DNA of 64,000 nt, from positions 21,141 through 85,140 of the forward strand of contig JBHENX010000067.1 in the NCBI GenBank assembly GCA_046261855.1. The letters run 5' to 3'. The position numbers were made by a program, and so were the translations under genes. This document shows positions 1 to 64,000 of this stretch, one piece after another. The stretch comes from Pyrinomonadaceae bacterium (GTDB lineage: Bacteria; Acidobacteriota; Blastocatellia; Pyrinomonadales; Pyrinomonadaceae). The notes under the pieces were generated by a model, which worked only from the letters and a program-made list of their open reading frames with translations, ran no database searches and was not told the origin of the DNA. The first letter of the stretch is position 1. Every line of letters starts with the position of its first letter.

Positions 1-1750
1 TCGTCAGCCGCTCCTTGTTTATGTCCGGTACCTGCACAAACTGGCTCGCGGATCCGACGCGAGTGCTCGGCACGTCGCGCAACGCGGTTCTGAATTGATA
101 AGCGCCCGGCTTCTTAACCGGCACGACGGCGTTATAGGTGAAGCCGTACTTTGCAACGCGCTGGAACGTCGCTTCAGTGAGGTTGATCGTGTGCTGGTTG
201 GCAGACTGGTCCACCAGCTTTCCATCTTCGCCGAACGTCACGGAGATCAAGTCGAAGACGGCTTTGTGCGAGCCGTCTGCTTCTTTCGTGAACGTCAGAT
301 CATTCGCGTTGACGTGCAGGAACGAACGCAACACTGAGCCTTGCGCTGGATCGTTATCAAAGAACGAAGTCAAACGAACCTGCACATCGGAAGATCCGAA
401 AGGCGAGAGCACTGCGCCGATGAGTTGCTGTTGCGGCGTGTCGTTCGCCGGCTTGAGGTTTTCGTCGGTAACGCCGTAAAAGCCCGTGCGCATTCGCACG
501 GTATAGTTGCCCGAACGTTTTACTTTGAGGGTGAGGTGATGAAATTTCGTTCGGCCGTTCGCCGGATCAAAGGTCGCATCGTCAGGCCGATATCCGATGA
601 GATAGTAGCCGGCTTGATCGTCCATAATTCGCTTGAGGCCGCCGTTCATATCGTTTGTATTACGAATCGCGAGCCCGCCTGTTTGTTCGGCCAGATAATC
701 CAGGCCCTGTTGTGAATCGATAAAGTTTTCACGCCGTTGAGTCAGACGCGATTCGATCTGCGCGCGCGACATGTTTCCAGGCGCGTCCATGGCGGTAAGC
801 CCGAAGGTAACAATGCCACGCGCGTCCATCGTGTTGATGACGACCGAAGCGCGATTAGCCAGATCCAACAGACTCTGGAGCGAGTTGAGAAGGCGCGAAC
901 TGCCTTCCGGTTCTGTCTGATTGAAGATCTGTAAACCATCAGAGAAAAGAATGATCGACTTGCGACCAGGCAAGTCGCGCAGACCACGGATTACGTAGCT
1001 CAACGAGCCGAGCGTACCCACGCCAAACAGGTCTTGCTGAAATTGCCTCATTTCGTCCAACTCGGTGGCCTCTCCGCCGTTTCTCACCGGTACCGGCAAA
1101 GCCTCCATGCGAATCGGGTCAAATACGTTCGCGCTATTCGTCAATCGCGGGACCCACTTCAACTTTGCGAGCGCGGCATAGAGCTGTTCCTTGTCGGAAG
1201 TGAACTGCTGTAACGAGCCCATGCCGCCCGCGGTGCGAATGATCGCGACGAAGTCGCCCGGTTGCATCTGCTCGTCCAGAAACTTCTTGATCGCCCCGCG
1301 CATGGCGTGGACGCTGTCAAACGACATTCTCAGATCGTCAACGACGAGCGCGATCGTACGTTGCCCCTGTTCGCGTCGCAGCGGTCGTGCTGGTGGTCCA
1401 GGTATAGGAGTTGGAGTATTTGGTTTTGTCCCCGTGGCGGCTGCTTCGGCAGGTCGGGAGATCTTTACGTACGAGAAGTCGCTAATCTTTTGCGGCTTGC
1501 CATCCTCGAACATCTCGACTTCTTCCGGACGTAGATCGGTGACGTGTTTGCCGCTCCGGTCTGTGACTACCGCGTCAACCTGCACAAGGTTCGTCGTGAT
1601 CTTGACGACGTCAACATCGTCCGCTTGCTGCGGCGCCGGCGCAGGCTTTTGCTCGGGCGGCTTCGGCGGCGGCGGCGGCGCCGTTTGTTGGGCCAACCCA
1701 GTAGATACAAGTTGGAAGCAAAGGGTAAGGGAGAGCAGTATTTTTTTCAT
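1..1750 (-). CDS. Secreted VWA-domain protein (acidobacterial VWFA-related type); the 3' end lies beyond the window
   Basis: I translated the reverse strand from the ATG at 1750. It reads MKKILLSLTLCFQLVSTGLAQQ (signal peptide), then a PPPPKPPEQKP linker, then VKITTNLVQVDAVVTDRSGKHVTDLRPEEVEMFEDGKPQKI and IALVVDDL...RTAGGMG (VWA/MIDAS-like). The frame stays open to position 1. The ORF track omits it because no stop lies inside the window. Confidence 0.7.
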   Translation of the reverse strand, partial: MKKILLSLTLCFQLVSTGLAQQTAPPPPPKPPEQKPAPAPQQADDVDVVKITTNLVQVDAVVTDRSGKHVTDLRPEEVEMFEDGKPQKISDFSYVKISRPAEAAATGTKPNTPTPIPGPPARPLRREQGQRTIALVVDDLRMSFDSVHAMRGAIKKFLDEQMQPGDFVAIIRTAGGMGSLQQFTSDKEQLYAALAKLKWVPRLTNSANVFDPIRMEALPVPVRNGGEATELDEMRQFQQDLFGVGTLGSLSYVIRGLRDLPGRKSIILFSDGLQIFNQTEPEGSSRLLNSLQSLLDLANRASVVINTMDARGIVTFGLTAMDAPGNMSRAQIESRLTQRRENFIDSQQGLDYLAEQTGGLAIRNTNDMNGGLKRIMDDQAGYYLIGYRPDDATFDPANGRTKFHHLTLKVKRSGNYTVRMRTGFYGVTDENLKPANDTPQQQLIGAVLSPFGSSDVQVRLTSFFDNDPAQGSVLRSFLHVNANDLTFTKEADGSHKAVFDLISVTFGEDGKLVDQSANQHTINLTEATFQRVAKYGFTYNAVVPVKKPGAYQFRTALRDVPSTRVGSASQFVQVPDINKERLT

Positions 1751-1780
1751 CGGTCTCTTCCAGCAAAGACTGGGGTTAGC

Positions 1781-2905
1781 TCAACCAGCCAGCACTTCTT
1801 CGTAGAAACTGATGTACTGCGGGATGACTACATCAGTGCGATAGCGAGAGATTGCAGAGTCGCGCGCGCGCTGGCCCATCTCGCGACGCAGTTTGTCGTC
1901 TGTCAATAAGCGCGCCGCATCCGTTGCCATTTTATCGACGTCGCCGACGGGACTTAAATATCCCGTTTCGCCGTCAGTTACCACCTCGGGCAAACCTCCG
2001 ACACGGGAGGCGATCACCGGCACTTCGCAGGCCATTGCCTCCAACGCCGCCAACCCAAACGATTCGTTTTCCGACGGCAACAACAACACGTCAGACGCGG
2101 AAAGGTAATCGACGATGCGCGGTTGTTTTCCGACAAACGAACATTGTTCATAGATACCAAGACAACGCGCGCGATGCTCCGCGTTCGTTCGCTCACTGCC
2201 GTCGCCGACCATCACGAGACGAGTTTTGATTCCCTTCTGCAAAACCCGCGAAAAGATCTCGACGCAATCGACCGGACGCTTCACCGGACGGAAGTTTGAA
2301 ACATGGACCAGCAACAGCTCGCCGCGCGGCGCGAGTGACCCCCGCAGCGATTCGACTTCGAGACGCCGGTAGTCGTACTGGCAGACGAAGTTTGGAATCA
2401 CGCGGATGTCATCAAAGTGAAAGATCTCTTTGGTCGCGTCCTTTAAGTAATGTGAGATCGCAGTGACGCCGTCGGATTGCACGATGCCGTAACGAGTGAT
2501 CGGCAAATACGATCGATCCGCTCCGACCAGTGTGATGTCAGTGCCGTGTAATGTGGTTACGACAGGCAGGCGTCGCCGTGGCTTGAGTGACTCGCGCGCG
2601 AGAATCGCGCTGATCGAGTGCGGGATCGCGTAGTGAACGTGCAGCAGGTCGAGCTTCTCTTCTTCGGCAACGGTCGCCATTTTCGTCGCGAGCGCGAGCG
2701 TGTACGGCTGATGTTCGAACAACGGATACGACATCATTTCCACTTCGTGAAAACGTACGCGTTCGTTCAACTCTGTGAGACGCGTGGGAAGCGAGGAGGC
2801 GATGAAGTGCACTGTATGGCCGCGCGCGGCGAGTTCTTTGCCTAGTTCTGAACCGACGATGCCACTGCCGCCGTAGCTCGAATAGACCGTGATACCGATG
2901 TTCAT
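1781..2905 (-). CDS. bshA: N-acetyl-alpha-D-glucosaminyl L-malate synthase (GT4 glycosyltransferase, bacillithiol biosynthesis BshA)
   Basis: 374 aa. The N-terminus reads [77 protein letters not shown] and YEEV at the C-terminus are co-linear with Bacillus BshA as I recall it. Confidence 0.8.
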
Positions 2906-2940
2906 TGTGTCGCCGAGCTTAGCACAAAGTGACGCCCAAA

Positions 2941-2987
2941 AAGTTGAGGCAGGCGACCCTCGCTATCGCCTGCCTCTATCTCAACTT
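2941..2987. promoter_or_regulatory. GC-rich stem-loop in the divergent bshA/nfu intergenic region
   Basis: GAGGCAGGCGA (2946-2956) pairs perfectly with TCGCCTGCCTC (2966-2976) around a 9-nt loop. AAGTT/AACTT pairs flank the stem. It lies 36 nt upstream of the bshA start codon. Confidence 0.35.
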
Positions 2988-3124
2988 GACTCACCTTCTG
3001 AGAGGGGGGCAAGTGAGGGCGGGAGTATATTCCTGCTTTTGATTTTTAGCAATGATTCTTGCATGGCCTTCGAACTTTTTTATGTGTGTAATTAGACACC
3101 CCGTCGGACGCTCCGCTGCGAACC

Positions 3125-3153
3125 TGCGAATGCCTGGGAAAGCGGGTATAATC
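3125..3153 (+). promoter_or_regulatory. Candidate sigma70-type promoter for the nfu-like gene
   Basis: TATAAT sits at 3148-3153, 36 nt upstream of the ATG at 3189. The -35 (CTGCGA) is weak, at 17-nt spacing. A CAGGAG Shine-Dalgarno (SD) sequence follows at 3175-3180. Confidence 0.3.
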
Positions 3154-3188
3154 ATCGCGAAAATGTTGGTTCAATCAGGAGTTTTGCG

Positions 3189-3749
3189 ATGCCGAAAATC
3201 AGCGATATTGAAGAGACCCCAAACCCGAATGCGGTGAAATTTATTTTGCGAGAACCGGTCAGCAACGGCGTCGCAAGGCAGTATGGCTCGGCCGAGTTGG
3301 CAGAAAACGATCCACTCGCGAAATCGCTGTTCGACGTCGGGCATGTCGTTTCGGTCTTTTACATGGACCGGATGATCACAGTCGAGAAAGATGACGAGGG
3401 CGATTGGGACGAGTTGCTGCCGGCGTTGGCGGTACCGATTCGCGCGGCTGAACCGGTGAACGTGTCCGCGGCTGCGGCTGCCGCGGCGGTCGGTGGTTCG
3501 ATTGCGGCCGTCATGAGTGACGACCCGCGGCTGTTGAAGATCAATGAAATCCTCGACGAGAAAGTCAGGCCTGCGTTGATGGGCGATGGTGGCTATCTCG
3601 AAGTGCTGGGTTTGACGGATCACACGTTAAGCATTCGTTACCAGGGCGCGTGTGGTAGCTGTCCGAGTTCGCTGACAGGCACGTTGATGGCGATTGAAGG
3701 AATGCTGAAGCAAGAGGTCGATCCCGAGCTGGAAGTCATTGCTGTTTAG
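3189..3749 (+). CDS. Nfu/NifU-like Fe-S cluster carrier (Nfu_N domain plus NifU C-terminal CxxC domain)
   Basis: 186 aa. The N-terminal [10 protein letters not shown] matches the Nfu_N signature. The C-terminal region reads [16 protein letters not shown]...[24 protein letters not shown], which contains the CxxC motif. Confidence 0.75.
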
Positions 3750-3835
3750 TTAAGTTTCCGGAACCGGGCGGTTCGGGCGTCGTGTGAACCGTTCGGCAGT
3801 ATCCATCCCGCATTTTCCGTCCCACAGGAGTCTGT

Positions 3836-5755
3836 ATGTTTCGTCTGCTACGACTTGCTCCCGTCGCTCTCTTCTTATCTGTGTCCACTGTTTTTGTTGC
3901 GGCGCAAACACCTGAAAAACAGCTAACAAAACCGAAAGACCTCCCTCCGGCAAAACCGTCAACACCCGCGAAGGCCTCGGAGCCCAAGACTGCTGGTTTG
4001 ACCACCGAGGAGCAAAAGGCGCGCACCCGCCGTGCGCAAGCGCGGTCGCTGCTCGTCGCACTCTCCACGGATGCGCGCGGGTTTCAAGATCAAACTCTCC
4101 GAGCACGATCGCTCGCACGCATCGCCGACGCTCTCTGGCAAGTAGACGCCGAACAAGCCCGCCTCCTTTTTCGCAAAGCATGGGAAGCCGCCGAAGGCGC
4201 CGATCAGGACAGCGATCGCAAGCTTCAGGAAGAGATCAATCAACAGAAGACGAGGACCGGCGGCGGGTTCGCCGTCTCGTTGCCGCCACAACTCCGCCGG
4301 GAAGTCCTAAGACTAGCGGCACGACACGATCGCGCACTCGGTGAAGAGTTTCTCGAGAAACTAAAAACGCAGAAACTTGAAGCTGCGAAGGCCACGACTG
4401 ACACCGGGCGTTTGCCTGAATCCATGAGCCAGCGTCTCAGCGTCGCGAGAGACTTGCTTCAAGCGGGCGAGATGGAACGCGCGCTTCAGTTTGCCGGTCC
4501 GGCACTGATGGCTCCCGGTGTGGAATCGCTCAGCTTTCTTTCACTGCTGCGGGAGAAGAACGCGGCCACTGCCGATGAACGTTACGCCGCGATGCTGACA
4601 GCGTCAGCCAACAATCCGCAATCAGACGCGAACACAGTCTCGCTGCTTTCGTCGTACCTCTTTACACCGAACCTTTACATGATCTTTACGGGCAGCGGCG
4701 TTAACAGCTCGCAGATGTCGTCGAATAACACGCCGCCCGAAGTCGCCGTTGAATTAAAGAATTTGTTCTTTCAAACCGCTGCTTCGATTCTGCTTCGTCC
4801 TTTGGCGCCGACGGGACAGGATCAGACTTCGTCCGGCATCGAAGGAAAGTATCTCGTGATCAAACGTCTGCTTCCCTTCTTCGAACAGTCAGCGCCGCCC
4901 GAAATGGCCGAGTCGTTACGCGCTCACCTGAACGCGTTGAACAGCGTCGTGCCTGAAGGCACACGCAACCGCGACGAAGAATCGGTCAATCGCGGTGTCC
5001 GGCCCGAAAAGCCCGCGGAAGAACGAGAGCAGTCGCTGCTCAATCGCATCGAACGCGCGAAGACCTCTGAAGAGCGCGACTTACTCTATGTTCAGTTAGC
5101 CTTCATGGTTGCCGGCCGCGGCGACATGCGGGCGCGCGACTACGTTGCCAAAGTCAGTGACACCGAGATGCGCAAACAGCTTCAGGCTTACATCGATCCG
5201 TCGCTCGCCTCGCACGCGGTGCAGAAGAAAAACATCGAGCAGGCGCTCGAGCTGGTCCAAAGAGGCGAACTGAATCATTTGCAAAAAGTCTGGGTACTGA
5301 CTGAGACCGCCAAGATCCTCGCGCCAAACGATAAGGAGAAAGCGACTGAGCTCGTGGAAGCAGCAGGCGCCGAAGCACGGCGCATCGACGTTTCCGATCC
5401 CGGACGCGCACAAGCCCTGGTTGCAGTAGCAAACGCGTTGAAGGTAGTCGATCCGCCGCGCGTTTGGGACGCGACCTTCGATGCCGTAAAAGCCGCAAAC
5501 TCCGCGCAGGGATTCACCGGCGAGGACGGTGAACTAATCTTGAGGTTCCAAAGCAAAGGCAGTTCGTCAATCAACACGAACGACGTACCCGAATTTGATC
5601 TCGAGGGAATTTTCCGCGAACTGGCCCAACAGGATTACGACCGCGCAGTTGAACTCGCGCGTGGGTTCGAAGGTGAAGGACCACGAGCGGTGGCGACGAT
5701 CGCGATTGCGCGCGGAGTGCTGGATCCGAAAAAGGGGACCGCACCGCGAAATTAG
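3836..5755 (+). CDS. Secreted helical-repeat protein of unknown function
   Basis: 639 aa. AGGAG lies upstream of the ATG. The signal peptide is MFRLLRLAPVALFLSVSTVFVAAQ. The sequence is Ala/Leu/Glu/Arg-rich, consistent with a helical repeat. I recognised no catalytic motif. Confidence 0.6.
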   Translation: MFRLLRLAPVALFLSVSTVFVAAQTPEKQLTKPKDLPPAKPSTPAKASEPKTAGLTTEEQKARTRRAQARSLLVALSTDARGFQDQTLRARSLARIADALWQVDAEQARLLFRKAWEAAEGADQDSDRKLQEEINQQKTRTGGGFAVSLPPQLRREVLRLAARHDRALGEEFLEKLKTQKLEAAKATTDTGRLPESMSQRLSVARDLLQAGEMERALQFAGPALMAPGVESLSFLSLLREKNAATADERYAAMLTASANNPQSDANTVSLLSSYLFTPNLYMIFTGSGVNSSQMSSNNTPPEVAVELKNLFFQTAASILLRPLAPTGQDQTSSGIEGKYLVIKRLLPFFEQSAPPEMAESLRAHLNALNSVVPEGTRNRDEESVNRGVRPEKPAEEREQSLLNRIERAKTSEERDLLYVQLAFMVAGRGDMRARDYVAKVSDTEMRKQLQAYIDPSLASHAVQKKNIEQALELVQRGELNHLQKVWVLTETAKILAPNDKEKATELVEAAGAEARRIDVSDPGRAQALVAVANALKVVDPPRVWDATFDAVKAANSAQGFTGEDGELILRFQSKGSSSINTNDVPEFDLEGIFRELAQQDYDRAVELARGFEGEGPRAVATIAIARGVLDPKKGTAPRN

Positions 5756-6498
5756 GAATAGATGTTCATCGGCCGCGTGAGTAACGCGAGTGGGTCGTCA
5801 ACGTTCAGCGCCTCGCGCACGAAAAACGGCTCACCCGCTTCGACGCCGATCAACGATCCGAAGTAACCCATCCGTACTTCGATCTCCGCGAGAAAACCTC
5901 GTTCGCTGATACGCGTCTGCGGTTCGAGCGAGGCTTCGTTATAAAACTGCGACGCGTGCGCGCGAATGGCCGCCATCTTTTCTGCTGCAAAAGCTGAAAC
6001 ATCAACCACGAACGAAGGAACGATGCGTCGCGAGAATAGCGAGTGCATGATCGCGGGCATCGGCACCGGCGGCAGTCCCGACTCTTCGTCGTAACGACGC
6101 ATGGATGCGAGTCGCGCGGCTTGTCTCACGATGATTGACGTGTTTGCGTGATCAGGGTGTGGATCGTCTTCGTGCGTTGTCAGCAGCACTTTGGGTTTGT
6201 GCGTTCGCAGCACACGCACGAGCGCGACGCGCGCGACTTCGGTAGGCGAAACATGACCGTCGGGTTGTTCGAGGTTCACGCGCACGTCGAGATTCATCAG
6301 GCGCGCCGCTTCGGTCGCCTCCTGCGCGCGGATCTCGACAGTGCCGCGAGTACCCATTTCACCGCGGGTCATATCACACACGCCGGTGTGATAACCGAGC
6401 GACTTTAGTTTGAGCAGAGTTCCGCCGACGGAAAGTTCCGCATCGTCAGGATGGGAAAACACGGCGAGCACATCGAGTTGGACCGCGTCAGTATTCAT
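5752..6498 (-). CDS. bshB: Bacillithiol biosynthesis deacetylase BshB1 (LmbE/PIG-L family)
   Basis: It carries the motifs VLAVFSHPDDAELSVGGTLLK, MTRGEMGTRG and HPDH. The longest ORF starts at 6537. I prefer the internal ATG at 6498 (MNTDAVQLDVLAV...) because it fits the usual family N-terminus. Confidence 0.75.
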   Translation of the reverse strand: MNTDAVQLDVLAVFSHPDDAELSVGGTLLKLKSLGYHTGVCDMTRGEMGTRGTVEIRAQEATEAARLMNLDVRVNLEQPDGHVSPTEVARVALVRVLRTHKPKVLLTTHEDDPHPDHANTSIIVRQAARLASMRRYDEESGLPPVPMPAIMHSLFSRRIVPSFVVDVSAFAAEKMAAIRAHASQFYNEASLEPQTRISERGFLAEIEVRMGYFGSLIGVEAGEPFFVREALNVDDPLALLTRPMNIYS

Positions 6499-6583
6499 GA
6501 CACAATTCAGCTTACCCGCTGAGCAATTTTTTGTCATCGCGAACTCGACCGCTGTAAACTTACTTCAGGAGAAAAACAAACAA

Positions 6584-7465
6584 GTGCTACTCGTCATACT
6601 GCTCCTGCTTCAGCTTGCCTTGCTACAAGGTAACGCCGGCGATTCGCAGCGTGATGCGCTGCTGCTCGAATCGGGTCAAGCTGCGACGTTGCGGAAACAC
6701 GCACCCGACGCGCGCGACATCAAAGTCGTCTCTTATAACATTCGCTGGCGCGGCGGCGAGGATCTCAAACTACTCGCCAAACTCCTCCAGGAAGATCCCG
6801 AGATCGGGAGCGCAGCGATTCTCGGGTTGCAGGAGGTCGATCGGCACAAAAAACGGACTGGCAATAACAACACGGTGAAAATCCTGGCCGACGAGTTGGG
6901 ACTGCACTACGCGTGGGCGGCGCCGCCCTCACCGAAGCCGAACGACGAAGAGGAAACGGGCGTCGCGATCCTCAGTGTGTTTCCACTCTCGGATTTGAAG
7001 CGGATCGTGCTGCCGCACGCGGGTCCGAATCGCCGCCGCCGCGTGGCGCTCGGAGCAACGATCGAGGTCGATGGCCGACCCTGGCGCATCTACTCGGCGC
7101 ACGCCGAGACGAGAATCTCGGTAGATAAGAAGATGGAGCAGTTCAACGCGGTTCTGGAAGATCTCAAGCGCTACCCGACAGATACACCCGCGATCATCAT
7201 GGGCGACCTGAATACCTGGGAACCGAGCGCCGACGACAAAACCATCAAACTGTTTTCCAAAGCCGGGCTGACGACGCCATTTCAAGGAAACGCAACTTTT
7301 CGCCGTAAAGTAATGTTTGTGCCGATTGAAATGCGGCTTGATTGGGTTTGGTTGCGTGGACTGGAAGCGACGAGTCACGGAATCGATCGCCAGATCGAGA
7401 TTTCGGATCACTGGCCATTATGGACCAACGTGCGGCTCGCCACCGCAACCAAAAAAGAACATTGA
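6584..7465 (+). CDS. Secreted endonuclease/exonuclease/phosphatase (EEP) family protein
   Basis: The track ORF (from 6410) overlaps bshB. An in-frame GTG at 6584 follows AGGAG (6567-6571) and yields the signal peptide VLLVILLLLQLALLQG. The motifs VVSYNIRW, GLQEV, GDLN and the C-terminal SDHWPL are typical of EEP proteins. Confidence 0.7.
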   Translation: MLLVILLLLQLALLQGNAGDSQRDALLLESGQAATLRKHAPDARDIKVVSYNIRWRGGEDLKLLAKLLQEDPEIGSAAILGLQEVDRHKKRTGNNNTVKILADELGLHYAWAAPPSPKPNDEEETGVAILSVFPLSDLKRIVLPHAGPNRRRRVALGATIEVDGRPWRIYSAHAETRISVDKKMEQFNAVLEDLKRYPTDTPAIIMGDLNTWEPSADDKTIKLFSKAGLTTPFQGNATFRRKVMFVPIEMRLDWVWLRGLEATSHGIDRQIEISDHWPLWTNVRLATATKKEH

Positions 7466-7507
7466 TCAACTTGAAATCGCACCCGAGTCGTGTAACAAGG
7501 GTGGCAA

Positions 7508-7660
7508 ATGACATGTCACAACTGCGAGCGACGCGCGAGTTGGGCGCGCACCCGTTGCCGGACCTGCGAGAGCCGGCTGCCGGCGTGGTATGTCGTTACG
7601 GCGATGGGGATTGTGGTGGCAATTTACGTGGCGTTCCTCGTCGTCGAGCGCGTCTTTTAG
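7508..7660 (+). CDS. Small zinc-ribbon membrane protein (50 aa), not in the ORF track
   Basis: The ATG at 7508 gives MTCHNCERRASWARTRCRTCESRLPAWYVVTAMGIVVAIYVAFLVVERVF. This has two CxxC pairs followed by one hydrophobic helix. The region is otherwise unoccupied intergenic sequence. Confidence 0.4.
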   Translation: MTCHNCERRASWARTRCRTCESRLPAWYVVTAMGIVVAIYVAFLVVERVF

Positions 7661-8128
7661 TTACCGCACGCCCCACTCCCACAATCCATATCCAATCTTC
7701 TTGTCGAGCGGTTTTCCTGCCTGCTTCAAACTTAAAGCGATCTGCCCGCGATGATGTGACTCGTGAGAAATCAAGTAACCGAGAAACGCCGTCACGTGCG
7801 GTTTGAAGCCTCTCACCTTCCCGCCCGCTTCCAAACTCTGTGCCAACAAAGCGCCGATAGCCTTGCCCGAATCAGTCAATGACTTCGCGAGCAGTTTGTT
7901 GTCGTTTGCCTGCTCGTTCTCGATCTTCGTGAGACCGGTGAGCAGCTCAGGCGCGGCAGATTTCAACCACATCAAACGTACGTTATGTACGTGAGCGAAC
8001 TGTTCGCCCACGCTTCTGCCTTTCGAAGCCGAATGCGTAGCCAGAGAGGCCACGTCAATCGCGTCGAGCAGGTAAAGGTTGATGCGGTCGTGGATGTGCC
8101 ACGTCTCGAGAAGTTGGTTGTTTTCCAT
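7661..8128 (-). CDS. DinB family protein
   Basis: 155 aa. It carries the DinB-type His motifs (HVHNVRLMWL, HESHHRGQI). Confidence 0.75.
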   Translation of the reverse strand: MENNQLLETWHIHDRINLYLLDAIDVASLATHSASKGRSVGEQFAHVHNVRLMWLKSAAPELLTGLTKIENEQANDNKLLAKSLTDSGKAIGALLAQSLEAGGKVRGFKPHVTAFLGYLISHESHHRGQIALSLKQAGKPLDKKIGYGLWEWGVR

Positions 8129-8144
8129 CTGTCTTATCCGTGTT

Positions 8145-13097
<4,953 letters not shown>

Positions 13098-13205
13098 TTT
13101 CTTTGTGCTTCGTGCTTCGTGCTTTGTCCTCCGCGCAGCTCGTTCGATCTTCGGCGTTGGTTACGCCTACGAACAAAGATCAAAGCGCAAAGAACAAAGC
13201 TCTGT

Positions 13206-14468
13206 TTACTGTTTCACCGCGACACCGTCGCTCAAACGTTCCAAACCGCTCGTCGCAACTTGTTCATCCGTCGCGACACCGTTCTTCACTTCGATCAGAT
13301 CGCCCTCGGTCTGTCCGGTCTGAATTACGCGCTGTTCCGCGCGTCCGTCTTTGATCACGAACACGCGACTGACGCCTGCTTCAGTAACAACCGCACGCGC
13401 CGGCACTAACACCGCCGGTTCAGCTCGCTCCTGCAAGATCCTCACAGTCGCAAACTGACCGGGCTTCAGCGCGCCGTTGCTGTTCTCGATTTCAGCTTCG
13501 ACCGTCAGCGTGCGCGTCTGTGCCGAAACGTTTGGTGCGATACGCGCGACGCGGCCCGCAAAATTTTTGTCAGGCCACGCACTCGTCGTAACTGATACCG
13601 ATTGACCAACCTTCACTTCCGAAATCGACTGCTCGGGAATGTCGATCCTGATGCGCAACGGATTGGTGCGCACGATCGTCGCTACCTTTTGCTGCGGCGA
13701 AACATACTCACCGAGATCCGCAGTGCGTTCAGAAACAAAGCCGTCGATCGGCGCAGGTATCAGTGAGTACGAAAGATTCTTGCGAGCGATTGCGAGTTGC
13801 GATTGGGCGTTCGCCACGTTAGTTCGTGCAACTTCCACCGCCGCGTAGTTCTGACGAGCCTGCGCCAGCGCAACCTCGTACTGTTCCCTGGATTGATCGC
13901 GCCGCGCGCGTTGCTCGTCATAAAAAGATCGCGACACGTCGCCCGATTCGATCAACTTCTCGGCGCGGCGGAAATTTCTTTCCGCCAAGTCAAAAGTGAC
14001 CTTTGCCGCTGCGACTTCCGACACGCGGGTCGGATCAAATGATTGACCGGGTCGCAAACCGATCTTCTCTTCCGCCTGTCGTACGTTGGCTTTCGCTTGC
14101 TCAACCTGCGCCACCGCCTGGTCCACGCGAAGTTTCAACTCGGAGTCGTCGAGTTTCACAAGCATCTGCCCGCGTCGCACAAAGCTGCCGATATCGACGC
14201 CAACGGCGACGACTTTGCCGGAGGTTTGCGGCGCGACGTCAGTTTGCGCATCACCGGCAAGACTGCCGGTTGCTTCAAAGAACCGTGGCAAATCGCGTCG
14301 GATGGCCGCAGCGGTTATAACGTCGACTGGTGCGTCAGCGGCGGCTTCCGCCGGTGTTTCCTCTTTCCTGGAATTGGCGCGCGAACCGCCGCACGACGAC
14401 AGAAAAACTCCCGCCGTGATTAGCAGTACCAGCAGCGCCGCAAGTTTGCAGTGTCGTTTGAATTGCAT
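13206..14468 (-). CDS. Efflux RND periplasmic adaptor (membrane fusion protein), lipoprotein
   Basis: The internal ATG at 14468 gives MQFKRHCKLAALLVLLITAGVFLSSCGG, which includes a lipobox. Coiled-coil and beta-barrel MFP segments follow (VKVGQSVSV, LKPGQFATV). Starting at 14513 would overlap tetR by 41 nt. Confidence 0.8.
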   Translation of the reverse strand: MQFKRHCKLAALLVLLITAGVFLSSCGGSRANSRKEETPAEAAADAPVDVITAAAIRRDLPRFFEATGSLAGDAQTDVAPQTSGKVVAVGVDIGSFVRRGQMLVKLDDSELKLRVDQAVAQVEQAKANVRQAEEKIGLRPGQSFDPTRVSEVAAAKVTFDLAERNFRRAEKLIESGDVSRSFYDEQRARRDQSREQYEVALAQARQNYAAVEVARTNVANAQSQLAIARKNLSYSLIPAPIDGFVSERTADLGEYVSPQQKVATIVRTNPLRIRIDIPEQSISEVKVGQSVSVTTSAWPDKNFAGRVARIAPNVSAQTRTLTVEAEIENSNGALKPGQFATVRILQERAEPAVLVPARAVVTEAGVSRVFVIKDGRAEQRVIQTGQTEGDLIEVKNGVATDEQVATSGLERLSDGVAVKQ

Positions 14469-14472
14469 CGTC

Positions 14473-15174
14473 TTACGAATTCCTTGAACTGTCCTGTCGG
14501 ACTCGTTTTCCATTGCGTTTTGCAGCCGGGGTTGCGATTCCGTTTAAGAGAATGTCAGTGAAGTGCTTCGCGGCCGCTTCGTTGGAAATGTTGAGCAGCC
14601 CGCGTTTCGGATCCCACAGGTTGTTGTTGAGCGAGTGGTGCATCACCATGCCGATGAAACAACGCACCACGATTGCCGGATCCATTTCCAGCAGCGCTCC
14701 TTCTCGTTGTCGTTGGCGAATGTAAGTGCCGAGAAACTCGTAAACCTTGCGCACGAAGTTGTCGAAGAACATCTGCGCGAGCTTGTGTTTCTCGAGCGCC
14801 GAATAAAGGAGCAGACGCTGGAACTCCGGGTCGTCGTCGTGATGATTCAAAGCACCGAGCGCGAGCGACTCAAACACGCCGCGATCGTCCTTTCGCTCGA
14901 TCGCCTCGGCGGCCATGACCTCGGGTTCAAAAGACCCGCCGCCGGCGCAGGCTTTGTGATCAAGAATGGCGGCGTAGAGTTCTTCCTTGGTGGCGAAGTG
15001 GCGGAAGACCATGGCTTCAGAGACGCCCGCTGCCTGGGCGATCTCCTTGGTGGTGGTGCCGCGGAAGCCACGGTTGGAGAAGAGACTAACGGCGACGTGG
15101 ACGATTTGGTCACGGCGTTCTTCTCCGGCCATTCGGGTATTGGGAACAAACGAAGTATCGGTGGGGGTGCTCAT
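14473..15174 (-). CDS. TetR/AcrR family transcriptional regulator
   Basis: 233 aa. The N-terminal HTH reads RDQIVHVAVSLFSNRGFRGTTTKEIAQAAGVSEAMVFRHFATKEELY. It is the first gene of the efflux operon. Confidence 0.85.
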   Translation of the reverse strand: MSTPTDTSFVPNTRMAGEERRDQIVHVAVSLFSNRGFRGTTTKEIAQAAGVSEAMVFRHFATKEELYAAILDHKACAGGGSFEPEVMAAEAIERKDDRGVFESLALGALNHHDDDPEFQRLLLYSALEKHKLAQMFFDNFVRKVYEFLGTYIRQRQREGALLEMDPAIVVRCFIGMVMHHSLNNNLWDPKRGLLNISNEAAAKHFTDILLNGIATPAAKRNGKRVRQDSSRNS

Positions 15175-15217
15175 CTCTAACTCAACTTCCTCAGGGTTTA
15201 CTCTTCTGCGCTTCTCA

Positions 15218-15233
15218 AAGTAAGTACTTACTT
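15218..15233. promoter_or_regulatory. Perfect 16-bp palindrome, candidate TetR operator
   Basis: AAGTAAGTACTTACTT is its own reverse complement. It lies 44 bp upstream of the tetR start, in the divergent intergenic region. Confidence 0.4.
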
Positions 15234-15429
15234 ACCATCAGCTAAGAGGCCGTGTCAAGACTCGACGTTGCTTCACCGTGAACGCATTGTATTGATCTCG
15301 TTCTCACCTCGAGCCCTGCGTACACATTCGCAACAAGCAGCCGCGCGTTTGTACGGAAAACACGTCGGCACAAATCTTGCTCCATTTATGCAGCTACCCA
15401 ATTCGAATCCAGCGTAAGGAGAGACTCAT

Positions 15430-15912
15430 ATGCCTGAGAACGGAATCAACGAAGGTACAAGCGGAACAACTGGATCTAAAGGTACAAGCGGAACAACTGG
15501 ATCTACTGGCGCCGGTGGAAATCGACCCGGCACGACGGGAACAGCGGGAACGACCGGCACTACGGGAACACCCGGAATTGGCGGAACAACCGGCTCCGTG
15601 GGAACAACAGGATCGATTGGAACAACCGGATCATCCGGCGGCGCAACCGGCGCCGGCACGGCCACTGCTCTATCACAAACAGCTCAAGAATACGGACAAC
15701 GAATATCGGAAGTCGCGACCCAGGCGAAAGACTACGTCAGCGACAAAGTGTCTGTTGTTGGCGACAAAATCAAAGACTTGCAGAACGCCGATCTCGGCGA
15801 GCTCGCTGAAAACGCAAAAGATTATGCACGCAAGAACCCGGGACAGGCGCTGTTGATCTCGGCGGGTGTCGGACTGTTGCTCGGCTTGGTCTTGCGCGGC
15901 AGCAGGCGCTAG
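15430..15912 (+). CDS. ElaB/YqjD/DUF883-like tail-anchored protein with an N-terminal Gly-Thr collagen-like repeat
   Basis: 160 aa. Residues 10 to about 77 are [22 protein letters not shown]...[14 protein letters not shown]. The C-terminal half reads [20 protein letters not shown]...[30 protein letters not shown], which is DUF883-like with a terminal TM anchor. Confidence 0.65.
15454..15507 (+). repeat. Tandem 27-bp direct repeat inside the Gly-Thr region
   Basis: GGTACAAGCGGAACAACTGGATCTAAA (15454-15480) is followed directly by GGTACAAGCGGAACAACTGGATCTACT (15481-15507). The two units match at 25 of 27 positions. Confidence 0.85.
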
Positions 15913-15948
15913 TCATATTTATCGAGTAGCGAACGGGGGAAAACCGAA

Positions 15949-16422
15949 ATGGCGGCAACAAATCGAAGTTTGGCGAAAGCTGACGACGCAGCAATAGCTC
16001 GTGACGGAGCAATAGCTCGTAACGACGAGAGTCTTCCGAATCTTCTCAGTCGTTTGGGCGACGACGTGATGCAGTTGATCAACTCGCAGCTCGCGTTGTT
16101 CAAGGTGGAAGTCAAGGAAGAAGCGAGCGCCTACGCGCGCACCGCGGCGTTCATCGCGGTGGGCGGCGTGGTGGCGGCGATAGGCTTCGCACTTGTGAAC
16201 GTGGCCATCGCTTTCGGAGTCTCGACCTTGTTTACCAGAGCGAATTTCAGCCAGCCGGCGAGCTATGCGCTCGGTTTCGTCGTAACTGGTCTTTTTTATG
16301 TGCTCGTCGGCGGGATCGTAGTGCTGGCAATGAAGAACCGGTTGGGCAAACAGCAACTGGTCCCTCCAATGACAGCGCAAGAGCTGAGAAAGGATAAGCA
16401 ATGGCTGAAGAGCGAACTTTAG
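15949..16422 (+). CDS. Holin-X/YqjE-like (DUF1469-type) two-TM membrane protein
   Basis: 157 aa. It reads LLSRLGDDVMQLINSQLALFKVEVKEEA, followed by two hydrophobic helices. Its position after a YqjD-like gene mirrors the yqjD-yqjE arrangement. Confidence 0.6.
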   Translation: MAATNRSLAKADDAAIARDGAIARNDESLPNLLSRLGDDVMQLINSQLALFKVEVKEEASAYARTAAFIAVGGVVAAIGFALVNVAIAFGVSTLFTRANFSQPASYALGFVVTGLFYVLVGGIVVLAMKNRLGKQQLVPPMTAQELRKDKQWLKSEL

Positions 16423-17132
16423 GACTGGCTCGAGCACAAGAGCAGACGGCCGAAGAGCCTTCCAAACAGGAACTTCAGCGCCGCCTGGACGAAGCTCGGG
16501 ATTCAATCTCACATACGGTGACGGAGATAAAAGAATCAGTGGCAAGTCAGGTACAGGCAGTAAAAGAATCACTCGATTGGCGGGAGCAGTTTAGGAAACG
16601 TCCCGTCGCCTGGAGCGCTGGAGCAATGGGGGTTGGCTTCCTTGTCGGGTACGGTCTCGCGGCGATGGCGAAGGGAGACGGCGACGAACACACTTCCGCC
16701 TATTCTTCTGGAATAGATCGCTACTACGCAGGCGAGTATGGCGACGCGTCGAAGAGCTATTCAGCTCAACCGATTCTGCGTGCCAGCAGCACCTCGACCG
16801 AGTCGTACAAAGAGGGCAACGGAACACAAGACGAAGGACCGGGCTTTTTTGAAAAACTCACGTCAACGCCGGCGTATAACAAGGTGAAACACGAGGCCGC
16901 TAACATCGGTGACGCCGTGATGCACGAAATCTCGAATACGGCGAAGACGGTCGTAATGCCCGCGCTGATGACGTCGCTGCGCAACTTTATCGGCGGGTAT
17001 TTACCAAGCGCACAAACAACTGGTGGAACACAATCATCGCAAAGCTCCTCGAGTATGAGGGCCGAAACGGATCGGGCGCGTTCCGGAACGGGATCTACTT
17101 ACCAACCCGCACTGGAACGAGATCAATTTTAG
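16401..17132 (+). CDS. DUF3618-like membrane protein, third gene of the stress cluster
   Basis: 243 aa. The N-terminus is a charged helix (ELQRRLDEARDSISHTVTEIKESV). One TM segment follows (PVAWSAGAMGVGFLVGYGLA), then a low-complexity tail. Confidence 0.5.
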   Translation: MAEERTLGLARAQEQTAEEPSKQELQRRLDEARDSISHTVTEIKESVASQVQAVKESLDWREQFRKRPVAWSAGAMGVGFLVGYGLAAMAKGDGDEHTSAYSSGIDRYYAGEYGDASKSYSAQPILRASSTSTESYKEGNGTQDEGPGFFEKLTSTPAYNKVKHEAANIGDAVMHEISNTAKTVVMPALMTSLRNFIGGYLPSAQTTGGTQSSQSSSSMRAETDRARSGTGSTYQPALERDQF

Positions 17133-17213
17133 TGGAACGTAAGGTCAGTGGAACGTAAACGCAAGGTTAGTGGAACGTTAGCTTCATGGGAACGTGTTAG
17201 GTTAGTGGAAACG
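17111..17213 (+). repeat. Irregularly spaced array of about 6 copies of an AGTGGAACGT motif
   Basis: Copies lie at 17111 (ACTGGAACGA), 17131, 17147 and 17169 (all AGTGGAACGT), 17186 (ATGGGAACGT) and 17204 (AGTGGAAACG). Spacing is 16-22 bp. The array straddles the stop codon at 17132. Confidence 0.6.
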
Positions 17214-17267
17214 CACTCCAGATAGCTGGACGCAAGGCAAGTTAGTTGACTTAAGCGAAACTCTTTC

Positions 17268-17304
17268 GGCGCGAGTCTTTCTCCGAGGCTCGCGCCTCTT
17301 TTTA
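17268..17304 (+). terminator. Rho-independent terminator candidate
   Basis: GGCGCGAG (17268-17275) pairs with CTCGCGCC (17289-17296) across a 13-nt loop. TCTTTTTA follows the stem. Confidence 0.5.
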
Positions 17305-17401
17305 TCTCCACTTTTTCGTATCCCGCCATTGACTTGCCGTCGTTCCGTCCCTAGACTCACGCCGTCTTCCTCGTTCGCCAGCCCAGCACATAAGAGGGAA
17401 T

Positions 17402-18625
17402 ATGCACGCTCCAATTCAGCGCCGGACCCTTACGTCGACTGTTGTTCTGCTACTCGCGGTTTGCTTCTCTTCTGCATTGGCTGCACAACAACAAGCAGAT
17501 CCGGAGCGCGCGCGTGCTTTCAAACTTTACGAGGACGCCCAATACACCGAAGCTCTGCCCGTCTTTGAAAAACTCGTTGCGAAGTATCCCGAGGATCGCG
17601 ATGTAATCATGACTTACGGGTTTCTCGTTCTCGGCCAGACGGCTTACCAAAAGGACGCAACCGCGCGGAAGGAAGCGCGACGCCGCGGACGCGAACTGCT
17701 GGTGAAGGCGCAGCAGCTCGGCGCTAACGATCAGCTCTTGAAGTCGATGCTCGAAGCCGTTCCACCGGACGGCGGTGACGACGCGAAACTCTCGACGAAG
17801 AAAGAAGCTGAAGAAGCAATGCGCGAAGGCGAGGCGGCGTTCGCGAAAAAAGATTTTCCGAAAGCGATCGAGATGTACCGGCGTGCGCTGGTTCTCGATC
17901 CACAGCTTTACGAGGCCGCGCTCTTCACGGGCGATTGCTACTACGCGACGGCGGATCAGAGGAAAGCCGGCGAGTGGTTCGCGCGCGCTGCTGCGATCAA
18001 TCCCGATCGCGAAACCGCTTACCGGTACTGGGGCGACGCGTTGATGAAGCAGGGTCGCATCACTGAGGCGGGTGACAAGTTTGTCGAAGCTTACCTGGCC
18101 GAGCCGTACAGTCGCATGTCGCGCTCGGCGTTTCTGAACTGGGGCGAGCGCGTCAATATCATGCTCAATCATCCGCGCGTCGAGATTCCGACGAACGTCA
18201 CGTCGCAAAAGGAAGGCGAGGTCACGATCAATCTCGACCCGAACGCTTTAAAGAAGGACGACAAGAGTGGCGCAGGCGCCGCGTGGATCACTTACGGTCT
18301 GATTCGCGGCACCTGGAGATCGACGGAGTTTGCGAAGCAGTATCCCAACGAGAAGCAATATCGCCACAGCTTGAAAGAAGAAGCAGCCGCGTTGCGCACC
18401 GCTTTGAGAGTGTTCTCCGAAGACAAAACGAAGAAGGCCCAGAACGCTGATCCATCGTTGACGCTGTTAGCGAAGCTCGATAAGGAAGGACTACTCGAGT
18501 CGTTCATTCTGCTCGCGCTGCCGGACGCCGGCATCGCTCAGGATTACGCCGCCTACCGCCGCACAAACCTCGAAGATTTGCGTCGGTACGTGAAGCAATA
18601 CGTGCTCACGGGTGGCGGGCAATAA
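17402..18625 (+). CDS. Secreted TPR-repeat protein
   Basis: 407 aa. The signal peptide ends LLLAVCFSSALAAQ. TPR-like segments are present (AIEMYRRALVLDPQLYEAALFTGDCYY, AYRYWGDALMKQGRITEA). Confidence 0.7.
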   Translation: MHAPIQRRTLTSTVVLLLAVCFSSALAAQQQADPERARAFKLYEDAQYTEALPVFEKLVAKYPEDRDVIMTYGFLVLGQTAYQKDATARKEARRRGRELLVKAQQLGANDQLLKSMLEAVPPDGGDDAKLSTKKEAEEAMREGEAAFAKKDFPKAIEMYRRALVLDPQLYEAALFTGDCYYATADQRKAGEWFARAAAINPDRETAYRYWGDALMKQGRITEAGDKFVEAYLAEPYSRMSRSAFLNWGERVNIMLNHPRVEIPTNVTSQKEGEVTINLDPNALKKDDKSGAGAAWITYGLIRGTWRSTEFAKQYPNEKQYRHSLKEEAAALRTALRVFSEDKTKKAQNADPSLTLLAKLDKEGLLESFILLALPDAGIAQDYAAYRRTNLEDLRRYVKQYVLTGGGQ

Positions 18626-18788
18626 CTATTCTCAAACGCGCGATGATGGTGTAAGATCGCGCAGCGTTAGTCCTCCCGTCGGAATCCCAGAACAAAAAGA
18701 ACGAGTGCGGTCCCCCAACGACTGTAGCTTGAGTTATCGCCCGCTCGAGCCATTGCGTCCGCCAAACTGCAAGAGGTAGGACCAAGCT

Positions 18789-19931
18789 GTGGACGATAGC
18801 AACCAGCCTGCTACCGGTCAGCGTGGCAGTGTGGGCGAGTTCAACTCTGCGGAATGCTTCGTTAAAGCATTTCACGCCAATCCGTACGTGCAAACTCTCA
18901 CCACGTTTGACACTGGGCGTTATCTCTACGTCAACGATCGTTTTGTAAAAACCGTCGGCTACGCTCGCGAAGAAGTCATCGGCAGGACTTCGATCGAGCT
19001 GGGCCTGATGGTAGATCGCACGTGGCTCAAGCAGGTACTCAGCCAACGCGGTCGAATCACTCGCAGACAACTTCAGTTCCGTCTTCGCTCCGGCGACGTC
19101 CGCGTTGGACTGTTCAATGCGGAGGTGATCCGTCTCGACAGCGAAGATTTAATTCTTTCGACCGTTTCAGATATCACCGAACAGGTCGCGGCCGAACATA
19201 GGTACCAATTGCAAAACAAGCGCGTAGCTCTCGTGGAAGAGTTAGCGGCTGCGCTCGCGCACGAAGTACGGAATCCGCTTGCCGGGATCAAAGGCGTGGC
19301 CGACGCATTTCTCAAACGCAGAAAACTTACGGAGCAGGAACGCGAATGGATGGAAGCTGTTTGCAACGAGGTGTTGAAGATCGATGCACGGTTGCGGGAA
19401 TTGCTGGATCTCACGCAGCCGCGGGTGCACAACATCGCGCGATGCTCACTTAGCAAGCTGATCAAAGGAGTGGTCCTGCTTGCGGGCCATCACGCTAATT
19501 CTCTTCCCGATCGCGACGTCGTGGTGGAGTTCGTTGACGAAACGATTGGCGAACCTATCGAGATGGTGCTCGACCCGGCGCAGATCGAAGACACAGTACT
19601 CAATCTTGTGCTCAATGGAATTGAATCGATCGAGGAGAGCGGGCGGGTAACGGTGCGACTCAGCCGTCACTCAAACGACAACGGTGAAGAGGTAGCAGTA
19701 ATCACGGTGAGTGATACGGGCTGCGGCATTGATGAAGCGGATCGTCAGCGCATTTTCGATTCCTTCTTCACCACGAAACCCGACGGTACGGGCATCGGAC
19801 TGGCCACCGTCAAACGAACGGTCGAAGCTTTCAGCGGCCACATCACTGTCGACACTTGCGGCGAACGCGGTTCAACGTTTGAACTCTCGTTGCCGCTTAC
19901 CTCGACTCATCTCGACACGCATGAACGCTAA
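18789..19931 (+). CDS. PAS-domain sensor histidine kinase (cytoplasmic)
   Basis: 380 aa with a GTG start. An N-terminal PAS-like region is followed by the H-box LAAALAHEVRNPLAGIKG, then VLNGIES, SDTGCGI and GTGIGLATV ATPase boxes. Confidence 0.8.
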   Translation: MDDSNQPATGQRGSVGEFNSAECFVKAFHANPYVQTLTTFDTGRYLYVNDRFVKTVGYAREEVIGRTSIELGLMVDRTWLKQVLSQRGRITRRQLQFRLRSGDVRVGLFNAEVIRLDSEDLILSTVSDITEQVAAEHRYQLQNKRVALVEELAAALAHEVRNPLAGIKGVADAFLKRRKLTEQEREWMEAVCNEVLKIDARLRELLDLTQPRVHNIARCSLSKLIKGVVLLAGHHANSLPDRDVVVEFVDETIGEPIEMVLDPAQIEDTVLNLVLNGIESIEESGRVTVRLSRHSNDNGEEVAVITVSDTGCGIDEADRQRIFDSFFTTKPDGTGIGLATVKRTVEAFSGHITVDTCGERGSTFELSLPLTSTHLDTHER

Positions 19932-21258
19932 TCGATCGTTTCGCCGTCCCATTTTACTCGCCAGCGAGCGATACAAGCGCCGGCGCAGGCCACTCAGAGA
20001 CTTCGAAGAGGCGGCCGCTTTCCCACGTGAAGTCGGATCAACGACACCAGTTGTTCTCGTAGCAGACGACGATCCCGTGATTCGTTCCACACTTGCAGAA
20101 GCCGTGCGCGATTGGGGCTACGACTCACGTCAGGCGGCAACGCTCGCTGAAGCCCTGGCGCTCGTCAGTCACGATCGGCCTGCGGCAGTGCTGCTCGATG
20201 TGAAAATGCCGGACGGTTCTGGTCTCGAGATCGTTGACGAGCTGAAGACGCGCTCGCCAGACACTGTGATCATCATCATGACGGGCTACGTAACTCCCAG
20301 CAGCGCTTTCGAAGCAGGACTGCGGCAGGCACACGGTTTTCTCGCCAAGCCCCTCGACGAAACAGACGTCCGCAACATGCTCGAGCAGGCGCTCGCGGGG
20401 ATGCGCGTGGCAAAGTCGCGAAAGGAGGATTCGAGTAGTGTTCGCGACTCAAAACGCCCCAGCGGCGAGACAAAGCGCGGGCGCCGTCAACATCACACAA
20501 ACGCGCCGCTTGGCAACTTGATTCTCGAAGCAATGAACGTGCTGGGACTCACTTATAAAGGGATTGTCGCGGAAAGCGAGCGTCTTGCAAGGCTTCACAA
20601 CAACACCGACATGCGGATCGGAAAATCGACGTTGGGCAACATCATCAGTGGAACCATTCGCCAACCAGGTACCGCAAAACTCGACGCGTTACGAATCATT
20701 CTTAATCTCTCGCGCGAGCAGATGGACGAGGCGCTCGGTCTTCAACCCGAACGGCGTTTTGCCGAACAGCTCGAACTGAGTCGCACGCGTACTCATGAAG
20801 TGAGTTTCGAAACGGTCACGCGACACCGCCAGGTCAAAATTCCGATTCCGCTTGATGATGCGAATCTCCATGAGTCGCAGTTACTCGAAGGAACTGTGAA
20901 GCGTTGGACCACAATCGAGGTCGAATATCTCAGTCCGTTCTTCCCGCCGCACTACTGCTACGTGGTGGTGGGCGAAGATGACACCAACGCCGCGCCGGTG
21001 GCGCCGCCCGGCAGCCGCCTTTTAGTAAACAAACTTTTGACTCGGATTCGTCCGGCTGAAAACCTGAGTTCTCACGAACGCGAACTCTTTTTCCTGATGA
21101 CGCCGCATGGCTTCACTTGCGCATATCTCGAACACGCACCGGGCGACAAGATCGTTTTAGTTCCGCATCCGTTGTCGCAAAACGTACGCGAGGAGTTTCG
21201 CCGCACTGAGATAAAGATCATCGGACAAGTTGTCGGCGTCCTCTATCCACCGCGGTGA
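19921..21258 (+). CDS. Response regulator receiver fused to an XRE-like HTH and a degenerate LexA/S24-like C-terminal domain
   Basis: The ATG at 19921 overlaps the kinase stop. The REC domain reads VVLVADDDPVIRS...LLDVKMPDGSG...IIIMTGY...AKP. The HTH-like region reads IGKSTLGNIISGTIRQPGTAKLDALRIILNL. The C-terminal domain PPGSRLLVN...IIGQVVGVLY is paralogous to those in 21538-22299 and 38296-38769. Confidence 0.7.
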   Translation: MNANRSFRRPILLASERYKRRRRPLRDFEEAAAFPREVGSTTPVVLVADDDPVIRSTLAEAVRDWGYDSRQAATLAEALALVSHDRPAAVLLDVKMPDGSGLEIVDELKTRSPDTVIIIMTGYVTPSSAFEAGLRQAHGFLAKPLDETDVRNMLEQALAGMRVAKSRKEDSSSVRDSKRPSGETKRGRRQHHTNAPLGNLILEAMNVLGLTYKGIVAESERLARLHNNTDMRIGKSTLGNIISGTIRQPGTAKLDALRIILNLSREQMDEALGLQPERRFAEQLELSRTRTHEVSFETVTRHRQVKIPIPLDDANLHESQLLEGTVKRWTTIEVEYLSPFFPPHYCYVVVGEDDTNAAPVAPPGSRLLVNKLLTRIRPAENLSSHERELFFLMTPHGFTCAYLEHAPGDKIVLVPHPLSQNVREEFRRTEIKIIGQVVGVLYPPR

Positions 21259-21537
21259 GTTTTCCGTGATCCTGAACATTACGTTTTCTGTTTTCGTCTT
21301 TATTTACCGGCCCAACGGCGATATCCTCGCAACCTTTCACGTGTATTGCGTCTCTTCCGCTACGGTGCTCGGGTCCGGCAATGTCGTAGAAGCCCTTAAA
21401 AGTACGGGTGTTTGGGGTCGAGATCCCAAACAAATCTAATTAGTGCTAGCCAGTAGCTAATTACCTCCGTAAGATGCGCGCCGCTCAACCTCCCAATTCA
21501 ACTCCCTAACTCAGCCCGAGCGACCGCGAGGGACACT

Positions 21538-22299
21538 GTGGCGGCGGGACAACAGCTCAAACTCTTTCGCAACAAACGCAATATCACGGTTCGCGAAGTC
21601 GAACAGGCAAGTCGCAGAATCGCTGAAGCGAAAGCTGATCGGCGGTACCAGATCTCTAACGGCTGGTTGGCCCAACTGGAGAATGGCGTGTCCGAGCCGA
21701 GCATCTTTAAGTTCTTCACTCTTGCGGCGACGTATCGCGTCAAACTTTGGGAGCTGCTGCGTGTCTACGGCGTTGACATCAACGAGCAGCAAGAATACGA
21801 AGCGATAGCAAATCCGCAATTGACGCAATTACTTTCGCAGAAGAGCGTCAGTAAGTGGGCGCTTGACCGTGCGACATCCGGCGACGCAACCACATTGGTT
21901 CTGGATCTCGCACGGAAACACGCCGCGCCGCCGGACGGCTCGCCTAATAACGGCGACGCGAAGGTTACCTACGGCTATCTCGGTCTGAAGGATTTGACGA
22001 TGTATCCGCTCATCAGGCCCGGTTCGCTGCTTGAGATCGACACGCATCAGAACCGGCTGCAAACGCCTTCCTGGCATAACGAGTTTGAGCGGCCGATCTA
22101 TTTTGTCGAGTTGCGCGAGGGCTACGCCTGCGGTTGGTGCGAGCTGCAAGGCAATCAACTGCTAATCATTCCGCACCACTCGTCGACGGCGAAGGTGCGC
22201 CGGTTCACCTTTCCGCGTGAGGCGGAGATTGTCGGACGCGTTGTCAGTTACTACACGCGCTGTGTAGATCATGAGCGTGAGAAATCAACAAGGGCCTGA
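21538..22299 (+). CDS. XRE-family HTH regulator with a degenerate S24-like C-terminal domain
   Basis: 253 aa with a GTG start. The HTH reads LKLFRNKRNITVREVEQAS...ISNGWLAQLENG. The C-terminal domain reads DLTMYPLIRPGSLLEIDTH...FERPIYFVELREGYACGWCEL...IVGRVVSYY. Its stop lies 2 nt before the ABC transporter start. Confidence 0.65.
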   Translation: MAAGQQLKLFRNKRNITVREVEQASRRIAEAKADRRYQISNGWLAQLENGVSEPSIFKFFTLAATYRVKLWELLRVYGVDINEQQEYEAIANPQLTQLLSQKSVSKWALDRATSGDATTLVLDLARKHAAPPDGSPNNGDAKVTYGYLGLKDLTMYPLIRPGSLLEIDTHQNRLQTPSWHNEFERPIYFVELREGYACGWCELQGNQLLIIPHHSSTAKVRRFTFPREAEIVGRVVSYYTRCVDHEREKSTRA

Positions 22300-22301
22300 C
22301 G

Positions 22302-24008
22302 ATGCGCTTCTGGCAGAACACCGAGTTGCGTTGGCTCGCAGTACGCGTCAAACCGTTCCTTCGACTTCATCTCGGCAGTTATTTCTGCATCCTGCTTTCC
22401 AGTTTTCTCGTGCTGCTCGATCCATTGATCGTGCGGTTTCTCATCGACGAGGTCATCCCCAATCGGCGCGTGAGTTGGTTGCCGTTCGTGGGAATTGCAT
22501 TTTTGTTCACTTACATGGCCCGGCTCGGCTTCGATAGCCTCGCGGGCATGCTTAACTTCGGCGCGGTGCAGAAGATGAGCTTTCGTTCGCGGCTCAGTTT
22601 GCTGCGACATCTGCAACGTCTCTCCGCCGAGTATCACGACAACCGCCCTGTGGGCGAGACGTTGCACCGGCTCCAAAATGATGTGGACCAGGTCGCCACA
22701 CTCAGCGGCGAAGTAATTCCGAGCGCGCTGCGCATGGTGACGGTGTTCACGCTCGTAATGACGACGATGCTGGTCCTGAATTATCAGCTCACGATCATTG
22801 TGTTGCCACTGGTGCCAGTTTTTATTTTGGCGCGTCGGCGGTTTCACGATCGTTTGCGTCGGGCGTCCGACTCGGTTCAGGAACAATCCGGCAAAGTGAT
22901 CGGGTTCCTCGAGGAGCACCTGTCGTCGATCGTGCAGGTGCAACTTCTTTCGTGCGAGCAGCGCGAGGCGCGCCGCTTTGCACGACTGTCGGGTAGCGCT
23001 GTGCGGGCGCAGGTAAAACGCCGCGGACTCGAACTCTTCTTCAGTGCCCTGCTCTACTTCATCATCATCACAGGCATGGCGGGCGTGCTTTGCTACGGCG
23101 GCTATCTCGTGATGTTTGGACGACTCACGCCGGGTGGACTCGTCGCCTTTTACGGCTACACCTTGCAGCTCTTCATTCCGCTCTACGGGGTTGTCGATAT
23201 CTATTCCAAGCTGCAACGCGCCGGGGCGAGTATCCGGCGCTTGATGGAGATCACCGAAGCCGACACGGTGCTGCGCGATCGTCCCGGAGCGTTGGCGCTG
23301 CAACCCGGGCGGGCCGGAGTGGTTGAGTTGAAGGATGTCTCGTTTGGTTATCAGCACTCCGAGCGGCCGGTGCTGAATGCCGTCAGTCTGCGGGTGAATG
23401 CGGGTGAGCGAGTCGCGCTTAGCGGGCGAAGCGGCAACGGCAAGAGCACCATTGCGAGACTACTGGCACGACTTTACGATGCGCGTACAGGATCGGTGTT
23501 GATCGAAGGCGTTGACGTGCGCGATGTGAAACTGAAGAGCCTGCGCTCTTCGGTGATCTTCGTGCCGCAGGACCCCGTCTTGTTTGACGTGACCCTGCGT
23601 GAAAACCTGCTCTATGGGAATACAGCCGCGAGCGAAGACGAGGTTGCGCAGGTCGCGCGACTCGCTCAACTGGAAAGCGTAATAAGTAAGTTGCCGCGTG
23701 GCTGGGACGAACCGCTTGGCCCACGCGGCAATCGTTTGTCGGGCGGCGAACGCCAACGAGTGGCGTTGGCCCGCGCATTGTTGCAACGCCCGCGCGTGCT
23801 GATTCTCGATGAATGCACCTCAGCACTCGATGCGTTAACTGAACGCTGGTTGCTTGATGGCCTCGACAGCTTTTTGCGCCACGTCACGACAATAGTTATT
23901 TCTCATCGCCCGTTCCCAACGAGTTGGGCCGACCGCGTGATCCACCTGGATTGCGGACGCATTTGTGAAGACGCTGACTCGTCCTGCTCGGTATCCGAAG
24001 CGCACTGA
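22302..24008 (+). CDS. ABC transporter, fused permease/ATPase (lasso-peptide exporter, McjD-like role)
   Basis: 568 aa. Six N-terminal TM helices are followed by Walker A GRSGNGKST, the signature LSGGERQRVALARAL and Walker B VLILDE. Confidence 0.85.
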   Translation: MRFWQNTELRWLAVRVKPFLRLHLGSYFCILLSSFLVLLDPLIVRFLIDEVIPNRRVSWLPFVGIAFLFTYMARLGFDSLAGMLNFGAVQKMSFRSRLSLLRHLQRLSAEYHDNRPVGETLHRLQNDVDQVATLSGEVIPSALRMVTVFTLVMTTMLVLNYQLTIIVLPLVPVFILARRRFHDRLRRASDSVQEQSGKVIGFLEEHLSSIVQVQLLSCEQREARRFARLSGSAVRAQVKRRGLELFFSALLYFIIITGMAGVLCYGGYLVMFGRLTPGGLVAFYGYTLQLFIPLYGVVDIYSKLQRAGASIRRLMEITEADTVLRDRPGALALQPGRAGVVELKDVSFGYQHSERPVLNAVSLRVNAGERVALSGRSGNGKSTIARLLARLYDARTGSVLIEGVDVRDVKLKSLRSSVIFVPQDPVLFDVTLRENLLYGNTAASEDEVAQVARLAQLESVISKLPRGWDEPLGPRGNRLSGGERQRVALARALLQRPRVLILDECTSALDALTERWLLDGLDSFLRHVTTIVISHRPFPTSWADRVIHLDCGRICEDADSSCSVSEAH

Positions 24009-24306
24009 ACATTTGCTTCTCAATGAGCCTCGCGAGATCTACTGCGAAAACATACTTGCTTCCAATCGCAAGCAAAGAAGAAATCTTTTTCCGCATTGGT
24101 GAGCCAGAGCGTAAAGTGCACGACGAAACTCAACTTGACATAACTAAACGCGGCATCGGGCTTTCCCCCAGAGCCTCACTCAATAGCGTTACAGGCTGAC
24201 CAGGTTTCTACCTCGCTGCTCAGTTATTGACGACGACAATTTTTTGCGAGTGCGCCTGCCGGCATGCTTGAGCTGACCGTGGTCGCGCGAGATTGAAAGC
24301 GGGCGT

Positions 24307-24381
24307 GAAGGCCACCCGCACGGTGGTGAAGAAGTGGCATCACCGGTCTGTCCGTTAACGCGGACGGTGCGGGTGGCCTTC
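24307..24381 (+). promoter_or_regulatory. 15-bp perfect inverted repeat enclosing two small hairpins, upstream of the lasso B gene
   Basis: GAAGGCCACCCGCAC (24307-24321) pairs with GTGCGGGTGGCCTTC (24367-24381). The 45-nt interior holds GGTGA..TCACC and GTCCG..CGGAC hairpins. No U-tract follows. Confidence 0.35.
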
Positions 24382-24424
24382 AAAGAGCCGGTATTTGTCT
24401 GTATTCCACCTGACGAGAAACTTT

Positions 24425-25279
24425 ATGACTGCCACAACAAACGCCGCGACCGCCGCTCCGCTCAACGCCTTTTCAGTCGTCGCGCGCAAGCACCGCGACG
24501 GCAGCGTGCTGCTCTCCGCGGCAAACGATCAAATCTTCAAACTCAACGGGGTCGGCGCGTTGACCTGGACTGTGCTCGAGCAGAGCCCGGAGCCTCTCAA
24601 GCTCAATGAGATCGTGCGGGAGTTGTACGCGCAGTTCGAAACCATGAACACCGGGGATGAAGCGCGTTACGAGGTGTCCGAGGAACAACTGAAGACGGAT
24701 ACCTCACGATTTCTCCGAAGCCTCAGTGACGCGGGCCTCGTGCAGTCGGTCAATGAAGCAAACGGCCGCGAGTCTTACCGGATCAGAGAAGGAATTAGCG
24801 GAACGACGTCGACAACGCTCGCAGAGTTAAAAGGGACTACGACGCAGACGGATGTCACGTCGCTGATAGCGCAGGCTGCGTCGCTTCCCGCAATTCGCCC
24901 GAAGATACACGAAACGTTGACCGCGCTGTTTGGTTTGTTTGCTTTTGACTTGTTGCTGCGCGTGCGTGGCTTTGACGCGTTAATCAGAAAAGTCGAGAGT
25001 TGGCCCACGGCTGAGCCTCACCGAACCGATCAGGAGATCTGCCGTCGCGTGAATGCGATGGTGACGCGCGCACAGGTTTATTACCCGAAGAAAGCGATGT
25101 GCTTGCAACACTCGGCCGTGGTGACATGTTTGTTGCGCCGCGGGGGCGTGCCGGCAGAGATGGTCCTTGCGGCGCAGGAGTTTCCACCGAAAGCGCACGC
25201 GTGGACCGAAGTCGCCGGGACTGTAGTAAATGATTATCGCCAAGTGAAAACCCGTTATCGAGAGTTAAGACGAATCTGA
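24425..25279 (+). CDS. Lasso peptide maturation protein B (fused PqqD-like RRE plus transglutaminase-like Cys protease)
   Basis: The ATG is at 24425. The N-terminal part is PqqD-like (IFKLNGVGALTWTVLEQSPEPLKLNEIVRELYAQFE...FLRSLSDAGLV). The C-terminal part is B2-type, with Cys in AMCLQHSAVV, His in KAHAWTEV and Asp in VVND. Confidence 0.8.
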   Translation: MTATTNAATAAPLNAFSVVARKHRDGSVLLSAANDQIFKLNGVGALTWTVLEQSPEPLKLNEIVRELYAQFETMNTGDEARYEVSEEQLKTDTSRFLRSLSDAGLVQSVNEANGRESYRIREGISGTTSTTLAELKGTTTQTDVTSLIAQAASLPAIRPKIHETLTALFGLFAFDLLLRVRGFDALIRKVESWPTAEPHRTDQEICRRVNAMVTRAQVYYPKKAMCLQHSAVVTCLLRRGGVPAEMVLAAQEFPPKAHAWTEVAGTVVNDYRQVKTRYRELRRI

Positions 25280-25293
25280 CCGGAGACGAATCC

Positions 25294-27228
25294 ATGAGTG
25301 CGATTGGCGCCATCTTCAACTTCCACAATCGGCCCTTCGGTGAAGAGGATCTGCGCGACTTGACAGCGCTGGGGCAGGCCTTGCGCAGGTGGGGACCAGA
25401 CGGCGGCCGGTTTGTCACGAGCGATTCGCTGGGCGTGTGTTACCAGGCTTTCAACACAACGCGGGAATCGGCTTTCGAAGAGCAACCGCTTGTCGCCCGT
25501 GACGGCCGGATGCTCGCGGCGGATGTACGTCTCGACAATCGTGAGGAATTGTTTGCGTCGACGCATCATCTGCTCGGCGCGACTCGGGAACGCGCTACAG
25601 ATGCCGACTACGTGATGGCCGCGCATGCGCGTTGGGGAACGGAGTTTCCTTTTCATCTCGTTGGTGAGTACGCGATCGTGTTCTACGACCCGCACGCGCG
25701 GACGATGTTATTGTGTCGCGATCATGTCGGCGCGCGCCCACTCTACTATCACCGCGATAACGATCGCGTGGTTGTGTCCTCGCAACTCGCGCCGCTGTTG
25801 GATGTGTTCGACATTCCACGTGACATCGATGAAGAGTACGTAGCCGGTTGCATGTCGCGCGGCCCGGCTATCGGAGTCACACCCTATAAGCACATTCATA
25901 GTGTGACGCCCGCGCATGTGCTGACCGTAACGCAATCGGGAGAGCTGCGGGAACGACGTTATTGGCAGCTCGACACAGAACGCGAGATTCGTTTGCGCAA
26001 CGACGAGGAGTATGAAGAGGCGTTTCGTTTTCATCTTCGTAACGCAGTGCAGGCGCCGTTGCGCACCGACCGCCCGGTAATGATCGAGCTCAGCGGCGGA
26101 CTCGACAGCTCGACTATCGCATGCGTCGCAGCCGACAGTATTCGCAAAGGCGAAACACAGAGCGGCCGGTTCGATACGGTGTCGTACGTCTACGACGAGT
26201 CGCCCACTTCGGACGAAAGCAGTTTCATTCAACGCGTGGAGAATTATCTTGGTCGCACCGGCATCCACGTCCGAGACGAAGACTCCAGTCTGTTTCCCCC
26301 ACCAGATCAGGATCTCGACATCGTTACTCCCAATCCGATCCTCTGCTCGTTCAACTATCACGAAGCGCTCTGCAACCTGATGCGCGAGACCGGGGCGCGC
26401 GTGCTTTTAACCGGGGTCGGTGGAGACCAGGTACTCGGGGCCAGTTACGATCCGTATCCGGAACTCGCGGACCTGCTCGTATTGAGAAAGCCATTACTTC
26501 TGCATCGCAGGTTACAACTGTGGGGCCAAACCCTGAACAAACCGTATTACTCATTGCTCTGGCACAAGACCATCGTGCCGGTCCTGCCCCGCACTGTTCA
26601 GCCGTGGTGCAGACAAACTGCGAAACGAGTACCGTCGTGGTTCAATCCCGAATTTGTGACTCGTGCAGGACTGCGTGAAAAAGAGCTGTCGCCCATCGAT
26701 CCATTCGGTTTTCGTCTTCCCAGCGGGAGAGATCAATCAGTTAGTTATTGTTCGGTGATCAAAAACCTTTCGCCGTGTCACCGGCGAGAACTGACCTCTC
26801 TCGACACTTCCTACCCCTACATGCATCGGCCACTGATCGAGTTTTTACAAGCCATACCGTTTGAACAACTGCTACGGCCGGGTGAAAACAGATCGTTGAT
26901 GCGCAGAGCGTTACACGATCTCGTGCCCGAAAAAATCCTTCGGCGACAAACTAAAGGCGATCCGACGGAAGGGCTCGCACGCGCAATGGCTCGCGAATGC
27001 TCCGCGCTTCGTTCGTTGTTCAGTGACTCGCGGGTATGTGCTTATGGCTTGATGGATAAAGCGCCCCTGCTTGCGGCGATCGACCGTGCGAAGAACGGTC
27101 TTGAAGTTTATGCCGGTGCGCTGCTCACAACGATTTCATTAGAGTTTTGGCTGCGGGCGCTGGAAAGTCGTCAGGCAGCCAAAAACTACGCCACGTTTAC
27201 CGCAATGTCACAAGCGGCGGTGGCGTAG
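25294..27228 (+). CDS. Lasso peptide cyclase C (asparagine synthetase-like, ATP-dependent lactam synthetase)
   Basis: 644 aa. An AsnB-like N-terminal domain is followed by the PP-loop ELSGGLDSSTIA and a typical AsnB-like C-terminal region. Confidence 0.85.
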   Translation: MSAIGAIFNFHNRPFGEEDLRDLTALGQALRRWGPDGGRFVTSDSLGVCYQAFNTTRESAFEEQPLVARDGRMLAADVRLDNREELFASTHHLLGATRERATDADYVMAAHARWGTEFPFHLVGEYAIVFYDPHARTMLLCRDHVGARPLYYHRDNDRVVVSSQLAPLLDVFDIPRDIDEEYVAGCMSRGPAIGVTPYKHIHSVTPAHVLTVTQSGELRERRYWQLDTEREIRLRNDEEYEEAFRFHLRNAVQAPLRTDRPVMIELSGGLDSSTIACVAADSIRKGETQSGRFDTVSYVYDESPTSDESSFIQRVENYLGRTGIHVRDEDSSLFPPPDQDLDIVTPNPILCSFNYHEALCNLMRETGARVLLTGVGGDQVLGASYDPYPELADLLVLRKPLLLHRRLQLWGQTLNKPYYSLLWHKTIVPVLPRTVQPWCRQTAKRVPSWFNPEFVTRAGLREKELSPIDPFGFRLPSGRDQSVSYCSVIKNLSPCHRRELTSLDTSYPYMHRPLIEFLQAIPFEQLLRPGENRSLMRRALHDLVPEKILRRQTKGDPTEGLARAMARECSALRSLFSDSRVCAYGLMDKAPLLAAIDRAKNGLEVYAGALLTTISLEFWLRALESRQAAKNYATFTAMSQAAVA

Positions 27229-27326
27229 ACGCGAAGAACGCTCTCTCGATACCTCGCAATGAGGTAACGACGGAGCCCGGAGATGAAACAATGCACCACC
27301 AAGTGCCCTAAACAGGAGAGTATGAA

Positions 27327-27476
27327 ATGACTGATAAATACGAAGCTGCTGAAGTGCTCGTCATTGGTAGAGCTCAGGACGTGATTCTGGGCATTAAGGA
27401 TGAGCCGATCGTGGACAATCGGACCAGCTCCGACCCGTTCAACCGGGACACACCGTCCGCCTGCTTTGACGAATAG
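27327..27476 (+). CDS. Lasso peptide precursor A1 (49 aa), not in the ORF track
   Basis: AGGAG (27314-27318) lies 8 nt before the ATG. The product is MTDKYEAAEVLVIGRAQDVILGIKDEPIVDNRTSSDPFNRDTPSACFDE. It is paralogous to A2 and lies directly downstream of the cyclase gene. Confidence 0.65.
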   Translation: MTDKYEAAEVLVIGRAQDVILGIKDEPIVDNRTSSDPFNRDTPSACFDE

Positions 27477-27628
27477 AGGCCGTTCTCGACCGGCTTTCGA
27501 CGCGGTGGGATGCGGACCGTTGAGCCGTCTACCGCATGGTACCAATGTACATGTGCGGGCAGCGGTTTAGCAGTTCGCGAGTTCGGAAATCATGGTGCCG
27601 CAAGGCGCCAAACTCAGGAGAGACTAAA

Positions 27629-27775
27629 ATGAACAACTATGAAGCTGCGGAAGTGATCGTCGTGGGAGCAGCCACTGACACGATCCTTGGTGAGAAGACC
27701 TTGCTGAAAATGGACAACGTCACCAGTGGCGACCCCTTCCTGCGAGAAGACGTGCCGGCGATGTTTGATGAGTAG
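27629..27775 (+). CDS. Lasso peptide precursor A2 (48 aa)
   Basis: AGGAG (27616-27620) lies 8 nt before the ATG at 27629. The product is MNNYEAAEVIVVGAATDTILGEKTLLKMDNVTSGDPFLREDVPAMFDE. The track ORF from 27536 is an upstream extension with no SD. Confidence 0.7.
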   Translation: MNNYEAAEVIVVGAATDTILGEKTLLKMDNVTSGDPFLREDVPAMFDE

Positions 27776-27805
27776 GATCCACATGGACTCTCATCGTCAC
27801 TGACC

Positions 27806-27850
27806 CAAGGTGGTGGATTGTTCATGCATCCGCCACCTTGATTCTTTAGC
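27806..27850. terminator. Hairpin between the convergent lasso and peptidase operons (bidirectional terminator candidate)
   Basis: CAAGGTGGTGGAT pairs with ATCCGCCACCTTG: a 13-bp stem with one G-U pair and a 9-nt loop. ATTCTTT follows on the + strand. Confidence 0.5.
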
Positions 27851-27865
27851 GTGCGGCGGCGCCCG

Positions 27866-30800
27866 TCAACGTCTTCGGTTTTTGACTCCGCCGGGCAACT
27901 CGATGATCGTTTCTGCAAGTACCACTCGCTCTTTAATCGGCTCGATGGTTTTGGTTGCAGGGTTATATTCATACCTCACCGTGGCGACATCGCGACTCAT
28001 TAGTTCGACGAGCCCGATCAGCCGCCGATTACCAAGCGGTTGAGCATCGATTCTGATGGTCGTTTCAGTTTCCGCGGTCGTTCCGCGCGCAACGGCTACA
28101 TCGGTTGTTAGAGGGAGGAGCGACCCGAATGCCGAGTGCGTGAAGACGTCGGTGTAATCGATGGTCAGGGTACTCGATGGTATCGAGACTGGATCGATTA
28201 CGACCTTCCATTTTCCACTTGTCGGTTGAGCAACGATGACCTTTTCGTCAACGCCACGACGGGCACTGAATGCCTTGAGCTCACACTCCTTCGCACAAAA
28301 ATACAAATACAGATCAACGTCTGCACCCGTTGAAGACGGCCCGCGAATAAACGCATTCAGCGACGCGGCTCCCGCGGGTACGTTGATCTCATAGACCAGG
28401 GGTTCATCTCCTTCCGCGATTGAGGCGCGAGTTGAGAAAGCGCTACCTAATGGCGACTCCGTGTACGAGCCGTTGAACGAAGCAAATTGATTGGTAAACC
28501 GGATGTGTTGCTTGTTCGGTTCTTCTCGCACGGCGGTCATGAGTTGACGTGGTAATGAGTTGGATTCAGCGGCGAACACGGCCGCTGTGATAATGAACTT
28601 CGCGCGCAGGGCCGCTGAATGTCCCGGAATCAACAGGTTCTGGTTTTCGACGATCACCTGCCAGACACCGGGTTCAGGATCGGTGATGATCCGGTCCAAA
28701 GTTCCTCCAGTTTGGTATTCAGGCTGCCACCGAACAGGTCTATCGCGGCCGTGGTCAAACTCTTTGCCGGTGGGACGCATGAATCGCATCTTGATCGTCC
28801 CGGCCTGTATTTTCGCTTCGACTTTAAAGGCGGATGTATTTGTCGGAACGTTGAAGAAGTAAGACGTGTAACCTGGATATTCTGCAGAGCCTTCGCGCGT
28901 CACAGTGTAATCTTTGGCCGGGGTAAACTGCTCCGCGGCAACTACTGTGTTCATGACCTGATAAACGGAACGTGCTCCACCGGGTTCGTCAAGATTAAGT
29001 ATCGAGCTGTGCGCCCCCGGAGTTTTCGCTGCGATTCGTATTGGAAGCGCAACGGGTGTGTTCAGCGGAAGTTGAATAGTGTCGGGGCTGTGAAAGACGC
29101 CGTCATTGCCGGACCAGCGCACCATGTAATTCGTCGGTGCAGCGTTCCCGGACGTTCGTGTAAAGGTGATTGTTCGTTGGCCGGATTGACCTGCTTGCCA
29201 ACCTTCTCGTTCGTAGATACCTGGGCCGTGATTGGGATTCTTCAAATAAGGACCAACCGCTACGTTTATTTCCGTCGAGCTCGAAATAGTGACCGGCGCC
29301 GGCGCTCGTTTGAGCGCTTCCCATGCAGCCGCAACATTTATCAATCCATTGCCCTGCTCATTTGCGCCGATACCTGAAAGGTAACGAGCACTCGACTTCA
29401 ACGCCCAGGCTATTCTGTCCGCGTCGTAAGGAACTCCGCTTTGCTTGGCCGCGCTAATAAGTAACGCCGCCGCCCCCGAGGCCATAGGGCACGCGTTAGA
29501 TGTACCCATACCCGAACTGTATCCGGGCGGCAGCTTGAATGGCGCAGGTATTCGAGACTCATAATTCCCAAAATCCGCCCCGATAGTTGCTGCCGGAGCG
29601 ATCAGATCGGGTTTGAAGCCCCCATCTGCTCGTGGACCACGCGCAGACAGATTCACTACTGCGTCTTCTGCGGCCGTGATGGCGCCGTAATTCGACTGCC
29701 AGGTAAGCCTGTTTATATAACCGCCCACACTGATCACTTTATCTGCGGCCGCCGGCTCACCATTAGTACTTATTCCTGGTCCATAGTTGTCAGCACTCGC
29801 AAAAATCGGCTTCTTATATTTGTCGATTAGCCGGCGAAAGATCACACCGACTACGGAGTTGCCATCCTGAGGCGGCATTAACGCCGCCCATTGCAAACTG
29901 ACCAGATCAACCTTGGGGTTTTTAACCGCAAGGATCATTGTTTCGACGAATGAGTGGGTGATCGACTTTCTCAGTACTGAGACGATCTGCGACCCCGGCG
30001 CAACACCGCTCATCTCGCCTCCGAAAAATTTGGAGCCTGCAGCGATGCTCGCAGTCGATGTAGCGTGTCCATTCACAATTGGCGCGAGATAGATGAGCTT
30101 GTGTTGCGGATAAGTCAGAATGGTAAACGCAACCGTCTCGCGTAAAGGAGTCTGGGGATTGTCTTTTCCCAGGATGCCAGGCCGGTAAGAAGAATTGAAG
30201 TCGGTCACCGCGGTTTCATCGGCAAAGCTATGGTCCTGGTTTGTGTCCAGCCACACCCGGTTACTCTCTTCGTTCCAAAGAACTACAAGCGAATTATCGT
30301 TTTGCTTGAGTTGTGGCAAATACGTTCGCAACAAGCCGGCGCCGAACGCGCTGATATCAAAAAAGCCGATTCGGTATGTTCCGTCGGCCGGACTCCGATA
30401 GGCCGTTTGCTTCCATTCAAAGCTTGCATTCCGAGCTTCAACCTGGTTCGACATATCGATTCTGAATGAAGATTCGTCATCCAGCAGATCAAGCGCATTT
30501 ATGACGTCTGAGAACTTTGGTATCGGAGTACCGTCGATTGAAAAAGCCGTTTGCAACTCGGGCGCAAGCATGTCCGGAGAGTTTCCGTCCACATTGGCAA
30601 TGGTGACGCCGCGTCCATCGAACGTTGGATGGTCACGAATGAACTGCGGAGCGCCGATGTCTCTTATAGGAAGATATGAGTTTTCGCGCGGTGTTGTTGC
30701 ATCCGGCGGCGGCGCGCTCTTTGGGGCAGCACTAACAGGTATATCCTGGGACGTGTCATACATTTGCACACCATCCAGCGCCATTACCTGGACAGCATTT

Positions 30801-31144
30801 AACCGCGCCACATCATCGACGCGATTGGTCGACACTTTGACGCGCAGATAATCGACGGCATCTTCGCGAAAGCGTATGACTGCTCCAAGCTTTACAAGTT
30901 CCTGAGCGACTGCGGGGTTGGCACCCGGCATTGCCACCAGCAGTAGCATGACTTCGCTTTTGCCTTGCAGCTTCGCCGCTATCACTCGTTCGCGATCGAT
31001 CTTTCGCAGCTTCGTGACTGATGGTCCTGATTGTGCAGCGCCATGACTTATGTCTGCCGTCGCCGGTTGAGTAAAAGTGTTAACTGAAAACAACCCGAGC
31101 AGGAGCACAAGGCTTTGAGCACTGGCTACGCGTCTGTTGTTCAA
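27866..31144 (-). CDS. Secreted S8 (subtilisin-family) serine peptidase, 1092 aa, with a C-terminal pre-peptidase-type beta domain
   Basis: A TTG at 31144 follows TAA-AGGAG of the upstream gene and gives LNNRRVASAQSLVLLLGLFSVNTFTQPATA. Catalytic-type motifs are IANVDGN, VNGHATSTASIAAG and GMGTSNACPMASGAAALL. DVDLYLY lies near the C-terminus. Confidence 0.8.
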   Translation of the reverse strand: MNNRRVASAQSLVLLLGLFSVNTFTQPATADISHGAAQSGPSVTKLRKIDRERVIAAKLQGKSEVMLLLVAMPGANPAVAQELVKLGAVIRFREDAVDYLRVKVSTNRVDDVARLNAVQVMALDGVQMYDTSQDIPVSAAPKSAPPPDATTPRENSYLPIRDIGAPQFIRDHPTFDGRGVTIANVDGNSPDMLAPELQTAFSIDGTPIPKFSDVINALDLLDDESSFRIDMSNQVEARNASFEWKQTAYRSPADGTYRIGFFDISAFGAGLLRTYLPQLKQNDNSLVVLWNEESNRVWLDTNQDHSFADETAVTDFNSSYRPGILGKDNPQTPLRETVAFTILTYPQHKLIYLAPIVNGHATSTASIAAGSKFFGGEMSGVAPGSQIVSVLRKSITHSFVETMILAVKNPKVDLVSLQWAALMPPQDGNSVVGVIFRRLIDKYKKPIFASADNYGPGISTNGEPAAADKVISVGGYINRLTWQSNYGAITAAEDAVVNLSARGPRADGGFKPDLIAPAATIGADFGNYESRIPAPFKLPPGYSSGMGTSNACPMASGAAALLISAAKQSGVPYDADRIAWALKSSARYLSGIGANEQGNGLINVAAAWEALKRAPAPVTISSSTEINVAVGPYLKNPNHGPGIYEREGWQAGQSGQRTITFTRTSGNAAPTNYMVRWSGNDGVFHSPDTIQLPLNTPVALPIRIAAKTPGAHSSILNLDEPGGARSVYQVMNTVVAAEQFTPAKDYTVTREGSAEYPGYTSYFFNVPTNTSAFKVEAKIQAGTIKMRFMRPTGKEFDHGRDRPVRWQPEYQTGGTLDRIITDPEPGVWQVIVENQNLLIPGHSAALRAKFIITAAVFAAESNSLPRQLMTAVREEPNKQHIRFTNQFASFNGSYTESPLGSAFSTRASIAEGDEPLVYEINVPAGAASLNAFIRGPSSTGADVDLYLYFCAKECELKAFSARRGVDEKVIVAQPTSGKWKVVIDPVSIPSSTLTIDYTDVFTHSAFGSLLPLTTDVAVARGTTAETETTIRIDAQPLGNRRLIGLVELMSRDVATVRYEYNPATKTIEPIKERVVLAETIIELPGGVKNRRR

Positions 31145-31154
31145 TGCCGCTCCT

Positions 31155-34100
31155 TTAGAACCGCAGAATGATCGCGAACTGAAACGAACGTGGGCCGCCA
31201 ATTTGATAGAGTGGGTTTAGACCACTAAGTTGCGAGGCCTGCATGTTCGTTGCCTGGCCAAAAGTTGTGCTGGTTAAGTTCGCGTTGATAGTTCCGAAGT
31301 TCGGATGGTTGAAGACATTGAACGCTTCGGCCCTGAATTGAAGAGAGAATCCTTCCGTCAATTTGAACTGGCGGCGCAACGCCAAATCAACCTGCCAGGC
31401 GGGCAACCCACGAATAGCGTTACGGCCCAAACTCCCTTGTTGATTCGGTAGCGGAATTGAAAATGCAGCCCGGTTGACTGTTCGCCCCCCGGGAAACCTT
31501 TCATCTTCGATATAGACCGGCACCCCCTCAATCAGGTTTGCACGACGCGCGATTTGAGTGCCGTCAGCGGGATCGATAATCGTGCCGGAAGTAACGTTCA
31601 ACGGCAGCGCCGTTTGCGCATTGAACCGGGTATCGATGGACCATCGACGAAGGATCGCTCCAGCAAATCCATCTGATTTCAATACGGGGAGGTCGTAAGT
31701 AACGGCGCCGGCAAGGTTGTGACGAATATCAAAATCCGATGGACCACGCAGCAAAATATTACTGACCGTATCTTGAGAGACCACATCGATGGCCTTGGCC
31801 CAGGTATATGAAGCAAGCGCCTGGACTCCGCGCGTCAGGCGGCGCTGAAACTGGACCTGCAAGGCGTGATAATCCGATGTGGCATCGTTGGTGACGAGCC
31901 GTACCGTGGAGAAATTTGGGTTGAACGGGGTAACTGTCAGCGCTCGCTGAACCAGCAATCTTCGTCCGGCATTACCAACATACGTCGTGGTGAGCGTTTG
32001 CTCTTGTCCCAGTGACTGCTCGAGAGCGAAAGTCCACTGCAAGGTATAAGGCAGTTTCAGATTGGGATCGAAAGTAACCAATGTCCCATAACGCGGAGCC
32101 CGCGTGAAAACGGGTGGAGCAACCAGGGCGGGAGTTAACGGCAAAACCACATTCGTTTGAATGCGAGAGGGGACGAACGGAAATTGAGAAAACCCGGCCG
32201 AACCCTGCGAATTACCCGTATCGTAAAAGACGCCGAAGCCGCCGCGCATCATTGTCTCGCGCCCTGCTTTCTCGAACAGTCGAAAAGCAACTCCGAACCG
32301 TGGCGCAATGTTATTGAACGTCGTCTTCCACAATGGAGTGCCCTCTGGGGCTAAAGCCAGCGACGGCAGATTCTCCAAATTGACTATTGCTAACGGATCG
32401 TTTCCGTTGGCTTCAGTCGGCGCGGGGTTCACGTCCCATCGCACGCCATAATCGAGAGTGAGGCGCCGAGACACTTTCCAGGCGTTTCTTACGAAGGCGG
32501 AGAACTCGTTGTAGATCGGTCGCGTTTCCATACCCGCGCCTATCTGGGCCAGCGATGCTACGCCGTTGTTCACTTCCGCCTGCGATTGAAATAAGAGTGC
32601 GAGGATGTAAGAGCGCGGAGAGAGTACGGGAGCAAGCCTTCTGTAATCAGCTCCAAATTTCCATTGATGCGCTCCGGTCGTAATCGAGAAAGTGTTGACC
32701 ACATTGAACTGGCGCTGCGCCACCGCGCTCCTATTAACACTGACCTGCGGAAACACACCCGTCGACATCCCGGTCACAAAAAATGTACTACCGGCATTCG
32801 CACTATTCTGAGCCGACGCAAACTGAGGCAACACGAGAAAATCAGGCGACAGCGGAACCGAGCCGCCAAACCCATCTTGTCGCTGGAAAATGCGACCTGC
32901 ATTGCGACTGAAATTAATCCTCAGCTCATTAGTAATCGTCGGTGTAAAAAGCATCGTCGCGCCCGTGGTAAACACTTGTTGCCGCAGCTCAGTAACGTCG
33001 ATTGTGCTGAGATTGCTGGCTCCGTCCCGGCGCTCACTCGATGAAGGAGCATGGTTGTATCTGCCGAATATCGTGAAGCGATTACTGACCGTGTGATCGA
33101 CTCGAATGCTGGTCGCATTCAGCGTACTCGCGTCGGAATAGCTTGCTGAAAATTCGGCAAAGCCGTTTGCCAGAGTGCGGCCGTTCGGCACAGGAAACGC
33201 GTTTAGTAATGGACGGATACCCGGAGCTGCCGTCTGACGCAGGCTAACCGACGGCACATTGGTTAGCGCGAATTTAGGATTGCGTAATCGTAGTCCTTCG
33301 TACGAAATGAAAAAGAAGGTTCTATTCCGGCCGTTATACCACGGCTGCGAACCGCCCTCGCCGAAACGCGGCAGCAAAACTGGACCACCAAACGTGCCCC
33401 CAAAATCATTCTGCCGTTCAGGCGGTCGCGCCTGCCCCGCACGATTCGCAAACCAGTCGTTGGCGTCGAGCTTGTCATTCCGCAGGTACTCGAAGAGTGA
33501 ACCGTGAAATTCATTGCTGCCCGAGCGCGTCACGATCGATATCTGACCACCGGAAGAACGCCCGTATTCAGCCGAGTAGGTCGAGGTCTGCACCTGAAAC
33601 TCCTGCATCGCTTCAACCGACACCATGCCGTTGGTACCGCCAAACGTCGTGAGCGCCGGGAGTGTGCCGCTCGTTGCCTGTCCGGGTACCGTGCCGGCTC
33701 CGTTACCGGTGTTCGCGCTTACGCCATCAACCATAAAGTTGTTCGCATTGGGGCGTTGTCCATTGACGCTAAACTGCCCACTGTTTCCAGACTGCGAACT
33801 GGGAACAGTCACGATTCCCGGCGTAAGTGTGATCAACTGCTGAAAACTCCGGCCGTTGAGCGGCAGATTCTCGACAAACTGCCGGTCGACAGTCGTGCCA
33901 ACTGCGGGTGACTCATCGAGCAGCGCCGGCGTGTCAATCACGTCGACCGTTTGCCCATCAATGCTCCCGACCTTCAACTGAATTTTTAACGACACGCGAT
34001 CGTTGACGTTCAGCACCACGTCGCGCATCTGGACGGCCGTGAAGCCTTCGCGTTCCGCTTTCACGACGTAGTTGCCGACTGGCAACAGCGGAACGATGAA

Positions 34101-34292
34101 AGAGCCGTCTTCATCAGTGACCGTAGATCTCTGAAACGCATTCGCGATGTTAATAATGGCGATGTTTACGCCAGGAACGACCGCGTCATTCTGATCAGTA
34201 ACGGTTCCGGTCAGAGTCGCACTCGGGCTCTGGGCCATAACCACCACGCTCATCGATGCCACTAAAAGAAATGAACTAAGAAAAAGACGCAA
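31155..34292 (-). CDS. TonB-dependent receptor-like outer-membrane barrel with an N-terminal CarboxypepD_reg domain
   Basis: A probable TTG start at 34292 gives the signal peptide (M)RLFLSSFLLVASMSVVVMAQ. The longest ORF reaches 34415. LTGTVTDQNDAVVPGVNIAI..DGSFIVPLLPVGNYVV is CarboxypepD_reg-like. A plug-like region follows (VENLPLNGRSFQQLITLTPG), and the protein ends in ILRF with a terminal aromatic residue. Confidence 0.75.
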   Translation of the reverse strand: MRLFLSSFLLVASMSVVVMAQSPSATLTGTVTDQNDAVVPGVNIAIINIANAFQRSTVTDEDGSFIVPLLPVGNYVVKAEREGFTAVQMRDVVLNVNDRVSLKIQLKVGSIDGQTVDVIDTPALLDESPAVGTTVDRQFVENLPLNGRSFQQLITLTPGIVTVPSSQSGNSGQFSVNGQRPNANNFMVDGVSANTGNGAGTVPGQATSGTLPALTTFGGTNGMVSVEAMQEFQVQTSTYSAEYGRSSGGQISIVTRSGSNEFHGSLFEYLRNDKLDANDWFANRAGQARPPERQNDFGGTFGGPVLLPRFGEGGSQPWYNGRNRTFFFISYEGLRLRNPKFALTNVPSVSLRQTAAPGIRPLLNAFPVPNGRTLANGFAEFSASYSDASTLNATSIRVDHTVSNRFTIFGRYNHAPSSSERRDGASNLSTIDVTELRQQVFTTGATMLFTPTITNELRINFSRNAGRIFQRQDGFGGSVPLSPDFLVLPQFASAQNSANAGSTFFVTGMSTGVFPQVSVNRSAVAQRQFNVVNTFSITTGAHQWKFGADYRRLAPVLSPRSYILALLFQSQAEVNNGVASLAQIGAGMETRPIYNEFSAFVRNAWKVSRRLTLDYGVRWDVNPAPTEANGNDPLAIVNLENLPSLALAPEGTPLWKTTFNNIAPRFGVAFRLFEKAGRETMMRGGFGVFYDTGNSQGSAGFSQFPFVPSRIQTNVVLPLTPALVAPPVFTRAPRYGTLVTFDPNLKLPYTLQWTFALEQSLGQEQTLTTTYVGNAGRRLLVQRALTVTPFNPNFSTVRLVTNDATSDYHALQVQFQRRLTRGVQALASYTWAKAIDVVSQDTVSNILLRGPSDFDIRHNLAGAVTYDLPVLKSDGFAGAILRRWSIDTRFNAQTALPLNVTSGTIIDPADGTQIARRANLIEGVPVYIEDERFPGGRTVNRAAFSIPLPNQQGSLGRNAIRGLPAWQVDLALRRQFKLTEGFSLQFRAEAFNVFNHPNFGTINANLTSTTFGQATNMQASQLSGLNPLYQIGGPRSFQFAIILRF

Positions 34293-34596
34293 AAAAAAGG
34301 GACCAACGTGGTCCGGCACACTCAGGTTAGCGAGCGTGAATGAGGTTGAGTGTTTGATGCTTGTTCTGTCGTGAGGACAGAAGACAACCGGACAGACTTC
34401 TGGGCTGCTGGGCATGTTGCTCCTCCTGTGTGTATATACACGCTTCGCGGGCGATCAAAGCGCGGGAGTTCTTGTTTTCAGCCCCGCCCATCCTGCCCTG
34501 GGATCGCACAGGGGCGGAGCTGCCGGCCTGCCTAATCTACCCAGCCCCACTCAGCCTGCCCTGGTTGCAGCATGAGAAGGGCTGAAAGGCCCCTTC

Positions 34597-37500
34597 TCAA
34601 GGTGAATACTCAGAAATACGGTTTGATAACCGTGCCGCTACTTCCAAACTGCGCTTGAACTGCGGTGCTTTAAACGCCGCCGCCGAACTTCGTGCCGAAA
34701 TCGTGAACGCCTGACCGATAGCTTCGTTGTTTGCTAGCGCCAGCCTGTGCAGACGTTCGATTGCGCGTGTTAGATCCGCGTCGCTGTTGATCGAGAAATC
34801 TTCAGCTTCTTCTGCTGCGGCGCCGGAAAAGAAAACGGGACTGAGTTCCCCGCGTAAGGCGGCCGTTTCGCGCGCCCACGCGTTTGCGTGATCACGCATC
34901 ATCGCAAGCCATTTTGAGCGCGCATCAGGGGTAACGGCACGCATATCAACGCGCGCGAAACGCTCCACTAAGCGCTTCAACTCAACAGCGTGAAACAATG
35001 CGCGATAACTGTGGTTCACTACGCGCGACGAATACGATCGCACTGACTCATCGACAGCTTCTCGACTGCCCCCGCGCTTCTCGAAGTAAGCGCGTAATTC
35101 CTCTTCAACCGCACTCGTGTTGCTGGTCTCTTCAGTCTCTCTGACTAACTGTTTTTCTGCATTGACTTTCTGGTTCGCTGCTTCAGCGACCGTGCGAATC
35201 TGAATGCTGACCGCCGGATTGTTGCTCACGGGACTCAACACCCGCAGAAACTCTTCCCGGCGTTCGGGTGTATCAACTACTCCCTCAACGCGCAGTGACC
35301 CACTCGCGCTGCGCGTGAGGGCGACCTGCTCATTCCTGTCGGCCTTCGCCTGGCTGAGCAAGTATGCAACGTCGATCTCCAGCTCGGTTGAAGCGAAAGC
35401 TGAAGCCGACGCGGTGGAAGGCAGACCGGCATCTTTTTTCAACACCGCATGTCCCACGGCAGTGTTGCCGGCGGGTTCCTTCCCTAACAATTCCGGTTCG
35501 ATCTCAAAAACGTTTGGTACTTCTTTCGGGGAAAACACCTCTGACTTCGTTACGACAAACTTGTATTCAACTAACTCGTCACCACGTTGGATTACGAGCG
35601 TCTGCTCCATCGCTCGCAGATCAGATCTTGCCAACGTCAACGTTGCTTTTACCAACCGGCTCGCGCCAACCGTTCGTTCTTTCTCAAAACTGACGACATA
35701 GCTGCTTGTTCTCTGCTCGACGGTGGCGTCCTCCGGGTCCGCAATGAGCGTGTTGAAATCCTGCACCGAAGGTGTCAACTGCCACACCTGATCGAGGTCG
35801 AGCAGCAAACCATCCGGCTCTGCACTTTGTGATTGCGGAACTTTCGCGTGGTGACGGTAGACCGTGCGGGCGCCATCCGCCGCCTGCGCTGCGGCTGCCA
35901 CCAAACCGCCGCTCTCGTCATACAGGCGCTGGATACGTTGGCCGCGATCACGATTCTCCCACGAAGCGATCGTGTGTCGCGCAACCAGTGCTCCTTCACT
36001 AGAACGCCTGACCTCGAGATTGATTGATCGATGAACAACCTGATCGGGAACGCTCGCCCGCTCTGCTTCGGCAACGATAGCCTGGGCCAACAAGCTTGAG
36101 GCCACCGGCGTCGTATGTAGATTTGTGTTGTAAATCAGAAACGCGCCCACCAGCACCGGGACCGCCAAAACTGTCAACATCGCCGGTGAGTTCCACCAGC
36201 GAGCGCCCTGAACCGGCGGTTGGCCAAACAGCCCGAGTGACGTCGTCGCCGAAGGTCTCCCACTTTCTTCCGCGACAACATCGCGCGCGCAGACTCTCTT
36301 CAGTACGTCTACCAAACGTCTGGCCCGAGCTTTGGGCACGAGAGTGAGGGGTGAGGACAGATAGCTTTCGCCTACAACATCCGCTGAGGAGAAGTCCACT
36401 ACCGGATCGTTGTAGACGACATGAAGCCTTGGACCATTGTTCGGTTGCACACAGAGATCCAACGTACGTCCGTCACTCAATTCGATCTCGGCCCGTTGCT
36501 CGGATTCAACAGCGTCCTCGTCGATACTCAGAAAGAGGAGCTGCACGCCTTGTTCACTCAGGATCTCGACGAACTCGATCGGTTCATCCGCAGCGAGGTT
36601 CAGATCAAATTCGCAGAAGTCTGAAGTGACTTTGAACGAACTCAGCGGGACGCCATTCACCGCGATTCGCAACTCGCTCGGTTTGTGTTCACGAATCTCG
36701 CGCAGCCGGCGCTTGAATCTCTTGGGCAGAACGGTGGTCATACCCCCTGAGCCGCCGCTACCCCCCGCATCTCGCGGCGGCTCATTACGCGAACAGTCCT
36801 CGGCCGGATAACGCTCTGCCAACAACGGCAACGCGAGCATGGCATTTACAACATCGAGACACGATCGACAACTCACGATATGCGCGAGTTCCGCCGTTGA
36901 AAGCGCGTCGGTTTTGGCGGCTGCGTAAGCCGCCTCCAACTCCTCTTTCGACAGGCAAGCACCACGATGCGAACTGAAGATCATCCCGCGCAACGCGACC
37001 ATCAGATCAGAATCAGAGGATGAATACCCGCTCCATGAACAAACAGCCGTTGTTGTGTTATCCACAAATCGCAAACGGCGCGGATCATCCATGAAGACTT
37101 TCACTTCACGACGAGCGAGTCGCTGCCATTGGTCCACACAATGGCGCGAACTGCCGAGTACACTGGCGATCTCAGTCGGAAGGTAATCAAGGAAAAACCT
37201 GAGGATCAGAACACTGCCCGCTCTGGACGATTCTTTGCGGAAACACGCGTAGGCGCAGATCTGCTGCAAGTCTTCAGCCGCCTGCATGCGGCGCGGGGGT
37301 TCGATCGCTGTCCACCCGAGACGGAACGTGTCGTAGTCAGCGATCGAGAGCGCCGAATCATGCAGGCGCTGTGAAACACGGGTCACGCGTGAGAGGTACA
37401 GGTTGCGCAGGAGCCGTCGCAGGTAGCCGTTTATATTTTCGACGTTTTCCAACTGCCGGCGAGCCAACATGAACTGCACGAACGCGTCCTGCACCAGGTC

Positions 37501-37626
37501 TTCCGCCGCGTCACGCTGCTGGTTAGTCAACCGCAACGCCCACGCGAGCATGATTTCATAGCGCTCAGTGAAGAGCTGTTCTCTAGTCGGTTCCGACTGT
37601 GCCGCCGCGCGGCGTTGATCGAACAT
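34597..37626 (-). CDS. Single-polypeptide ECF sigma factor / ZAS-type anti-sigma / TM / large extracytoplasmic domain
   Basis: 1009 aa. Region 2 reads DAAEDLVQDAFVQFM..GYLRRLLRNLYLSR. Region 4 reads LILRFFLDYLPTEIASVLGSSRHCVDQWQRLARREV. The HxxxCxxC motif is HIVSCRSC. The TM helix is PAMLTVLAVPVLVGAFLIY, at about residues 480-505. About 500 aa lie beyond the membrane. Confidence 0.7.
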   Translation of the reverse strand: MFDQRRAAAQSEPTREQLFTERYEIMLAWALRLTNQQRDAAEDLVQDAFVQFMLARRQLENVENINGYLRRLLRNLYLSRVTRVSQRLHDSALSIADYDTFRLGWTAIEPPRRMQAAEDLQQICAYACFRKESSRAGSVLILRFFLDYLPTEIASVLGSSRHCVDQWQRLARREVKVFMDDPRRLRFVDNTTTAVCSWSGYSSSDSDLMVALRGMIFSSHRGACLSKEELEAAYAAAKTDALSTAELAHIVSCRSCLDVVNAMLALPLLAERYPAEDCSRNEPPRDAGGSGGSGGMTTVLPKRFKRRLREIREHKPSELRIAVNGVPLSSFKVTSDFCEFDLNLAADEPIEFVEILSEQGVQLLFLSIDEDAVESEQRAEIELSDGRTLDLCVQPNNGPRLHVVYNDPVVDFSSADVVGESYLSSPLTLVPKARARRLVDVLKRVCARDVVAEESGRPSATTSLGLFGQPPVQGARWWNSPAMLTVLAVPVLVGAFLIYNTNLHTTPVASSLLAQAIVAEAERASVPDQVVHRSINLEVRRSSEGALVARHTIASWENRDRGQRIQRLYDESGGLVAAAAQAADGARTVYRHHAKVPQSQSAEPDGLLLDLDQVWQLTPSVQDFNTLIADPEDATVEQRTSSYVVSFEKERTVGASRLVKATLTLARSDLRAMEQTLVIQRGDELVEYKFVVTKSEVFSPKEVPNVFEIEPELLGKEPAGNTAVGHAVLKKDAGLPSTASASAFASTELEIDVAYLLSQAKADRNEQVALTRSASGSLRVEGVVDTPERREEFLRVLSPVSNNPAVSIQIRTVAEAANQKVNAEKQLVRETEETSNTSAVEEELRAYFEKRGGSREAVDESVRSYSSRVVNHSYRALFHAVELKRLVERFARVDMRAVTPDARSKWLAMMRDHANAWARETAALRGELSPVFFSGAAAEEAEDFSINSDADLTRAIERLHRLALANNEAIGQAFTISARSSAAAFKAPQFKRSLEVAARLSNRISEYSP

Positions 37627-37926
37627 ATTGCTCTGGCTCGGCTCTGGGTTCCGGATTACATTTTCCTGCGTGGCTTCTGGACTCGACCGTCAGCAGGAAG
37701 TGAAAGTCCCGTGGACCTTCACTCTCTATAACTGTTTTAGGGTGGGTGATCTCAAACGGAAAGGATCAAATAAATCTTTTATTTTGAGGCACTTACCGTG
37801 AAGAGAGGACACTTGTCCGACCCACGCCAATCAGCCGCTTGCTGAGCGCGCCCTGGTACAAGTTTTTCGTAAACCGCGGGCCCACTGCGTTCTGGTTAGG
37901 GTCCGACGGTTACGCCGCACTATACC

Positions 37927-37956
37927 CAGTTGCGTATAGGACCGCAACTGTTTTTT
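37927..37956 (+). terminator. Orphan rho-independent terminator-like hairpin in a 670-bp non-coding region
   Basis: CAGTTGCG (37927-37934) pairs with CGCAACTG (37943-37950) across an 8-nt loop, followed by TTTTTT. A second perfect 9-bp hairpin, GATCCACTC/GAGTGGATC, lies at 37964-37987. No + strand ORF lies upstream. Confidence 0.45.
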
Positions 37957-38295
37957 GATTTTCGATCCACTCAGTTGTGAGTGGATCAGGGGCAGACCTT
38001 ACTTGATGGATTGCTCGTGTCAGCGGTTGCGCTTAGCGGATTGACGACTCGAAGAAGGTCCCTGGGGCCTGGGCCTTGCTCTAACTTCAACCAGTCCGAA
38101 GGGCTCGGATAGTTGGGGAGATTACTTTTCCTCTGAGCTGTCTGTAGCGAAGTTTACCGCTGTTGGCCGCGGACAATATCCCACCACATACGTTGATGTC
38201 AACTATTCCGCTGCCGAAAACCTTGTGCCGTGGCGGGACACGGGAGTAGAGTAGCTCAACCTCGCCCGTTGCGTTTACCTCCCAGGAGCTCACTC

Positions 38296-38769
38296 ATGAA
38301 TCGAGGAGAACTGACCAGTCTATTGCACGATCCTACCAGCGCGCTGCACCATCTGCTCACGATCTGGTCTGAAACGCCGATGCTGCTGATGCTTGATATC
38401 GACTGGCGTCGTGGCCCGCTTGTGTTGGTCGGCAAGGCTGATCGCCTGATGTGGCCGTTGTTACCGGCAGGAAGCTTATTGCAACTGGATCAGACCGAAC
38501 GAACAGTCGATGCAGAGCAGTACGGCGAGTTTGAACGTCCCGTTTACTTAATCGAGTATCGAGGCAGGTTCCACTGCTGTCACGCCCAACGGCGCGGTGA
38601 CACACTGCGAATGATCTCGCATCACGAATCGCCGGAGCGGCCGTCGATAAGCGTCCCTTTGAGGGACGCCAGAGTTCGCGGCCGGCTCACAACGATTTTT
38701 CGACCACTCGCTACGCGCGGCAATCTCGCAGGACGTCCCGAATACCTCAAACCGGGACGACGTTATTAA
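38296..38769 (+). CDS. Stand-alone degenerate S24-like domain protein (paralog of the C-terminal domains of the two regulators at 19.9-22.3 kb)
   Basis: The ATG at 38296 follows AGGAG (38284-38288). WPLLPAGSLLQLDQTE..GEFERPVYLIEYRGRFHCCHAQ..LRMISHHES..VRGRLTTIF aligns with YPLIRPGSLLEIDTH..NEFERPIYFVELREGYACGWCE..LLIIPHHSS..IVGRVVSYY. Confidence 0.55.
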   Translation: MNRGELTSLLHDPTSALHHLLTIWSETPMLLMLDIDWRRGPLVLVGKADRLMWPLLPAGSLLQLDQTERTVDAEQYGEFERPVYLIEYRGRFHCCHAQRRGDTLRMISHHESPERPSISVPLRDARVRGRLTTIFRPLATRGNLAGRPEYLKPGRRY

Positions 38770-38772
38770 ACT

Positions 38773-39357
38773 TCAGCGGCGATCGCGGTAAATACTTTCC
38801 AGCTTCCGCCACGTTTTTATCCGCGTTAACGAACACGGTGGCGCGTAACCGAGCCGCTCAGCCTTAATCGCGAGTCCGGCATAACTCAGCGTTGTTCTTG
38901 TTTTCAGCTTCAACTGCACAAGCGTCTTGGGCAGACACTGATCGCGTCCCACGCGCAGCATGCCCATGTGCTTGATAAAGTCCTGATCCGGATAGATCAA
39001 TTCCGCCGCGAAGATCTCCGCACCCACTTCAACCGTCTTACTCAAATTTGACTGGTCGCAGTAACTTATGCCCAGATCACGATCGCGAAAGAAGTGTTTG
39101 AGCTCGTGGGCCATCGTGAAAACCATCGGATCCTGCGGCAGACCGCTGGCAAGCAGGACCGTGACGCCGAGATGATCGCTGATGAAAGCGCCGCGCAAGT
39201 TTCGCAAACGATACGGCCACGAGTCGATCACGATGCCGTGCCGATCGTAGATGCGCCGCAAATCGCTCGTGAGCACGCGTGGTGAACGGAGGCCATGCTC
39301 GGCTCTTACTTGTCGCGCGAGCAGTTTAAGATCTTCAAAATAAGCCTGCCGGTTCAC
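38773..39357 (-). CDS. ImmA/IrrE family metallo-endopeptidase (DUF955)
   Basis: 194 aa. It carries the HExxH motif in FTMAHELKHFFRD. It overlaps the upstream XRE gene by 4 nt, the classic XRE-ImmA pairing. Confidence 0.8.
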   Translation of the reverse strand: MNRQAYFEDLKLLARQVRAEHGLRSPRVLTSDLRRIYDRHGIVIDSWPYRLRNLRGAFISDHLGVTVLLASGLPQDPMVFTMAHELKHFFRDRDLGISYCDQSNLSKTVEVGAEIFAAELIYPDQDFIKHMGMLRVGRDQCLPKTLVQLKLKTRTTLSYAGLAIKAERLGYAPPCSLTRIKTWRKLESIYRDRR

Positions 39358-39746
39358 TTCTGCTTACCTCCCTTGCGGCCCGGCTTTGGTCGGGTTTTGC
39401 CCAGGTAGATCCCGCGCGCGCGGCGAAACTCAGCGTACTTGCGCAACTCTTCAAGGTCGGCGGGGTGCAACTGTCTTGCAGTGCGCAAGAGTGCTTTGAG
39501 GTTTTCGTCGTCTTCGTCGTTGACCATCTCCGACGGAAAGAACGACATTATCGAGACGCCGAAGAAACGTGAGAGACGCTCGAGGTCCTTGAGGCCCGGA
39601 CGATAGGTGCCGGTTTCCCAACGTGAGATTGTATTTGGCGCGACTTTCAAATGCGTCGCGAGTGATTCCTGCGACAGTCCTTCACCACTGTTGTAACTAA
39701 TGCGCAGATCTCTGATTCGCGCTGCGACATGGTCCAGCAGATCCAT
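39354..39746 (-). CDS. XRE-family helix-turn-helix transcriptional regulator
   Basis: 130 aa. The HTH reads LSQESLATHLKVAPNTISRWETGTYRPGLKDLERLSRFFGVSI. The C-terminal tail is basic. Confidence 0.8.
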   Translation of the reverse strand: MDLLDHVAARIRDLRISYNSGEGLSQESLATHLKVAPNTISRWETGTYRPGLKDLERLSRFFGVSIMSFFPSEMVNDEDDENLKALLRTARQLHPADLEELRKYAEFRRARGIYLGKTRPKPGRKGGKQK

Positions 39747-39797
39747 TTCGTTTCACTCTTTCTCATCCTGAATGAGGACGGCATTTAACTAATATCG

Positions 39798-39826
39798 TTG
39801 ACAAGGCGGTGGGGCATGCGTATTAT
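39798..39826 (+). promoter_or_regulatory. Near-consensus sigma70-type promoter
   Basis: TTGACA (39798-39803), a 17-nt spacer, then TATTAT (39821-39826). It points toward the 39910 ORF and the Ku operon, and diverges from the XRE/ImmA pair. Confidence 0.45.
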
Positions 39827-39909
39827 ACGCGCGCGGCATTTTAATTCAATGGTATCGAGCGATACCAGGTTGGCCCAGACAATTGAACTGATAACTGAAG
39901 TACCTCACC

Positions 39910-40245
39910 ATGAATAATTCTTTCTTCCGCAAACGCGTTTTTCTGGCCTCTATCTCAACCGGACACACTTCGTACGTACTCGCTGAAGTCGAATCGAGTC
40001 GCGGTGGTGAGTACAAGTGGGGCCATTGCATGTTGACGATCGCCGACTGTCGCCGGCGCATTCAGCTCGAGTTCTTTCTCGGCACGGTGCGCGCACGGCG
40101 AGAGAGTTTGAAGAAGTTGGACCTGTTGTTAAAGGTGCTCGGCTCGTTTCGCAACGCGCTGCTCGCAGAAGCGCAAGCGATCACTGAATACGAGCGCGCC
40201 GCCAAACGTGGCGGGACGAAAAAGCTGAAACCAAAAACGTCGTAA
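39910..40245 (+). CDS. Hypothetical protein (111 aa)
   Basis: It is the first ORF downstream of the TTGACA/TATTAT promoter. The C-terminal tail is basic. I recognised no motif. Confidence 0.45.
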   Translation: MNNSFFRKRVFLASISTGHTSYVLAEVESSRGGEYKWGHCMLTIADCRRRIQLEFFLGTVRARRESLKKLDLLLKVLGSFRNALLAEAQAITEYERAAKRGGTKKLKPKTS

Positions 40246-40438
40246 CGATTACCGCGCGCGGCCCAACAACTCCCCACACCCACGCGCAGCAAACAACTCC
40301 CGGCAGTACGGACGCACCAACAAATCCCGAGCACCGCTTCACCTAACGCGTCGTCGGCCTCTGGCATCGCGTTTGCGCTATGTTCCTCTCGAACATAATT
40401 TGTGATCTGGAACAGAACAGAATTAAAGGCAGGAGTGT

Positions 40439-40690
40439 GTGATGATGCCCGAGCAGCAGGTTGACGAACAACAAGTTGACGACAAGGGAACGGACCAGGA
40501 AGAAGCGAAACGCATGCTGACAGCGTTGCGGGATCGCGGTTTTGACGCCGACAATGAAAAACTTGCGGTGGCCCTCGGAAGATCCGTCGAGCAGGTCGCC
40601 GCAATTATCGAAGGGCGCGAAACCATTGACGACGATGTCGTGATGAAAGCGCGAGGAATCGCGCTCAACCGCGGTATTGAAGTGGGCTAG
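40439..40690 (+). CDS. Hypothetical small acidic protein (83 aa)
   Basis: GGCAGGAG lies upstream of GTGATGATG. The product is rich in Glu/Asp/Gln. I recognised no motif. Confidence 0.45.
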   Translation: MMMPEQQVDEQQVDDKGTDQEEAKRMLTALRDRGFDADNEKLAVALGRSVEQVAAIIEGRETIDDDVVMKARGIALNRGIEVG

Positions 40691-40724
40691 AGGCACACTC
40701 GGATAACAGCGGAGGTGTAGAGAG

Positions 40725-40955
40725 CTGGCGCGCGCAAAACCGCAATCATCCGCAAAACAAACAACCGCTCCGTGGTGGTTCGATAACGACACCGAGATCT
40801 GCTCGTTATGTCACCACTCGTACGCATATCAAACAGGTTCTTACTGTCTCGATTGCGACGCGAACGTTTGTTCATTATGCGTACAGGAGATTTCGGTAGA
40901 ACTCCTCTGTCACGGTTGCGGAACATCTCGTTCTTCGGAAAAGGAGAAACGTTAA
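40725..40955 (+). CDS. Candidate Cys-rich double zinc-ribbon protein with no canonical start (CTG at 40725?)
   Basis: The frame is open from 40707 to the TAA at 40953-40955. It encodes ...WWFDNDTEICSLCHHSYAYQTGSYCLDCDANVCSLCVQEISVELLCHGCGTSRSSEKEKR, with four CxxC pairs. The only start-like codon is CTG at 40725, 9 nt after GGAGG (40711-40715). The stop abuts the ku ATG (TAAATG). Confidence 0.35.
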   Translation: MARAKPQSSAKQTTAPWWFDNDTEICSLCHHSYAYQTGSYCLDCDANVCSLCVQEISVELLCHGCGTSRSSEKEKR

Positions 40956-41741
40956 ATGGCTGCCCGCGCGATGTGGAAGGGCCAATTGAAAGTTGGCACG
41001 ACCAAGATCCCGGTCAAACTCTATTCGGCCGTTCAGGACAAGAACGTTCGCTTTCACATCCTCGACGACAAAAACAAGACGCGCGTAAAGCAGCACATGA
41101 TCGATCCCGATTCGGGTGAAGAAGTCGCGAGCGAAGAGATCCAGAAAGGCTACGAAGTCGAACCCGGAAAATTCGTGATACTCGGCGAGGAAGACCTCGA
41201 AAAAATCGCGCCGCCTCCATCACGCGACATCGAGATCCTGGAGTTTGTGCCGCAAAACAAGATTAGCGAACAGTGGTATGACCGGCCGTATTACCTCGGA
41301 CCAGACGACGATGAGAAGGATTATTTCGCACTCGTCGAAGCGCTTAACAACAAAGAGGCCGAGGGGATTGCGCAATGGGTCATGCGCAAGAAGTATTACG
41401 CTGGCGGACTGCGCGCGGTTGACGATTACCTGTTTCTCTTCACGCTGCGCGACGCGAACGAGGTAATTCTGGCGGATCAGTTACCGAAGCCGACCGGCGC
41501 TGCGCCAACGCAGAAAGAGTTGAACATGGCGAAGCAGCTTGTTGAGATGCTTCAGGGCGAGTTTAATCCAAAGGATTACAAAGACGAGTACCGCGAGCGC
41601 GTGATGGAGTTTATCGAACGCAAAGCGAAGGGTCGTGCGCCGCAATTGCGGGCGGTGAAGACGAAACGGCAGGCGGGCGATCTCGGTAACGTACTCGCGA
41701 AGAGTATTGCGTCGTTGAAGAAGGAGAAGCGCGCCGCCTAA
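40956..41741 (+). CDS. ku: Ku protein (NHEJ DNA end-binding), copy 1
   Basis: 261 aa. AAGGAG lies upstream. It reads MWKGQLKVGTTKIPVKLYSAV..VRFHILD...GYEVEPGKFVILGEEDL, with a basic C-terminal tail. Confidence 0.9.
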   Translation: MAARAMWKGQLKVGTTKIPVKLYSAVQDKNVRFHILDDKNKTRVKQHMIDPDSGEEVASEEIQKGYEVEPGKFVILGEEDLEKIAPPPSRDIEILEFVPQNKISEQWYDRPYYLGPDDDEKDYFALVEALNNKEAEGIAQWVMRKKYYAGGLRAVDDYLFLFTLRDANEVILADQLPKPTGAAPTQKELNMAKQLVEMLQGEFNPKDYKDEYRERVMEFIERKAKGRAPQLRAVKTKRQAGDLGNVLAKSIASLKKEKRAA

Positions 41742-41871
41742 ACGCGCGTCCGCTACTTAGAAGAGGGCGCACGGCAGAGGCCTTTTGGGGAAAAAATTTA
41801 AGAACAATGTGCTTCGCACCAGACAAATACACACACGCGGCTTAAGGCAAGTTTGAAGAGGGAGAAGAACG

Positions 41872-42696
41872 CTGGCTAGCACAAGACGAAAACCAGAACC
41901 CCTCGACGAAGAGCCCGCCGGCGCCAGACCATTTTGGTCGGGAACGTTGACGTTCGGCCTGGTCAGCGTGCCGGTCAGCCTCTTCCCTGCCACGCGCGGC
42001 ACTCGCACGTCGCTGCGCATGCTTGGCCCAGACGGCCAGCCACTCGCACGACGCTATTACGCGGAAAAAAGCGGCAAAGATCTCGACTCCGACGAAGTAG
42101 TGCGCGGCTACGAAATCAAGAAAGACAAGTTTGTCGTTATCACTGACGAAGAACTCGAACGGCTCGAGCCGGAAAAAACGCGCGACATCAACCTGACGCA
42201 GTTCGTTCCGGCCGGCTCCATTCCGCCACTCTATTTCGAACGCGGCTACTTCCTGACACCGGCGGCAGGTTCGCAGAAAGCCTACAAGCTGCTCGCGGAA
42301 ACCATGGAACAAAGCGACCTAGCCGGCATCGCTACGTTCGTCATGCGCGGCAAAGAATATTTAGTCGCCATCTTCTCCGAAAGGGAAATCCTCCGAGCCG
42401 AGACGATGCGTTTCTCCGACGAGATCCGTTCACCCTCAGATGTCGGTTTGCCAAAGAAGAAAGCGGCGTCCGCAGCAGCAGTGCGCAAGTTTGAGAAGCT
42501 GATCGCCAGTAAGACCAAGAAACAGTTCTCGCCCACGAAACTAGTCGACAAACACACGGACGATTTGTTGAAGCTGGTGAAAAAGAAAGAAAAACAGCGC
42601 GGCAACGTGGTGCGCGTCGAAGCCGAAGCTGAAACGGATCACAAAGTGGTCGACCTCGTGGCGATTCTCAAGAAGAGTCTGGGCGGGAAGAAGTAA
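41872..42696 (+). CDS. ku: Ku protein, copy 2 (start uncertain: CTG 41872 or TTG 41947)
   Basis: It reads ..RPFWSGTLTFGLVSVPVSLFPAT...GYEIKKDKFVVITDEELERL. The conserved Ku N-terminus (xxFWSGTLTFGLV) lies upstream of the first canonical start, TTG at 41947. The only in-frame start-like codon upstream is CTG at 41872, 7 nt after GGAG. Confidence 0.8.
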   Translation: MASTRRKPEPLDEEPAGARPFWSGTLTFGLVSVPVSLFPATRGTRTSLRMLGPDGQPLARRYYAEKSGKDLDSDEVVRGYEIKKDKFVVITDEELERLEPEKTRDINLTQFVPAGSIPPLYFERGYFLTPAAGSQKAYKLLAETMEQSDLAGIATFVMRGKEYLVAIFSEREILRAETMRFSDEIRSPSDVGLPKKKAASAAAVRKFEKLIASKTKKQFSPTKLVDKHTDDLLKLVKKKEKQRGNVVRVEAEAETDHKVVDLVAILKKSLGGKK

Positions 42697-42701
42697 TAAT
42701 T

Positions 42702-42783
42702 CCTGGGACCGCAGGCGTCTCGCCTGCTCGGCGTCGCATCGGACGCGATGCAGGTTTGCAGGCGAGACGCCTGCGGTCCCAGG
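42702..42783. terminator. 26-bp perfect inverted repeat (long hairpin) between convergent ku2 and the MATE gene
   Basis: CCTGGGACCGCAGGCGTCTCGCCTGC (42702-42727) is the exact reverse complement of GCAGGCGAGACGCCTGCGGTCCCAGG (42758-42783). The loop is 30 nt, and each arm is also internally self-complementary. Confidence 0.6.
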
Positions 42784-42796
42784 GAAGAAGAACTCT

Positions 42797-44200
42797 TCAC
42801 TTCGAGTCGATATTCACGGCGATCATCCGCCACCTTCCCTGCTTGAATCGCAGCACGCTCAACAAACAACGTGTCGCGTGTCCGGCCAGAATCGCAATCC
42901 AGATATCAATCGGATCCAGCGTGCTCGTCTGTTGAATCACAAAACACGTACCCAACGGCACGACGATCTGCGAAATGATCGAAATGTAGAGTGGACTCCT
43001 CGTGTCGCCGGTTCCCTGCAATCCTCCGGTGTACGTCAACGCCACGGCGATAAACAATCCCGACAGACTCAGCACGCGCAGCAGTTGCACACCGATTTCC
43101 ACCACGTCCGGTTCGTTCATGCCGAAGATCGCCAGCAGTTGCCGCGGAAAAAGCAGAAAGAACAGACCAACGACTAGCGCACCCGCAAACCCAAACCGCG
43201 CCGCCATGTGCACGGCCGCATCAGCACGATCCGGATGACCCGCGCCGAGGTTCTGCCCGGCAACCGCCGCCGCCGCGCCCATCAATCCCACTGACGTCCA
43301 CGTTACGAGCGAAAAGAGTTCGGTGTACGAAACGGCAAACGCTGCTTGCGCCGCCGCGCTCTGCGCAAGCGATCCGATAAACGCCAGCATAAAAACGCCG
43401 CCGATGTTCATCGCGATGCCCTGAATCCCGGTCGGTAGACCAAACCGAAAAATCGCTTTGATGATTGCCCAGTCCGGAGCGAACTCACCACGCGGAAAGG
43501 AAACGACCCAGGCGCCGCTCCAAAGTTTCACAAGCGCGTACAACGCGACCGCTCCCGAAGCGATACACGTGCCCATCGCTGCGCCCATCGTGCCAAACGC
43601 GGGAATCGGACCGAGCCCACGAATCAGCACGAGGTTGAAGATGATGTTCAGCACAGTCATCGTGACGCCGAGCATCATCGGCGTGCGCGCGTCGCCCGCG
43701 GAACGCAGCGCAGTACTCAGCGCAAAGAAGATCATCATGCCGAGACTGAAAACAAACATGACACGGAGAAACGGCAACGCCTCAGCTTTGACTTCCGGCG
43801 CAGCGTTCACGAGATTGAGCAAAGTCGGCGATACGAAATAACCAAGCGGCGCCATCACTCCGAACGCGATAAAGATCGCGGTTAGAAACGCCTGGTAAAC
43901 GGTGCGATTCACTTTCTCCTCGTCGCCCGCCCCGGCGAAACGCGCCACCAGCACGCTCATGCCCGTAAACAACGACGAAATGAACACGATTACGACGATA
44001 AAGATTTGCCAGCTCACACCGATCGCCGCGTTCGCCCGATAACCGACAAGGTGTCCGACAAGCGCATGGTCTACCAAGCCCTGCAAACCACCAATAGCAT
44101 TTGTCAACATCGTCGGCCACGCGATCTTCCAGACCGCCGCGCGCAGCGGTCCCTCGACGATGGAGCGATCGTATCGTGGCTTACCGGAGACTGTTTTCAA
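42797..44200 (-). CDS. MATE family efflux transporter
   Basis: 467 aa, about 12 TM helices. The N-terminus is typical of MATE proteins (GPLRAAVWKIAWPTMLTNAIGGLQGLVDHALVGHL). Confidence 0.85.
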   Translation of the reverse strand: MKTVSGKPRYDRSIVEGPLRAAVWKIAWPTMLTNAIGGLQGLVDHALVGHLVGYRANAAIGVSWQIFIVVIVFISSLFTGMSVLVARFAGAGDEEKVNRTVYQAFLTAIFIAFGVMAPLGYFVSPTLLNLVNAAPEVKAEALPFLRVMFVFSLGMMIFFALSTALRSAGDARTPMMLGVTMTVLNIIFNLVLIRGLGPIPAFGTMGAAMGTCIASGAVALYALVKLWSGAWVVSFPRGEFAPDWAIIKAIFRFGLPTGIQGIAMNIGGVFMLAFIGSLAQSAAAQAAFAVSYTELFSLVTWTSVGLMGAAAAVAGQNLGAGHPDRADAAVHMAARFGFAGALVVGLFFLLFPRQLLAIFGMNEPDVVEIGVQLLRVLSLSGLFIAVALTYTGGLQGTGDTRSPLYISIISQIVVPLGTCFVIQQTSTLDPIDIWIAILAGHATRCLLSVLRFKQGRWRMIAVNIDSK

Positions 44201-45011
44201 GCTTGCGCACCTTCGTCAATAAACGTGGATTGCCGATCTGCTCCGCCACCGCCGCAAATTCGGGAGTCGCGCCGCGCCAGCGCAACTCATCGACGTCCTC
44301 AAACAACGGCGCATCCGTCTTCAGGATCGCAAGCTCTTTGAAGAGCAACGCGAGCGGACGGTTCTGTTCGTTAAGAACTTGCGGCGGAAAATCTTCGAGT
44401 GGGCCGTGACGATTGATCAGTTGTGCTGCTGTTTTTGGACCACAACCGGAGATCCCCGGAAAACCATCTGCCGAATCACCCACGAGCGCGAGATAGTCGG
44501 GAATAAACCGCGGCTCAACACCAAACTTCGCGCGCACTCCTTCCGCGTTGCGAATCACGCCGCTGCGCCTGTCGATCTGGACGACGCGCTCGTCAATCAC
44601 GCATTGCGACAGATCCTTATCCGGTGTCCAGATACAAACCTTCTCCACTCGTTCGTCCTGCTCAGCCAGGAAAGCCGCCGATGCAAGTGCGTCGTCAGCC
44701 TCCAGTTCAACCATGGGCCAAACCGTCACGCCCATGGCCAACAACGATTCTTCGAGCGGCACAAACTGCTTCAGCAACGCAGGCTCCATCCCGGCGCTCG
44801 TTTTGTAACCGGGCCATAAATCATTGCGAAACGATTCAATGACGTGATCAGTAGCGACGCCTATGTGTGTCGCTCCTTCATCGATCATCTGCGCCACCGT
44901 CGCCAGCACACCGGAGACGGCCCCAAATGGTGGGTCAGTTTTCTTGAAACGACGGATACCGTAGAAGTGCCGAAACAACTCGTACGTGCCATCGAGCAGG
45001 TGAACTATCAT
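44181..45011 (-). CDS. 5'-3' exonuclease / flap endonuclease (Pol I N-terminal domain family)
   Basis: 276 aa. It reads MIVHLLDGTYELFRHFYG, EADDALAS and LVGDSADGFPGISGCGPKTAAQLI, the last being an H3TH motif. Confidence 0.8.
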   Translation of the reverse strand: MIVHLLDGTYELFRHFYGIRRFKKTDPPFGAVSGVLATVAQMIDEGATHIGVATDHVIESFRNDLWPGYKTSAGMEPALLKQFVPLEESLLAMGVTVWPMVELEADDALASAAFLAEQDERVEKVCIWTPDKDLSQCVIDERVVQIDRRSGVIRNAEGVRAKFGVEPRFIPDYLALVGDSADGFPGISGCGPKTAAQLINRHGPLEDFPPQVLNEQNRPLALLFKELAILKTDAPLFEDVDELRWRGATPEFAAVAEQIGNPRLLTKVRKLENSLR

Positions 45012-45106
45012 TGCAGGGCAGCTTAAAAAATTTCTTCTGAACTGTCGATATGGGCGTAGCCCGTTCGATTAACCAGTGAAGTTCGAAATCTGAAAGGAGA
45101 AAGAAA

Positions 45107-45538
45107 ATGCGAGTAATGGTGATTGTTAAGGCGGATGAAAATTCGGAAGCCGGAGTTATGCCGAGTCAGGAATTATTAACCGAAATGGGCAAATACAACG
45201 AAGAGTTGGTGAAAGCGGGGATTATGCTCGCCGGCGAAGGTCTGCACCCCACGTCAAGAGGCAAGCGAGTCAAGTTTAACGGCAGCAACCGGATCGTCAC
45301 TGATGGTCCATTCGCGGAGACGCGCGAACTCATCGCCGGTTTCTGGTTGTGGAAAGTCAATTCGATGGAGGAAGCCGTGGAGTGGCTCAAGCGCGCGCCA
45401 TTCGACGGCGGCGCTGAGCTCGAGATTCGCCGGGTCTTTGAAGCAGAAGACTTCGGCGACGAATTTACGCCCGAACTGCGCGAGCAGGAGGATCGGATTC
45501 GCGCCGAAGCCGCAAAGTTGAACGAAGGCCGGGGCTAG
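45107..45538 (+). CDS. YciI-family (DGPF domain) protein
   Basis: 143 aa. It reads MRVMVIVKADE... and carries the TDGPFAETRELIAGFWLWKV motif. Confidence 0.75.
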   Translation: MRVMVIVKADENSEAGVMPSQELLTEMGKYNEELVKAGIMLAGEGLHPTSRGKRVKFNGSNRIVTDGPFAETRELIAGFWLWKVNSMEEAVEWLKRAPFDGGAELEIRRVFEAEDFGDEFTPELREQEDRIRAEAAKLNEGRG

Positions 45539-48500
45539 AAACCGAAACGAACCTGGAGCTGGATTCGTCGATTACCAGCCGCGGCACTGCCACTTGGTCC
45601 AAACCCGAAGCTGCCTGAAGTTGACGTTGATTCACCAAATCGAGGTGAACTCAGGTTGCCAATCGGGTTGGACAGGTTGGTGGAGTTCAGCAGGTTCAAA
45701 ATATTAACCGAGAACGTCAATGTGTAACGCTTCTCAGCCGCTGGACCGCCACCACCCGAAGGTCTCGCGCCTGCTGCCTGAGCCTGAGACGGCGCGCCAC
45801 CAGCAGACGGAGCAGCGGCAGCAGCGCCGGGAACCTCGCCAAACATAAACGCGCGACTCATGCCGAGATTAATCGCAAAAAAGCTTGGTCCCAATCCGGA
45901 GTTTCGCGGAATCAGCTCCTGACCGGGCTTCGGATCGAGATCGAAATCTCCGAATCGTGTCTTTCGCAGGTTCGCAGGATCCGTTTCCGCGGTGGCGAAC
46001 GCGGGTCGTTCAGTAAACACGCCGTCCCCATTGGTGTCACGACCAGTGATGATATTGAACGGACGTCCGCTGGAATACACGATGAACGGATTCAGATTCA
46101 CTTTCAGCTTCGGAACTACGAGAGTGCCACCGATGAAGAAGTTCGCACTCGGAATAAACGCCACCCGCGAATACTCGTTGCTTGCGTCGTAACTGTCGGC
46201 CGGAAAACAACTCGCGATCGATCCGAAGATGCAATCCGTATCAGTCTTTCCCTTGCCCGTGCCGAAATTCGCGAACACTGAGAAGCCCTTGCTCATCTGC
46301 CGTCTCACGCCGCCGAAAAAGCGATAATCGTTAAACCTTGCGCTCGATTCGTAGTAATGAATATCGCCGATGTTGCCAAACGGCCGCACGCTCGTGCCTG
46401 GATCTGCGGGATCGTAAGTTCCCGGCAATGGCGCGTTAATGTTGCGCACGCGCAGCAGGTGCTTGCCGCGATAGTTGAACGCGACGAGAAACATCGTGAA
46501 CTTCGCCGGCAACTGTCGCTCGAAATTGATCGCCGTCATCACAAACGCCGGCGCCTGAAAATCGGGTGCGATACGGCGCACGATCTGCGGCGACGCAAAC
46601 GCCGACAATGTTTCAAGCGTCGGCACGTTCGTCGCACTATTTAACGAGAAGACCGTTTCATCGAGAAGCTCCGGATCAAACACCCGGAAGTCGAGTTGAT
46701 TCGAACCGTTGAACCGGTTCGCCAACAGCGTCGCGCGTTCACTGAAACGATCGTAGAACACGCCCATGCCCCCGCGAATCACCATCTTCGGTGAAGAACT
46801 CGAAGCAGGCGCGCCTGGGCCACCGCCGACGTTCGTACCGCCGGGTGCCCATGCGAAGAACAGACGCGGGGCTAAGTTGTAGTTGCTGCTGATGTTGGTC
46901 TGGCGTTCGTAACGCAAGCCCATCGTGAGCGTCAGATTAGGTCGAAGGCGCCACTCATCCTGCACGAACGCGCCGAGGTCTACCTGGCTCACCTTCGCTT
47001 CCGGATTACCACCGGCTAGCGAAAACTGCGTCGCACCGCCGCCGAACAGACGCATGTCGGGATTGCCCTGAAACAGCAATGTGCGGCGAAAGCGTTCGAG
47101 ACTGGTGATCGGAATGAGCACCGGATTGTTGTTCGCGTCGCGCACGATCTGGTTGTTTGCATCGAGCTGCGGGGCGTCACCGCCAGAGAACGTAAACGTG
47201 CCGCCGAAGTTCTGCGGCGAAAAATCAGTGATGCGCACGCCGCGCACACGCGTGCCGAAACGCAGGACGTGCTGACCTTTGGTCCAGGTGGAATAGTTCT
47301 GCAATTCCCAGCGATCTTCGTCGTTGTGGGCGAGTCCGATCTGCGAACCGCCCGCGATGAAAGCCTCCTGCACGACGAGCGTGGGAATCGAGTTGTTGCC
47401 GTCTTGCTGCGCGCGATTTCTCTGATACTGAAAGCGCGTCTCGTTCATGAGTGTCGGGCTGATGATGGCGGTCTCAGTTACCTGGAACGTCTGAAACGTG
47501 TTTGAACGATCGTAAGCGCGCTCGGGCAGCGAGAAGTCAGATGCGCCGATGTTTTCCGCACGCGTACGCGTGTAGGAATAACGCATCACGAGCGTGTTGC
47601 CCTGGTTCAGTTGGTAATCAAACCGGGGACTGAAAGAGAAAAAAGCCGTCGGGGTCAGGAGCGCGAGATTGAACGGCCCCGGAATCAGGTTTGAATTGAG
47701 AATCGTCGCGTTGATGATCGCGTTGTCGTCGATGACGCGTCGTTGAAAGTCGATAAAGAACGACGACTTGCCTTTTCTCACTGGTCCACTGAGACTGCCG
47801 CCGAAGTAACGCACTTGAAACGGCGCGCGGCTCGGGGCGAAAGGATTTCGCGAGTTCAAACTCTCGTCGCCGAAGTTAAAGAACGTGCTGCCGCGAAGCT
47901 TGTCGGCGCCGGGCTTGGTAAAGATCTCGATCTGGCCGAAACCGATCCCGCTGTTCTCAGCGTTGAACGGATTCTGATTGATGCGTACTTCCCGAATAGA
48001 CTCTTTCGGCGGCATGCGGCCGCCGGTGAAACCGTCGATGAAGATCTGTCCACCGTTCGGCCCGGCAGAAGGTCCGGCCATCGCCTGTACGGCGGCGGAC
48101 AGCGCGTCCGGATCGTCAGGCAACACGTCGAGGTCCTGGCCTTTCAAAACGACCGCGTCCGAGTTGGTTGTGGGATCGGTGTTGATCGTCTGCTCTTCGG
48201 TTACGGTGATCACCTGTTTTTCGAGTGTGACCACGAGACGCACGTCGTGAGTCGTGCGTGGTCCAACGGCGATGGCGAGATCGGTCTTTTCGTAAGCGGT
48301 GAAACCCGGCGAAGCAACGCGCAATGTGTACGCGCCCGGCGCGACAGCGTTGAACATATAGATGCCATCGTTGTTGGTTGTCGCGGTTCGTTGGGTTCCG
48401 TCGGCAGCAACGAGCGTGACTGTCGCACCCACAACGAGCGCGCCGAGTTCATCAGTAACCTGGCCACGCAACGAACCCCCACGTTGCTGCGCCAAACCCG

Positions 48501-48552
48501 TGTGGCACAAAACCAACAGGCAAACCAATACCAAGAGACTCTTCCAGGACAT
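45535..48552 (-). CDS. TonB-dependent receptor-like outer-membrane barrel with a CarboxypepD_reg N-terminal domain
   Basis: 1005 aa. The signal peptide is MSWKSLLVLVCLLVLCHTGLAQ. LRGQVTDELGALVVGATVTLV..DGIYMFNAVAPGAYTL is CarboxypepD_reg-like. The C-terminus is QVRFGF. Confidence 0.75.
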   Translation of the reverse strand: MSWKSLLVLVCLLVLCHTGLAQQRGGSLRGQVTDELGALVVGATVTLVAADGTQRTATTNNDGIYMFNAVAPGAYTLRVASPGFTAYEKTDLAIAVGPRTTHDVRLVVTLEKQVITVTEEQTINTDPTTNSDAVVLKGQDLDVLPDDPDALSAAVQAMAGPSAGPNGGQIFIDGFTGGRMPPKESIREVRINQNPFNAENSGIGFGQIEIFTKPGADKLRGSTFFNFGDESLNSRNPFAPSRAPFQVRYFGGSLSGPVRKGKSSFFIDFQRRVIDDNAIINATILNSNLIPGPFNLALLTPTAFFSFSPRFDYQLNQGNTLVMRYSYTRTRAENIGASDFSLPERAYDRSNTFQTFQVTETAIISPTLMNETRFQYQRNRAQQDGNNSIPTLVVQEAFIAGGSQIGLAHNDEDRWELQNYSTWTKGQHVLRFGTRVRGVRITDFSPQNFGGTFTFSGGDAPQLDANNQIVRDANNNPVLIPITSLERFRRTLLFQGNPDMRLFGGGATQFSLAGGNPEAKVSQVDLGAFVQDEWRLRPNLTLTMGLRYERQTNISSNYNLAPRLFFAWAPGGTNVGGGPGAPASSSSPKMVIRGGMGVFYDRFSERATLLANRFNGSNQLDFRVFDPELLDETVFSLNSATNVPTLETLSAFASPQIVRRIAPDFQAPAFVMTAINFERQLPAKFTMFLVAFNYRGKHLLRVRNINAPLPGTYDPADPGTSVRPFGNIGDIHYYESSARFNDYRFFGGVRRQMSKGFSVFANFGTGKGKTDTDCIFGSIASCFPADSYDASNEYSRVAFIPSANFFIGGTLVVPKLKVNLNPFIVYSSGRPFNIITGRDTNGDGVFTERPAFATAETDPANLRKTRFGDFDLDPKPGQELIPRNSGLGPSFFAINLGMSRAFMFGEVPGAAAAAPSAGGAPSQAQAAGARPSGGGGPAAEKRYTLTFSVNILNLLNSTNLSNPIGNLSSPRFGESTSTSGSFGFGPSGSAAAGNRRIQLQVRFGF

Positions 48553-48594
48553 ACGTTCCCCTCTGTGAAATTCGTGTTATTCGTGGCCGGTCAG

Positions 48595-49737
48595 TTACGG
48601 CCCACCGAGACTCATCGCGCCCAACGAAACTGCCGCCGGACGACCGCCTTGATTGTTCTGTAGCAACGGACCAACACCACTAACCACGGCGATGGCCGTC
48701 ACGCGCGCCGGGTCGGCGCCTTTCGTACTCGAAATAAGAATCGACTCGCCGGGTTTCAACTCCTGCAACGTTACCGCTGGAAGTTGATCGAACATCTCCT
48801 GTAAATCACCAGTGCTTTTTGCCGGCGGCGTTGCGTTCGCCGGAGCACCGGGTTTCGGCGGCGTCAGTGCCGTTAACAACTCCGGCGTGAGACGTTTCAT
48901 CTGCGAGTCTTTGCTCACCACGATCGTTACTGGTTGTTTGCTCTGGAGATCGTTGATCTTGATCTCCTGTTTCTCGGCGTTGACTTCGGTTATCGCGCCG
49001 CCGATGGTTTGAAACGAGCCGGTCACGATCTCGTCAGCACTGAAACGAGCACCATCGGTGCTTTTGTTCCCGAGCGCGCGCAATTGATCGCCGGGTTTGA
49101 GTTCGTTGATCGCGCTCGGTTTTGCGTCGCTGAAGCGCACGGAATCGGGCGCGTAGCGACGAAACTTTGTTTCCGCAGTGGTGGTGATCACAATGGGTTT
49201 CGCGCCTTCCGCAGTACGCGCGTCGATCGTGATCTCTTTGGTGTCTGCGTTAATAGCACTGACGGTTCCCGCGATGCCGCGCTTGCGCCACTCGTCCCGT
49301 TCACGTTCCCGTTGTTGCGCGATGTCGCCTTTGCTCATCACGTAAAACTCGAGCGCGGGCATGCTCTTACGATCGTCAGACATTCGTCCGCGAGCAAAGA
49401 CGCTGTCGCCGACGCCGAAATCCGTCGGGTTGATCTTGATGAACTTGTCTTTGGTTTTCTCGCCGGGCGGGATGCGCATGTAGACGGTGCGGTCGCTGAG
49501 CGTGACCGTTACCTGATTGCCCGCCGCAGTCGTGACGATGACTTGTCGAGTGTCTGACTTGAGTTCAGACACCGTGCCCATCACGCTGAGTGCAGTTATG
49601 GCGGAATCAGAGACCGGAGTGGGACTGAGAGTTTGTGCTGCTGGTGCTTGCCCTGCTGGTGTTTGTGCTGCTAGCGGAAACGCGCTTGCACACAGCACAA
49701 ACGCGCACAGCACACTGATGCTGCCGAACTTTCTCAT
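48595..49737 (-). CDS. Secreted repeat protein (DUF5666-like beta domains), upstream of the receptor gene
   Basis: 380 aa. The signal peptide is MRKFGSISVLCAFVLCASAFPLAAQ. Modules of the type G.V..(I/V)....(Q/K)(E/V)I.(I/V).. with (K/G)(P/V)GD recur 3-4 times. Confidence 0.55.
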   Translation of the reverse strand: MRKFGSISVLCAFVLCASAFPLAAQTPAGQAPAAQTLSPTPVSDSAITALSVMGTVSELKSDTRQVIVTTAAGNQVTVTLSDRTVYMRIPPGEKTKDKFIKINPTDFGVGDSVFARGRMSDDRKSMPALEFYVMSKGDIAQQRERERDEWRKRGIAGTVSAINADTKEITIDARTAEGAKPIVITTTAETKFRRYAPDSVRFSDAKPSAINELKPGDQLRALGNKSTDGARFSADEIVTGSFQTIGGAITEVNAEKQEIKINDLQSKQPVTIVVSKDSQMKRLTPELLTALTPPKPGAPANATPPAKSTGDLQEMFDQLPAVTLQELKPGESILISSTKGADPARVTAIAVVSGVGPLLQNNQGGRPAAVSLGAMSLGGP

Positions 49738-49845
49738 GTGTTTCCTTTGGCTTAAATCGCAACTGATTTCCGCTCAAAATCAGTGGTTTTTGGCGCTCAA
49801 AGGAATAAACACCCTCGGCCAGCTCTTTGTGACAGGAAATTCTTT

Positions 49846-51276
49846 TCAGATTTTTTCTTTGCCGAACGCGTACAACGCACTGCGCGTGCGGATGTAAATG
49901 CGGCCGTCCGCGATCGCGGGTGTGGCGAAGCATTCATCGTCCAACTCATTCACCGCCAGCACCTGCCAATCGCCTGCAGCCTTCAACACCGAAACCTGTC
50001 CGCCCTGTCCGATCAGAAACACTTTGTCGTCGGCGGCAACGGGTGATGAAAAGTATTTATCGATCGCGCCGTGCAAACGCCCTTGTTTGATCACTTCTCC
50101 GGTCGTGGGATTGAACGAGATCAAAATCCCACTGTCGTTGATCATGTAGAGCACGCCTTTGTAGAGTAACGTCGACGGCACTTGCGGCACAGGCTTCTGA
50201 TAACGCCAGCGAATCGCCGTCGCGGTCTGATCACCTTCGCCGCCCATCTTGATCGCGAGTAGTCCGTTCTCCGAAGCCATCATCGCGCGAAACACTTCCC
50301 AGTCCTTCGCGTCCAGCTTCTCATCCCGATTCATGTCGAACGCCTCGAACGCTGCGTTCAACACTTTGTCCATCTGATCCGTGCCGGTCGCCTCAGCCTT
50401 CCCGACGTGACGATCTTTGTCTTTGTCGTACTTCGCAAGTCCTTCTTCGAAGGAAACGGTCGGCACTTGCCGGCCGGGCTGGTTTTGCGGAAAGCCCCAG
50501 CCGTTGATGTAGAGATACTCGCCATCCTGACTCGCAATGGATTTCATCTCACACGCCAAACCACGCACCCACCAAACGCGTTTGCCATCCGCGACCGAGT
50601 ACGCCGAGAGTTGAAACGACTCCGGAATCACGATCTGCTTCGGTCCCTGTTTCGGCTGGTAAACGATCGGCGTCGAGTAACCGGAAATCACGATCGGTCG
50701 ATCAACTTTCCAACGAACCTTGCCGCTGTTTTTATCAAGGGCGATGAGATATGACGTCGGGTGATCCTGATCGACGGGCAGGATCACTTTGTCGTCAACG
50801 AGGATCGGCGACGCGCCAAAGCCGTAGAACATATTGAACGGACCAAGCGGCTGTTTCCAACGCTCCTTGCCGTCGCGGTCGTACGACAGCAGGCCGTAAT
50901 CCTGGAAGAACACGTAAACGTTCGAACCGTCAGTCACCGGGCTCGGCGATGCTGGTCCATTCACGTTCTGCAAACGGCCTTGCTGCCCGCGCGGTGCTTC
51001 ACGCTGCCACAAGATCTTTCCGGTCTTGCGATCGAGACAGATCACCAACAACTTGTCGGTCGTGTGCGCAGTGACGAACAGTCGATCGTCAGTCAACACG
51101 GGCGATGAATGTCCCGCCGGCAACGCGGTTTTCCAGATGACGTTTTTGGAAGGTCCAAATGCGTCGGGCAAGCCAGTGGTGGTCGAAACGCCGGTACCGT
51201 TTGGTCCACGAAATTGCGACCATTCCTCACCGGAAATGAACGTCGATAGCAGGATTGCGAGTAATAATTTAGTCAT
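49846..51276 (-). CDS. PQQ-like beta-propeller protein with an inserted EF-hand pair
   Basis: The ATG at 51276 gives the signal peptide MTKLLLAILLSTFISG. Repeated PVLTDDRLFV / SPILVDDKVILP / SPVAADDKVFLIG / TPAIADGRIYIRT blades are present. The EF-hand loops are DKDKDRHVGKAE and DMNRDEKLDAKD. Confidence 0.7.
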   Translation of the reverse strand: MTKLLLAILLSTFISGEEWSQFRGPNGTGVSTTTGLPDAFGPSKNVIWKTALPAGHSSPVLTDDRLFVTAHTTDKLLVICLDRKTGKILWQREAPRGQQGRLQNVNGPASPSPVTDGSNVYVFFQDYGLLSYDRDGKERWKQPLGPFNMFYGFGASPILVDDKVILPVDQDHPTSYLIALDKNSGKVRWKVDRPIVISGYSTPIVYQPKQGPKQIVIPESFQLSAYSVADGKRVWWVRGLACEMKSIASQDGEYLYINGWGFPQNQPGRQVPTVSFEEGLAKYDKDKDRHVGKAEATGTDQMDKVLNAAFEAFDMNRDEKLDAKDWEVFRAMMASENGLLAIKMGGEGDQTATAIRWRYQKPVPQVPSTLLYKGVLYMINDSGILISFNPTTGEVIKQGRLHGAIDKYFSSPVAADDKVFLIGQGGQVSVLKAAGDWQVLAVNELDDECFATPAIADGRIYIRTRSALYAFGKEKI

Positions 51277-51304
51277 AGCGGGGCAGATTCTAACAGTGTA
51301 ATCT

Positions 51305-52048
51305 GTGAATATGAAAACTCTCCTTATCCTGCTGCTGACGTTCACCCCGTTGTGGCAGAAACAGTCCCCGCGCCAGGTCCTCTACGATTTTCGTAACGAA
51401 CGCACCACGCGGCCGCAAAGGATCTCACCCGCGATCGAACGCGACGTCCTCTCCAAAGTCTTTCGCAGTTATTTAACCGATCCAAACCGTTGCAAAGCAG
51501 AGTTCGAGGCGGGCGAAGATTTCTTAGCGGGCGCACGGCGCGCAGGGCAGATCGTTCCGGACGTCGCTGAAGTGATCATTGGAAGTTTCACCGCTGCCGG
51601 ACAAACTGAAACGGCGTACCTGATCTTCGTCAACGAGTGCAACGCATCTCACGCTGACAACTACGGTTCGAAGCGGCTTGCGATCTTCTCGGGTCTGCGG
51701 CTTGTGGCCGACATCGATCTCGATTTCAGAAGCGGCGTCGTGTCTAAAACCGATCTCGATAAAGACGGAATCAACGAGTTGCTGATGACCAGCGGTGACA
51801 TGCACCAGGGAGAGATGATCCAAACCGCGGCCCTCGTGAGTCTTCAGAACGGGCGCATGCGTGTCGTTCAGGACTTCGGCACTGTTGTGGAGGACAACTG
51901 TGCTTCACTGAAAAGGGGGAGCGCAGCGAAAGCGAAGGTGCTTTACCTCACAGACGCTGCGCCAGGTCAGATGCCGCGAATAACAGTCGCTCACTTCGCG
52001 GGCCGTTGCGGTAATGTCAGGCGTTGGCGGCCTGCTCGAGCTTTTTGA
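51305..52048 (+). CDS. Secreted hypothetical protein
   Basis: 247 aa. The signal peptide is MKTLLILLLTFTPLW. It contains DLDKDGINELLMTSGD, a calcium-loop-like segment of the FG-GAP/VCBS type. Confidence 0.5.
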   Translation: MNMKTLLILLLTFTPLWQKQSPRQVLYDFRNERTTRPQRISPAIERDVLSKVFRSYLTDPNRCKAEFEAGEDFLAGARRAGQIVPDVAEVIIGSFTAAGQTETAYLIFVNECNASHADNYGSKRLAIFSGLRLVADIDLDFRSGVVSKTDLDKDGINELLMTSGDMHQGEMIQTAALVSLQNGRMRVVQDFGTVVEDNCASLKRGSAAKAKVLYLTDAAPGQMPRITVAHFAGRCGNVRRWRPARAF

Positions 52049-52547
52049 GATCGAGCTTCTTCATCTGCATCATCGCCCGCATCACACGGTCCACTGTCGC
52101 AGGGTCGCTTTGTGTCAATAGCCGCATTAACGCGACCGGTGTGATCTGCCACGATAAACCGTACTTGTCTTTCACCCAACCGCACTCGACTTCCTGTCCG
52201 CCGTCGGCGGTGAGTTTGTGCCAGTAGTAATCGACTTCTTCCTGCGACTCACAGTTCACGACCAATGAGATTGCTTCGGTGAACTTGAACTGTGGTCCGG
52301 CGTTGAGCGCGGTGAAGTGTTGTCCATCGAGCTCGAAAGAAATGGTCATTACCGATCCCTTCGGTCCGGGACCGACTTCGGTGTAATACGAGGTTTCGAG
52401 AATGCGGGAATTCTTGAACACGGACACGTAGAAATTCGCTGCCTCTTCGGCATTGTTGTCAAACCAGAGAAATGTCGTGATCTTCTGCTTGCGGGGTTCT
52501 GTGCGATCTTCATTACGGGTCTGGGGCACTGGATTAGTTGCTGCCAT
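52017..52547 (-). CDS. VOC-superfamily protein (PhnB / 3-demethylubiquinone-9 3-methyltransferase-domain type)
   Basis: AAGGAGAT lies upstream of the ATG at 52547. It reads KITTFLWFDNNAEEAANFYVSVFKNS...GQHFTALNAGP...YWHKLTADGGQEVECGWVKDKYGLSWQI. Confidence 0.7.
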   Translation of the reverse strand: MAATNPVPQTRNEDRTEPRKQKITTFLWFDNNAEEAANFYVSVFKNSRILETSYYTEVGPGPKGSVMTISFELDGQHFTALNAGPQFKFTEAISLVVNCESQEEVDYYWHKLTADGGQEVECGWVKDKYGLSWQITPVALMRLLTQSDPATVDRVMRAMMQMKKLDLKKLEQAANA

Positions 52548-52727
52548 CTGAATATCTCCTTCTAAATTGCAGTGTCTTTTTCTGGACTCTTCACTAGTTA
52601 ATCGAATAAGGGGCTGACGGATCGACACTATCACAGAATTTTTTGTGAAAAGTTTGTCCATAGAAAAGCGGCTGCGTTTTAAGACGCAGCCGCTCTTTCC
52701 AGCGCTTGGAACGAGTCGGTTTTCGTA

Positions 52728-53402
52728 TCAGTGAAACACGATGCCAATTCCGAAGCGGAAGTTGTGGAGCGTTCGTTTCAGATTGCCTGTCGGAGTCGGT
52801 GTACCCGGAACACCAACAGCGCCGAAGTCACTGAAGTCGAAACGCATCGGGTTGTAATCGATCTGGAAAGCGCGAATGTCGATACGATTGCCGACGCGAA
52901 TGTCGAGTCCACCGCCGATCGCGGCTGCGAAGCCGACGTCGTCGAAGTCCGTGAGTTCGTTATCAAACTCGGACAAGTCCGCCGCCGTTCGGCCCACGCC
53001 GACGAGTGCGTGCGCGAAAGGTTTGAACGTTCCTTCCGTGGAGTTGTCCTTGACCTGAATGCCGCCCAGGATATTGTGCAGCCTGACGGTGGTGTTGTCC
53101 GCGCCAAAGCCAAACGATTTTTGATGATACGAGTAGTCAAACTTCGCGCCGAGGTACCGGCTGAAATTCCCGACCACCGAGGCATTGAAACCATTAAAAC
53201 CTTCGCGCTCGTCGAAGATGTCGTCGAACTCGACATCGTCGCCGGGATCGAAATCTTCGACCGGTCCAACGTCGACGCGGTTGTGTGAATAACCGAGGAA
53301 AAGTTCAAAGCGACGGCGGTCCGGATCCTGTGCCATCGCCGTAGTCGTGCAGATGAAACCTGCGATTATGGAGAGTAGTGCGAGAAAACCTTTATTACCC
53401 AT
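52728..53402 (-). CDS. Small outer-membrane beta-barrel protein (OmpA-like porin family)
   Basis: GGAGG lies 9 nt before the ATG at 53402. The signal peptide is MGNKGFLALLSIIAGFICTTTAMAQ. Alternating beta-strand patterns are present. The C-terminus is FRFGIGIVFH. Confidence 0.65.
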   Translation of the reverse strand: MGNKGFLALLSIIAGFICTTTAMAQDPDRRRFELFLGYSHNRVDVGPVEDFDPGDDVEFDDIFDEREGFNGFNASVVGNFSRYLGAKFDYSYHQKSFGFGADNTTVRLHNILGGIQVKDNSTEGTFKPFAHALVGVGRTAADLSEFDNELTDFDDVGFAAAIGGGLDIRVGNRIDIRAFQIDYNPMRFDFSDFGAVGVPGTPTPTGNLKRTLHNFRFGIGIVFH

Positions 53403-53622
53403 GCTTGTGCCTCCGAAATGTAAGTTGCTGCTGTGTGGTGTCGGGAAGTACTCCCAATTTATGGGTAAAGCAGGTATGCGTATGTCCGCTGACGTACCGG
53501 AAGTTTTCAAAAGATCGTGCATAAACTGTCCCGAGCCGATGTTTTGCTGGACCGGCGCTCGGCGGGCCGTTCGGTTCGTGCAAGAATGTGGGGCAACATT
53601 CAGGAACTCAGGGGTGACGCAG

Positions 53623-53892
53623 ATGGCAGTGCTGCTACAGGAGTATTCGTCGCAAATAATTGCATCAGACGGGACAACGTACGACGTGCGGAGTTATGGC
53701 GAGGAAAGAGGTGACGGCACATGGACCGGTTGGTTGGAGTTTCAGCCCGCGGATGCGACTCTGCCGGTGCTCGCCACCGATCAGGAAACGTCGCAACCAA
53801 ACCGGCAGAGCATTGACTATTGGGCGACCGGCCTCGAGCCAACCTATTTCGAAGGCGCCTTCGAACGGGCGCAGGACAACGCCGATACTTAG
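53623..53892 (+). CDS. Small hypothetical protein (89 aa)
   Basis: The internal ATG at 53623 gives MAVLLQEYSS...GDGTWTGWLEFQPADATLPVLATDQETSQPNRQSIDYWATGLEPTYFEGAFERA. The upstream part of the track ORF runs antisense to the porin gene. Confidence 0.45.
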   Translation: MAVLLQEYSSQIIASDGTTYDVRSYGEERGDGTWTGWLEFQPADATLPVLATDQETSQPNRQSIDYWATGLEPTYFEGAFERAQDNADT

Positions 53893-54069
53893 TTCCCGGC
53901 TGTCTTGATCCACGTCGGAGTAATGGCTATTCTGCCCGCGGCGCACAAGGGCGCCTCCCGTCCGCGGGCAGGACTGAGTCCACCTTAATTTCAGTTCGAT
54001 AACAGGTTCCAACGCGAACCTCCTTTTCGCCCGAAACAGCGGACAGCGGGCATTGCAAAGGAGGCTCGT

Positions 54070-55398
54070 ATGTCCAATCCGCAAGATTCGAAAAATTCTT
54101 CTCCCACTAAACCTCTCAACTCAGATCCCGTTCGACTTCTCCCCGTTCGCCCAAACCTGGACCAGCTCAAACACCAGGCCAAAGACTTCCTGCGTCGCAT
54201 TCGCAGCAACGACTCCGACGCACTCGCTGAGTTCAACGCATTTCACCCACACCCCCCACCCGACCTATCGCAGATCAAACTCGCCGACGCGCAACTCGCA
54301 CTCGCACGCAGCTACGGCTCGCGAAGCTGGCCTCGCATGGTCCAGAGTTGCAAACTGATCGACGCCATCTGGCGCGACGATCTCGAAACGATTCGCGATC
54401 TCGTCACCAAACACCCGAACCTGATCCACGAAAACGCCGGCACTCGCAACAACAACTGGGGACCACCCTTGAGCTACGCCGCAAATCTCGGCCGCGATCG
54501 CGTTATCAAAATGCTTTACGACCTCGGCGCGCGCGACCTCGAACACGCAATTGGTCGCGCCTTCCTGCAAGGCAAGATCGACACCGCCCGCATGCTTCAC
54601 GAAATAATGGGCTCACCGCCACCACCAGAAGACGCACTCGGTGGTCCAGCCTACACGTTGAGCGTCACCGGCACGGAACTCGTACTCGAACTCGGCGGCA
54701 AAGTTGTTGACGAAAACGGAAGAAGTCTCGCCCCGGTCGACGTCGTGCTCGAAACAGACAGCCGCAAGCCCGAAGCGAAACACCGAATCCTCGAGCTGTA
54801 CGTGCAACACGGTCTCACTCTTCCTGACACACCCGTGATGGCGCTTCACCGCGGCCGCATCGATCTAATCGTCCATCACCTCCGCCGCGATCCACAACTC
54901 CTCCAGCGCACCTTCACGCACGAAGAGATCTTCCCGCCCGATCTCGGGTGTCATGATGAAGTCCTCGCAACGCAAGGCACACCGCTGAAAGGCACCACGC
55001 TGCTGCATCTCTGCGTCGAATACGACGAACTCGACATCGCGCGCTGGCTGCTCGAACAAGGAATGGATCCGAACGTACGCGCCACGGTGGATGAAGAAGG
55101 CTTCGGCGGACACACCGCGCTCTTCTGCACGGTAGTTTCACAACCGAATTACTGGATGAATCGTACGACACAACCGCAGGCCGCGCCGTTCACGCAATTG
55201 CTGCTGGATCACGGCGCTGACCCGAACATCCGCGCGTCGTTACGAAAGAAGCTGCACCCCGGTTACGCCGGGCGTTTTGACGTGGAAAACACGTATGAAT
55301 ATCGCAATGTAACTGCCGTCGAATGGGGACGCCAGTTCCACGCGAAAGTCTTCGTTAGCGAACCGGCCATAAGGTTAATCGAGGCGAAAATAATGTAA
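54070..55398 (+). CDS. Ankyrin-repeat protein
   Basis: 442 aa. Ankyrin-like repeats include GTTLLHLCVEYDELDIARWLLEQGMDPNV and GHTALFCTV..LLLDHGADPNI. Confidence 0.7.
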   Translation: MSNPQDSKNSSPTKPLNSDPVRLLPVRPNLDQLKHQAKDFLRRIRSNDSDALAEFNAFHPHPPPDLSQIKLADAQLALARSYGSRSWPRMVQSCKLIDAIWRDDLETIRDLVTKHPNLIHENAGTRNNNWGPPLSYAANLGRDRVIKMLYDLGARDLEHAIGRAFLQGKIDTARMLHEIMGSPPPPEDALGGPAYTLSVTGTELVLELGGKVVDENGRSLAPVDVVLETDSRKPEAKHRILELYVQHGLTLPDTPVMALHRGRIDLIVHHLRRDPQLLQRTFTHEEIFPPDLGCHDEVLATQGTPLKGTTLLHLCVEYDELDIARWLLEQGMDPNVRATVDEEGFGGHTALFCTVVSQPNYWMNRTTQPQAAPFTQLLLDHGADPNIRASLRKKLHPGYAGRFDVENTYEYRNVTAVEWGRQFHAKVFVSEPAIRLIEAKIM

Positions 55399-55546
55399 CC
55401 AAAGGCGCGGGTCGCGTGTCTTAAACAACAGGTGGGAGCGAACGAGCGAGCGAACAAGGAACGCGAAAAAGCCCTGAAGGAACAGGCAAAAGCTCGTGCG
55501 AAAGCCCGGAAGGAACGGGCCGACTAATTCGTCAAGCCACAAACGC

Positions 55547-55586
55547 AAATGCCGCGATGCGAAAAGCATCCCGGCATTTCTTTTTT
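55547..55586 (+). terminator. Rho-independent terminator
   Basis: ATGCCGCGATGC pairs with GCATCCCGGCAT: a 12-bp stem with one mismatch and a GAAAA loop. TTCTTTTTT follows. Confidence 0.6.
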
Positions 55587-55760
55587 AACGCCGAAGGCGT
55601 TTGCTAATTTCAGCCCAGGGTTTCCTACCCTGGGTTTGAAAAGAGAACTGAAGCCAAACTCTGAAAGAGTTCGCCAACTCCTTCGGAGTTGCGTACGTCG
55701 AGTACGCGAGGTCCCAGGGTTGAAAACCCTGGGCTGAAATTAGCAAACGCCTTCGGCGTT
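55587..55760. mobile_element. MITE-like element: 36-bp perfect terminal inverted repeats around a 102-bp core
   Basis: AACGCCGAAGGCGTTTGCTAATTTCAGCCCAGGGTT (55587-55622) is the exact reverse complement of 55725-55760. The core has no ORF and contains further small hairpins (CCCAGGG..CCCTGGG twice). Confidence 0.55.
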
Positions 55761-55805
55761 CTAACCCAACCCGCTCGGCGTTCTAACCCAACCAGCTTCG
55801 GAGTT

Positions 55806-56609
55806 CTACTGCAACAACCTGGATTTTTCCAGGATTTCTTCCGCGCGCGCGCGAATCCAGTAGTTCTCAGTCAGGTTGATCCAACGTACGGTTCCCGTCG
55901 TGTCCACCAGAAACTCCGCGGGACGTGCGATATCGGCGCCGTTTTCACCCGCACCTGCATGCAGTAGATCGTAACGGCGAATCACCTCCGCCTTCGGATC
56001 AGAAAGAAACGTGAACGTGTAACCCCCCTTCTGCATCAAGTCGCGCGAAACTTCCGGACTGTCAACGCTGATCGCCACCGGACGAATGCCCGCCTGATGA
56101 AAACTCGCGAGGTTCTTTTCGATACTCCGCAACTCGGAGTTGCACGACGGTCACCAGTAACCTCGATAAAACACGAGCAACGCGCCCTTCGGTGCTTTGC
56201 CGTCAAGCGGCGCAGTCAGCAACTCATTGAGCGAAACCTGTCTGCCCGTAGAGTCAGCCAACGCAAACTCCGGCACCTTCCGCCCCACATGCGGCGCATT
56301 CGATGACGACGGCAACCACCGCGCGAAAACAAAGAACCCGAAAAGAAACAACGCGACAAACGCCACGCTCAGCGTCGCAAATATCGACGTGATTACTTTC
56401 GAAAGTGTCTGATGCTTCCGGTCACGCGCGAATCCCCGCCGTATTCCTTTCCACACAAGAAACAACGCCACCACGAACAGCAGCAGGTTGACCCACGGAA
56501 AATCGCGCGTGACCGGCGACCACACAAACACCGCCGGGTAACTGAAAACCGCAACCAGCACGAGCAGAAAACCCACCCAGAGCGGCCAATTAATTTGTCG
56601 AACGTTCAT
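55806..56609 (-). CDS. Membrane-anchored peroxiredoxin/redoxin-like (AhpC/TSA-type) selenoprotein candidate; the in-frame TGA (56153-56151) is read as Sec
   Basis: The track ORFs 56151-56609 and 55806-56132 are in the same frame and are separated only by TGA. The joined sequence reads ...GALLVFYRGYW-U-PSCNSELRSIEKNLASFHQAGIRPVAISVD... The TGA therefore occupies the first Cys of the family WCPxC redox motif. Three TM helices lie at the N-terminus. Confidence 0.7.
56124..56140 (-). promoter_or_regulatory. SECIS-like hairpin downstream of the in-frame UGA
   Basis: On the mRNA the sequence is UGA-CCGUCGUGCA-ACUCCG-AGUUG-CGGAGU. This gives a 6-bp perfect stem starting 10 nt after the UGA. The apical loop AGUUG begins 16 nt after the UGA and contains GU. 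Confidence 0.5.
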
Positions 56610-56619
56610 CGGGGCTCCG

Positions 56620-56982
56620 TTACATGTCTATGAGCGACTTGAATCCGCCGTAAAGCATTCGTTTCACGTCAAACGGCATCTCGCCGCCGGCCTCCATCAT
56701 CTTGTTCATGCGCGGATCGTTCATCACCTTCGCGTTCACCTTGTCGCGATCCGCGCGTGACTTGAAAACGATAAACGAGAACAGAATCGTCTCGCCCGGT
56801 TTCGGTTTGATTACTTTGTTGAATGACGCGCCAAACTTCACGTCGAGATCGTCACCGACTGCTTCAACGTAATGCAGCGCGCCGTGTTCCTTCCAGATCT
56901 TTCCCGCCTTTTGCGCAATGCTGCGATACTGTTTCAGGTTCTGTTCCGGCACGGGGACCACAAATCCATCAACGTAGCTCAT
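56620..56982 (-). CDS. DUF1428 family protein
   Basis: 120 aa. MSYVDGFVVPVPEQNLKQYRSIAQKAGKIWKEHGALHYVEAVGDDL is typical of DUF1428. Confidence 0.7.
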   Translation of the reverse strand: MSYVDGFVVPVPEQNLKQYRSIAQKAGKIWKEHGALHYVEAVGDDLDVKFGASFNKVIKPKPGETILFSFIVFKSRADRDKVNAKVMNDPRMNKMMEAGGEMPFDVKRMLYGGFKSLIDM

Positions 56983-56991
56983 CTCTTCTCC

Positions 56992-57393
56992 TTATTCGCA
57001 GTTAACCATCCACGGAATGCCAAAGCGATCGACGCACATGCCGAATCCCTTGGCCCAGAAAGTCGGACTAAACGGCATCTGCATCGTGCCATTCTCCGCC
57101 AGCTTGTTGAAGATCTCTTCGCCTTTCGCGACGTCTTTAAGACCAAGCGCGATCGCGATTCCTTGCGGTTGTGCGTAATGTCCCGGCGGTGCGTCTGACG
57201 CCATCACAACGGTGTTGCCGACCGTGAACCGTGCGTGCAGCACTTTGTCGCGCCAGTCCGGCGGCACGTGCTCTTCCGAAGGAGTACCGCCGTGCTTACT
57301 AACAGTATCGATCTTCGCGCCGAGCGTTTGCTCGTAGAATCTCAGCGCGTCTTCACAGTTACCATTGAACATCAAATACGGACTCAGTTCCAT
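56992..57393 (-). CDS. VOC-superfamily (glyoxalase/PhnB-like) protein
   Basis: 133 aa. It reads LSPYLMFNGNCEDALRFYEQTLGAKI...HARFTVGNTVVMASD...FWAKGFGMCVDRFGIPWMVN. Confidence 0.7.
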   Translation of the reverse strand: MELSPYLMFNGNCEDALRFYEQTLGAKIDTVSKHGGTPSEEHVPPDWRDKVLHARFTVGNTVVMASDAPPGHYAQPQGIAIALGLKDVAKGEEIFNKLAENGTMQMPFSPTFWAKGFGMCVDRFGIPWMVNCE

Positions 57394-57419
57394 GCTTTTT
57401 CTCCTTACCTATCGAATGA

Positions 57420-57791
57420 TTACCAATGCTTGATTCCGCGGCCGTAAGCAACGAACACGCAAAGCAAGAGCACGATGAATGGCGTGATAGCCAATGCAAT
57501 TCCGTCTCCCGCAATCGTGATGATGACCGCGCCGACCATGACGATTGCCAAACCGGTCGCGGCAAGTGCCGTCAGGCCTTTACGAATCCGGAAGATGCCC
57601 GGCAGGACCAGCCCGAGCGCTCCTAACACCTCAACCACACCAATGAACCTGATGAATAATTCGGGCAGTTGAACCTGATTGGGCGAAGCCATACTCTGCA
57701 TCGTCTCCATCGACAACACCAGCTTGGTGCCGCCGGCGAACAGAAACAAAAGCGCCAGCAAAATCTGAATGACCCAAAGTAGTATGTTCAT
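57420..57791 (-). CDS. DoxX family membrane protein
   Basis: 123 aa with four TM helices. It starts MNILLWVIQILLALLFLFAGGTKL. Confidence 0.75.
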   Translation of the reverse strand: MNILLWVIQILLALLFLFAGGTKLVLSMETMQSMASPNQVQLPELFIRFIGVVEVLGALGLVLPGIFRIRKGLTALAATGLAIVMVGAVIITIAGDGIALAITPFIVLLLCVFVAYGRGIKHW

Positions 57792-57800
57792 CTTTTTCCT

Positions 57801-58157
57801 TTACGCCGCCGGGAGGCCGGAGATCTCCAGCACCGGTCTGATTTCAATAGTTCCGTGTTTAGCAACCGGAATACGTTCAGCGATCTTCATTGCTTCGTCG
57901 AGATCACGCGCATCGATCAAGTAATAACCACCGAGTTGCTCGCGAGTCTCCGCAAACGGACCATCCGTAACCAAACGCTTTCCGTCGCGAACGCGCACGC
58001 TCGTCGCAGTTGCGACCGGATGCAGTGGCCCAGCGGAGAGATACTTCCCTTGTGCGCTCAATTCGCGGGCGAGTCCGGCTGACTCGACGTAACACTGCTC
58101 GCGTTCCGCTTCACTTAAAGAGTTTTCATCGAGATAAACCAGCAACATGTATTTCAT
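57801..58157 (-). CDS. YciI-family (DGPF domain) protein
   Basis: GGTGGAG lies upstream of the ATG at 58157. It reads MKYMLLVYLDE...VTDGPFAETREQLGGYYLID. It is divergent from the sigma factor gene. Confidence 0.75.
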   Translation of the reverse strand: MKYMLLVYLDENSLSEAEREQCYVESAGLARELSAQGKYLSAGPLHPVATATSVRVRDGKRLVTDGPFAETREQLGGYYLIDARDLDEAMKIAERIPVAKHGTIEIRPVLEISGLPAA

Positions 58158-58236
58158 TAGTGCTCCACCTCCAGCTATAAGTCGAACGAGGTGTTGGCGA
58201 ATCGACACCTTCGCGTAAATTTTTTTATCATCAAAC

Positions 58237-59493
58237 GTGCTTCCTAACGCCAATGTCGCTGTCGACGCGGTCTACCGGTCTGACTGGGGCCGCATTGTGG
58301 CCACTTTGATCCGTCAGTTTGGCGACTTTGAGCTCGCGGAAGACGCGGCGCAGGAAGCATTTACCGCCGCCGTCGATCAATGGCGCACTGACGGCGTCCC
58401 CGAAACTCCGAGCGCCTGGATTATCCAGACAGCCAAACACAAAGCCATCGATCGTCTCCGGCGGCAAACTCGACTCCAGGAAAAACTCGAGACTCATCCG
58501 GAGTTCTTTCCGAGCGAGATCATCGATGAGCCAACCTTCAATTGGGGCGAAATTCCTGACGATCGTCTGCGGCTGATCTTCACCTGCTGCCATCCGGCAC
58601 TCGCGCTCGAAGCGCAAGTGGCGCTCACGTTGCGCACCCTGGGCGGACTGCAAACCGATGAGATCGCACGCGCGTTTCTTGTTCCGGCCACTACTATGGC
58701 CCAACGTCTCGTGCGCGCCAAACGCAAAATACGCGATGCCGGCATTCCCTTCACCGTGCCGGACACCAGCGAAATGCCTGAACGTCTCGACGCGGTGCTC
58801 ACGGCCATCTATCTCATCTTCACCGAAGGTTACGCAGCGACTCGCGGCCAGCCACTCATCCGCGCAGACTTGTGCGCGGAAGCGATTCGCCTGGGCCGGC
58901 TCGTCAGAACGCTGCTCGAATCCAACCCCCCGGCCGAAGCCAGTGCGCTCGTTGCGTTGATGTTGCTGCACGATTCCCGCCGCGAAGCTCGACTGGATGA
59001 AGCAGGCGATCTGGTGGTGCTGGAAGAACAGGATCGCAGCCGGTGGAACAAGGAGCAGATCGCCGAGGCGTTGGCGTTAATTGATGAAGCACTCAGCAAG
59101 ACGCCTGGTCCATTTGCGCTTGAAGCAGCGATTGCGGCGGAGCATTGCAAGGCTGCTCGCGCGGAAGACACGGATTGGCCACGAATCGTCACGCTTTACG
59201 ATCTGTTGTACCAACTGCTGCCGTCGCCCGTCGTGGCGTTGAATCGCGCAGTAGCGATTGCGATGGCCCAGGGACCGCAAACAGGTTTGGCAATCATTGA
59301 TGAACTCGCTGAGTCGGGTGAGTTAGACGAGTATCACCTGCTGCATGCCGCCCGCGCTGACATGTTGCGCCGTTTGGGAGCGAACGCAGAAGCGGCGGAA
59401 AGCTACGAACTCGCCTTGAAACTGGCGAGCAACGATAGCGAACGCCGCTTCCTCGAACGCCGGCTGCGCGAAGTGCGCACTCCCGTGTCGTAA
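58237..59493 (+). CDS. ECF-type RNA polymerase sigma factor with a long helical (TPR-like) C-terminal extension (COG4941-type)
   Basis: 418 aa with a GTG start. Region 2 reads [16 protein letters not shown]...[19 protein letters not shown]. Region 4 reads [36 protein letters not shown]. About 230 aa of extension follow. Confidence 0.75.
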
Positions 59494-59506
59494 CTTCATT
59501 GCCGAT

Positions 59507-59980
59507 TTAACCGGCGCCGCCTTTGGCGGCCATAGCGGCGAGCCGCTTGTCCATCTCTTCCGGTGTAACGTCTTCCGTGTGAGTGGCGACGGTCCAAACG
59601 TGTCCAAACGGGTCGGTTAAAGTTCCCGAACGATCCCCGTAGAACTGATCCTCCAACGGCTTTACTTCCTTGCCACCTGCCGCAATCGCCTGGTTAAAAA
59701 TCCTGTCCACGTCGTCCACGTAAATCATGATACCCACCGGGCTGCCACCCAATGTCGTCGGTGAAACGTGGCCCTCCCCCGGGTGTTCGTCGGCCAGCAT
59801 AATCGGCGAGTCGCCAATCTTGATCTCCGCATGGCCAATCTTTCCTTCGTGCTCCATGCGAAACAGTTCGGTCGCGCCAAACGCGGTTTTATAAAACTCC
59901 AGCGCCTGAGCAGCACCTTTGATAACGAGGTACGGTGTTACCGAGTGATATCCCTCCGGAATCGGCTTAACGTCTGCCAT
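59507..59980 (-). CDS. VOC-superfamily (PhnB-like glyoxalase fold) protein
   Basis: 157 aa. It reads GYHSVTPYLVIKGAAQALEFYKTAFGA...IGHAEIKIGDSPIMLADE...DPFGHVWTVATH. Confidence 0.7.
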   Translation of the reverse strand: MADVKPIPEGYHSVTPYLVIKGAAQALEFYKTAFGATELFRMEHEGKIGHAEIKIGDSPIMLADEHPGEGHVSPTTLGGSPVGIMIYVDDVDRIFNQAIAAGGKEVKPLEDQFYGDRSGTLTDPFGHVWTVATHTEDVTPEEMDKRLAAMAAKGGAG

Positions 59981-60011
59981 AAAAGTCCCCTTTCGTCTGT
60001 CTTGATTTTGT

Positions 60012-60875
60012 TTATTTTAAGAGCTTTTTCTTGTCGAGAAATGCGATTACCGCCGCGTTGAACTCCTTCGCTTTACCCATGTGCAGAAAGTGGTCCACCC
60101 CCTCCCACATCTGGTAGTCCAGGTCAGGCGCGAGGCTGCGGAAAAACTGTTCTGTGTCCGGCGCCCAGAACGGCGACTTCGCGAGTATCGCCAGTACCGG
60201 AACGTTGATCTTGTCAGTCCCGTAGAGTGCTTCGTCTGACATCGCTTCCATCGCGCTCACCAACACTTGATGGGGCGTGCTCTCAAACGAAGTTTTCACA
60301 CGCGCCTTATCATCCGCCGACAGCATCGCCGTCATCTGGGCTGACATTGGCGCCAACGCTTCTTTGTAGTTTGGCCCACGCAGCGGCGCCATGAACTGCT
60401 CCCGTTGTTCTTTCGTGCCGAACGGCCGCAGTCCGCCATCGACGATCACGAGCGCCAGGGTTTTCTGCGGGTACTTGCGATAGAACTGTCTAATCACGGG
60501 CGTTCCCATGCTGTGGCCCAGCAGCACGGCGCGTTCGACTTTCGCATCTTTCATCACCGCATCGATCGCGGCCGCGAAGTAGTCCATGGTGTAGCTGGTT
60601 TCGGGTTTGTCACTCTTTCCATGACCCGGTAGATCGAGCGCGATCACGCGCGCGCGTTTTGCCAAGTCGGGAACCTGAGCGCGCCAGAAATCGTGGTTGC
60701 TGCCCCAACCGTGGACCAGCACGAAAGCGTCACTGCCCTTGCCCTGATCCAAGTAATAAATCTTCGTGGTGTCGAGCTTCGCAAACTTCTCCTGAGCCAC
60801 ACCCAAAGAAGCATTTGCCAGCAACAGAGCCGTGATCGCAAATAAGAACGAAATAGGTTTGAGGTTTTTAGTCAT
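60012..60875 (-). CDS. Secreted alpha/beta hydrolase
   Basis: 287 aa with a signal peptide. It carries VLVHGWGSN and the nucleophile elbow LLGHSMGT. Confidence 0.8.
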   Translation of the reverse strand: MTKNLKPISFLFAITALLLANASLGVAQEKFAKLDTTKIYYLDQGKGSDAFVLVHGWGSNHDFWRAQVPDLAKRARVIALDLPGHGKSDKPETSYTMDYFAAAIDAVMKDAKVERAVLLGHSMGTPVIRQFYRKYPQKTLALVIVDGGLRPFGTKEQREQFMAPLRGPNYKEALAPMSAQMTAMLSADDKARVKTSFESTPHQVLVSAMEAMSDEALYGTDKINVPVLAILAKSPFWAPDTEQFFRSLAPDLDYQMWEGVDHFLHMGKAKEFNAAVIAFLDKKKLLK

Positions 60876-60885
60876 GCTAACTCCC

Positions 60886-61701
60886 TTAGTTTTTAGTAAC
60901 CACGACGAGTGTCATGTCGTCTGTAAGCGGCCGCCGCGCGGCGAAGTCCTGCACGGCGCCGAGCACTGAAAACAACATCGTTTCCGCCGAACCACCGCGC
61001 GCGCGACGGAACTCGGCTTCCAGCCGCCGGCTGCCAAACTCGTGATCCGCTTCGTTGAATGATTCGAGTATACCGTCAGAACAGATCAATAGCGCATCGC
61101 CGTCGCGGAGTTGTACCGTGCCACAATCAAATCCAGCAAAGGGTATAACGCCGAGCACTGGTCCGCCATCCGCAAGAGTCTCGAGCTGTCCGTCGGCGCG
61201 TAGTAATAACGCCGGCGGATGTCCCGCGCTGCAATAGTCGAGCGTGCCCGAAAACTCGTCGAGCCGCGCCACAAACAAACTGCTCAACGGCACGACTGAC
61301 GACAACCGCACGAAGTCGCGATTCACCGCGGCTACTATCGCTTCCGGGCGACTGTTCTCCGCCGTGCTCATGCGAATCAATGCGGCCAGATGACTGACCC
61401 ACATTCCGGCGGCGAGTCCCTTGCCGCCGATGTCGCCGAGGGCCAGCACCATTCCGTCTCGAGTTTCTTCTACCGTGAAAAAGTCACCCGGCAGGTGACG
61501 CACCGCGAAGATCTCGCTCGCGATGTCAAAAGGTCCGTAGTGAACCAGAGTCGGCGCACACAAGCGCCGGTGCACCTGCGCTGCTTCGAAGATCGCCGCG
61601 TTCAACTCAGCGTAGTGCCGTTGCAAAGTCTCCAGCTTCGCTTCGAGTTCGGCAACAGGAGTGGCCGGAGACAGCTCTATAGTAAGTGCTGGGGCAGTCA
61701 T
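60886..61701 (-). CDS. PP2C/SpoIIE-family serine phosphatase (RsbU-like)
   Basis: 271 aa. It carries LPGDFF, LGDIGGKGLAAG, YCSAGHPPALL, LICSDGILE and DDMTLVVV. Confidence 0.8.
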   Translation of the reverse strand: MTAPALTIELSPATPVAELEAKLETLQRHYAELNAAIFEAAQVHRRLCAPTLVHYGPFDIASEIFAVRHLPGDFFTVEETRDGMVLALGDIGGKGLAAGMWVSHLAALIRMSTAENSRPEAIVAAVNRDFVRLSSVVPLSSLFVARLDEFSGTLDYCSAGHPPALLLRADGQLETLADGGPVLGVIPFAGFDCGTVQLRDGDALLICSDGILESFNEADHEFGSRRLEAEFRRARGGSAETMLFSVLGAVQDFAARRPLTDDMTLVVVTKN

Positions 61702-61727
61702 AACATGATCCCCTGAATCCGTGGGAA

Positions 61728-62411
61728 CTAGCCCACAAACTTGTAACCACTGCCATGAACGGTAAGTATGAAACGAGGCTCTTCGGGATTTGGTTCGAGC
61801 TTCTGTCTGAGATGAACGATGTGTGTATCAACAGTACGCGTGCTCGGATAATTTTCGTAACCCCAAACCGCGTCCAGCAAACGATCGCGACTCAACGTTT
61901 CGACCGGATGCGCAATGAAGTAAGCCAGCAGCGCAAACTCCTTCGACGAAAGATCGATCAGTTCCCCGTTTCGCCGCACTTCATTGCTGCGAACGTTAAC
62001 TTCCACATCGCTGAACCGATAGATCTCCTGCGCGGGCATCGTCGATGACGAACGACGCAGCACGGCTTTCACGCGCGCCATCAGTTCGCGCACCGAAAAC
62101 GGTTTCGTCACGTAATCATCCGCGCCGAGTTCCAGTCCGACAACTTTATCGATCTCCTGCCCACGCGCAGTCAGCATGATGATCGGCACCGCGGGCCGCT
62201 GCGCTTTCAACTGCTTGCAAACGTCGAGACCGCTCATGCGCGGCATCATCACATCGAGCACCACGAGATCCGGCGAGTCTTTCAACGCGCGTTCGAGACC
62301 GGTCACGCCGTCTCCCGCGCTGATCACTTCGTAGCCTTCGTACTCGAAGTTGTCACGCAGACCGGCAACCATCGCGGGTTCATCTTCGACGATGAGTATT
62401 TTGCTCTTCAT
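61728..62411 (-). CDS. OmpR/PhoB-family response regulator
   Basis: 227 aa. The REC domain reads KILIVEDEPAM..DLVVLDVMMP..LTAR..KPF. The winged-helix domain reads ..LSSKEFALLAYF...VHGSGYKFV. Confidence 0.9.
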   Translation of the reverse strand: MKSKILIVEDEPAMVAGLRDNFEYEGYEVISAGDGVTGLERALKDSPDLVVLDVMMPRMSGLDVCKQLKAQRPAVPIIMLTARGQEIDKVVGLELGADDYVTKPFSVRELMARVKAVLRRSSSTMPAQEIYRFSDVEVNVRSNEVRRNGELIDLSSKEFALLAYFIAHPVETLSRDRLLDAVWGYENYPSTRTVDTHIVHLRQKLEPNPEEPRFILTVHGSGYKFVG

Positions 62412-62423
62412 GATAATCGCCTC

Positions 62424-64000
62424 CTACGCGGCGCCACTTGTGCTGGGCGTGGCAGTTTGGGTTGCGCCGGCCTGCGCTGCGCCGGCCAGCGGCAACCGTA
62501 GCGTAAACTTGCTGCCTCGTCCGGGCGTGCTTTCCACTTCCACTTCGCCGCCGTGAGCGTGCGTGATGTGTTTCACCAGTGATAAACCGAGTCCGCTGCC
62601 TTTCGTGTTGTGCACGAGCGGATCGCACGTGCGGTAAAACTTCTCGAAGATCCGCGCCTGCTCGTGACGTTCGATGCCGATGCCGCGGTCGATCACCTCG
62701 AGCTTCAACACGCTCTGTTCACGATAAAGCTTAACGCCCAGAAATTTTTCGCTGTCCGAGTATTTCAGTGCATTGTTGACCAGGTTGACAAGCGCCCGCG
62801 CGATGGCTTCGCGATCGACCCGCACCTTGGGAATGCCCGGTTCGATCCGTTCTTCGAGAACGAACCCCTGTTGCTCGATCTGAAACCGATATGAATCGAG
62901 TGTGTTGCGTACGAGCTCAGCGATGTCCGTTTCCCTGAAATCGTATTCCTTGGCTCCGGCTTCGATCCGTGAGAAGTCGAGAATGTTATTGATCAAGGCG
63001 GTCAGGCGTTCGCTCTCTTTGCGAATGATGCTGTAGTACTCGTGTTTCTTTTCCACCGTTGTGATGCGGCCGAGTTCGAGTGTTTCGGCGTAAAGTCGAA
63101 TCAGGGCCAGAGGCGTACGCAGTTCGTGCGAAACGTTCGAGACGAAGTCTGACTTCAATCGAGCGAGTGCGACCTGTTTGTTGACGCTGCGATACGTCAA
63201 CACCAGTCCTCCGATCATCAGCACCGACAACACACCCAGAATCAAAAAACTTTGAAAGACCCAGTTTCGGCTAATCGCTTCCGCCGTTGTCCCCTGAAAC
63301 TTGATACCCAGCGACAGACCGCGAAAAGGATCGTCGAGGTTCTGCGACACTTCCGGTTTTCCCGAGCCCCACGTAGGCGACGCAGCAAACGGCCGATAAC
63401 CTCGGCCGGAGCCGCCATCCGCGAGGTAGACCATCATCGTCAGCCGTTTGTCCGGGTGATTTTGGTCAACATCCTCCGGCGTCAGCTCGTGCAGCATCGA
63501 GGCGACTGAGCCTTCCTGCCTGTAGCTCAGCTTTGTGGCGATCGTTTCATCGAGCATCGCCGGCAAGAAGTTTTCCTTCAGATAACTGGTGTCGAGACTC
63601 GCTCCACCGAGCACGGGTCGATCTTTGGGCAGGTGGGGAAACGTAAAGAACGCGGTTGTAGCATATGCGGGACCGGCGGCAGTTTCCGTTTCTACGCTAT
63701 ACCAAAACATCCGCTTGGTCCTTTTGTTTGTCAGGTCCACCATCTGGCGCCCTTCCATACCAAACCAACCGCTGTACATTTCCGCGAGGTGCTTGCGTTC
63801 CGTTTCACTGAGCTTTGGTTGCGCCTCGAGAATGAGTTTGTTTTCGCTCTTGTCGACGTCGTAAATAAATGCGTAAGCAAACCAGGGCGACTGAGCGAGC
63901 ATGGCCTTGAGTTTTTTCCGCTTGTCCTGTTCGGTATCCCCGTCGTTGGGAAACTGGTCACGGCCTTGTTCGATCAGAGCGTAGGTTTTTTCCCTGAGCT
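62424..64000 (-). CDS. Sensor histidine kinase; the 5' end probably lies beyond the window
   Basis: It carries the H-box FVSNVSHELRTPL, then NLVNNALKYS, DRGIGI and GSGLGLSLV. The first ATG is at 63902, but the frame has no stop between 63903 and 64000, so the gene may start outside the window. Confidence 0.8.
   Translation of the reverse strand, partial: LREKTYALIEQGRDQFPNDGDTEQDKRKKLKAMLAQSPWFAYAFIYDVDKSENKLILEAQPKLSETERKHLAEMYSGWFGMEGRQMVDLTNKRTKRMFWYSVETETAAGPAYATTAFFTFPHLPKDRPVLGGASLDTSYLKENFLPAMLDETIATKLSYRQEGSVASMLHELTPEDVDQNHPDKRLTMMVYLADGGSGRGYRPFAASPTWGSGKPEVSQNLDDPFRGLSLGIKFQGTTAEAISRNWVFQSFLILGVLSVLMIGGLVLTYRSVNKQVALARLKSDFVSNVSHELRTPLALIRLYAETLELGRITTVEKKHEYYSIIRKESERLTALINNILDFSRIEAGAKEYDFRETDIAELVRNTLDSYRFQIEQQGFVLEERIEPGIPKVRVDREAIARALVNLVNNALKYSDSEKFLGVKLYREQSVLKLEVIDRGIGIERHEQARIFEKFYRTCDPLVHNTKGSGLGLSLVKHITHAHGGEVEVESTPGRGSKFTLRLPLAGAAQAGATQTATPSTSGAA

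Follow-up and report, generated by a model that had tools for sequence, protein, structure and literature searches.

The 64,000-nucleotide stretch of DNA analysed here (the window) comes from a Pyrinomonadaceae MAG (class Blastocatellia, phylum Acidobacteriota) and holds, at 21538-27775, what by its sequence is a genuine, uncharacterised lasso-peptide gene cluster of a soil acidobacterium. The genes at 27866-37626 run towards this cluster as a convergent operon; their products are a single protein in which an ECF sigma factor is fused to an anti-sigma part, a TonB-dependent transporter of the Oar type, and an S8 peptidase that is TPPII-like and secreted (Table 1). We consider it likely that the cluster and the convergent module together form a lasso locus of the isopeptidase type in which the peptidase is a non-homologous one. 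An earlier note on this DNA had proposed both the lasso-peptide cluster and the acidobacterial host, and our analysis bears out both; the novelty lies in the sigma/transporter/S8 module beyond the coordinates of that note, as the B-C-A gene order is already known for the phylum.

Table 1. Features of the lasso-peptide cluster, the convergent operon and their surroundings (positions in the window)
Feature	Position	Strand	Details
PAS histidine kinase	18789-19931	+	HisKA, HATPase_c, PAS domains
REC-domain protein	19711-21258 (longest ORF)	+	Response_reg only
XRE-like regulator	21538..22299	+	253 aa; weak N-terminal HTH, C-terminal domain of ~150 aa
D, half-size ABC exporter	22302..24008	+	568 aa; transmembrane domain, nucleotide-binding domain
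Structured element in D-B spacer (24009-24424)	24288..24393	+	conserved; covariance model
B, fused PqqD-like RRE and transglutaminase-like Cys protease	24425..25279	+	284 aa from ATG
C, Asn-synthetase-like lasso cyclase	25294..27228	+	644 aa; PF00733, NF033535
A1 precursor	27327..27476	+	49 aa; MTDKYEAAEVLVIGRAQDVIL (leader), GIKDEPIVDNRTSSDPFNRDTPSACFDE (core); predicted ring G1-D9
A2 precursor	27629..27775	+	48 aa; MNNYEAAEVIVVGAATDTIL (leader), GEKTLLKMDNVTSGDPFLREDVPAMFDE (core); predicted ring G1-D9
12-bp hairpin between convergent A2 and S8 genes	27808..27842		read from sequence
TPPII-like S8 subtilase, secreted	27866..31201	-	longest ORF 1111 aa; Peptidase_S8
Oar-subclass TonB-dependent transporter	31155..34415	-	1086 aa; CarboxypepD_reg N-terminal extension, Plug, beta-barrel
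Fused ECF sigma/anti-sigma-like transmembrane protein	34597..37626	-	1009 aa; Sigma70_r2
Small protein	38230..38769	+	179 aa; paralogue of XRE-like regulator C-terminal domain
ImmR/ImmA-like (DdrO/IrrE-like) pair, adjoining sigma gene	38773..39746	-	Peptidase_M78, HTH
M78 metallopeptidase of the pair	38773-39357	-	Peptidase_M78 E 6.9e-8
HTH protein of the pair	39354-39746	-	

All five co-directional plus-strand genes of the cluster were found where the earlier note had placed them, and the translations contain the motifs it had named in D (GRSGNGKST, LSGGERQ and VLILDE), in B (AMCLQHS, AHAWTEV and VVND) and in the PP-loop of C (SGGLDSS). Its description of the genes as tightly spaced fits the regulator-D (2 nt) and B-C (14 nt) gaps but not the one between D and B, a conserved spacer of ~416 nt; C and A1 are 98 nt apart, and A1 and A2 152 nt. 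The longest ORF for B (24395-25279) begins at a TTG at 24395, with the ATG at 24425 as the likely start. Among the Pfam families that had been suggested for searching, B matched PqqD (PF05402; 42.4 bits, cut-off 23.4) and Transglut_core3 (PF13471; 69.6, cut-off 26), while C matched Asn_synthase (PF00733; E 5.2e-33) in addition to GATase_7 and GATase_6. B also exceeded the cut-off of the lasso-specific NF033537 (59.5 against 33). For C, the lasso cyclase NF033535 was by a wide margin the top NCBIfam model (E 9.5e-95; TIGR01536, AsnB, gave 1.9e-45), although the score lay below that model's cut-off (318 against 525 bits). The N-terminus of C is MSAIG, so the Cys nucleophile that glutamine-hydrolysing Asn synthetases carry is missing. 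Across 11 B proteins, down to ~31% identity, the catalytic Cys (xCLQ) and His (HAW) never vary, and 10 of the 11 retain the Asp of VVND; weak matches of B to the lasso B1 structures 5v1u and 9x90 were also observed.

The two short ORFs at the 3' end proved to be paralogous, as the earlier note had described them: they are 56% identical, each is preceded by an AGGAG Shine-Dalgarno sequence, and they are members of a family that counts at least 132 database sequences. They are therefore real genes rather than chance ORFs. A1 is identical to NCBI ABR594_18740 and A2 is ABR594_18745, both annotated as hypothetical proteins. Residue conservation, counted over 120 family members, is close to complete in the leader (Y(-17) 120, A(-14) 120, G(-8) 119, I(-2) 119, L(-1) 119) and extends into the core (G1, K3 and D9 120 each, N10 112); 119 of the 120 precursors end in F-[DE]-E. 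The 20-21-aa leaders of A1 and A2 keep the canonical register Y(-17)...G(-8)...(-2), with Ala in place of Pro at -14 and Ile in place of Thr at -2, an atypical combination that the earlier note had missed. Experiments on another lasso system have confirmed an Ile at -2, and the same residue has been predicted for Acidobacteriaceae (PMC10368454). As the cores of the family are acidic, 27-29 aa long and share invariant G1, K3 and D9 with the C-terminal F-[DE]-E, we predict a 9-residue G1-D9 ring in both precursors and lasso masses of 3106.394 Da for A1 and 3135.489 Da for A2. The hairpin that follows A2 is a candidate bidirectional terminator; the same 12-bp hairpin was found in one related locus (L001), and a consensus terminator scan overall gave nothing above chance.

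From homology and the invariant residues, we infer the biosynthetic steps of what looks like a functional class II-type lasso-peptide cluster. The leaders of the ribosomal precursors A1 and A2 would be bound by the N-terminal PqqD-like domain of the fused B, whose Cys-His-Asp transglutaminase-like domain would cut after Leu(-1) and free Gly1 of a strongly acidic 28-aa core. The ATP-dependent cyclase C would then activate the Asp9 side chain and link it, around the tail, to the amine of Gly1; the product, a lasso of ~3.1 kDa with a 9-residue macrolactam, would be exported by D. That the small ORFs are not lasso precursors, or that the cluster is a decayed remnant making no product, strikes us as very improbable. 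No product is known, the leader departs from the canonical Pro(-14) and Thr(-2), C falls below the NCBIfam lasso-cyclase cut-off, and comparable clusters of soil Acidobacteria failed in published heterologous expression (PMC9064862). Against this, every ORF is intact, both precursors have Shine-Dalgarno sites, at least 120 variants point to strong purifying selection with the leader register, G1 and D9 exactly kept, B has retained its catalytic residues and C its PP-loop, and Ile(-2) is a proven functional variant (PMC10368454).

D carries ABC_membrane (E 1.6e-42) and ABC_tran (E 3.6e-32) domains and no C39 peptidase domain, and in a PDB search it resembled ABCB/MsbA/Sav1866 generically. It is present in 8 relatives (L001, L004-L007, L011, L014/L019, L018, L086) and absent from L002/L003/L009, L087 and L088; unlike the convergent S8 module, D is dispensable among family members. 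Alignment of the D-B spacer revealed conserved blocks, and its structured element consists of a long stem (GAAGGCCACCCG...CGGGTGGCCTTC) around an invariant GGTGAAGAAGTGG and a variable hairpin. The covariance model of this element found exactly one sense-strand copy per D-B spacer in 8 loci, including the divergent L014 (59.7 bits), with 94.5% of cells paired and 7 pairs changed on both sides; the spacer had no Rfam match at E<=5.

Among the upstream regulatory genes, only the XRE-like gene is consistently linked to the cluster. It has matches to HTH_3, HTH_19 and HTH_31, each under the Pfam cut-off, its best PDB matches are DdrO HTH domains at an insignificant E of 0.16, and its C-terminal domain matched no family. 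The stop codon of this gene lies 2 nt ahead of the D start, to which it is translationally coupled, and homologs with 60-85% identity lie directly 5' of D in seven loci (L004, L005, L006, L007, L011, L018, L086); in L088 the gene sits upstream of B. The dedicated control by a PAS kinase and a REC-HTH protein that the earlier note had proposed finds no support in conservation: the REC domain is there, Pfam showed no HTH in that protein even at E<=1, and the pair lies upstream only in the near-identical relatives L005 and L086, with REC alone in L018 and neither gene in L004, L006, L011, L002 or L088. Because this neighbourhood is variable, the kinase and REC protein are probably outside the unit.

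A conserved S8/TonB-dependent transporter/sigma module lies directly downstream of the precursors and had been missed by the earlier note. NCBI calls the S8 peptidase as 1092 aa with a start near 31144; by eye, it comprises a signal peptide, an I9-like propeptide, a catalytic domain with a long insert between Asp and His, and C-terminal beta-sandwich domains. It matches Peptidase_S8 (E 1e-21) with D204, H378 and S567 invariant, and both its best PDB sequence match (E 7e-19) and the top Foldseek hit (E 5e-36, 1105 columns) of its AF2 model (pLDDT 84, pTM 0.85) are tripeptidyl-peptidase II, 3lxu. The transporter (PF13620 E 2.1e-18, PF07715 E 1.4e-7, PF25183 E 2.5e-151) lacks the STN signalling domain used by sigma-coupled transducers, and its gene always lies between the sigma and peptidase genes in the loci compared. 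The protein that NCBI names 'RNA polymerase sigma factor' combines an ECF sigma domain (~14-176; TIGR02937 42.0 bits against a cut-off of 42.9, TIGR02985 E 6.5e-13) and an HxxxCxxC motif (AHIVSCRSC) with a TM helix at ~481-503 and a periplasmic region, ~500 aa long, that includes a LolA-like domain. The AF2 model of this protein is poor overall (pLDDT 62), with residues 510-716 confident and matching LolA folds (E ~1e-5).

In 7/7 contexts of the family (the window, L002/L003, L004, L005, L086, L087 and L088), the S8, transporter and sigma genes follow B-C-A(-A) convergently, while the upstream flanks differ and D is missing in three; the S8 gene is also convergent to the precursors in 6/6 loci of close S8 orthologues. 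Judged from these gene orders, the convergent operon is inherited together with B-C-A, and the conserved unit is larger than the lasso cluster, which makes up half of it. In a reciprocal scan with S8, a lasso cyclase lay convergent to S8 in 6/6 loci with an S8 identity of >=60%, in 5/7 at 40-60%, in 1/9 at 33-40% and in 3/11 at 20-33%; this most distant group includes clusters whose cyclase is only ~30% identical to C of the window. Precursors of the distant clusters share V/I(-2), G1, Asp-Asn after the ring and an acidic C-terminus.

Two sibling loci, L089 and L090, encode sigma (55-56% identity), transporter (48-49%) and cyclase (42-43%) homologs, and in the S8 slot they hold an S9 peptidase that in the PDB matched AtxE2 best (E 1e-65 over the full length) and the sphingopyxin isopeptidase next. 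By homology, the operon of the window is related to sibling sigma-transporter-peptidase operons with an AtxE2-type homolog in the peptidase slot. Both siblings also have HTH and M78 genes beside the sigma gene, with an equivalent of the small protein between M78 and sigma (tblastn, XRE residues 148-239); the M78 gene has the same place in L002/L003 and L088. S8 occurs in tandem with an AtxE2-like S9 in L028 and alongside another S9 in L014, so S8 may not open the ring; no AtxE2-like gene was found within the 64-kb window. In the window a TPR gene flanks the regulator end of the block; in L006 and L009 it flanks the sigma end, and the block appears to have been inverted as a unit relative to it.

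These comparisons also bear on whether the S8/transporter/sigma operon is an ordinary protein- or peptide-foraging locus that lies beside the lasso cluster by shared ancestry, with no functional tie. S8 homologs with the same transporter and sigma genes occur in four loci (L061, L024, L012, L023) with no lasso genes within 10 kb and with amidohydrolases or S9 peptidases as neighbours, which marks the module as a general peptide-handling unit. CarboxypepD_reg-type transporters and S8 peptidases are common in the phylum, L002 and L087 have a second such transporter upstream, and the close relatives are all from one family, Pyrinomonadaceae, so part of the synteny comes from shared ancestry. We nevertheless regard this explanation as quite unlikely, since adjacency and convergence persist while upstream flanks, D presence and precursor number vary, adjacency recurs where the cyclase is only 30-44% identical, the block was apparently inverted as a unit, and an AtxE2-type isopeptidase homolog occupies the same operon slot in sibling loci. 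To our knowledge, isopeptidases of the AtxE2 type are active on lasso peptides only.

By analogy, the locus is most likely a version, in Acidobacteria, of the isopeptidase-type 'catch and release' lasso loci of Proteobacteria, and we infer that S8 functions as a lasso-handling peptidase. The secreted peptide would be re-imported across the outer membrane by the TonB-dependent transporter, sensed via the periplasmic domain of the sigma/anti-sigma protein, and hydrolysed by S8, which would either replace an isopeptidase or digest the opened peptide. An observation against this mechanism is that the transporter is of the Oar subclass without STN, and Myxococcus Oar serves to export an S8 protease, not to import a ligand (PMC6434023). 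The transporter could instead serve for export across the outer membrane, with S8, the lasso peptide or both as cargo; extracellular S8 would then trim the conserved acidic lasso tail, or the peptide would regulate or inhibit S8. The Oar architecture with its CarboxypepD_reg N-terminal extension and lack of STN, the Oar-dependent secretion of subtilisin-like PopC (PMC6434023), the propeptide-like domain and signal-peptide-like N-terminus of S8, and the nearly invariant F-[DE]-E, which fits a recognition motif, all point this way, as does the absence of D from some members, which would need another export route. However, PopC has no signal peptide whereas this S8 appears to carry one, import and export are equally compatible with our data, and in sibling loci the partner of the same transporter is a homolog of lasso isopeptidases, which favours degradation over maturation; we judge a role in secretion or maturation unlikely.

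The precursors-last order, which the earlier note had thought unusual, is already published for soil Acidobacteria and so is not novel, and every relative compared has B-C-A(-A). In the gene tables of Negri et al. (2022, PMC9064862) the orders are B1-kinase-B2-C-A1-A2 and D1-D2-B1-B2-C-A, given as gene numbers only; according to that paper, the A, B1, B2 and C genes of the second cluster are co-oriented and its D genes were obtained in a separate amplification. Those clusters (BGCs 482.1 and 44.1) resemble ours in phylum, in listing the precursors last, in two precursor genes of ~141-150 bp, in a non-Thr residue at -2 and in that no product was detected; they differ in having split B1/B2, where B is fused here, and a two-gene ABC transporter or kinase, and no link to a peptidase/transporter/sigma module was reported for them. 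Ile/Val in place of Thr at the penultimate leader position is shared with Bradymonas bsf and predicted Acidobacteriaceae precursors (Duan et al. 2023), and for BsfA it was shown by experiment to be the true cleavage context (PMC10368454). The bsf cluster has split B1/B2 and a kinase phosphorylating Ser3, which the window cluster lacks, and it keeps YxxPxL, where Pro(-14) is Ala in 120/120 members of our family. Oar/PopC of Myxococcus xanthus, likened here by class, functionally pairs a CarboxypepD_reg-extended TonB-dependent transporter with a subtilisin-like S8 (PMC6434023), but PopC, a protein of 50.8 kDa (~470-480 aa), lacks a signal peptide and any likeness to TPPII, and neither a RiPP cluster nor a sigma factor is involved.

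The closest parallel in gene content is with the isopeptidase clusters of Proteobacteria (astexins/AtxE2, sphingopyxin I, rubrinodin), in which A, B and C adjoin a dedicated peptidase, a TonB-dependent transporter and a sigma/anti-sigma pair; the rubrinodin cluster, like the window, also has an ABC exporter (PMC9266682). Our locus differs from these in having a TPPII-like S8 subtilase rather than an S9 prolyl-oligopeptidase-family isopeptidase, an XRE-like rather than a GntR regulator, sigma and anti-sigma fused in one protein, an Oar-type transporter without STN, the order (D)-B-C-A rather than A-C-B, Ile(-2) and Ala(-14) in the leader, and an acidobacterial rather than a proteobacterial host. 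Like the window cores, the astexins are long-tailed and acidic, and their 9-residue Asp ring is closed on G1.

The analysis confirmed that this region is a lasso-peptide biosynthetic cluster, a new member of this class that has yet to be characterised. The motif strings that had been quoted for its proteins were all found in the translations, and in the profile searches that had been proposed, B passed both Transglut_core3 (PF13471; 69.6 bits, cut-off 26) and, at residues 37-82, the PqqD-like RiPP recognition element model (PF05402; 42.4 bits, cut-off 23.4), and C passed Asn_synthase (PF00733). Failure of B and C against lasso-specific models, which the earlier note had named as counting against its reading, did not occur: B scored 59.5 bits on the lasso-specific NCBIfam model NF033537 (cut-off 33), and the best NCBIfam model for C was the lasso cyclase NF033535 (E-value 9.5e-95, versus 1.9e-45 for AsnB), at 318.5 bits, which lies under the curated cut-off of 525. 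On the lasso-specific PqqD models NF033530 and NF033536, B reached ~25 bits, under their cut-offs, and a PDB sequence search with B matched lasso B1 structures only below threshold. Among the aligned B proteins the catalytic Cys and His are invariant and the Asp is present in 10 of 11; the same alignment points to the ATG at 24425 as the likely start of B, in agreement with its orthologues. C keeps the PP-loop SGGLDSS, and as its N-terminus reads MSAIG it does not have the N-terminal Cys nucleophile of glutamine-hydrolysing Asn synthetases. Searches of Pfam, NCBIfam and PDB identified D as a generic ABCB/MsbA-type exporter with no peptidase domain.

Features of the lasso-peptide region (positions in the window) and copies of the D-B element in related loci (positions in the locus named)
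Feature	Position	Strand	Basis or remarks
XRE-like regulator, 253 aa	21538-22299	+	ORF map, translation
D, ABC half-transporter, 568 aa	22302-24008	+	ORF map, translation
Conserved D-B element	spacer 24009-24424, core 24288-24393	+	spacer comparison
B, PqqD/transglutaminase fusion	24395-25279 (longest ORF)	+	ORF map, translation
C, Asn-synthetase-like, 644 aa	25294-27228	+	ORF map, translation
A1, small ORF	27327-27476	+	AGGAG ribosome-binding site
A2, small ORF	27629-27775	+	AGGAG ribosome-binding site
S8 peptidase	27866-31201	-	directly downstream of precursors, convergent
TonB-dependent transporter	31155-34415	-	CarboxypepD_reg, Plug, OMP_b-brl_4 barrel
Sigma protein, 1009 aa	34597-37626	-	ECF sigma, HxxxCxxC, one TM helix, ~500-aa periplasmic half
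HTH protein (130 aa) and M78 metallopeptidase, ImmR/ImmA-like (DdrO/IrrE-like) pair, with 179-aa paralogue of regulator C-terminal domain	38230-39746		beside sigma gene
D-B element copies	L001 952-1060; L004 6999-7110; L005 6964-7068; L086 6970-7077	+	
D-B element copies	L006 16739-16850; L007 6601-6710; L014 21102-21217	-	

The host is acidobacterial, as had been supposed, since Pyrinomonadaceae belong to class Blastocatellia of the phylum Acidobacteriota. NCBI already lists the A1 and A2 products, with identical sequences, as ABR594_18740 and ABR594_18745 of a Pyrinomonadaceae MAG. A search of public assemblies for the exact cyclase sequence returned no match, and the single match in the species-representative genome set was L001, a locus of another Pyrinomonadaceae MAG with a cyclase 71% identical. 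The order of genes had been put forward as unusual. We found (D)-B-C-A(-A) in every relative fetched, and soil acidobacterial clusters have already been listed as B1-kinase-B2-C-A1-A2 and D1-D2-B1-B2-C-A (PMC9064862); the order is therefore no novelty, and the finding in its first form, an oddly ordered lasso cluster, is ordinary. Heterologous expression of those published clusters was unsuccessful (PMC9064862).

Control of the cluster by the upstream PAS kinase and REC protein, also proposed earlier, was not borne out, as these genes are conserved only in the near-identical loci L005 and L086, with REC alone in L018. The second of these proteins, described as REC-HTH, does have a REC domain, and Pfam found neither an HTH nor any other domain in its C-terminal 285 aa. 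It is the XRE-like gene that is conserved across relatives, coupled to D; its C-terminal domain had no Pfam match, and in a PDB sequence search the matches of the regulator were to DdrO and insignificant. Farther upstream, genes for an HlyD-type membrane-fusion protein, a TetR regulator, a glycine-rich collagen-like small protein and a holin-X-like protein (13206-16422) appear unrelated to the cluster.

The description of the genes as tightly spaced holds for regulator and D (2 nt) and for B and C (14 nt), and fails for the gap of ~416 nt between D and B. This spacer contains a conserved and probably structured element, in which a ~13-bp stem, GAAGGCCACCCG/CGGGTGGCCTTC, lies around an invariant GGTGAAGAAGTGG and a hairpin of locus-variable sequence. 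Loci that carry the element have a single sense-strand copy, even where the B protein is just 34% identical, and none was found in loci without D or in the related locus L011. It may act as RNA, in cis-regulation or processing, or as a palindrome bound by protein; Rfam holds no family matching the spacer, and scans of 21200-28000 for consensus promoters and terminators gave no excess over shuffled expectation.

Searching with a profile built from four precursors gave 132 proteins, of which all named ones are from Pyrinomonadaceae; the counts that follow are over the 120 sequences listed. These share the leader consensus M..(K)YEAAE[VLI]xxxG.A.D.IL, with Y(-17) and A(-14) each in 120/120 and G(-8), I(-2) and L(-1) each in 119/120. 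The core is 27-29 aa long, with G1, K3 and D9 invariant, N10 in 112 of 120, a C-terminal F-[DE]-E in 119 of 120 and a mean net charge of -5.4. The register of Y(-17), G(-8) and position -2 is exactly that of the canonical lasso leader YxxPxLx3Gx5Tx, from which the family departs in two places, Pro(-14) to Ala and Thr(-2) to Ile. Apart from these departures, the precursors agree with the usual lasso pattern, their G1 and D9 fitting a core that begins with Gly, Ala, Ser or Cys and has an Asp or Glu at position 7-9. Experiments have confirmed a leader with Ile(-2) in Bradymonas, and such leaders are also predicted in Acidobacteriaceae (PMC10368454). Given this precedent and the canonical register, we put the cleavage site behind Leu(-1) and expect a nine-residue G1-D9 ring; lassos of this kind would have a mass of 3106.394 Da for A1 and 3135.489 Da for A2. 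As A1-like and A2-like leader types both recur through the family, the duplication is old. The L018 precursor would begin with Asp if cleaved in the usual register.

Directly following the precursors, and convergent to them, are the S8 peptidase, transporter and sigma genes. In the S8 alignment, D204, H378 and S567 are invariant, with a long Asp-His insert and a spacing like that of tripeptidyl-peptidase II (TPP II), an enzyme that takes off N-terminal tripeptides. TPP II (3lxu) was also the best PDB sequence match (E-value 7e-19), and the AlphaFold model of S8 (pLDDT 84, pTM 0.85) matched 3lxu far ahead of other subtilases (E-value 5e-36, 1105 columns, TMq 0.50). Judged from its sequence, S8 seems to begin with a Sec signal peptide, after which comes a propeptide-like domain. 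We considered S8 as the leader peptidase and rejected this role, because the B triad is intact and S8 appears to be exported. As a lasso peptide has no free N-terminus before its ring is opened, S8 may act after an isopeptidase or may have gained ring-opening activity of its own.

The transporter is of the Oar rather than the FecA/STN type. Since the Oar protein of Myxococcus exports the S8 protease PopC (PMC6434023), transport in the window's system could run in either direction. The sigma protein scored 0.9 bit under the cut-off of TIGR02937, and its periplasmic half had no Pfam match. Its model is poor overall (pLDDT 62, pTM 0.33), and we used solely the confident, LolA-like segment at residues 510-716, a predicted fold that would suit a periplasmic ligand-binding sensor. 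Beside the sigma gene, the HTH-M78 pair is accompanied by a 179-aa paralogue of the regulator C-terminal domain (38230-39746), an assembly that suggests a proteolytic switch on XRE-type regulators. L002, L088, L089 and L090 all have the M78 gene at this position, L089 and L090 with the HTH gene as well; retention of the pair and the paralogue beside the sigma gene points to a conserved unit of ~21538-39746.

The linkage of this module to lasso genes recurs. Six further contigs obtained from precursor look-ups each have B-C-A(-A) followed by the S8/transporter/sigma trio, with variable genes upstream (Ku-Ku-MatE, a methyltransferase or TPR-kinase-REC); D and the regulator are both missing in L002/L003 and L087, and L088 has the regulator without D. 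For the reciprocal test, a scan of metagenomes with the S8 alignment gave 80 loci, of which we counted only those extending far enough downstream. S8 was followed by a convergent lasso cyclase in 6/6 loci at >=60% S8 identity, 5/7 at 40-60%, 1/9 at 33-40% and 3/11 at 20-33%. In the distant positives (L048, L049, L057, L021 and L022) the cyclases are 24-37% identical to that of the window, and the precursors keep V/I(-2), G1, an acidic C-terminus and, behind the ring, Asp-Asn. Copies of S8 that are free of lasso genes adjoin amidohydrolases or S9 peptidases. From these counts, the S8 subfamily is tied to lasso clusters recurrently, not exclusively. Our literature search found no report of this association; a prior mention is possible in Tietz 2017, Kretsch 2023 or Chekan 2016. 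A conserved TPR gene lies at the regulator/D end in the window (17402-18625) and at the sigma end in L006 (361-1581) and L009 (785-2011), so that the whole lasso-plus-peptidase block seems to have been inverted as one piece between lineages. In L057 an APH-family kinase gene (3496-4833, minus strand) sits between S8 and two precursors, and this kinase resembles those of the published acidobacterial cluster 482.1 and of phosphorylated-lasso-peptide clusters.

We reached two loci, L089 and L090, through homologues of the sigma protein (55-56% identity); in both, another peptidase fills the S8 position. There the order is HTH, M78, sigma, transporter and S9 peptidase, convergent to another S9 gene, three to five precursor genes and a cyclase gene, with transporters 48-49% and cyclases 42-43% identical to those of the window. 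The S9 protein in the slot had as its best PDB match, over its full length, AtxE2 (E-value 1e-65), the structurally characterised lasso isopeptidase, and as its second the sphingopyxin I isopeptidase. Isopeptidases are reported to hydrolyse solely peptides of the cluster to which they belong. An AtxE2-like gene is carried by L089, L090 and L028, and none was found in the window by tblastn with the L089 protein (E<=1). L028 has the AtxE2-like S9 and S8 in tandem after the transporter, an arrangement that suggests S8 may act downstream of an isopeptidase; in loci lacking S9, S8 may instead have gained the ability to open rings. S8 is joined by a different S9 in L014; we did not count this S9 as an isopeptidase, as its closest match is the acylaminoacyl peptidase 5l8s and AtxE2 is not among the 60 matches listed. 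In L014/L019 (13246-20206, minus strand) this acylaminoacyl-peptidase-like gene lies between S8 and four precursors, with two tandem cyclase genes; L018 also has two cyclases. The precursors in L089 (20675-21437, minus strand) and L090 (20796-22298, minus strand) keep G1 and K3 and have a conserved Asp at core position 11 (in one case 10), and some are without an acidic residue at 7-9, such as GSKPVNLFQVD; this implies either a ring above the known 7-9 residues or another cleavage site.

The real distinction of the cluster is thus its non-canonical leader together with its conserved coupling to a module of S8 peptidase, Oar-type transporter and fused sigma protein. The module parallels isopeptidase-type loci, and we infer the biochemical roles of its proteins. 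A further-reaching proposal, which we advance tentatively and consider rather unlikely as a whole, is that the TPPII-like S8 is a lasso-peptide hydrolase of a new kind, with no homology to the known one, which took over or extends the S9 isopeptidase role in one acidobacterial lineage, and that with the Oar-type transporter and one-protein sigma/anti-sigma sensor it closes a cycle of secretion, re-uptake and degradation (or signalling) for highly acidic lassos with a conserved tail, peptides that could carry metal or a signal rather than be antibiotics. Acidobacteriota are among the most abundant soil phyla, and our literature search found no characterised lasso peptide from them. The design of lasso genes with peptidase, TonB-dependent transporter and sigma factor is present outside Proteobacteria, and its peptidase slot can hold either an AtxE2-like S9 or a TPPII-like S8 enzyme, an exchange that offers a natural comparison for the roles of peptidase and transporter. 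The tightly conserved precursor family, with at least 130 variants and Ile(-2)/Ala(-14) leaders, provides material on how the B recognition element and protease read non-canonical leaders. Isopeptidase-associated lasso peptides are still termed enigmatic in their biological role (PMC9266682).

Proteobacterial isopeptidase clusters comprise a peptidase, a TonB-dependent transporter and a sigma/anti-sigma pair (PMC9266682), and the HTH/M78-sigma-transporter-peptidase arrangement mirrors them. AtxE-type loci have an S9 isopeptidase of the prolyl-oligopeptidase family beside the cluster, whereas the window has S8; in both, a TonB-dependent transporter adjoins the peptidase, that of the window being of the Oar subclass. 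The sigma/anti-sigma pair adjacent to AtxE-type clusters is replaced in the window by a single fused 1009-aa protein, and where AtxE-type loci lack an ABC exporter and have a GntR regulator ahead of the precursor, the window has D and the XRE-like regulator. L002, L087 and L088 are without D, as in AtxE-type loci, among which the rubrinodin cluster is the published exception, adding an ABC exporter (PMC9266682).

Follow-up and report, generated by a model that had tools for sequence, protein, structure and literature searches.

The window analysed here, a stretch of 64,000 nucleotides from a Pyrinomonadaceae bacterium, contains a minus-strand gene interrupted by TGA exactly where a redox enzyme would carry a cysteine. 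Is this locus a broken or split gene, or is it one gene in which the UGA is decoded as selenocysteine (Sec)? An earlier note, made from the sequence alone, had proposed a probable selenoprotein, and the Cys alignment, the selected downstream frame and the conserved hairpin described below support that proposal. Comparative sequence evidence speaks strongly for the selenoprotein reading, although it falls short of proof. The apparently stop-broken locus is almost certainly a single intact membrane-anchored redox-enzyme gene using selenocysteine, and we consider it very probable that its product is a selenoprotein of 267 residues, with UGA codon 153 decoded as Sec.

One reading frame across the in-frame TGA

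The complete coding sequence lies at 55806..56609 on the minus strand and has 267 codons followed by TAG. Reading and translating the sequence from ATG 56609 to TAG 55808-55806, we found the frame interrupted by one stop only, TGA 56153-56151 (56151..56153, minus strand), the proposed Sec codon, which is residue 153 and position 1 of U-P-S-C. Both ORFs listed mechanically here, one of 152 aa and one of 108 aa, share this minus-strand frame, and the start of the 108-aa ORF is the first TTG past the TGA (TTG 56132); the earlier claim that a lone TGA splits two ORFs of one frame was thus confirmed. In translation the junction reads VFYRGYW, the stop, then PSCNSELRSI. The Pfam AhpC-TSA match (residues 108-243, E = 6e-27) runs across the TGA, and tblastn matches in 160 loci extend over residues 1-267.

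The TGA is identical in 80 of the 80 closest genome loci and in 80 of the 80 closest metagenome loci fetched, a conservation that far exceeds chance. The genome loci are MAGs, all Pyrinomonadaceae/Blastocatellia/Acidobacteriota, and the metagenome loci come from soil. Sequences with the TGA form include OY970193.1 (7.49 Mb, locus L022), OY970256.1 (6.27 Mb, L078), CAWGWK010000002.1 (4.68 Mb, L028) and CAVSTX010000004.1 (1.32 Mb, L015), and GCA_046128585.1 is among the carriers of the Cys type; the family as a whole has roughly 1,000 members. Adding the window itself and three more loci to these 160 brings the TGA-type genes to at least 164, which have diverged to ∼55% identity, and no second lesion was found in any of them. 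Many 152-aa fragments occurred among the protein-search matches, every one ending in ...FYRGYW. Full-length homologs, uninterrupted throughout, carry Cys at the TGA column (P0004, P0005, P0007, P0017, P0020, P0027, P0036, P0067 and others), encoded by TGC/TGT, and one of these Cys-type homologs, P0005 (locus L161), is a syntenic ortholog. When the UGA column was compared with Cys homologs, as the earlier note had advised, the TGA fell on the first Cys of CxxC. When a Cys-type query led a metagenome scan, the scan returned TGA-type genes only, and the Cys-type control DNA consists of eight single genes. We also sought other conserved in-frame TGAs in the window and ∼170 loci; only the selenoprotein family emerged, the remaining clusters being off-frame shadows or gene junctions.

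Changes of coding sequence were compared on the two sides of the TGA. The dN/dS ratio was 0.107 after the TGA and 0.148 before it, at dS of ∼1.7, and the low downstream value takes in the six codons between TGA and TTG. Judged from these substitution ratios, the region past the TGA is under purifying selection; relatives keep the frame behind the shared stop, and the decayed downstream frame that the earlier note had named as counter-evidence was not seen. Moreover, among 148 degenerate conserved codon columns, synonymous variation was zero at 153 (TGA), 157 (AAC), 158 (TCC), 159 (GAG) and 161 (CGG) only, and Arg, Ser and Glu columns elsewhere in the gene use 2-6 codons. Apart from the TGA, these invariant codons are those that form the hairpin described below.

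A SECIS-like hairpin in the codons after the UGA

A SECIS-like hairpin, ACUCCG-AGUUG-CGGAGU (56124..56140, minus strand), begins 10 nt past the UGA within codons N157-S158-E159-L160-R161-S162. Its conserved core, CUCCG-AGUUN-CGGRG, spans 56125-56139, and its apical loop AGUUG (56130-56134, both on the minus strand) begins 16 nt past the UGA, so that the 6-bp hairpin and GU loop were described earlier at exactly the right positions. The bSECIS model specifies a loop of 3-9 nt, a stem of 4-16 bp, G within the first two loop positions, a UGA-to-loop distance of 16-37 nt and MFE <= -7.5 kcal/mol (PMC13188914). The hairpin lies within this model, with a loop of 5 nt (G second, then U), a stem of 5-6 bp, a spacing of 16 nt and -8.5 kcal/mol. 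When it was folded alone z was -4.5 and 0 of 200 shuffles were as stable, and in its 42-nt context z was -1.1. Due to this unexceptional stability in context, thermodynamics alone is weak evidence, and the case for the hairpin rests on conservation.

The five inner stem pairs are formed in 150 of 150 unique sequences, among which the loop AGUU is invariant. In these sequences pair 16-28 appears as UA, UG or CG and pair 17-27 as CG, UG or UA; one stem pair is changed from U-A to U-G in 49 sequences, and the divergent L167 and L168 show double compensatory changes, TCC to CTC with CGG to CGA. Cell-level covariation measures were above every one of 500 shuffles and every slid control. Support from classical covariation is thin, since compensatory changes occur in two related sequences only, where they may be a single event, and the remaining stem is invariant. 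A check of hairpin conservation had been called for, and its outcome is that the hairpin is kept at the nucleotide level, synonymous sites included. An overlapping hairpin, UGCAACU-CCG-AGUUGCG, which RNAfold often preferred, was rejected: it is broken in 38 of the 150 sequences, gives no covariation signal and is no better than shuffles.

Eight Cys-type genes are relaxed at the hairpin sites, where TCT, TCG, GAA, CTN and uncompensated CGA appear, and the three Cys-type genes from the outgroup clades (L172-L174) have a weak hairpin at most. The hairpin sequence is still present in several Cys-type genes (L164, L166), and hence this codon choice is not exclusive to TGA genes. Rfam returned no family for the whole window at gathering score, and for 55700-56700 at E <= 10 no SECIS family, the sole match being a sub-threshold Acido-Lenti-1 in the downstream spacer.

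The Escherichia coli fdhF SECIS is likewise a short in-ORF stem-loop a few nucleotides past the UGA with G-U in its apical loop. At 17 nt, the hairpin here is comparable in size to the minimal fdhF element, and the UGA-to-hairpin spacing is similar, ∼11 nt in fdhF and 10 nt here. Unlike the fdhF element, it has no bulged U, its loop is AGUUN and not GGUC, and it lacks a conserved extended lower stem. We infer that UGA codon 153 would be decoded as selenocysteine via bacterial SelB/tRNA-Sec, recruited by a minimal SECIS with a stem of 5-6 bp and the loop AGUUN. As this putative SECIS would be encoded within the codons of the catalytically conserved NSELR(S/G) helix, RNA and protein constraints would coincide.

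Fold, active site and alternative readings

Hydropathy and charge counts predict an N-terminal membrane anchor of three hydrophobic helices (residues ∼9-96; 56322..56585, minus strand), with a strongly basic loop of 7 K/R (residues 54-71) linking helices 2 and 3. For the Cys-type homolog P0007, the AlphaFold model places helices at 8-26, 39-59 and 67-97 (pLDDT 90). Based on the positive-inside rule applied to the three helices, the C-terminal domain is predicted to lie on the outer face, i.e. in the periplasm. This AhpC/TSA (peroxiredoxin-fold) domain (PF00578, residues 108-243; 55881..56288, minus strand) scored 94.4 bits against a cut-off of 26. Foldseek on the P0007 model gave target TM-scores of 0.88-0.90 to Bcp4 and AhpE, and PDB sequence matches placed BCP/PrxQ and AhpE first and ResA after. 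An NCBIfam search gave no model at cut-off; below threshold, ResA NF002854 was best (45.5 bits versus a cut-off of 170), and SelL_rel_redox reached 44.9 versus 120. The sole Cys of the protein, Cys156 (56142..56144, minus strand), is invariant in homolog alignments A1 and A2 and is the proposed selenenylsulfide partner of Sec153.

In translation, the redox motif U153-P-S-C156 has the form UxxC. Selenoprotein families are named by domain plus Sec motif (PMC9312934), and those combining PF00578 with UxxC/UxxU are the Prx-like thiol:disulfide oxidoreductases of the Zhang & Gladyshev lineage, with the Geobacter reference WP_010940744.1 (PMC1794560, PMC9312934, PMC13188914). Judged by PF00578 and the predicted UxxC, the gene represents a new unannotated subfamily of these selenoproteins. 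It shares with them the AhpC-TSA domain, UxxC starting the helix after strand 1, Cys homologs, and a SECIS, putative here, directly downstream inside the coding region. Unlike them, it adds the three-helix N-terminal membrane anchor and, as sampled, occurs only in soil Acidobacteria of the Pyrinomonadaceae/Blastocatellia, of which the cultivated ones are aerobic; in the 2006 survey the Prx-like family members were mostly anaerobic Deltaproteobacteria and Clostridia. With TlpA/ResA/CcmG it has in common W-[C/U]-x-x-C, a membrane anchor, a predicted outward-facing domain and ResA among its PDB matches. It differs from them in having three helices instead of one and a fold and sequence nearer BCP/AhpE, and cytochrome c maturation genes, CcdA and DsbD are absent nearby.

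In the proposed chemistry, Sec153 would be the attacking nucleophile and Cys156 would resolve it to a selenenylsulfide, which some thiol reductant would then re-reduce; the protein would thus act as a Prx-like thiol:disulfide (or hydroperoxide) reductase. The rival that survives best concerns this chemistry only and leaves the selenoprotein call as it is: the protein would be a true peroxiredoxin in which Cys156 attacks peroxide and Sec153 resolves or activates. PrxQ/BCP and AhpE (PDB 2cx3, 3hjp, 1xxu and others) are indeed the closest solved folds, ahead of ResA, with a target TM-score of up to 0.90, and in the alignment to them C156 fills the peroxidatic Cys column, with Sec153 at the Thr/Ser of PxxxT/SxxC. 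Moreover, R229 (ARPAEF) is invariant and aligns one residue off the catalytic Arg of BCP and AhpE. The earlier placing of the TGA at the catalytic Cys position holds for a CxxC oxidoreductase, whereas against true peroxiredoxins the peroxidatic Cys aligns with C156.

Against peroxiredoxin chemistry, RxxxUxxC here replaces PxxxT/SxxC: when aligned to 2cx3 and 2ywn, the protein has R149 in the Pro column and Sec153 in the Thr/Ser column, and retains only the Cys column (C156). PrxQ/BCP and AhpE are also soluble, whereas the protein here is membrane-anchored. In thioredoxin-fold enzymes, the N-terminal CxxC residue at the helix N-cap is the exposed nucleophile, and in the P0007 model the helix begins at residue 154. 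Known Sec peroxiredoxins are TxxU, with Sec at the peroxidatic position, and UxxC defines the thiol:disulfide oxidoreductase type (PMC13188914). We therefore regard peroxiredoxin chemistry as unlikely, while giving it serious weight.

Much less probable is that the UGA is read through as something other than Sec, either by a suppressor or tRNA-Sec-like tRNA inserting Cys, Trp or another residue (e.g. a selC*-type tRNA-Cys) or by hairpin-driven, SelB-independent readthrough. Comparative data show readthrough and an RNA signal and not the chemical identity of the residue, and Cys-carrying tRNA-Sec-like tRNAs, as well as allo-tRNAs in Acidobacteria, have been described (PMC7609411). The Sec machinery was also missing from the DNA at hand: ARAGORN found no tRNA gene in the window or 60 related loci, and tblastn with E. 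coli SelA, SelB and SelD gave no match in the window and all related loci, in agreement with the earlier statement that the window holds no sel genes or tRNA-Sec. This absence of selA, selB, selD and tRNA-Sec from the window and ∼1.5 Mb of related loci is uninformative, since all the loci represent one and the same neighbourhood. A UGA exactly at the redox Cys of a family with Cys homologs is the classic Sec/Cys signature, and the hairpin obeys every SelB-type bSECIS rule. For insertion of Cys, a plain TGC/TGT would suffice without a recoding signal, which makes the conservation of TGA and hairpin in 164 genes hard to explain. The selC* tRNA-Cys is reported from anaerobic Firmicutes, Thermodesulfobacteria, Nitrospirae and Proteobacteria, and not from Acidobacteria (PMC7609411).

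A pseudogene, or two genes encoding a membrane protein of 152 aa and a protein of 108 aa started at TTG 56132, is the picture that emerges from mechanical ORF lists and public gene calls (152-aa 'hypothetical proteins', in keeping with the earlier remark that ordinary callers would split the gene). We rejected this reading as highly improbable, because it is contradicted by the same stop in 164 divergent genes free of a second lesion, by downstream selection that includes the six codons ahead of the TTG, by one Pfam domain and one predicted fold that bridge the break, and by the Cys-type homologs, which are continuous. An alternative code with TGA as a sense codon (Trp or Gly), to which the W at the TGA column of JGI proteins P0001-P0003, P0006, P0008 and others might point, is the least probable of all and was rejected as well, since TGA ends more of the window's long ORFs than any other stop (22 of 49, including the PhnB-like and OMP beta-barrel genes, both with Pfam domains), which marks the code as standard, P0001 gains a 40-residue nonsense tail when its true TGA stop is read as W, and the three W-type genes fetched fail to give the JGI protein under table 11.

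Distribution, evolution and neighbourhood

With Sec at codon 153 as the preferred reading, the family would be a membrane-anchored selenoenzyme that faces outward and occurs throughout its lineage, an abundant soil clade (Pyrinomonadaceae) with obligate aerobes as its cultured members. Its SECIS would be reduced to a 15-17-nt hairpin wholly within NSELR codons, and its history would comprise a single gain of Sec from Cys and several later returns to Cys. We advance this combined picture tentatively, at slightly below an even chance. Its evolutionary part, a single gain and later reversions, is suggested by the NJ tree and by fossil hairpins in nested Cys forms.

Relatives in culture are obligate aerobes (PMC4644332), and an obligately aerobic lifestyle is said to keep few selenoproteins (PMC13188914). 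If the reading is true, a selenoenzyme in a family with obligately aerobic cultured members would contradict the view that aerobes seldom keep selenoproteins. Our literature search found no paper linking selenocysteine with Pyrinomonadaceae, Blastocatellia, Pyrinomonas or Chloracidobacterium. With this gene, a dominant soil family would gain a well-supported selenoprotein and, by implication, the ability to decode Sec and a need for selenium. The gene is mis-annotated wherever it is seen, being labelled either a hypothetical protein of 152 residues or a 'peroxiredoxin' carrying Trp in its active site, and recognising it would mend annotation in hundreds of soil Acidobacteria genomes. Moreover, the compact, strictly conserved putative SECIS and the natural Sec/Cys pairs would offer a clean system for studying both the minimal needs of a bacterial SECIS and the reason for retaining Sec instead of Cys where conditions are oxidising.

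Upstream of the selenoprotein gene, on the same minus strand and with gaps of 9-26 nt, lies a run of genes assigned by Pfam (56620..58253): YCII (57801-58253), DoxX (57420-57791), glyoxalase/PhnB-like (56992-57393) and DUF1428 (56620-56982). This run is probably an operon with the selenoprotein gene as its last member. A gene for an ECF-type sigma factor with a DUF6596 C-terminal domain (58237..59493, plus strand; Pfam) diverges from it. Because the gene ends a YCII-DoxX-glyoxalase-DUF1428 run diverging from an ECF sigma factor, the neighbourhood points to a possible function in the response of the envelope to oxidative or thiol stress. The same arrangement of the four genes recurs in some relatives and at the Cys-type locus L161, and the ECF sigma factor is upstream and divergent in 33 of the 57 eligible genome loci.

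Reading frame across the internal TGA

The gene at 56609..55806 on the minus strand spans 267 codons in one frame, which is interrupted just once, by the TGA of codon 153 (56153-56151, minus strand), in the context ...LLVFYRGYW-TGA-PSCNSELRSI.... As the earlier note had proposed, the 152-aa and 108-aa ORFs belong together as halves of this frame, the shorter one beginning at the first TTG past the TGA. With Cys substituted for the stop, Pfam AhpC-TSA matched residues 108-243 (6e-27), thus the domain continues through the TGA; no NCBIfam model reached its cut-off for the read-through protein, and even the best two, ResA and a SelL-related redox family, fell far short. Among 400 random pairs from 80 aligned genes (79 genome loci and the window), dN/dS was 0.148 upstream of the TGA (codons 1-152) and 0.107 downstream of it (codons 154-267), with dS of ∼1.7 (Nei-Gojobori). 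Thus, the 3′ half is not dead but translated.

The protein search returned ∼30 clusters of exactly 152 residues with 70-89% identity, every one terminating in ...FYRGYW, and these carry the same stop as the window gene. It also returned full-length homologs with Cys at column 153 (motifs GYWCPAC, AGCRAC and GHGCHAC), so that Cys occupies the TGA column as the earlier note had expected, and full-length JGI 'peroxiredoxins' with Trp there. Among 386 relatives found by scanning a single genome for each species, the best 80 all had TGA at codon 153 with the frame matched up to residue 267, and all were Pyrinomonadaceae, Blastocatellia or Acidobacteriota MAGs. The 80 metagenome genes, mostly from JGI contigs, were likewise all TGA-type, despite a Cys-type query heading the scan. 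Together with the window gene and three relatives' loci (L167-L169), this gives 164 TGA genes with 150 unique 60-nt contexts, a sample of closest relatives and hence biased to the Sec form, Cys forms also being numerous among the protein matches.

A pseudogene is rejected, because the TGA is the sole lesion in 164 genes diverged to ∼55% identity. A code in which TGA is sense is rejected as well, since TGA ends 22 of the 49 long ORFs in the window, including the PhnB-like and OMP beta-barrel genes with Pfam domains. In the three Trp-type genes whose DNA was compared (L167-L169) the codon is TGA and translation with table 11 does not give the JGI protein, and in the JGI protein P0001 the true stop is also read through, adding a 40-residue tail; therefore, the Trp is an annotation artefact. 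It was seen in the JGI gene calls P0001-P0003, P0006, P0008, P0009, P0012, P0014, P0016, P0019, P0022, P0025, P0026, P0030, P0032 and P0039, and through this translation the selenoprotein circulates as a 'peroxiredoxin' with an active-site Trp. A split-ORF screen also found the OMP beta-barrel and PhnB-like genes (52017-53522, minus strand) in the same frame with TGA between them; here two separate genes simply adjoin, each of them terminating in TGA.

The hairpin downstream of the UGA

Directly 3′ of the UGA lies the SECIS-like hairpin ACUCCG-AGUUG-CGGAGU (56140-56124, minus strand), with its stem 10 nt and its loop 16 nt past the UGA, as the earlier note stated. Folded alone, it has -8.5 kcal/mol (z = -4.5), and a fold of the 42-nt context has an ordinary energy (z = -1.1); hairpin stability alone is little proof. 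Synonymous variation was determined in 148 columns with a degenerate amino acid in at least 60 of 80 aligned sequences, and was zero in five only, i.e. 153 (TGA), 157 (AAC), 158 (TCC), 159 (GAG) and 161 (CGG); the codons after the TGA spell CUCCG-AGUUN-CGGRG. Elsewhere in the alignment Arg149 uses six codons, Arg176 and Ser155 four each, and Glu164 and Glu172 both of theirs.

All 150 unique sequences have the five inner pairs and a loop of AGUU plus a free fifth base, and the outer A-U pair is present in just 66. Pair 16-28 is U-A (99), U-G (49) or C-G (2), and pair 17-27 is C-G (146), U-G (2) or U-A (2). In L167 (FCVLELRG) and L168 (FCNLELRG), the two most divergent TGA genes whose DNA was compared, the change of Ser TCC to Leu CTC is offset by CGA in place of CGG and by G at position 28, keeping all five pairs. 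Three measures, the percentage of paired cells, the cells with changes on both sides and the covariation score, were higher than in any of the 500 shuffles or any slid control; the two measures counting pairs and pair types were weaker (29 of 500 shuffles). Because the compensatory changes were seen in two sequences that are related to each other, and half of the six hairpin pairs are invariant, the main evidence is the synonymous-site freeze and not covariation. A rival hairpin, UGCAACU-CCG-AGUUGCG, is often favoured by RNAfold, and was rejected because it is broken in 38 of 150 sequences and scores no differently from shuffles.

A 2026 review describes bacterial SECIS elements as having 3-9 nt in the apical loop and 4-16 bp in the upper stem, with a G among the first two loop bases that usually precedes G or U, a UGA-to-loop distance of 16-37 nt and an MFE of at most -7.5 kcal/mol (PMC13188914). 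The element here, with a 5-nt loop A-G-U-U-N, a stem of 5-6 bp, 16-nt spacing and -8.5 kcal/mol, agrees with every published rule, and its spacing is the lower limit.

Eight Cys-type genes served as controls, and only two kept both the five pairs and the AGUU loop; at the frozen sites they use TCT, TCG, GAA, CTT/CTG/CTC (loop GU to GC) and an uncompensated CGA. With the SMYAGCRAC Cys clade as root, an NJ tree computed without support values has only Cys-type genes on its deeper branches and places the TGA genes inside one derived clade. The Cys-type P0004 and P0005 are nested in that clade, and P0017, P0020 and P0027 form a small Cys-type group nested among divergent TGA genes. Three of the four nested Cys genes with DNA compared retain a SECIS-like hairpin despite their TGC or TGT codon: the core is identical in L164, and loop GC replaces GU in L161 (the locus of P0005) and L166. 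It is lost in L165 (P0017), and the outgroup genes L172-L174 have a weak hairpin at most (-3.6 to +1.2 kcal/mol when the structure is imposed). The three retained hairpins look like fossil SECIS elements after Sec-to-Cys reversion, and this crude tree fits one Sec gain together with the hairpin and later reversions that would leave a decaying fossil.

Predicted protein and active site

Residues ∼9-96 contain three hydrophobic helices, with seven K/R in the loop that joins helices 2 and 3; by the positive-inside rule the topology should be N-in, C-out, which would put the catalytic domain on the periplasmic side. The AlphaFold model (pLDDT 90) of P0007, a Cys-type homolog, has three helices and then a thioredoxin/peroxiredoxin fold, with a helix starting at residue 154, immediately past the Sec/Cys column. 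Among solved structures, PrxQ/BCP and AhpE come closest in sequence and, via this model, in fold, followed by ResA. In sequence alignment their peroxidatic Cys corresponds to Cys156, the sole Cys of the protein, the Thr/Ser of their PxxxT/SxxC motif to Sec153 and their Pro to Arg149, which gives a CxxC (UxxC) active site on a peroxiredoxin scaffold. Prx-like thiol:disulfide oxidoreductase selenoproteins are defined by PF00578 and UxxC/UxxU, and Sec peroxiredoxins carry TxxU instead (PMC1794560, PMC9312934, PMC13188914); the predicted protein fits exactly the former definition. Sec153 would act as nucleophile on a peroxide or disulfide substrate, and a selenenylsulfide formed with Cys156 would be recycled by a reductant.

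Sec decoding and gene neighbourhood

Some Acidobacteria decode Sec (PMC1794560), Occallatibacter among them (PMC12013277). The window contains no tRNA gene and no SelA, SelB or SelD homolog, in agreement with the earlier note, and no Rfam family at gathering score; the relatives' loci, all from this same neighbourhood, contain no selA, selB, selD or selC, and their screened DNA no other conserved in-frame TGA. Cultured relatives are obligate aerobes (PMC4644332), and aerobes rarely keep selenoproteins (PMC13188914), and our literature search gave no report of Sec use in Blastocatellia. The case becomes slightly less secure and slightly more interesting. The selenoprotein interpretation put forward from the sequence holds, based on the conserved TGA, the Cys homologs, the selected downstream frame and the frozen hairpin codons, and the gene very probably encodes a selenoprotein of a known kind in a new membrane-anchored subfamily, which occurs widely in soil Pyrinomonadaceae and escapes gene callers.

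On the minus strand, closely packed YCII, DoxX, glyoxalase/PhnB-like and DUF1428 genes form a run that ends with this gene; together with a divergently oriented ECF sigma factor carrying a DUF6596 domain, these neighbours occupy 56620-59493. Upstream in eligible genome loci were the sigma factor (33/57), DoxX (34/65), YCII (29/62) and DUF1428 (19/71), and the Cys-type ortholog P0005 is syntenic with the window, having the same neighbours. This neighbourhood suggests that the protein may take part in a response to envelope redox stress under ECF control.

The spacer between the gene and the convergent ankyrin gene contains two inverted repeats CCCAGGG-N7-CCCTGGG (55614-55634 and 55713-55760; none expected by chance), the second overlapping a sub-threshold match to the Rfam Acido-Lenti-1 RNA (22.7 bits versus a gathering score of 37). 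Just past the TAG stop (∼55753-55792, minus strand), an 18-nt direct repeat, GTTGGGTTAGAACGCCGA, occurs in two copies 4 nt apart, the second leading into a small AACGCC-GAAG-GCGTT hairpin.
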